Shown one piece after another: positions 1-40,756 of a stretch of 40,756 nucleotides of DNA (the stretch's first letter is position 1; every line of letters starts with the position of its first letter). Source of the stretch: Pelomyxa schiedti (Eukaryota; Protista; Evosea); NCBI GenBank assembly GCA_020536535.1, contig JAHLWZ010000938.1, forward strand, positions 1 through 40,756, given 5' to 3'. The notes below the pieces were generated by a model, which saw only the letters and a program-made list of their open reading frames with translations, ran no database searches and was not told the DNA's origin. The position numbers and the translations under genes were made by a program.

Positions 1-11518: not shown

Positions 11519-13045
11519 ATGTTACACGCAAGAACCTTGTTCACAGCGGAAGAATGCACCCCCACAACTACCCACAAGAGCATTGAACAAGGCTTGCCAG
11601 GCATGGGTCGTGTTGGCAGGCTGGTCGTCGTTGCCCCTCACGTAGTGTCGTCGACTACGACGTGCGTCACGTCACCCCCGTGCGCAACCGCGACGACGGT
11701 GTCGAGGTCAGCCACCGTGACGACCGTGACGTCGACAGCGACCACGTCGACGACTACGGTGACCACCACGACCACCGGCGGCCCGACGATGAGGGACCAA
11801 GTTGGCGCCCTGGCGATGGGGACGCACCCCAGGTGCGGCGCCTCGTGCGCGCTTCCGTTGACAATGATGAACAGCGCTGGTGGGGGTGGCGCAGGGGCAG
11901 ACGGGGGCGATTATGGGATTCTGGTTGTCAGGCTGGTGTGGTCGTGGCTGTGGTGCCGGGCGAGGTTCTTCTGCTTGTGCTTTTCTGGGTGCTATGCATC
12001 TGGATACCCACACACACAGGGGCCATCATGGGTGGTCACATTTGGCGTGTCGACGGTGCTGCTGACGCTGACTCACGAAATGAGGTGGTGGGCACAGGGA
12101 AGGGACCGGCGACTGTTTGCTGCCTGCCCGCACTATCTGGTGGTCTACGATGGCGGGCGCGGACTTTACTACTTGCGGGACACGAGGACTGGGAAGAGGA
12201 TGCCTGTGGAGGACGGAATGAAGCACCCTCTTCCTACACTTGTACATCATCAAACCAACGGGAAGTGGCTAGTGTACCGCCAGGTGCGGTCAAGGGAGGC
12301 CGTAGTCTATAAGCTCCCAACGACTCTGGGGGCAGAATTACCACCTACACCAATGAATCCAACTGTGGTGCAGTTTCCTTTCGACCTCGATGAGTGTAGG
12401 TTGGGTGACAATGAAGACCACCTGTGGCTTTGGTCATTTGGTGTCATGACCCGAGGCTCTCTCCCTTTATTCAGGTTGGCATTGATTGACCTTGCTCAAA
12501 CTCAGTTATTGAAAACACTTGTGGTGCTGGGTTCAGCTGCTCTGCCGTTGGATGATGACAGGGACAGTTGGATTCTGACACCCAAGCATTTTGTACTCTT
12601 TACCAAAAAGAATGGTGCTCACTTATTTGCGGTGCTATTACACGATGCCTATAGCAGAAATGTGGATCTTATTATCATTGAAGAGGGAACTGGGCACATG
12701 AAAAAAATCCCACTAGGGGGTGACAGGTTTGCCTCAATGTGGGTATCACCACTGAACGAGTCACAGTTCTCTGTGTTTGGGGTTCACAAGGACACATACG
12801 AGGTGTGGGATGCCGCTGACACAACAAGGCCGGCACGGGAAAAGAAATGCCTTCCTGGATGCACAACAACAAACCAAGCATTTGTTGAGGGAGGACTGCT
12901 GTTCCAAATGAGTGAACTCAAGAATGAAATGCACGTGACTGAGGAGTCCTCTGGTGATCACGTCATAACTTTGCAATTTTTCAGGCCTGCATTTGTTGTG
13001 CACCACCACTCCTTCCATCTCTCTAGCAACACCTTTGGTGTATAA
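11519..13045 (+). CDS. Array paralog A: intronless unknown-family protein (N-module plus probable beta-propeller); true start may be ATG 11603
   Basis: 508-codon ORF with RVGRLVVVAP, a Thr-rich linker, MRDQVGALAMGTHPRCG, LVWSWLWCRARFF, NGKWLV and FVEGGLLFQMSE..HVTEESSGDHVITLQFFRP. Confidence 0.85.
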   Translation: MLHARTLFTAEECTPTTTHKSIEQGLPGMGRVGRLVVVAPHVVSSTTTCVTSPPCATATTVSRSATVTTVTSTATTSTTTVTTTTTGGPTMRDQVGALAMGTHPRCGASCALPLTMMNSAGGGGAGADGGDYGILVVRLVWSWLWCRARFFCLCFSGCYASGYPHTQGPSWVVTFGVSTVLLTLTHEMRWWAQGRDRRLFAACPHYLVVYDGGRGLYYLRDTRTGKRMPVEDGMKHPLPTLVHHQTNGKWLVYRQVRSREAVVYKLPTTLGAELPPTPMNPTVVQFPFDLDECRLGDNEDHLWLWSFGVMTRGSLPLFRLALIDLAQTQLLKTLVVLGSAALPLDDDRDSWILTPKHFVLFTKKNGAHLFAVLLHDAYSRNVDLIIIEEGTGHMKKIPLGGDRFASMWVSPLNESQFSVFGVHKDTYEVWDAADTTRPAREKKCLPGCTTTNQAFVEGGLLFQMSELKNEMHVTEESSGDHVITLQFFRPAFVVHHHSFHLSSNTFGV

Positions 13046-13308
13046 TACACCGGTTTGTAACTGGGTTTAATAGTGATACTTCTCCTTTCTTCTCTGAGGA
13101 ATTGAATAATGTGGGTTGTTGGGACGGAACTAAAATAAATAAACACTTTGCTTCAGTACGAACGTATTCGTCACTCCCTTCAGGACAGCCACTCACACCT
13201 CACGAGCATGGGTTTGTGGGGTCACTTGGTTAGTCAGTAGAATCCACTCAGGTAACAAAAAACCTGAAAGACAAAGGCGTGAACGAAGGGAGAAAAAAAA
13301 AAAGCAAG

Positions 13309-13640
13309 TCACATACCAATCACCAGTGAGGTCCATTCCGCTTTTGTAAATGTAGAACACAGGTGACGATCTGAACACGGACTTGAGGGTGGCACCCTTG
13401 GTGTTGGCTGTTGTGCTCGCCGGAACGAATATCTAAATATTATTAATATATCAGCTCTTTTTGAATATCTGATGATGAAAGTTCGGAAATCCCGGCACAC
13501 CTGTGGGAAGTGATTGTTTGTTTGAACGTAAAAGGTCCGGAAAGCCGGAAGAGGTCTTTTGGATCACAGAACGAGAATATGAACAGGCACAGATAGTGCG
13601 GAAGTATTTTAAAAACTTTCTGAAAAGCTGCAACAACCAC
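13309..13640 (-). pseudogene. F-box domain gene remnant (or gene with a non-canonical donor) embedded in the paralog array
   Basis: FKILPHYLCLFIFSFCDPKDLFRLS plus VCRDFRTFII (after acceptor cccacag at 13501) fits the F-box consensus LPxxxxxxIFSFLxxxDLxxxxxVCxxW/F. No in-phase GT donor and no clear start. Confidence 0.45.
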
Positions 13641-14040
13641 CCATCTCCGTGCATATTTCCTGTGGTGGTGTGGTCCCTCGTGTTGGTGGTTTTAGCCACA
13701 CTTTCGAGGAAATATCTGGGGTGTGTGAGTGGGGTATGTTCTGATCAGGAAATCATAGGGATTGGGTTGGGAGAGTTTGCTCACCAAAAATCCACACCTC
13801 GTTGAGCTTCTTGCCATTCGACATTCCACCTGTGTGCGGTAATAGCGTACTCCTCGGTTGGAAATTGACCCGATGTGTACCGTGTCAACAAACAAGTCTG
13901 CCCAGTTGGTTCATGTTAATGGTGTGATAGTAACACACGCACCTTTCCAACGCCACTGTCCCCCAAGACAAGGAGCCTAATGGGCCGCATGGTTTGGAAA
14001 CCCAACAGTTATTTTCTTGTGATGGGATTCAGAGAAGGAA

Positions 14041-15312
14041 ATGCGGCGGAGAGTGGCCAAAGTAGTGGTGGTTGTGTTGGGCGCGTCGGCCTCTTCGTCG
14101 TCGACTAGGGGAACTGTTGGGCACCCTGTCGTGGCGATGACGATGCGGGACCAAGTTGGGGCACTGGCGATGGGGACCCGCTGCGGCGGCGGCGGAGGGG
14201 ATTATGGGATGATGACTCTGGTTGTGAAGCTGGTGTGGGAGTGGCTGTGGTGCCGGTCGAGGTTCTTCTGCGTTGCAGTTGCAACTGCCGATTACGATAA
14301 ATCGTGGATGGTCACGTTCGGGGTGTCGATGGTGCTGCTGACACTGACACATGAAATGAGGTGGTGGACACAGAGGATGAGCGGGCCAAAGGCACTGCAG
14401 GGAGCCACACAGCACCACCTGCTGGTCCATGATGTGCGGGGGTTCTTCCTGCTGCAGGACACAGTGACTGGTCAGAGGGTGGCTGTGCCTGGCAGGGTCA
14501 GGAGTCAGAGGGGGATGTCTGCCACCAATGGGAAGTGGCTGGTGTGCTGCCGCCCAAGGAATCTTGTAGTGTTTAAGCTCCCAGTGAAACGGGTGTTGGG
14601 GGAAAGCCAGTTGAACGAACCAACAGTTGTGGAAATGCCACTTGACATTGGAAGGCGTTGCTGCATTCAGTTTGTGGGCACCTGTGCTGACCACTTGTTG
14701 ATTTGGTCCCTTGGGATTTTGCACAATACTCCCTGTGTTACCAAGTTGGTGTTGGTTGATGTTGCACAGACCAATTCATCCAAAGCACTGGTTGTGCTGA
14801 GTTCAGTTGCTCTTCAAGTCGGTCACTTTCACCTGACAAACTGGATCCTGTCATCCCAGCATTTTTCCGTTTTCACCAAAACAAGGAAGGATGGAGCTCA
14901 CTCTTTTGTGGTGCTGAGGACTTCAACTCATGGCACTGATGTAGCACTCCTGGGGTCCGAGGAGCGAACTGACCAGCACAAGCAGACTCCACTGCAGTTC
15001 GAAAAATTCAGATGTGTGTCACCACTGAGTGAGTCACAGTTCTGTGTGTTTAGCTCGCGGGGACTCACATACAGTGTGTGGGATATAAACGACACAACAA
15101 AGCCAATGAAGACAGTGAAGTTCTTGCCTGGATGCATAGCCAAAGATGCCTTTGTGGAAGGAGGACTGCTGTTCCAAATGAGTGAATCCAGGAAAGAAAT
15201 GCATGTGACTGAGGAGTCCTCTGGTGATCATGTCATAACTTTGCAATTCTTCAGGCCTGCATGCATCCTGAAACATAAGTTCTCTTTTCCTCTCCCTGGG
15301 ATCTCCCCATAA
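14041..15312 (+). CDS. Array paralog B (intronless)
   Basis: 423-codon ORF with MRDQVGALAMGTRCG, LVWEWLWCRSRFF, TFGVSMVLLTLTHEMRWW, NGKWLV and the conserved C-terminal block. Confidence 0.88.
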   Translation: MRRRVAKVVVVVLGASASSSSTRGTVGHPVVAMTMRDQVGALAMGTRCGGGGGDYGMMTLVVKLVWEWLWCRSRFFCVAVATADYDKSWMVTFGVSMVLLTLTHEMRWWTQRMSGPKALQGATQHHLLVHDVRGFFLLQDTVTGQRVAVPGRVRSQRGMSATNGKWLVCCRPRNLVVFKLPVKRVLGESQLNEPTVVEMPLDIGRRCCIQFVGTCADHLLIWSLGILHNTPCVTKLVLVDVAQTNSSKALVVLSSVALQVGHFHLTNWILSSQHFSVFTKTRKDGAHSFVVLRTSTHGTDVALLGSEERTDQHKQTPLQFEKFRCVSPLSESQFCVFSSRGLTYSVWDINDTTKPMKTVKFLPGCIAKDAFVEGGLLFQMSESRKEMHVTEESSGDHVITLQFFRPACILKHKFSFPLPGISP

Positions 15313-15372
15313 CGCACACAGTTGATGTCTTGAATTTCAAAACACAAATTTTCGAGGAAGCATCAAACCGAA

Positions 15373-16782
15373 ATGCAAGAACAACAAGCATCAAGCGAAC
15401 AGTTGTTCGTCAGTAGTAGTCCCCATGCAACAACAGCAGTTGCATCCACCAAACATGTTGGTCCGAAAAAAGTGCTTCGCACAGGAAGGCTCGTTGTTGC
15501 ACTGGCACCCTCCGGGCGACGAGTGACGTCACCACGAGCAACTGCCACCACAGGCGCGGCCACAACAACTCCCCCGGGCCCCCCGCCGATGATGAGGGAC
15601 CAAGTTGGCGCCATGGCGATGGGGGCGCACCCGAGGTGCGGGGCGGCGTGCCCACTGTTGAAACTCGCGGGCGGCAGGTGGGATTGTGGGATGTCGATTC
15701 TGGTGGCGCGGCTGGTGTGGGAGTGGCTGTGGTGCCGGTCGAGGTTCTTCTGTGTCGCGGTGGTTGCTTCAGATTATGGGAAACCTTGGATGACCAGCTC
15801 GTGGGTTGTCACGTTCGGGGTGTCGATGGTGCTGCTGACACTGACACACGAAATGAGGTGGTGGGCGCAGAGGATGACCGGCCCACAGTCAGTGTTTGGT
15901 GTCAACCAGCGCCAGGTGATTGTGTATGACGTGCGTGGGTTCTTCCTGCTGCAGGACACAGTGACTGGTCAGAGGGTGAGTCTGCCTGTCAGGGTCAGGC
16001 CCCCAGGGCGCACTGGCACAAACGGGAAGTGGCTGGTGTGCTGCCACCCAAGGGAACTTGTTGTCTTTGAGCTCCCAGTGAAGCGGGTGTTGGGGGAAGG
16101 TCAGTTACACCAGCCAACAGTTGTGCCACTTCACATAGAAGGGCGTTTCAGCATTCAGTTTGTGCACACTTGTGCTGACCACTTGTTGATTTGGTTATTT
16201 GAATCATCGCAGCGGCTTTTGCCCAATTTAGTCAAGCTGTTGCTGATTGACCTTGCCCAAACCAATTCATCGAAATCTTTGGTGGTGCTGAGTTCAACTG
16301 CTCTGCAATTTGGTGACTTGGGCCTGACTACCCGTACTTTGGGAACGCAAGAATTTTCTGTTTTGACAAAGAAGAATGGGGCTCGATCATTTGTGGTGCT
16401 GAGAACCCCAAGCTTCCCACGTGGAAATGCTGCACTCATTGCTTTCGAGGAAAGAACTGGGCACCTCCAACACACCCCACTGAAGGAAAGCATCTGTCGT
16501 GCCTCACAGCTGAACCAGTCACAATTCTGTGTGTTTGCAGCTCACAAGGACACATACGATGTGTGGGATGTAAATGACACAACAAAGCCTCTGAAGACAG
16601 TGAGGTGCCAACCTGGTTTGGTAGCAAGTCACAACTTTGTTGAAGGCGGACTGCTGTTCCAAATGGGTGGATCCAGAAGAGCAATGCGAGTGACTGAGGA
16701 GTCCTCTGGTGATCACATCCTCACTTTGCAATTCGTCAGGCCTGTCTACACCCTAAACCAGAAGTTCTCCTTTCTTCTCTGA
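15373..16782 (+). CDS. Array paralog C (intronless; closest to B)
   Basis: 469-codon ORF. Shares DVRGFFLLQDTVTGQRV and LPVKRVLGE with B, plus the family motifs. Confidence 0.88.
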   Translation: MQEQQASSEQLFVSSSPHATTAVASTKHVGPKKVLRTGRLVVALAPSGRRVTSPRATATTGAATTTPPGPPPMMRDQVGAMAMGAHPRCGAACPLLKLAGGRWDCGMSILVARLVWEWLWCRSRFFCVAVVASDYGKPWMTSSWVVTFGVSMVLLTLTHEMRWWAQRMTGPQSVFGVNQRQVIVYDVRGFFLLQDTVTGQRVSLPVRVRPPGRTGTNGKWLVCCHPRELVVFELPVKRVLGEGQLHQPTVVPLHIEGRFSIQFVHTCADHLLIWLFESSQRLLPNLVKLLLIDLAQTNSSKSLVVLSSTALQFGDLGLTTRTLGTQEFSVLTKKNGARSFVVLRTPSFPRGNAALIAFEERTGHLQHTPLKESICRASQLNQSQFCVFAAHKDTYDVWDVNDTTKPLKTVRCQPGLVASHNFVEGGLLFQMGGSRRAMRVTEESSGDHILTLQFVRPVYTLNQKFSFLL

Positions 16783-16913
16783 GAAAAAAAACCAACTTGA
16801 AAGTGATGACATCTCATGCCCTAACCCTAACTTAAGACAACACATGCCTTCTTTTCCGTTCCAAATTCTCTAATAGAAAGAATTCATAAGAATCATGTGG
16901 GGTTCAAAGTGGA

Positions 16914-18260
16914 TCAGGAGAGAAGGAAACAGAAATTAGAAACCACGGCAGTTTCTTTGAAAAAAGCCAAAGTGATGACGTGATCACCAGAGGACTCCTC
17001 AGTCACGTGCATTTCTTTTGTGGATTCACTCATTTGGAACAACAGACCCCCTTCAACAAATGCTCTGTTTGTTGTGCATCCAGGAAGGCATTTCATTGTC
17101 CTTGCAGGCCTTGTTGTGTCAGTGGCATCCCACACCTCGTACGTGTCCTTGTGTGATCCAAAGAGACAGAACTGTGTCTGGCTCAGTGGTGATATGCGAC
17201 GTGGGAACACTCGTGGCATTACTTGCGCTTGTTTCGTGTGGGCAGTTCCCTCCTCGATTGTAATGAAGGCGGGATAGTTGCCTGACAATGCAACACAGTC
17301 AACAAACACATGAGCGCCGCACTGTTTGGTCAAAACAGAATAATCTGGAAACTCAAATACCGGAAACAGCTCAAGTTGGGGTTCAGTCACACTCAACACC
17401 ACCAATTCTTTCGATGAATTGGTTTGCGCAAGGTCAATCAACATCAACTTCAAAGACCGAACGTGGAAGTTGAGTCCAGAAACTGTGAATGAGAACAGCA
17501 TGCGGTCTTCACAACTGTTGTCCAAGTAAATTTGACAGTCATCACTGAGGGGAAGTGGCACAACAGTTGGCTTCTTGGCACTTGGTGAAAATCTTTCCCC
17601 AAATGCGCACCTCGTTGGCAGTTCAACGACAGCCAGGTTCTTCAGGGATTTATCGCGGCACACCAACCACTTCCCATTGACCTGACAACCAAACGCAGAC
17701 CACTCTCCTCCAAGCAACAACGTCCTCTGGCCAGTCACCACGTCCTGGATGAAAAAGCAACAACCTCGGCGGAAGTATTTCCCCACCAAGTAGTGCCGGT
17801 TCGCACCCACAAGTACCTCCGTTCTCCTCCTTTCCGCCCACCACCTCACCTCGTGCGTCAGTGACAGCAGCGCCGTCGACACCCCGAACGTCACCAGCAC
17901 TGGGTGCTTGTCGCCGACGAATAACTTGAGGCAGTAGAACCTCGACCGGCACCACAGCCACTCCCACACCAGCCTCACAACCAGCATCCCATAACCCCCT
18001 CCGCCGCCACCACCACTCATAGCGCCCCTTCGCAGGGCGCACGACCCCGCGGCCCCGCCGCCGCACCTGGGGTGGGCGCCCATCGCCAGGGCGCCAACTT
18101 GGTCCCTCATCGACGAGGTGGTGGTCGTTGCTGGTGGTGGGGCCACGACGACGGCGCGTCCAACGTGACGGTGACGTGCCGTTACTGCGGCATTTTTGAT
18201 CGAACCTGATTGTAGTGTTGTTGTGGTGTCGTAGTCACTTGTTGTGTTGCTCCCATGCAT
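16914..18260 (-). CDS. Array paralog D (intronless, inverted)
   Basis: 448-codon ORF with HVGRAVVVAP, MRDQVGALAMGAHPRCG, LVWEWLWCRSRFY, NGKWLV and HVTEESSGDHVITL. Confidence 0.88.
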   Translation of the reverse strand: MHGSNTTSDYDTTTTLQSGSIKNAAVTARHRHVGRAVVVAPPPATTTTSSMRDQVGALAMGAHPRCGGGAAGSCALRRGAMSGGGGGGGYGMLVVRLVWEWLWCRSRFYCLKLFVGDKHPVLVTFGVSTALLSLTHEVRWWAERRRTEVLVGANRHYLVGKYFRRGCCFFIQDVVTGQRTLLLGGEWSAFGCQVNGKWLVCRDKSLKNLAVVELPTRCAFGERFSPSAKKPTVVPLPLSDDCQIYLDNSCEDRMLFSFTVSGLNFHVRSLKLMLIDLAQTNSSKELVVLSVTEPQLELFPVFEFPDYSVLTKQCGAHVFVDCVALSGNYPAFITIEEGTAHTKQAQVMPRVFPRRISPLSQTQFCLFGSHKDTYEVWDATDTTRPARTMKCLPGCTTNRAFVEGGLLFQMSESTKEMHVTEESSGDHVITLAFFKETAVVSNFCFLLS

Positions 18261-18355
18261 TTGAGGAATAATTTCTTTCGCATCAGGTCACCAGCTTTGA
18301 AGCTAATTCGCCCTGCCGTTCGATCGGCAACATCAATGCTGTCGGCACGTAAAAC

Positions 18356-19184
18356 ATGTGGCATTGCCAAGCCTGGTGGTCGTGGCTGCGGTGCCGGTCG
18401 AGGTTCTTCTTTGTGCCCCTTTGTGCTGGGAACAGGTCATGGGTGGTCACTTTCGGAGTGTTGATGGTGCTGCTGACACTGTCACACGAAATGAGGTGGT
18501 GGGCGCAGGCGGGGAACTGGCCCAGGGCGTCACTGCTGGGGGGCCAACCCGCACTAGCGGCGTGGATTTTGTGAGCTGCGGGACACGGTGACTGGGAGGA
18601 GGATGGCTGTGCCTGACAGGGTCAGGAGGCCAAAGGGTTGCTATGCCACCAACGGGAAGTCACAACTGTTGGATGGCACAACTGACCTTCCCCCAACACC
18701 CTCATCACTGGGAGCTCGAAAACAAAGGTGTCAAAGACATAGGCCTTCCCTTCGGGGGATTGTCAGGGTTCCAAGATTTTTGTGTTTTGACCAAAACAAA
18801 GATGGATGGGTCTCACTCGTTTGTGGTGCTCAGAGTGACCATTTTCAGCAGTGATGCTGCTCTCTTGGAGTTTGATGAGGGAACGGGTGGGTGTCTACAT
18901 TTCAGTTTGAAGACTACAGCTGGGTGTCACCACTGAACCAGTCACAGTTCTGTGTTTTTGTTCCAGACAAAGACTCATTCAATGTGTGGGACATCAATGA
19001 CACGACATTGCCAATCAGGTCAGTGCACTGCCTGCCAGGATGCATGACAGACCGCAACGAATTTGTTGAAGGAGGACTGCTGTTCCAAATGAGTATCTCC
19101 AAACAAGAAATGCATGTAATCGAGGAGTCCTCGGGGAGTTATGTAATCTCCATCGTAGTCGTCTTCACCCACATCACTACTTGA
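18356..19184 (+). pseudogene. Array pseudogene E (B-like; 5'-truncated, internal deletions, frameshifts)
   Basis: Family motifs are split over several frames: WSWLRCRSRFF/LLTLSHEMRWW, RMAVPDRVRR..ATNGK, TKTKMDGSHSFVVLR, VSPLNQSQFCVF..FVEGGLLFQMS..EESSG. The MRDQ module is missing. Confidence 0.85.
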
Positions 19185-19277
19185 GCAGACGTATGTATTC
19201 ATCATGAAGTAAGTAAGAAGGCATTAATGTTCCCAGAAATTATAGATAACAGTGCCACTCTGTTGCCCTCTAGCTGA

Positions 19278-20570
19278 CTACATAGACCACAAAATTGACG
19301 GGTAAAAGACCCAAGGGAACTCAACAGGAACAGTGAAAACACCAAAGTGGAACCCACTCAGCCCATCATGAAGTGACACTTTGAGTGACTTCTCTTTGGC
19401 ACCTCTGGTGCTGAGTCCAGTTGATGCAATAAGGCCTGACTGATTGCTTGGGCAGCACCATGTGCAAGGGACACAGAATGAAGGCTTGGTGGGGTCACTT
19501 CCTTCAGTGTCGTACACTCTGAATCTGTGTGAATCCGCTGAAATAACAAAAGCACGGCCCTTGCTGATTGGATGAACCATGTGATCTTTTGGAAATGCCA
19601 GACGCCGGTGCTGCAATTCATCCACCAGGAAATACACTGAACTGCCGAAGTGCAAGGTGCACATGGAACCATCAGAGAGCCACATGACTCCCTTTGGGGT
19701 GACTTCGTGGTGCATGATTTTTGTTTGAACCACCAACCCCTGTGCCTGGAAGCTTGCATCCAAGTCCACAAAAGTCACGGCACCACAGGTCCAGCCAAGG
19801 TCCATCAGTATGTCATGGCTCTCTGGTGACAAGTCGATGTCTTTCAAATCCAAACTCGTTTGGAAGCACACCCCCGGACCCTCTGGAATTCCTCCAGCAA
19901 CCCTCCAAATGCAAAGCTCACCATGCTTGCTCCCTGAGCACGCCAACCACTTCCTGTTTGCCCGCGCACTGTAGCCGAATGACAGCGACGGCGACGACCA
20001 ACACACAGCACCGGACTCTGAATCCAGGACAGAGTGTTCCCACAGCACCCAATCACTCGGCGATGTTTTAGAGAACAGGACCTTGTTGGGGCCGGTCATG
20101 CAGTCCTGCATCAGCATCGTGGAAGTGAACGCAGAGACGCTGACCACGCCCAGGGTTGGTGACACACTCACGCACAGGTATCGGAACCTCCTGATGTCTC
20201 TGGTGTGGATCTGGGTGGAATCCCTCAGGGGTAGCCTGAACACAGCGTCCCTGACAGGCCTGAGGACCCACTCCTCGGCCCACATTCTCACCAGTGAGAG
20301 TGATTGGCACCACTCCACCATGGCTGGTGATGGTTTCAGGGGGTATGACGAGGGTGGCGATGACGACGCTACAGCGCCCTCGTGGTCTGAGCTATTACAT
20401 GGATGACGGCACACCCGCTTTGCAATGATGGGAGCACAACACACGGCAACGACTTGCGACTTGGCGGTCGTGGCACCAATGTTGATCTTTTCTGTTGCCT
20501 TTGGTGTTGGGTGTGCCCTTTCAAATACATCTTTAGAGCGCCAGCTGTTGTGTTGTTGTGACTGTCCCAT
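19278..20570 (-). CDS. Array paralog F, distant subfamily (intronless)
   Basis: 430-codon ORF with colinear degenerate motifs: AKSQVVAV, WAEEWVL, ANRKWLAC, FVDLDASFQAQGLVV (cf. LIDLAQTNSSKELVV), VYDTEGSDPTKP (cf. VWDVNDTTKP), LHDGLSGFHFGVF. Confidence 0.75.
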   Translation of the reverse strand: MGQSQQHNSWRSKDVFERAHPTPKATEKINIGATTAKSQVVAVCCAPIIAKRVCRHPCNSSDHEGAVASSSPPSSYPLKPSPAMVEWCQSLSLVRMWAEEWVLRPVRDAVFRLPLRDSTQIHTRDIRRFRYLCVSVSPTLGVVSVSAFTSTMLMQDCMTGPNKVLFSKTSPSDWVLWEHSVLDSESGAVCWSSPSLSFGYSARANRKWLACSGSKHGELCIWRVAGGIPEGPGVCFQTSLDLKDIDLSPESHDILMDLGWTCGAVTFVDLDASFQAQGLVVQTKIMHHEVTPKGVMWLSDGSMCTLHFGSSVYFLVDELQHRRLAFPKDHMVHPISKGRAFVISADSHRFRVYDTEGSDPTKPSFCVPCTWCCPSNQSGLIASTGLSTRGAKEKSLKVSLHDGLSGFHFGVFTVPVEFPWVFYPSILWSM

Positions 20571-20603
20571 AGCGGGTAATTACCCCCAACGGTCTTCCTG
20601 GAA

Positions 20604-20933
20604 GTGTTGAGCTCCATCAACGCAACGATGCTGCTGTCGCTGTCAGTGCCACCACCAACCAACGCTGCGGAACAGTTTTGTGCGCTTATCACATCGTCGC
20701 ACCCGCCACGTGTGCTCCCTTGCGCCCCTCGTGGGCCACACATTCGTCCTGGGCCTCCTCCGCCGCGTTCGTCCTGGGCCAGCAAAGGCGACGACGCGCC
20801 GGAAAAAAAAGCGAAAGGAGCCTCGCTGGCCATCACGCGGATCGAGGCATTCACTTGTTATGGAAGATTGAGTGTGCTGCCGATTGTCGTTCACTCTCCG
20901 TGTCAATTTCGGTTCTGTGTTGGGTGTTGGTGA
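20604..20933 (+). pseudogene. Probable decayed gene G beginning with the family N-module
   Basis: AAEQFCALITSSHP resembles ARQQVLALVMASHNRCG / MRDQVGALAMGTHPRCG. The downstream sequence is broken over frames, with Cys-pair fragments to ~21350. Confidence 0.3.
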
Positions 20934-21377
20934 GGGGGAGTGGGGGAGACAATTGATTTCTGATTTCACTGCGCACAGTGCACAGTGTAAGCTTGGGTTC
21001 CTGTGAGTAACGCACAAGAGAACCTTCAGTTCCCAGCAATAGACACACAGTTTGAGTGAATTTTTTCCACTCCAACACAAGGTGCGCCAAGGAATTGGAA
21101 AATCCTGCTGTAAATAGTATAAATTACTTGTCGATAGGTGCCAACGGTGCACTTTGTGTTTTAGAAGAGGACTTTTCACGTGACCCGAAGTGGTACACTG
21201 GCGCAGATGTGTGAAATGCGGGTGGGCGCAGTTCGAAGCTGCACCGACCCAAAAAATGGGGCACTTTGAACCACAGGAAAATTGCTCTGTAAAACACAAA
21301 GTGCGCCACCGTGAACCAGTTATGTCCTGTTTGCGGCAAGGCTGAGTGACAGGAAACTACTTGTGATTGATACCTCA

Positions 21378-22952
21378 TCAGGCCTTGTTGCCACCAGAGA
21401 GTGGGAAAGAGTGCGTATGTATCAGGATTGAGATAGGCCTGAAAAATAGCAAAGTGATGACATGATCACCAGAGAACTCCTCTGTCACGTGCATTTCTTT
21501 CATGGATTCACTCATTTGGAACAGAAATCCTCCTTCCACAAAGGCAGCTTTTTGGGCGTCTCTTCCGGACATTGTGCAACTGGGCAAGTAATTCCCGATC
21601 CTCACTGGCTTTCTGGGGTTGTTTACATCCCACACTTCGTACTTATGCTTGTGAAACCCAAAAACACAGTACTCTGACTGGCTCACTGGTGATACAGATG
21701 GGAATTCTGCTTGTAGGCTTTTTTGGGTCAGTTGCAGGCGCCCAGTTCCTTCCTCAATGATAATGACAGAAGCTTGGTTGAACAAAGGCTGATGAGCCAT
21801 TGCTGTGATAAATGAGTGAGTACCACAGTGTTTTGTCAACACAGAGTAGTTTAGACCTATCAAGGGCGCACAGTGATAGGGGTTGAGGTCTCGCCATTGA
21901 GGAGCAGTTGAACTCAACACAACCAGTTTTTTCAGAGAATAGGTTTGTGCAATGTCCACGAGCACCAACTGTAAAAAATTCGCAAAAACACGAGAGAAGC
22001 ATAGCAAGAGACGGTCCTCACATGTGTGGTCCCACTGAGGGGAGCATCGGCCATTGCCGAGTGGCACCACAACAGCCAGAGCACCTGTAGAACAGAGTCT
22101 TTGACACTTTGGAGCCAATGGGAGCCTAACAACCGACAGCTCGCTCCTAGACGTGGACTGGCCACAGAACACAAACCACTTCCCGTTGACGAGGCACGAT
22201 CCGTTCCAGCAGTCCCTCACCGGCAGCCGCGTCCTCTCCCCGGTCGATGTGTCCTGGACGTAGAAGCAGCGGCGCGACCTGGCCACGACGCTGTGCTGGT
22301 TGGAACCCACCAGCTGCTGCCACGCCCTCGCGCGCGCCCACCACCTCAGCCCGTGCGTCAGTGTCAGCAGCACTGTTGACACCCCGAAGTCGCACAGCAG
22401 GGAGCACCCGGGGTGCACGTGCCACTGCAGATAGAAGAACCTCGACCGGCACCACAGCCACGACCACACCAGCCTCACAACCAAAATCCCATAATCCCCC
22501 CCGCTGCCGCTGCTGGCATTGGCCAGTGGGCACGCGGCGCCGCACCTGGGGTGCGTGCCCATCGCGAGAGCCCCAACTTGGTCCCTCATCATCATCACCA
22601 TCGGCGGTCTCCGGGTCGTCGGAGTCTCTGCTGCCGTCGTGGTTTGCCTGGTGGTGCCGACCGGGGCAGTTGCCGATGACGTCACGGTTGTGTGGGGAGC
22701 CACCACGACAACTCTTCCGACGCGGGCGTGGCGGCGGTCCGCCCGTTGTTGCTGCTGATTGTTATTTTGCGTTTTCGTTGTTTTTATGTTTCCGGGAATG
22801 CAAGGAAGGGGTATTGTGTGGAAACTGATGAGCGGATACTCACTCACCAATGAAAGAAAGCGATGAATTCGATTGGCAAAGGGTTTTATTATTTGCTTTT
22901 GTGCTTGTTGTTTGTCGATGTGATACAGAAAGGACTTACTCTTCTTGGGCAT
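21378..22952 (-). CDS. Array paralog H (intronless ORF; first ATG 22952, real start may be further downstream)
   Basis: HARVGRVVVVAP, MRDQVGALAMGTHPRCG, LVWSWLWCRSRFF, NGKWFV, FVEGGFLFQMSESMKEMHVTEEFSGDHVITL. Confidence 0.85.
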   Translation of the reverse strand: MPKKSKSFLYHIDKQQAQKQIIKPFANRIHRFLSLVSEYPLISFHTIPLPCIPGNIKTTKTQNNNQQQQRADRRHARVGRVVVVAPHTTVTSSATAPVGTTRQTTTAAETPTTRRPPMVMMMRDQVGALAMGTHPRCGAACPLANASSGSGGDYGILVVRLVWSWLWCRSRFFYLQWHVHPGCSLLCDFGVSTVLLTLTHGLRWWARARAWQQLVGSNQHSVVARSRRCFYVQDTSTGERTRLPVRDCWNGSCLVNGKWFVFCGQSTSRSELSVVRLPLAPKCQRLCSTGALAVVVPLGNGRCSPQWDHTCEDRLLLCFSRVFANFLQLVLVDIAQTYSLKKLVVLSSTAPQWRDLNPYHCAPLIGLNYSVLTKHCGTHSFITAMAHQPLFNQASVIIIEEGTGRLQLTQKSLQAEFPSVSPVSQSEYCVFGFHKHKYEVWDVNNPRKPVRIGNYLPSCTMSGRDAQKAAFVEGGFLFQMSESMKEMHVTEEFSGDHVITLLFFRPISILIHTHSFPLSGGNKA

Positions 22953-22960
22953 GGTGAGCT

Positions 22961-24089
22961 TCAGGTAAAACCAGTGACAGAGAAGCACAGGATGCTGTCG
23001 GGAAAACTGATGGTTCCAATAAGCCCACCATGGGGATCTGTGACATCTATCTTCCTGTCGAATTCTCTGTGAAAGAGGAATCCTGATTCAGCTGTAACCC
23101 CTGCGATGCTTGGCCTGCCGGGAACTACCCTCAGTGGCGCTGCAGTGTTGTTGCAGTCCCACAATTCGGCACTGGAATTGCTCTTGCAGATGCAAAACGT
23201 GGAGGAGCTAAGCTTGGACACCCTGTATGTCACTGTGGATATTGACCTTGGTGGTGCACACCCACCCTCGCATAACTCAAACACAGTCCCAGAAGAATAG
23301 CCCGATGCCACTTCCACATACACAACACGTTCACCACTGCACCTCCTCATCACAACTGCTGATGAAAACCTGCTCCAAGCCGGGAGCACCCACCTGGTCA
23401 TGTGCATAACCCCAAGCTCCCGAGTTCTGTATGTTTCACACAAGTCAACCTGCACAAGAATCAGCGTGTCACCACTGCCGTTGAACACGAACATGACGTG
23501 ATCAGCCTCACCACGCACGCCCTGCACGATTCCTGCACAGGACCATGCATCCTCGGGCAGGAAATTGCCCAGCCTGACTTCGGCGTGTTCAGCCGTCAAC
23601 AAGTTGTTCATAGTCAATTCGCCGCTCCCGGTGCAATGTACCAGCCACTTTCTTCCAACATAAATCTCGGCCAATTCGTTGCCCTTGGGCATCAGAACCC
23701 TGTCAGTGCCCGTTTCGACGTGGACGAGGTCGAAGCGCGGGTCGATCAGGCGTTGGGTAGTGTCTGGTCACCACGTGGTCTGGGTCGGAGGCACCTATTC
23801 CAGTCTTGTCACGAATGCAACTTATGGGATCGGCAGGTCTCCTCGTCACCGAGTTGAGGGCACACGACAATGAGAACCTGAGGAACATTGTGCCTCCAGG
23901 CTGGCCGACGAGAACGCCAAACGACACCTCGGTGTACCTCCCGAGGCACCAGTCCCACAATGGCAACGTCGCCAGTGGCGGGAGAGACACAAAGTGACGC
24001 GCGGGGCTCGCCGCACCACACCGATTGTGGGATGCCATCACCAAAGCAAGAACCTGCTGCCGTGCGCAGTGAAGTGTCACGCTGATCAT
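22961..24089 (-). pseudogene. Array paralog I, distant subfamily, interrupted by one frameshift near 23770-23740 (pseudogene or assembly error)
   Basis: 5' frame ARQQVLALVMASHNRCGAASPAR...LWDWCL. 3' frame FDLVHVETG, GRKWLVHC, QVDLCETYRTRELGV, LWDCNNTAAPLRVV, AESGFLF, VTDPHGG. A single +1 shift joins them. Confidence 0.75.
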
Positions 24090-24165
24090 CACTCAACACC
24101 AAATCCAATCCTCCCGTTTCTGTTTTCATGATGCCAACTTGGACCACAATCAATCCCCCGCGAGG

Positions 24166-25135
24166 GACAGAGACCCCAAAAGAGAAGAGAAGGAAAAACA
24201 AGGCACAACAAATGAAGAAGAAATGGGGTTTTTTTCCCGAAGCTGGATTGTGTTTACATATTTGACTCTATTGTGGGTGGGGGGGCCCAACGTGGCGCAG
24301 CGTTGGCGGGGGAGGAGGGCCGACCGGGGAGACCGCAACCAACCAACACTTTCACGTTGTGACTACGCTGCCCCCCCCCCCCCCCCCCCCCCCCCCGCAC
24401 CGCAATTATGGGGTCTGGAGGGTGCGGGGAGGTGACACAGCGCCCTGCTGTGGGCAGGTGAGGCCACACGTTCAAATTGCTGGAATTATTGGCGCGACGC
24501 CCGGCCGGCTCCCCCCCAACGTCAGCTGCACGCGCCGGCCCCCACGAGCAAGTCCGCATATCGGGCAGCAGCAACAGATCTGCAAGCACGCCATGATGCA
24601 GCCACATAAGATCAAGTAAGCCCCAGCTGTGTGCGTTAACATTAGTCGTAATTAAAAAAAAGGCAACAACAATACCTTTGATGAAGATGACTGATGCACA
24701 CAGTTTGCAAGTATCGTGGTCGCGAGTGTAAAACAAACTAACGACAAAGTAAAAACGCGCAGATGGCCGTCGGTATAATAGAAGAGAATAACGTGGTACC
24801 GTGAGGGTAGAGTAACGTCGTCGCTTGTGTCGTAGTTCTTGTGGTGCTTGTTGTTTCTTTTTTTTTATAAAATAAAAACAAGTCGCGGAGATCGTTTAAA
24901 AGGCGCCGAAATGAAGGGGGAAAAAATTATGGAATCTTCCCAGGTGGGAATCTTACACTGAATTGCGCAGTTGCAACCTCGAAATCTGTTGTCCAATCAT
25001 ACGGCAACCTGAGAATGGATGCCCAGACAGATGGCTGATCAGAGCCATTGAAGTGCAATGCCTAAGAATCGATGGCCAGAGGCGACGTAGTGGAGACATT
25101 AATGTGCAATGGAAGTAACTGTTCAAAAGTTTGTC
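24166..25135. repeat. Dispersed ~1 kb repeat, copy 2
   Basis: Colinear with 440-1380. Has an expanded C26 run (24371-24396), where copy 1 has C7. Confidence 0.95.
24472..24594 (-). CDS. Candidate 40-aa Cys-rich peptide MACLQICCCCPICGLARGGRRVQLTLGGSRPGVAPIIPAI in repeat copy 2, preceded by a 49-nt intron (24675..24627)
   Basis: Same ATG and frame as copy 1, and the intron signals are conserved. Confidence 0.25.
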   Translation of the reverse strand: MACLQICCCCPICGLARGGRRVQLTLGGSRPGVAPIIPAI

Positions 25136-25885
25136 CTTGTTGAGGGTTGGTTTATTATTATCGGGGGTGCATAAAAGTGTGCCAGCATAAACTGTTGTTG
25201 CTTATTATAATTCAAATACTGAATTGCGCAGTTGCACGAAGTATAGTATAATATCGTCCAGTACATTGGAATGCCCAGAAATAGTGTTGTTATTCAATCG
25301 TCCGTTATCGATTCCAACCAGCCAATACAGTGGCAAAAACAGAAAACGCAAAGGCTTTTACCTTTTACTTGCCATTACTGCATGATGAGCCCATCGTGGT
25401 TCCACTCGATATCCGACGGAAAACAAAAACATAGAAACAATCGCAGCTAACTCAGTGTTTCGGTCTCACGTCACCACCCTGCGGACGATCACTCGTAGTT
25501 ACCGTAATGTAACGCTTTATCAAATCCCAGTTTTGGTTTTGGCGGAGTTTGCAAACTGGCACAATCATCCAAATCTACTCCCAGGATCAACTGCGCTTTC
25601 GAATTAGAGGCATGACAACATGTTGTACGTGGGGACTGGATGGTTCATTTGGTTGCATTTTCACTTTTTTCGAATTCCGAAAAAAGGGCACCGGGGAACC
25701 CCAAGACAACACAAAAAACAAAATGATCGATGTATTTCGTTGTGGGGGGTTTGGTTTACGTACTTTGGGGCAATAATGTGAGGTGTGTGCTTTTAAACCC
25801 CACTAGAATCCACTTACTGAGGCAACAAATAAAGAAAAAGCGAACAGGAGCAAAAACAAAGCACAAGCAAACAATCGGCAACAAA

Positions 25886-26643
25886 ATGAAAACTGCTGTA
25901 GTTATCTTGATGACATTGGGATTGATGGCCGTATCTGCACAACAGGTTGGTTGTTTCCTTGAGCTCAATAAACAAACACAAGAAGAACTAACCTCAGTCA
26001 CATACATCCTTTCACAGTCGTGCACATACCAGACAGTTGGAACCAAGGGCGAAACGCTTTCATTTGATTTGTCACCAATGACATTGGCGAATGGGTGTGT
26101 GCTTGTTTATGCAATTGAATAGCGAACTGTGTTGTGAACAAAATCTTTCACTCACACTCTTTCGCACAGCAACAACTACATGATCAAGGACTCCATGGGC
26201 AGCACATTCTATGCCAATATCTGCGGGAATGCCACAGCTGGCTGCTCACCGGCCCAGGCTGTGTGCCAAAAAGGTTCCAATTCGTACTTCTATGGATGTG
26301 GTGACCTCAGCACCCAGAAGTTCGCTGATGGAGGTTTCTCCCCACCCAATATCCTTCAATTCATTGCCGATTTCGGTAACCCAAACAACAGAGAGCGGAC
26401 CATACAGTGGAGTGACAGTGCTGTACAGCGAGGGTGACTTCTGCGGTTCTATTTCTCGCAGCACAACCATTTACATTGCATGCAGCCTTAGCACTGAGGG
26501 TGAAATTTATGCTGCCGAGGAACCAGGAAGCTGCACTTATACCCTGTGTGTAGTGGTTTTCTAAAATTCCTCCACCACCCAAATCACAACTCACTCATTG
26601 CCCCACCAGATGGATGAAGAGCAAGTACGCTTGCCCTCTGTGA
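25886..26643 (+). CDS. Secreted single mannose-6-phosphate-receptor-homology (MRH/ATG27-like) domain protein, 5 exons
   Basis: Signal peptide MKTAVVILMTLGLMAVSA. MRH hallmarks FDLSPM, FYANICG, AVCQK, GVTVLYSEGDFC, RSTTIYIAC and E..SCTYTL|WMKSKYACP*. No transmembrane segment. Confidence 0.85.
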
Positions 26644-27101
26644 TCCACTTCATCCAAAACAAACCAAAACAACCTGTGTTCCACTATCATTAAATTATTG
26701 GCCTCCCACAGAACCGCCTCCTTGATGCACGAATCAAGGAAAAAAAAACCCAAAGAGAAAAAAAAAATAAAACATTATTCTGTGGGCACTCTGGTGCTTG
26801 TGGTAGTAACTGGGCAGTCTAAATTGCCCTCAAAGAGAATCTCGCTGGATTCAACGAAGAGACGGAAGATAAAAACAAAGGGGATACGGCCAGATGAGCG
26901 GATCTGCGACAGCGACACCTTCTGCGGCCAAACCAGCCACCGACATCAACGAGGTACATTTATTTATACACTACAGCTACTTACACAAACCACACTAAAC
27001 GCGGGAGTACGCCGATGTGAACGAGGGGAAAAAAACAAAAAACCAATGAAGCACACGCATTCGTGCGCGATAACAAAACCACCTGATAGATATTTGCCAA
27101 G

Positions 27102-30100
27102 ATGTCGTACGGACCTGCTCCTGAGTCTCAGGCCGCTGTAAACAAGTGGCTACAAGATCACGGCAGAAAGTACTTTTTTATTGTTATTATTCTTTGTTGT
27201 AACTTATGTGTTAGGTTCGGTTTGTTCATTGGGAACCAGTGGGTTCACCCTGAAGGTCGCTCTTACATGAAGTCTGTTGCCCCTGCTACGTTGGAAGTTT
27301 TGGCCGAAACTATGCAGGTATCTGCAAAATACTCTGGGATACGGCCTTAACCTTCTCTCCCCAGGCAACAAGGGAGGATGTGGACGTTACTGTTGTGGCA
27401 GCCAGGACTGCTTTCAATGTATTTTACCTCATTAAGTGTTGATGACTTATGCGAATAGACATGGAGCACAACGCCTGGTAGTACCCGTGCCCGAATTCTC
27501 TACAGCATTGCAAGACATCTCCAAAAGCACTTCAAGGTATTAGCTCTTTTCGCTGGACCAATGCATTTAAATTTTCCAGTTACTCTCCGTTCTTGAGGCT
27601 CTTGATAACGGCAAACCTTTTGTGGAGTCGATGAATGCGGATGTAAAGCTCCTGGTGAGACACTTTTATTATTATGCTGGTTGGGCACAACTCTGCGAAA
27701 CAGAAATGGCTGAATATGCACCCCTTGGTGTAATTGCACAGGTAACATTTTTAATGTTTTGAGGCTTGAGTCATAGTCCCCAGGTTATTCCATGGAATTT
27801 CCCCCTCATGATGCTGGCATGGAAAATTGCTCCTGCACTTGCTATGGGAAACACAGTTATACTGAAGCCAGCTTCAGCAACAAGACTCAGTGCTTTGTTG
27901 TTTGCTGAAATCGTGGCTGAGGCAGGAGTTCCCCCAGGTTTTTTGTTTTTGTTACGAATACATTGATTGACTTTCCCATAGGTGTCATCAACATCCTAAC
28001 AGGACCTGGAAGCATTGGTGGCTACCTCTGTGCCCATCCTGATGTGGATAAAGTGGCTTTTACTGGTTCTACCGAAATTGGTCAAGGACTGAGGAAATCT
28101 GTGAGTGCATCCCAATCAAAGTTCTTTCTTATTTTTTCTATACAAGATTTCTGGCTCTGGCAAAAAAATTTCCCTCGAATTGGGTGGAAAGAGCCCTGTG
28201 CTGGTGTTTGATTCTGCAGACCTGGATGCAGCTGTTGAAGGCGTTATTCAAGCAATCTTCTTCAATCAAGTACAAAACGCACTAAAAAAATCAAGTTTAT
28301 GACCTTCCAAAGGGACAAGTTTGTTGTGCTGGTTCACGTCTTTTGGTTCAAGAGTCAGTCTACACGAAGTTTATTGAAATGCTTAAATTCAGGCTGGGGA
28401 AACACCGTGTAACTGTTTCTTTGGATAAGTGCACAGATATGGGTGCCATTGTAGATGCAGAGCAGCTCAGAACAGTATATTAATACTCGCATTCATCACC
28501 TGCAAACTCTACTAGGTTCAAAGCTATATTGACATTGCCCGTGAGGAAGGTTGCACAGTATGGCAACCTGAAATTGTTGTTCCCACTTCAGGGTACTTCT
28601 TGCCTCCCACAATCATTACAAATGTACAACCTGTATCTCGATGTGTTCAGGTACTTTTCTTCTCGTTTTCTTTATGGTTTTTTAACTTCTTCACAGGAAG
28701 AGGTACTTTTACTCCCCTTCAGAATATTTTTCCTAAGTTTCTAAGATATTCGGACCTGTTCTTTGCTGCATGAGTTTCAGGGTTCCATCTGAAGCTTATG
28801 CTCTGGCCAATAATACCAAGTTTGGATTAGCGTCATCCGTGTGGTCTGAAAACATGTGTCTTCCCCAATATTACACTCGTTCATGCTCACGTTTTCAAGA
28901 AATCTTGCTCTGGAAGCCGCACACGCAATCAAGTCTGGCGTTGTGTGGGTTAATTCACATAATATTTTCGACGCTGCTGCAGGATTTGGTGGCTATGGCG
29001 AAAGTGGGTTTGGAAGAGAAGGTGGTAAAGAAGGTCTTTTCGAGTATGTGAGACCCTCATGGCAGAAACGTCCAAGACCTGACATCTCTAAGGTAAAGCT
29101 AGAAGTAAAGCCATAATAACAAAGCTTCTAATGTTGCAAGATAAGAGATGTTCGGGAATGGTCAGCGGCAACACCTGCGCTACCCCCAGCGCCCACGAGT
29201 TCGCCAATAGCCTCCACTTCTACCTCGCCAGCGAGTGGTTTGTATCCAATACCCCTTGCCACTGGCCTTATCGTACCCACAGACCATGTTGACAGGACGT
29301 GGAAAATACATATTGGAGGAAAACAGCGACGCTCAGATAGCAACCACTATTACACTGTGAAAACCCCCAAAGGTTGAAACGAATTCCGGATGGTCAACTA
29401 ACTGTTGGATCAGGAGCGATTCTTGGCCAAGTCCCAGATTGCAACCGAAAGGACATCCGAGATGCTGTTGAGGCTGCCAACCTTGCCCAAAACTCCTGGG
29501 CCAACTCTGCTCCATTTTTGAAGAGTCAAATAATGTATTACATTGCCGAAAACATGCAGTGCCGACGAGAGGGTATTACATTGAATTTTAAATTGCACCT
29601 TCGTTTAAAACATGACAGAGTTTGCGTCAAGGTTGTCAACAATGACTGGCGTTTCGATGGAAGAGGCACTTCACGAGGTTTACTTTGCGCACTTTATTGC
29701 CACGCTATTTACTTGTGGGTAGGTTGATTTGTCAATTGACAGAATGTTCTATTGGGCATCTTACACGGACAAAAACGGCGGCATCGTGCAAGAAACTCCA
29801 TGGAAAGGTTTTACTATACAAGTATGCTAACGTTGAGAAAATCGAAGTACTTACGCACCGAAGGTGAATGAGCCAGTTGGAACGATAGGCATTGTGTGCC
29901 CAAACAACAATCCACTTCTGTCATTTATATCTCTCATTGCGCCTGCAATTGCCCGTGGAAATACGATTATTGTGGTACCCTCATCACAGTTCCCCTTGTG
30001 TGCACTGGACATGTACCAGGTAACCTTTTACCCCCGCACACGGTAAGTGCGTTCCACTAACCCTCCAACAGATATTTGACACATCTGACTTGCCTCCCGG

Positions 30101-30420
30101 TGTTATCAACATCGTTACCGGAGTTGCCGATCACCTCGCCAAGGTGCTTGTTGACCACCAGAACCTTCGCGCCGTCTGGTACTTTGGTTCCGCTGAGGTA
30201 TTTTCGACCCCGTAACAACAAACAGTTCACGCAATAACCGCATCACCAGGGATCCTACCACGTTGAGTATCTTGCTGCCTCAAACATGAAGCGGACCTGG
30301 GTTTCCTACGGCCAAGTCCGCGATTGGAGTGATCGCCACCAAGGATCCGGTCATGAATTCCTACATCACGCCTGTGAAGTCAAGAACATTTGGCTCCCAG
30401 TAGGCGAAACAGCCTTCTAA
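27102..30420 (+). CDS. ALDH16: Aldehyde dehydrogenase family 16 (full ALDH domain plus a second truncated ALDH domain), ~19 introns
   Basis: [49 protein letters not shown]|GQVCCAGSR (catalytic Cys), EE|[20 protein letters not shown]. Second domain [35 protein letters not shown]; ends [13 protein letters not shown]. Confidence 0.92.
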
Positions 30421-30622
30421 AATCCCACATTCAAATCCCTATGCCCTTGCCAGAGAGAAAACAATAAACACTGGAATTTCTGCTTCATTTCGATTTTATT
30501 TCTCCCATTTGTCTCAGTGTTGTTACATTTATTTGACTGTGGTGGTATGTTTGAGTGTATGTGCTAGGTGTAGGATTTGTTGTGAGATTGATTAGTAAAT
30601 AGTTGGGTGCCTGTGCTGTTAT

Positions 30623-33600
30623 TTATGAGCCAGGATGTGGTGTTCTGGGTTCGGCTTGTAGTGATAAGTCAAAGCACTGGGTTTCTGATAGAGATTTCAC
30701 GTTGTTGAGCATTTTGATTATGCTGGCGGTGGTGTCAGTTGGAATTAATTAATTAGGTGGTGATTGTTTTGGGGGGTAGTTACCTATCTACTCGGGTGAA
30801 GTTGTAGGGCTTCTGTTGGTAGTTCTGAACCTCTTGAATCACTGCAGCTACCATCTTGAACTTGGCGAAATTAACATACCCTCCTTCTAATGAATCGGGG
30901 TTTCCTTCCTCTGTGAAGTGGTTTGCATTAATTTGATCGGAGGTTCTGAAAGTAATATACCAATGAATGTAAGGTCACTGAGGTAGACACCCAGGTATGG
31001 AATGCACGGAGGGTTTGCTTTTCGTATGGTTTCACGATAGTAGGAGAAGCTACCGTGAGGCGAAGTTAGCTGTTGCACAATACCCAGAGTCTTCAGCATA
31101 AGCTTATCTGCATTCACCTGATTTTTGTCAGTTCCTCCATCACAGGGAAAAAAGGGTACCTCCGCCCAGGTATTCTTTAGTCTCGTAATAGAAGCAGCCC
31201 CAAGGCCTGCAGACACTTCGAAAATCGCATTCATGTTATTCAGTTTTAACAGTTCCTGAAAGATATGAGTGAACATAGAAATAGGAAACAAAATACGTCC
31301 AAGAGCCGGACGAATCTTTTGATGATTATAACTCTTTTCTTGATATTCTGTTCCCTGACGATTGTCGTGGTGACCCAGTTGCTGATCTTCGTGTTGGTAA
31401 GTTAAAGAAGGAAGATTTTCAAAGGCATAGTACGGCGTTGAACTTCCGTATCATAACAAGGAGGTTTGGACTCCTTTCATCTTTATCTTTTTTGGACCAG
31501 CCAAGTGAAAGGAATTCCTTTGGTTGTATACTCTGCGCACACACTCAGTGTGATGGTTATACTTTCTAAATTTACATAAAGACAATCAAATTCCATCAAA
31601 CTGATTTGTCGGGCTAATTCCGTGGCATCCAAATCATCCAGTGTAATAAGTAGCTTGGGTACATTTGCCGGCAAAATAGGAGGTGGAGGTGGCTCACTGA
31701 AAATGAATGCTCGTGGTCCTCTCTGTTTAGCATAAACATGAGTTGGTTTATTCAGTGGTTTAGTACTGCTCCAGCAAGTTTGTTGTCCAGTTTCGTTTTG
31801 AGAATTCCAATTTCCTTCTTAAATGCATTTGCCTCAATGAAATTTTGATACGTGTCCAGAAGCACATCATCTCCCTCAAAATCGTGGAAAAAATTGTCAC
31901 ACCACCTCTTTAACACGTTGACGATTCTTTTTTTAATTTAGAAAAAAAACGAATATTACAGATGGAATACCTAAGCCGTGTCTTAGTTTTAAGGACCATG
32001 CTTGATTGCTGGTTCTGAAAGGTGTGAGAAATGACACAAAGGTTTTTACCAAACTGTGTCATTTTGTTCTTCAGGAGATGGATCGTTTTCGACAAATCTT
32101 GAGGTTGATCAGAAAATCCTCAAAAGAAAAGTAAAAACCCACGCTTTAAGAAGCATATCGAAAACTGTATTCGCATCAGTAAAGCTCCTATACGTGAGTA
32201 GAAATACGTCCATGTACACGGTTGCTGGAAAGATGAGAAACATAGGAAATTGATGAGAGAATACCATCAATGTTGCTCAGTGTGAAAAGCTGTTCTATCA
32301 GCTTGGGAACGGTCCCTAATCCCGGTCAGTATGCGTTTGTGCAGAGAAAAACGGACCTCCTTTTAGCTCTATAACATCTGGGTTCCTGAGCTCCGGTCCA
32401 TAAAGAAGCCCTTCAGTTGATGGCTGTCAAAAACGTAAGAAAAATATCTACTTGAGCCTTACACACTGTGATATCTGCTTCAAGAAGTGATACTGGAGGT
32501 GGTGCCGGAGCGGGAGTCGGAGTGACAATAGGAGATTCGGATTTCTGTGTGGAAGCCACAGAAAAAGAAGGTGGAGGTGGAGGCATGAACACGTCAGAGA
32601 GTTTCATTGGAGACGGCTTGAGTGGATCGACTTTCGGTGCCTCTACTTTTGGGGGCTCTGCTTTTGGTAACGGCTTGAAGGAGGCGCTTTTTACATCTGA
32701 TTTCGGGGTCTCTGTTTTCGGACTATCAAGAGCTGGCAATATTGGTGTTGTATCATTCTTCTGTAATAAGGTTTGTCAAAGTTAACGGCAATCAATATGC
32801 GGTACCAAATCAGATGTCTTGGTAGATAAGTATTCTTCATGTAGGTTAACAATATGTTTCTATACCATCGTTAGGGAAAATTTCCCAAGTTTACATACCA
32901 AGGAGAAAAGACCCCCAAGAAGAGAAAATAATTCCATCCGTAGAATTATATTTTCCTGCGCTACAGAGGATGTATCATTGGATGACCGTTTACAATCAAC
33001 AGCAATGCATGACTGTGAAATTGCAGTTGACAATTCAGGATATTTGGTAAGAGCACTGTTGGTAACGTAAATGAATGCTTTTATTATTTTTTTTACTCAC
33101 TAGGATTTTGATGAAGAAAATTCATCCTTCAATTTCTGAACGTCTGTTGCCAATTTCTTGTTTTCTTCTTGTAGTTCAGTACTGTCTTGTCGTGCCTTAG
33201 TTACAGATTAACGGCAAGAAGGAATTCACCTTTTGGGCTAGGAGAGTTCAAGAATGAGTGCCACTTGGATAGCCATTCATCACCATCTACGAACTGTGCA
33301 TCACTTCTGAAGTTCTATTAATCCATTAAAATAATAAGTGCTTGGAGCAGACGATGTTCTTGGCCTTGCAGGTTGTGCAGCTTGAATTTGTGCTGCCGCT
33401 GCAGCCGCGGATCCAAATCTTGGTTTAGCAAGAGGCTTTCCTTTTCCTGGTGGCGTTCCTGTAGCTGGAGGTGCTCCCATTGCCATTGCACATGCCACCA
33501 TTGGTGTTACAGTAGAGGATATAGCGTTTGGTGGGGAAGATGTTCGAATTGGAGCTGGGTGATTTAAACTTAGAATGGAGGATAATTGAACTAGGCTACT

Positions 33601-35060
33601 TTTCAAAATGCCTTTCTTTAGTAAGTCATCAGCAGAAGGTCTTCGCCTCAGAAAAGGTTCTAGTACCTTTGTTTGGGTGGCCGACAATGTAAAGTGAGCC
33701 TAAAAATGGGTACTTGGTGCACAGCATCAGATTTTGAATCAAAACTGGTTGCACTGTCAATAGACTCGTGCTGCCTCTCCTCAAAAGTGTGAAATTGTGT
33801 GTAATCGTGGAAATCTAGGAGTCTAAGGCTGAAAAGTGCATGGGAACACGCTACCTAGGGATGAGCAGCGCTTAAGGGGAGTAGCCGTTTGAGATGGGGT
33901 TGGTGCTGCAGATGACGGTGGTGCTCCTGTAACAGAAAATTAGTTCAATTTTAGGTGCCTTTAAAAGACACCTGGCTTGGTCTTCATTGATGGAAGGTTG
34001 AACGTTGGTTGAGACATTGAAACGGCAAGCCTTCCAACAGGCCTTTGTCCCGGAGAGTTTGCCTGATAAAGTTAGCTCAGGCTGTTTCAAGGTGAACAGT
34101 ACTGATTTTGGTGGGGGAGCAGTAATAGTCCTGACGGGTGGTGTTGCACGACCGTTTGGAGGTGTAGAAGCGAAATGTTGAGGAGTAGTAGGTGAGTTGG
34201 AAGCTGGTGTAGCAGTTCCATTTTTCTTTTGTGGTGGAACAGCTGGAGGTGCATGTCTAGGAGGAGGGGATGCCACTTCAGTCTCCTGTGGACTTTCTGA
34301 GGTTGATTTCTCTGGCGGGGCAGGTGCCCCAGAAGGTGGAATTGATGCCGGAGTAGCAGTGGAAACGCTCGGGGTGGTTGCAGGAGTGTGGGAAAGTGGG
34401 GGAGAGGGTGATTTTCCCGGTGGTATAGCTGCTTGTGTTTGTTGGGTTGCTGCGGATGTTTGGGGTGTTGACTGTGGAGTTGATTGCGGACTTGTTGGAG
34501 TTGGTGCTGTAGTGGGTGGGTTTGAAGGTGAGGATGGTGTTGTGGGAGGAGCTCCTGAATTAAGCTGGGCAAGAGCCCCCAAGCACCGGAAAACCTGTGG
34601 TATATTAATCCCAGAGAGGAGTGATTCCTAATGTACTTGAGGAATATTGTATTCGTTGTATAAATCTGTGACAGTAAATAAATCTTTTGGATCAACACCC
34701 AATTTCTTGCAGCCATTAATGAAATTTTCAATATTTGTCTGAGGACAGTGAAAACCAACACCTCGCGAATCAAACGCAATAAGAAAACCTTGTGATAAAG
34801 AACGCCTGGTTTAGGTGGCACTACTATTTGCGGTGACAAAGTATTGATTGCACTGAATGAAAAAATAAGACTGGGGATGCACTGCTGCAATTCACATACT
34901 TGGATAGAATGACACCAGACCGCAGTCCTTTGGCAATGTTTCCTGTGTTTAATTGGGTCGCTGATGTATCCCCAGGAAGGGTCTTCTGTATCCACTCAAG
35001 AGCCTGTTCTGTAACATAATTGAGAAATTAAGGACCCGTACACAACATAGTACTGGCCAT
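30623..35060 (-). CDS. Ras guanine-nucleotide exchange factor: CH domain, Pro-rich region, RPEL motif, REM and CDC25 domains
   Basis: N-terminal MAKQALEWIQKTL..GLRSGVILSK..IENFINGCKKLGVDPKDLFTVTDLY (CH). LEPFLRRRPSADDLLKKGIL (RPEL). GGTVPKLIEQL..FLLTYRSF (REM). [51 protein letters not shown] and LSLQAEPR (CDC25). Confidence 0.88.
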
Positions 35061-35382
35061 TAAAGTTCATTAAACAAGAAAATTAATACTTCGAAAAAAA
35101 AAAAAAAAAGGCAATAGGAACAAAACTAAATAGCCATGGCAACCCATGTAACAAGAAGCGAAAAGGAAAAATAAAAAATAAAAAAATAAAAAAAACCCAC
35201 CGGCGGTCATCTCCTTCGGAAGTGTTTTTTCTTTTGTGCGTTGTTTTTTGATATCCAAACGGTGGAAGTTTGTTAAAGATTTTTGTGCCTTAAAAAAGGC
35301 GGTGATGTGATGAACGGGGGTGTTGAATTTGTGGCCGAAGGGGCGAGCCGTGGTTGGTTCTCAGCAACATAGCTCTATTCAC

Positions 35383-37821
35383 TCACAAAAAGAGGTTCTG
35401 CCTCTCGTGAATCGGGGAGCGGCAGAAGGGGCACTTCTTGACTACAGAAGCACACTGTGTAGGTATACATGAGTTAGTTGTTGCGGTTTTTGTTGTTGGG
35501 TGTTTGTTTACCTCAAAGCAGAGAACGCCATGGCCACAGGGGTGAAGGCGGACGTTGCGGGGCCGCTCGTCGCATACGATGCACTGTATGGTGTCGCTTG
35601 CGATGCCGGATGAAGCCTGAGTGCCAAGAGACGAGAGCGCGAGGGGGCACCCTATCGCGGAGGCGGCAGAGGGGCTTGGTGGGTCGAAGAGGCAAGAGGA
35701 TGAAAGGGACTGGGAGCTCGACGTGAGGACTAGCATGGTGAGCGCTTGTTGGGCGACCGGAAGCGCGCTGGAGAGCTCGCTATGGACTTCCGGGCAAATC
35801 ATGAACGAGGCATCTCCTGACAGAGCACCCTGCAGCATGCGCTTCTGTTTGCACTCCGCCTTGAGCTGATTGTGTGAACACACAGCGTCATCGAGTTCCT
35901 TTTGCAGAGAATCGCCGCGGCTGCACTCGTCGGAGTATTCTTTTGACAGAGTTTCGTACTTTTCCAGCAGATTGGTACACTCCTTCAACGTGATTTGTCT
36001 CAAGCTACTGAGGGTATCTCTGACCTCCCGCAACGAAAACGGCGGTGCAGTGAAGATTGAACCACACTGGTGATCAACATGAATAGGCTTGACCATCTCA
36101 GAATTCCCATCTATACTCATGTAAGCGATAGTCAACAACAATCTGGTAATTACCTGGTGACGCTGAAGTAATACTACTTTCCTGTGGTTTGGTTCTCATA
36201 AAGGTTTGTGTCAATGTAAGAATGTGGCTTGAGGCTTGCTGTATCTCTAGCTTGCTACTGTTTACTGTGAGTGACTTGCCAAGCAGCTCGTCACATCGCA
36301 TTTCTGACTGGGTGCGTTCCTTCATCAGTGCGTCTTTCAGTTTGGTCATACAGAGCAAGTGCTTTTCCAGTTCCGCTGTCCTTTCTTTGGCTGGTTTCAG
36401 ACTCTGTTTCAATTGCTCAAGGGAATCCTCATGCAGTTTCACCTCTTCCGCAATGCTATTTAGCTGTTCTTTCACGCTTGTTGCCAAATTATAAACTGAA
36501 TTGAGTTCTGCAAGCGCTGGACCTGCTCCACTGAATTTGAGTACCTCTCCCTCCGTTTGGCTTTCTTTTTGCTCGATAACTTGTTTTATCTGATTTGCTT
36601 CTTGTTGGGCAGCATCAAGTTTTTCCTGCAGTTGTACTTTCGCTTCTTTCTCTTGTGTAAGTTTATCTTTCAATTCCCTCAATTCCTATTTAACGTGATT
36701 AAAGAAGGCTCTCTGAAAATGAAACCTTGTGAGATAAATAGCTTGACTGTCCCATGTGATGAAAAGCTCCACCGGTTCCTTTAAAGTCACTATTCTGTAA
36801 AACCCCAAAGAGCTTCTCACCGCCAAGTGTAGCAGTACCCTCCCCAGTACCACCTAGCACAGTACCGCCTAGCGTTCCCCTTCCTTCTGTAAAGTCGCCT
36901 ACGAACTCATCTCCATTTGGCCACGTTCTGGTTCCGTAACTCATATTCCCGGTCACCCATTGTCCCCTAAAGGATGATCCATCATGATGCCAGGTCTTCG
37001 TGCCTGAGCCATGTTCGCGCCCAGCTTCCCACTCACCTTCGTACTTGGTTCCACTGGTCCAAACACGTGTTCCCTTGCCAGACATCTTTCCTTCCTTCCA
37101 GCTCCCTGTATAGCTCCCGCCATATTCGTACAGCTTCTGCCCTTTCCCACTTTTTTGACCATACGCGAACTGACCCACATATACCCAACCTTTAGTTGGG
37201 CTTGTGTAGGTCCCATAACCATGCATCACCCCCCTGCGCCACTGACCCTCATACTCTGTTACTGTGGCATGTACCCCCGTCTGCTTCCTCCTCATAACAC
37301 CCCAACCGTGCCTCAAATCCTCTCCCTTCACCGCATCCCACAACCACTCTCCATTGTACACGCTGCCATCGGCGTATGTCAGCATACCACTTTTCCGGTG
37401 TCCATCTCTCCAGAGACCATCATATCTCCTTCCATCCGCGTAGGTCTCCACGCCCCACCCATCCCGTTTATCCTGGCACCACTCTCCATCATATTTTGAA
37501 CCTTCCGCAAACCAGGAGTACACTCCGCGCCCGTCCTTCTTGCCTTCTCTCCACTGCCCGTCGTAATTATCACCAGTATCCCATGTGTACTTGCCGGCGC
37601 CATCCCTCAGTCCTTGCACCATCCTTCCCGTGTATGTTCCACTACTCTCCCCTTCACCGCATCTCCTCAATGTAACATTCTCCACAGACTCGTCGGATAT
37701 GGAAGTCCCCTCTGTATGTGCATTCACGGTGATCGGGCGTCTCTGCGTGAATAGAGGTAGCATTTACAGCGCCGCTTGTTAAGCAATTAATATTAATTAC
37801 ACAAGTGAGATCTGACGACAT
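35383..37821 (-). CDS. MORN-repeat, coiled-coil, C-terminal RING (C3HC4_3-type) protein, putative E3 ligase
   Basis: About ten MORN repeats (YxGxWxxGxxxGxGxxxWxxG), a heptad-rich middle region and CIVCDERPRNVRLHPCGHGVLCFE|CASVVKKCPFCRSPI. Exon 1 MSSDLTC starts at 37821. Confidence 0.88.
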
Positions 37822-37995
37822 TTTTAGTGTCGAACAGACAAAGCAGGGGATTGCTGCCAAACCAAAAAAAAAACGATCATCAACTGTCGAATGACATGTT
37901 AAACCACCTGCTCGTTGCTTCCTTGGATCTTTGGCACCTGCCAATCGACCCTTGCTTTATTTTATCATAAAATAAAAAAAAACAACGCCACCGAA

Positions 37996-38975
37996 ATGGT
38001 ACGTACCGCCCGTTCGTCTTTCGACTTTTCTTGGGTCGTCGTTTTGTTTGTCGCTCACCTACAAGTCTCACACACAGCCGTTCTGCACCAACTGTGGAAC
38101 CAAGTGCCCTGACGGGGGCCGCTTTTGCCTCGAGTGTGGGACCCCGATGCCGCCCGACACGGGGGCATCCCAACCCCCTCCTACTTCTACAACGACGCCC
38201 GCGGTGACTTCTGTGAGGAGAGCGGTGGGTATTGACCTTTCCGAACCGGAGGTGGTGGAAGTCGAGGCTGAAATCGTGCATAGTACCAGTGCGTACCTTT
38301 CCTTTTGTAGTTTGTGGGTTTCTTTCTGACGGTTTATTGTTACTATTATTTTATTGGCAGCAATATGCCCATATTGCAACAAGGAGGCGATAGATCCCTT
38401 GCTGGATAAGATTGTGGGTGAGCAGCGTTACCATCTTAACTGCTTCAACTGTTCTGTATGTCTATTCTGCCACTTTTTTTATATAACTCAATGCGGGACT
38501 CACAGGAATGTGGTTCTTACCTTGGCTCATCCAAATTTGTGCGCGATCCCCGAAACCCTGGAAAATTCTTGTGCAATGCCTGTAGGTTCATTGCTAACAC
38601 TACCCCTACTAGCCGTGAGGGTGAACCCGGCTATGTAGTCAATAGGCCCAACATGAGGGGTATTCCAGATTGTTTATTTATCAATTTAACTTGTTTCAAG
38701 GCACTGGAGGGGGAAGTGATAATATATGTGCCAAGTGCGGAAAGACCGTGTATGACAGGGAAAAGCTCCAATACGGTCCAAGGAAAGTGTACCACAAGTA
38801 TTTACTCCATACTTCTTCTGCCGGGAACCCTAACAAAATGCCTCTGAATAGGCTTTGCTTTACTTGCAGTGATTGTGGGAAGAGAATAGACCTCAGCTCT
38901 CACCAAACTGCCAACGAAATGCCCTATTGCAAGGCCTGCTTCCCCAAGCACAGCGGTGTTCACTTGAAACACTAA
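37996..38975 (+). CDS. Zinc-ribbon plus two LIM domain protein
   Basis: ATG, intron 37999-38077, then PFCTNCGTKCPDGGRFCLECG. LIM1 CPYC..HLNCFNCS|ECG..LCNAC. LIM2 CAKCGKTVY..HK|LCFTCSDC..PYCKAC. Confidence 0.88.
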
Positions 38976-39178
38976 ACACCCTATAAAAACCCCCAAGTCC
39001 CAATATCCTATCAAAAAACACAAATCCACAAGAAACAACACAAAAAAGTAAACGAAAAAGGTTTGTCTTCTATGTCATTCTTTTTTTCTCCTTGTGTATT
39101 TTAACACACAAGCACAAGGGGTTTCCATCAAATTGGTTTGGTTTGTGGAATTGAGAGCTGGTTCCAGATCGAATTGCT

Positions 39179-40099
39179 TCAGAGCTTCTTCTTTGGGGCG
39201 GCCTTGGGCTTCTTTGATGGGACTGTTGTTGTGCTAGTTGCTGCGGGTGCTGGCTTGTTGGCTCCCTTCTTGGCTTTCTTGCCTGCTTTCTTTGGTGGGG
39301 CTGGTTTCTCAGCAGCGGTTGTTGGCGCTGGTGTTTTTGGCTCTGGCTTCTTGGCTGCGGGTTCTGCCTTCTCTTTCTTGGGTACGGGCTCCTTCTTTAC
39401 CTTTGAGGGCTTTGCCTTGGGTGCTTCGAGTTCTTCCTCAGCTACTTCCTCTTCCTCCGCTACCTCTTCTTCCTCCTTCTCCTCGCCAGCTTCTTCTCCC
39501 TCTTCCTCGTCCTCGTCTTCACTGTCATCGTCTTCCATTCCGTCCATTTCGTCATCATGTTCAGGGAACCCATCAAAATTGTCCTCCTCAAGAACTCCAA
39601 CAAAGTTGAGCACCCCGGCTCCGGTTGCTTTGAATTGCACCTGCATGTGAGTGGTTAGTATTCCGGCGTTGTTTTCTCGTTGCGAATGTGATACTATCTT
39701 ACTACATCTACTAAGATAACAATAATTACCTTTGCGGATGGCGGGAACTGAAGGAGGCAAGAATGCTGTGGGTTCTCGTAAGAAAGTATAGCGAGAGTGA
39801 AAGTCTCCTCCTCGTCAACGAGTTGTTGTATGATTACTTCGACTTCGCATTTTTCTCCTGGCTTTACCTTGGACAGAGAAATCTACGGTAAAAAGCTAAG
39901 TAAAAAAAAAAAGGGAAAAAAAAGGAAAAAAAAAGGGGGGGAAGAGCGAGGGTACGTGATTAAGCCTCAAGGAACAATCTTCGGGAATAACGGCCGAGAT
40001 TATGCTACCAGCCGCAACGGTCGATCCTGGAAGCAAGTAAGAACTTATGTGACGAAAATGCACATTAGCAAACACACCCCAGAAACTGAATGACGACAT
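39179..40099 (-). CDS. Nucleoplasmin-like (NPL) domain histone chaperone with an acidic tract and Lys/Pro/Ala-rich basic tail
   Basis: MSSFSFWG|STV..LRLNH|ISL..FTLAILSYENPQHSCLLQF..|VQFKATGAGVLNFVG follows the NPL-core pattern (FWG...hxhxG), then a D/E tract and a basic tail. 4 exons. Confidence 0.75.
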
Positions 40100-40342
40100 T
40101 CTAATGTAATCGTCGACGTATGCCGGCAGCTGGTGGTCGATGGGTTTTGTTTTCTTTTAAGACTGTATTTTTTTCAAGATCAGATTATCCCCTGGGTTAA
40201 GACAAACGTGAAAGCTTTCACGCTACGCACACAGCGTGGAGTATCGGATGGAACAAATTGCTCCCTCCAGTGAGATCAGAGGGTTAATCAACTCGGAGGA
40301 AGATCACTTACGAAAATTCACAAAGCTCGAAACCAACGCGAG

Positions 40343-40547
40343 ATGAGCGGGACGAACAGCAAGGGCAGCAAGGCGCCGGGGTCGGCGTCGGCTGCGAGCG
40401 GGGAGGGAGACTTGGAGAGCGTGGTGACGCACGTGGCGGGGCGGGTGTCGCGGGCGCTGGGGCTGACGGCGACCAACAAGGCGCTGGCGTGGACCCTGGT
40501 CAACGCAATGAAGGGCCCAAGGAACGACCTGTCTACCTTCCAGCGCG
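40343..40547 (+). CDS. First exon of a gene truncated by the window end; possibly the PWI-like N-terminus of a Prp16/Prp22-type splicing helicase
   Basis: GC-rich open exon MSGTNSK...VVTHVAGRVSRALGLTATNKALAWTLVNAMKGPRNDLSTFQR followed by donor gtgcgt. The resemblance to DEAH-helicase N-termini is from memory only. Confidence 0.4.
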
Positions 40548-40609
40548 GTGCGTGTGTGTGTGTTGTTTTGTGTGTCGACGGTGTACTGTGTGTTCTTGGG
40601 TGGTTTTTG

Positions 40610-40756
40610 TTGTTTGTTTGTTTGGGTGGTTTTTGTTGTTTGTTTGTTTGTTTGTTTGTTTGTTTGTTTGTTTGTTTGTTTGTTTGTTTGTTTGTTTGTT
40701 TGTTTGTTTGTTTGTTTGTTTGTTTGTTTGTTTGTTTGTTTGTTTGTTTGTTTGTT
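40610..40756 (+). repeat. (GTTT)n microsatellite in the first intron, running off the window end
   Basis: Pure TTTG repeats from ~40637 to the end, preceded by a duplicated ttgggtggtttttgttgtttgtttg unit. Confidence 0.95.

Follow-up and report, generated by a model that had tools for sequence, protein, structure and literature searches.

An intron-free protein superfamily in Pelomyxa schiedti with a predicted seven-bladed beta-propeller of one conserved and one hypervariable face

Sequence searches of the genome of Pelomyxa schiedti indicate a protein superfamily that is very large, intron-free and so far seen only in this organism, and the body of its members is predicted to be a seven-bladed beta-propeller. 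In the model, one face of the propeller is constant and the other hypervariable, a contrast that looks like what one would expect from a modular recognition system.

Results

Gene array in the window

The window analyzed is contig JAHLWZ010000938.1 (P. schiedti assembly GCA_020536535.1; 40,756 nt), in which the family occupies a 12.5-kb stretch from position 11,519 to 24,089 (Table 1). The first-pass annotation, made from the sequence by itself, described an array of about nine paralogs; the array is real and eight of its elements are detectable. The six uninterrupted open reading frames (ORFs) assigned to copies A, B, C, D, F and H were confirmed, and A, B, C, D and H are matched end to end by the family HMM (E 1e-147 to 1e-164). 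In these five the HPRCG box (Q..AL..G.H.RCG ... W.W) precedes the propeller blocks of the family, an arrangement also present, though broken, in copy I. A three-frame reading of copy I puts the N-terminal box in one frame (approximately 24092-23700) and the remainder (23692-22961) in another, in keeping with its description as a frameshifted copy, with a single frameshift between the box and propeller parts. The anchor motifs picked out in the first reading correspond to conserved columns of the family alignment.

Table 1. Family elements and the spacer in the array, by position in the window
Feature	Description	Positions	Strand	Match
Copy A	Intact type-1 gene, 508-aa ORF	11519-13045	+	HMM 11588-13024, E 2.8e-157
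Copy B	Intact type-1 gene, 423 aa	14041-15312	+	HMM 14032-15294, E 2.6e-147
Copy C	Intact type-1 gene, 469 aa	15373-16782	+	HMM 15466-16779, E 6.3e-164
Copy D	Intact type-1 gene, 448 aa	16914-18260	-	HMM 16917-18194, E 3.2e-160
Remnant E	Degraded, rearranged type-1 copy	18374-19163	+	HMM pieces 18374-18517, 18561-18659, 18766-18894, 18909-19154
Copy F	Intact gene, second subfamily, 430 aa	19278-20570	-	Type-2 HMM E 4e-150
Spacer	Claimed remnant G	20571-21377	none	No detectable family similarity
Copy H	Intact type-1 gene	21378-22988	-	HMM 21396-22763, E 1e-162
Copy I	Divergent HPRCG-box copy, one frameshift	22961-24092	-	HMM 23949-24071 (E 3.1e-6), 23024-23743 (E 9.2e-21)

Copies B and C are a tandem pair with 61% amino acid identity, and copy D, which is 85% identical in amino acids to a paralog (L005) on contig C1673, belongs to a block duplication. 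Element E, called a remnant on first reading, behaves as one in the HMM search and in the alignment to a second, intact C1673 paralog (L001): at least four matching pieces lie in differing frames, two stretches are deleted internally and 82 bp (18646-18727) are inverted, and the sequence is 92-96% identical to L001 at the nucleotide level with segments absent. The second proposed remnant, G, was not recovered, as neither subfamily HMM matches the spacer (E<1) and the best tblastn alignment covers 77 aa at 27% identity (E 0.004).

Copy A illustrates the layout of the type-1 proteins, with a Thr-rich disordered tail leading into the HPRCG box and then the propeller. Across the family the tail that precedes the box is basic and Thr-rich and bears a short conserved motif, and a conserved C-terminal tail follows the propeller. 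The methionine of the MRDQ motif had been taken as the protein start; many paralogs have alanine at this position, and 34 of 45 members carry the further conserved motif upstream. The ORF of copy H is listed from a GTG at 22988, with the first ATG 12 codons further in. The GenBank model Pelo_14442 (P0003) is the copy A ORF minus one short piece, and the GenBank model P0042 cuts pieces out of copy H as introns.

The absence of introns, noted from the outset, fits the colinearity of each ORF with more than 40 paralogs and of two RNA contigs with the DNA. In the flanks, described as intron-rich, AAA, RasGEF, RING and MORN genes occur only as pieces the size of exons, and 7.43 introns per gene is the figure in the P. 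schiedti genome paper. One of the RNA-library contigs lies over copy B (491 nt, 14726-15216) and one over copy C (284 nt, 16407-16690), both with zero differences, and a third derives from another paralog; these contigs are short and come from single-cell libraries that may contain DNA, and the support for expression of B and C is thin.

Family size and second subfamily

At least 372 representative protein clusters, equivalent to ~2% of the 19,876 predicted proteins, match the family at E<=1e-3, and 297 still do so at E<=1e-10. All 35 named matches checked among those listed are from P. schiedti, and the tail of the 372 (E 1e-22 to 1e-3) may hold a few non-Pelomyxa relatives; the named matches are all annotated as hypothetical protein. 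A model of the N-terminal box yields 150 scored matches in the genome from 1032 candidates. No relatives were found in IMG/VR viral contigs or JGI metagenome contigs. Intact ORFs are present in all of the type-1 (40/40) and type-2 (20/20) loci fetched, and paralogs are 35-60% identical.

Copy F had been grouped with the other copies as a close paralog, which the searches contradict: tblastn with ORF C misses F, and the type-1 HMM reaches E 0.087. An own-genome search with F gave at least 112 matches from 290 candidates, and F belongs to this second, type-2 subfamily. The type-1 and type-2 profiles align with an hhalign probability of 97% (E 6.5e-11, 272 columns), so that F appears tied to the type-1 copies remotely, at the profile level alone. 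At this level F has the propeller, and its N-terminus differs from that of the HPRCG-box copies.

The earlier statement that the family belongs to no named family holds, with the best Pfam result being a sub-threshold match to PF03478 (KIB1-4/DUF295) in two divergent members, L073 (26.2 bits, E 7e-6) and L074 (25.0 bits, E 2e-5), where the curated cut-off is 27.4 bits. One of these two reaches 27.8 bits solely through the summing of neighbouring pieces, 2 of 45 type-1 members reach E 0.0017, and the window copies and 10 further divergent members have no match to this model. More broadly, Pfam returned nothing at E<=1 for seven window ORFs and weak, scattered matches alone for 45 members searched individually at E<=10. 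Sequence searches of the PDB gave no meaningful match, whether started from ORF C, from the N-part profile or from the whole-family profile.

Predicted fold and its two faces

Copy C was modelled with AlphaFold2 (pLDDT 80.6, pTM 0.76), with confident prediction from residue 110 onward. The model runs from a disordered tail through the short helical HPRCG box, in a three-helix N-part, to 28 strands (7 x 4) within residues 123-468, mostly at pLDDT 80-97. Foldseek (E ~5e-9) and VIA (Z 13-15 over ~270-310 residues) match this body to seven-bladed propellers, hundreds of them in all, and the beta-propeller suspected in the first reading is thereby supported, as a prediction. None of the structural matches stands out, as all are generic and score alike (Z 13-15, rmsd 4-6 Å, identity 6-14%), and an ESM Atlas feature search gave no usable match for the N-terminal box and sub-0.9 matches of the body to generic Hira and Mcl1 propellers. 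The WD-like ends noted for the short beta-strand blocks found no counterpart in Pfam, which detects no WD40 or Kelch repeats in the seven window ORFs (E<=1) or the 45 members (E<=10).

Variation had been placed in the loops of the propeller, and that is where it sits, but it is restricted to one face, with the opposite face more conserved than the strands themselves. The odd-numbered loops have a mean entropy of 2.97 bits and a length SD of 1.84, compared to 1.48 bits and 0.57 for the even-numbered loops and 1.94 bits for the strands (Mann-Whitney loop asymmetry, p = 6e-5 for entropy and 6e-4 for length). The even-loop face is composed of highly conserved polar loops of fixed length, and the odd-loop face of hypervariable loops rich in indels. 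Faces were assigned from the strand order of the predicted model; because the blades are four-stranded and antiparallel and the loops alternate between faces, the ends before strand 1 and after strand 28 fall on the even, conserved side. By this topological inference the N-terminal box and the C-terminal tail would both emerge on the conserved face.

N-terminal box

The HPRCG box is a conserved helix-loop-helix of ~50 residues. No box without a propeller occurs in 28 sampled loci: 12 weak matches to the box all carry the propeller, and 16 matches in short ORFs are all truncated, frameshifted or cut by a gap or contig end, with no foreign domain. Modelled alone, the N-part reaches pLDDT 72.7 with a pTM of only 0.31, no PDB fold matches it at E<=0.001, and its profile found nothing among PDB sequences. 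A literature search on the box motif gave no relevant match, and the genome paper is silent on the HPRCG-box family, on propellers and on F-boxes.

An F-box identity was considered for the box and rejected at the sequence level, and the fold comparison lends it no support. The genome has at least 147 canonical F-box-like matches, none of which falls in the family, no Pfam F-box (PF00646 or PF12937) occurs in 45 members at E<=10, and alignment of the box to P. schiedti F-boxes gives an hhalign probability of 0.2%.

Selection and turnover

Whole-gene dN/dS is 0.32-0.59, and values for the conserved third are 0.07-0.25. In nine close pairs the most variable third ranges from 0.36 to 0.92, never exceeding 1, and by region dN/dS is 0.73 for the variable face (pooled, 95% CI 0.60-0.92), 0.36 for the conserved face and 0.46 for the strands. 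These region-level values, below 1 throughout, do not demonstrate the diversification originally proposed, nor positive selection; they point to purifying selection with relaxation. The value for the variable face would fit relaxed constraint equally well as ligand-driven diversification. The other evolutionary proposal, birth-and-death, is compatible with the data, which include the B/C tandem pair, the duplicated C1673 block, the degraded element E, the frameshifted copy I and a mosaic paralog.

Discussion

The most likely working model, held with about even confidence, is that the family members are soluble binding proteins inside the cell that together make up a repertoire, each with a docking face and a ligand face. 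The conserved face and the HPRCG box would dock to a partner or machinery common to the paralogs, the variable face would give each paralog a ligand of its own, and the repertoire would turn over through tandem and block duplication, segmental exchange among paralogs and decay. Binding by either face, the identity of the ligands and the downstream effects are what we infer from this arrangement. In an extended form of the model, for which our confidence is low, the box, conserved face and C-terminal tail would be a new docking module recruiting a common effector (ligase, autophagy or vesicle machinery), and the variable face a germline-encoded repertoire of several hundred specificities, with which the amoeba would manage prey, viruses or its obligate endosymbionts, both bacterial and archaeal. 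The suggestion from the first reading that the proteins act as substrate adaptors or as sensors of symbionts or pathogens is speculation.

It is possible, if unlikely, that the proteins act as receptors that bring substrates to a cullin-type ubiquitin ligase. The variable face would then pick the substrates, and the box would correspond to a highly diverged F-box, BC-box or another box that binds an adaptor. A helical N-terminal box before a propeller, in hundreds of tandem, fast-evolving and often intronless copies, resembles the F-box-WD40, F-box-Kelch and F-box-DUF295 proteins, and both the near-threshold PF03478 scores and the presence of FBXW8 among the tied structural matches (Z 12.8) agree with such a role. 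Against it stand the separation of the box from the canonical F-boxes of the same genome, in membership and in profile alignment, and its failure to match PDB folds or sequences; further, unlike F-box, BTB and SOCS boxes, the HPRCG box was never seen on another domain in the sampled loci.

The conserved face may be more than a docking surface. Each of the blades supplies one loop of fixed length in which Asp, Glu, Thr, Ser, Gly and Asn are abundant, YncE, lactonase, NHL and arylesterase propellers are among the nearest ESM Atlas shapes, and amine dehydrogenase and peptidase propellers appear among the PDB matches, all of which would suit a site for catalysis or for a small ligand (as in a metal-dependent hydrolase or a lactonase-like or lectin-like propeller) with the variable face as an unconstrained surface. 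This reading is rather improbable, as these matches are tied and generic, there is zero sequence match to enzyme families, no catalytic motif was identified, and it would be unusual for one enzyme to have several hundred paralogs whose opposite face is rich in indels. A selfish or near-neutral expansion of retrocopies, or of mobile-element or viral cargo, with little function for the organism would account for intron-free genes in an intron-rich genome, for mixed orientation, pseudogenes and very high copy number, and for close paralogs that share gene-sized units plus 20-400 nt of flank and nothing beyond, but is very unlikely given dN/dS well below 1 (~0.1 in the conserved third), intact ORFs in 60/60 loci fetched, ordinary intron-bearing host genes in the flanks of a window with no terminal repeats or transposase-like neighbours, the lack of relatives in IMG/VR viral contigs, and paralogs too old for a recent burst.

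Whichever reading applies, one unnamed and unstudied family makes up a substantial share of the proteins predicted for this free-living anaerobic amoeba, which has obligate endosymbionts, and the family members are labelled hypothetical proteins in GenBank, often with wrong gene models. The family offers a clean natural case of a propeller with a constant face set against a hypervariable one, and among known adaptor domains none matches its N-terminal box. The common partner of the binding-repertoire model, once identified, would tell whether eukaryotes evolved an adaptor-plus-propeller system independent of F-box, BTB, SOCS and DCAF. Additionally, the intron-free state amid more than seven introns per gene bears on the origin of large families, whether by DNA-level duplication after a founding retrocopy or by another route.

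The predicted body shares its seven four-strand blades with WD40, G-beta, WIPI/Atg18 and IFT-A propellers and the methylamine dehydrogenase heavy chain, and differs from WD40-type propellers in having no WD40 or Kelch signatures and a flat set of generic, low-identity matches. Receptors that combine an F-box with a propeller (FBXW, Kelch-F-box and the plant F-box/DUF295 KIB1-4 proteins) share with the family a small helical N-module followed by a propeller, as well as large, tandem, fast-turnover arrangement, and DUF295 is the sole Pfam model near threshold; unlike these receptors, the family has no detectable F-box by Pfam, profile-profile or fold comparison, and its box was seen on no other domain in the 28 sampled loci. 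Expanded recognition families, including nematode F-box and MATH-BTB, plant F-box and the mouse oocyte Fbxw cluster, form birth-and-death tandem clusters with a constant module, a variable surface and many pseudogenes. These families have a recognized ligase-adaptor domain and often site-wise positive selection, whereas the Pelomyxa family has region-level dN/dS below 1 and a putative adaptor role. The Pelomyxa cluster resembles them in its birth-and-death tandem arrangement, its constant module joined to a variable surface, and its pseudogenes.

Predicted structure of the array proteins

The type-1 profile was built from 45 full-length paralogs, the five intact type-1 copies of the window (A, B, C, D, and H) and 40 loci from other contigs, and it covers the five window copies end to end (E 1e-147 to 1e-164); every one of the 40 loci fetched carries an intact ORF. 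The AlphaFold2 model of ORF C from this 45-sequence alignment (mean pLDDT 80.6, pTM 0.76) begins with a disordered segment (residues 1–53), continues through three helices that form the conserved HPRCG box, or N-box (residues 74–85, 94–100, and 106–121; pLDDT only 50–65 before residue 110), and ends in 28 β-strands (residues 123–468, mostly pLDDT 80–97), and thus in seven four-stranded blades. The β-propeller proposed in the first-pass annotation is therefore supported by the model and by three structural searches: Foldseek returned at least 500 propeller matches in the PDB (best E 5e-9, Gβ and others), VIA-align gave a flat list (Z 13–15, rmsd 4–6 Å, identity 6–14%), and the ESM Atlas shape search recovered bacterial YncE, YVTN, and lactonase-type propellers. 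For the predicted model these matches settle the propeller fold and nothing more specific, and Pfam identified no WD40, Kelch, or other repeats.

Column entropy and length variation were calculated for each strand and inter-strand loop of the ORF C model across the 45 paralogs. The odd-numbered loops (n = 14) have a mean entropy of 2.97 bits and a length SD of 1.84 residues, compared with 1.48 bits and 0.57 residues for the even-numbered loops (n = 13), a difference evident in both entropy (Mann-Whitney p 6e-5) and length variation (p 6e-4); the strands, at 1.94 bits, are higher than the even loops. In the antiparallel four-stranded blades of a propeller, consecutive loops alternate between the two faces, and therefore one face is hypervariable and indel-rich and the other highly conserved. 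In the model, strand 1 appears to be entered and strand 28 left on the even side, so that by strand order the N-box and the conserved C-terminal tail would both lie on the conserved side. Nearly all of the sequence anchors recognized earlier fall in strands or even-numbered loops (see table).

The MRDQ anchor is not the protein start, as the alignment extends upstream and Ala replaces Met in many paralogs. Upstream of this anchor, 34 of the 45 paralogs share the motif G-[KR]-x-V-x-V-A-P, separated from the N-box by a spacer of 21–64 residues (32% Thr). By its appearance in sequence, the upstream motif looks like a linear docking motif. It lies in the predicted disordered tail, and among the window copies it occurs in A, C, D, and H (e.g., window 15481–15513).

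Contents and setting of the array

A long ORF is present at each position previously assigned to A, B, C, D, F, and H. The type-1 profile picks up remnant E as four or more pieces that lie in different frames. At the DNA level the remnant is 92–96% identical to a paralog that is intact on contig C1673, but two segments are missing and 82 bp are inverted. In copy I the N-box and the propeller part lie in different frames, separated by one frameshift, which may be a sequencing error given the single-cell amplified assembly. The proposed remnant G is not confirmed, with no family resemblance found anywhere in 20571–21377.

Copy F stands apart from the other copies. A tblastn search with ORF C misses it and the type-1 profile reaches only E 0.087, while its own set amounts to at least 112 genomic matches (own-genome search, best of 290 candidates scored). 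An alignment of 21 type-2 sequences matches type-1 over 272 propeller columns (97% probability, E 6.5e-11), and the type-2 profile also matches B, C, and D at E 1e-6 to 1e-9. F therefore belongs to a sister subfamily whose propeller is related and whose N-terminus differs.

Features of the array, RNA contigs, gene models, and flanks (positions in the window; loops and strands of the ORF C model)
Feature	Position	Strand	Observation
Remnant E	18374–19154	+	at least four profile pieces
491-nt RNA contig	14726–15216		inside B; exact, colinear with DNA
284-nt RNA contig	16407–16690		inside C; exact, colinear with DNA
GenBank model P0003	11519–13042	+	A without a short internal piece
GenBank model P0026 (850 aa)	16917–20570	-	F fused to D across E
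GenBank model P0042 (305 aa)	21381–22562	-	pieces of H taken out as introns
AAA lid partial match	1856–2341	-	flank open segment
RasGEF partial match	30890–31450	-	flank open segment
RING partial match	35386–36195	-	flank open segment
MORN partial match	36702–37763	-	flank open segment
NGKW anchor			loop 8
AQT block			loop 14
EEGTG anchor			loop 18
VWD...DT.KP block			strand 22 and loop 22
GG anchor			loop 24
EESSG anchor			loop 26

The source contig, C938, belongs to a 52.4 Mb assembly of 5337 contigs (own-genome search), from a genome with 7.43 introns per gene and 19,876 predicted proteins (PMC8887013). The array has a G+C content of 0.50–0.59, against 0.40–0.47 in most of its flanks, where the open segments are all of exon size and match domains only in part; the array neighbours are thus ordinary intron-bearing host genes. 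Two neighbouring long open segments on one strand (34090–37763, -) encode a RING finger and five MORN repeats, respectively, and possibly represent exons of one RING-MORN gene. A 355-aa ORF adjoining the array (9989–11056, -; 65% G+C) is mostly Ser/Thr/Ala/Pro low-complexity and lies outside the family.

The array stretch is present in the runs of one study only, of which two single-cell RNA-seq runs contain small parts. Exact colinear RNA contigs lie in B and C, but over the spacers, D, E, and the part of F within 14000–19900 there are none save a few 24–41-nt fragments at conserved blocks; an 837-nt contig derives from another paralog. The contigs, from libraries that may carry DNA, lend weak support to these parts of B and C being transcribed and intron-free. 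In contigs from the DNA runs, a joint links 14367 directly to 16014, leaving out the 1646 bases between matching conserved sites of B and C, and has just 20 letters of support on one side; a cross-over between paralogs in the assembly graph is the likeliest cause, not a true deletion allele. The GenBank models of the array are unreliable, and family counts from the public proteome will be distorted by such mis-handled models.

Family size and taxonomic range

In a protein search space of 1.84 billion, the type-1 profile identified 372 representatives (50% identity clusters) at E ≤ 1e-3 and 297 at E ≤ 1e-10. All 35 hits checked by name are P. schiedti proteins titled "hypothetical protein Pelo_...". 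The genome contains at least 97 matches to ORF C (from 668 candidates) and at least 150 to the N-box alone (from 1032), with the best candidates scored in each case, and members are often clustered, several per contig. No relatives emerged from IMG/VR viral contigs or from JGI metagenome contigs when these were scanned by pattern plus tblastn. The family thus runs to several hundred genes, about 2% of all predicted proteins, and is restricted to P. schiedti in the data at hand (best 150 of 372 listed). The P. schiedti genome paper mentions no HPRCG-box family, propellers, or F-boxes (PMC8887013).

Functional interpretation

The reading preferred here, to which we give about an even chance, is that the array proteins are a repertoire of modular binding proteins, in which the constant face, N-box, and C-terminal tail would engage a partner common to the family and each paralog would owe its individual specificity to the variable face.

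The best-placed alternative, that these are receptors of a cullin ligase, is unlikely. The nearest named family of the array proteins is PF03478, a model for the propeller of the KIB1-4 F-box proteins of plants, with a cut-off of 27.4 bits. On this model two divergent members, on contigs C1310 and C1468 (E 1e-41 to 1e-43 against the type-1 profile), obtain 26.2 and 25.0 bits; E 0.0017 is reached by two of the 45 type-1 members, and a further ten divergent members have no match. This similarity is a possible lead, short of membership. None of at least 147 canonical F-box-like matches in the genome falls within the family, and profile-profile comparison of the N-box with ten P. schiedti F-boxes gave a probability of 0.2%. 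The N-part profile matches no PDB sequence, and the N-part modelled alone (pLDDT 72.7 but pTM 0.31) has no PDB fold match at E ≤ 0.001.

Less probable still is a propeller that serves as an enzyme or ligand site; lactonase-type propellers are among the shape matches, at a level that specifies the fold alone.

B and C form a tandem pair, and a block from the 3′ end of C through D and E (16896–19018) recurs on contig C1673 (3.8 kb, 87–98% identity), where the equivalent of E is unbroken as far as the contig runs; the second block may have arisen by segmental duplication or may represent a strongly diverged haplotype. Close paralogs have only some 20–400 nt of flank in common beyond the ORF, and the nucleotide identity of window copies to one another is 73–84% across the box, 40–60% through the middle, and as much as 89% towards the 3′ end. 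The C1673 paralog of D (L005; 467–1723, -) has an extra segment of ~18 residues, aligned to C 172–191, that resembles another paralog (L008) and not D; such a local mosaic fits either gene conversion or unequal exchange. The tandem pair, duplicated block, decayed E, and mosaic paralog fit the birth-and-death evolution suggested earlier, together with segmental exchange.

For nine close pairs (61–95% amino acid identity; Nei-Gojobori), whole-gene dN/dS is 0.32–0.59, with 0.07–0.25 in the most conserved third of propeller columns (one small-count outlier, 0.62) and 0.36–0.92, always <1, in the most variable third, though this class was picked for variability. Partitioned by structure and pooled over eight disjoint pairs (bootstrap 95% CI), dN/dS is 0.73 (0.60–0.92) for variable-face loops, 0.36 (0.27–0.51) for conserved-face loops, and 0.46 (0.38–0.55) for strands. 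Purifying selection therefore acts on these genes, and the family is not a collection of pseudogenes. The least probable account is a selfish or neutral expansion. Positive selection, implied by the diversifying repertoire of the first-pass annotation, is not demonstrated, with region-level dN/dS <1 throughout, and the variable face is either strongly relaxed or a mixture of constrained and adaptive sites.

As for the N-box of the proposed binding proteins, the family propeller is present in all 12 long ORFs sampled among its weak matches, and the 16 short-ORF matches sampled are all copies that are truncated, frameshifted, or interrupted by a gap or the end of a contig, with no foreign domain attached to any of them. 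In this sample the N-box is therefore not portable, unlike the F-box, BTB, and SOCS boxes, which are.
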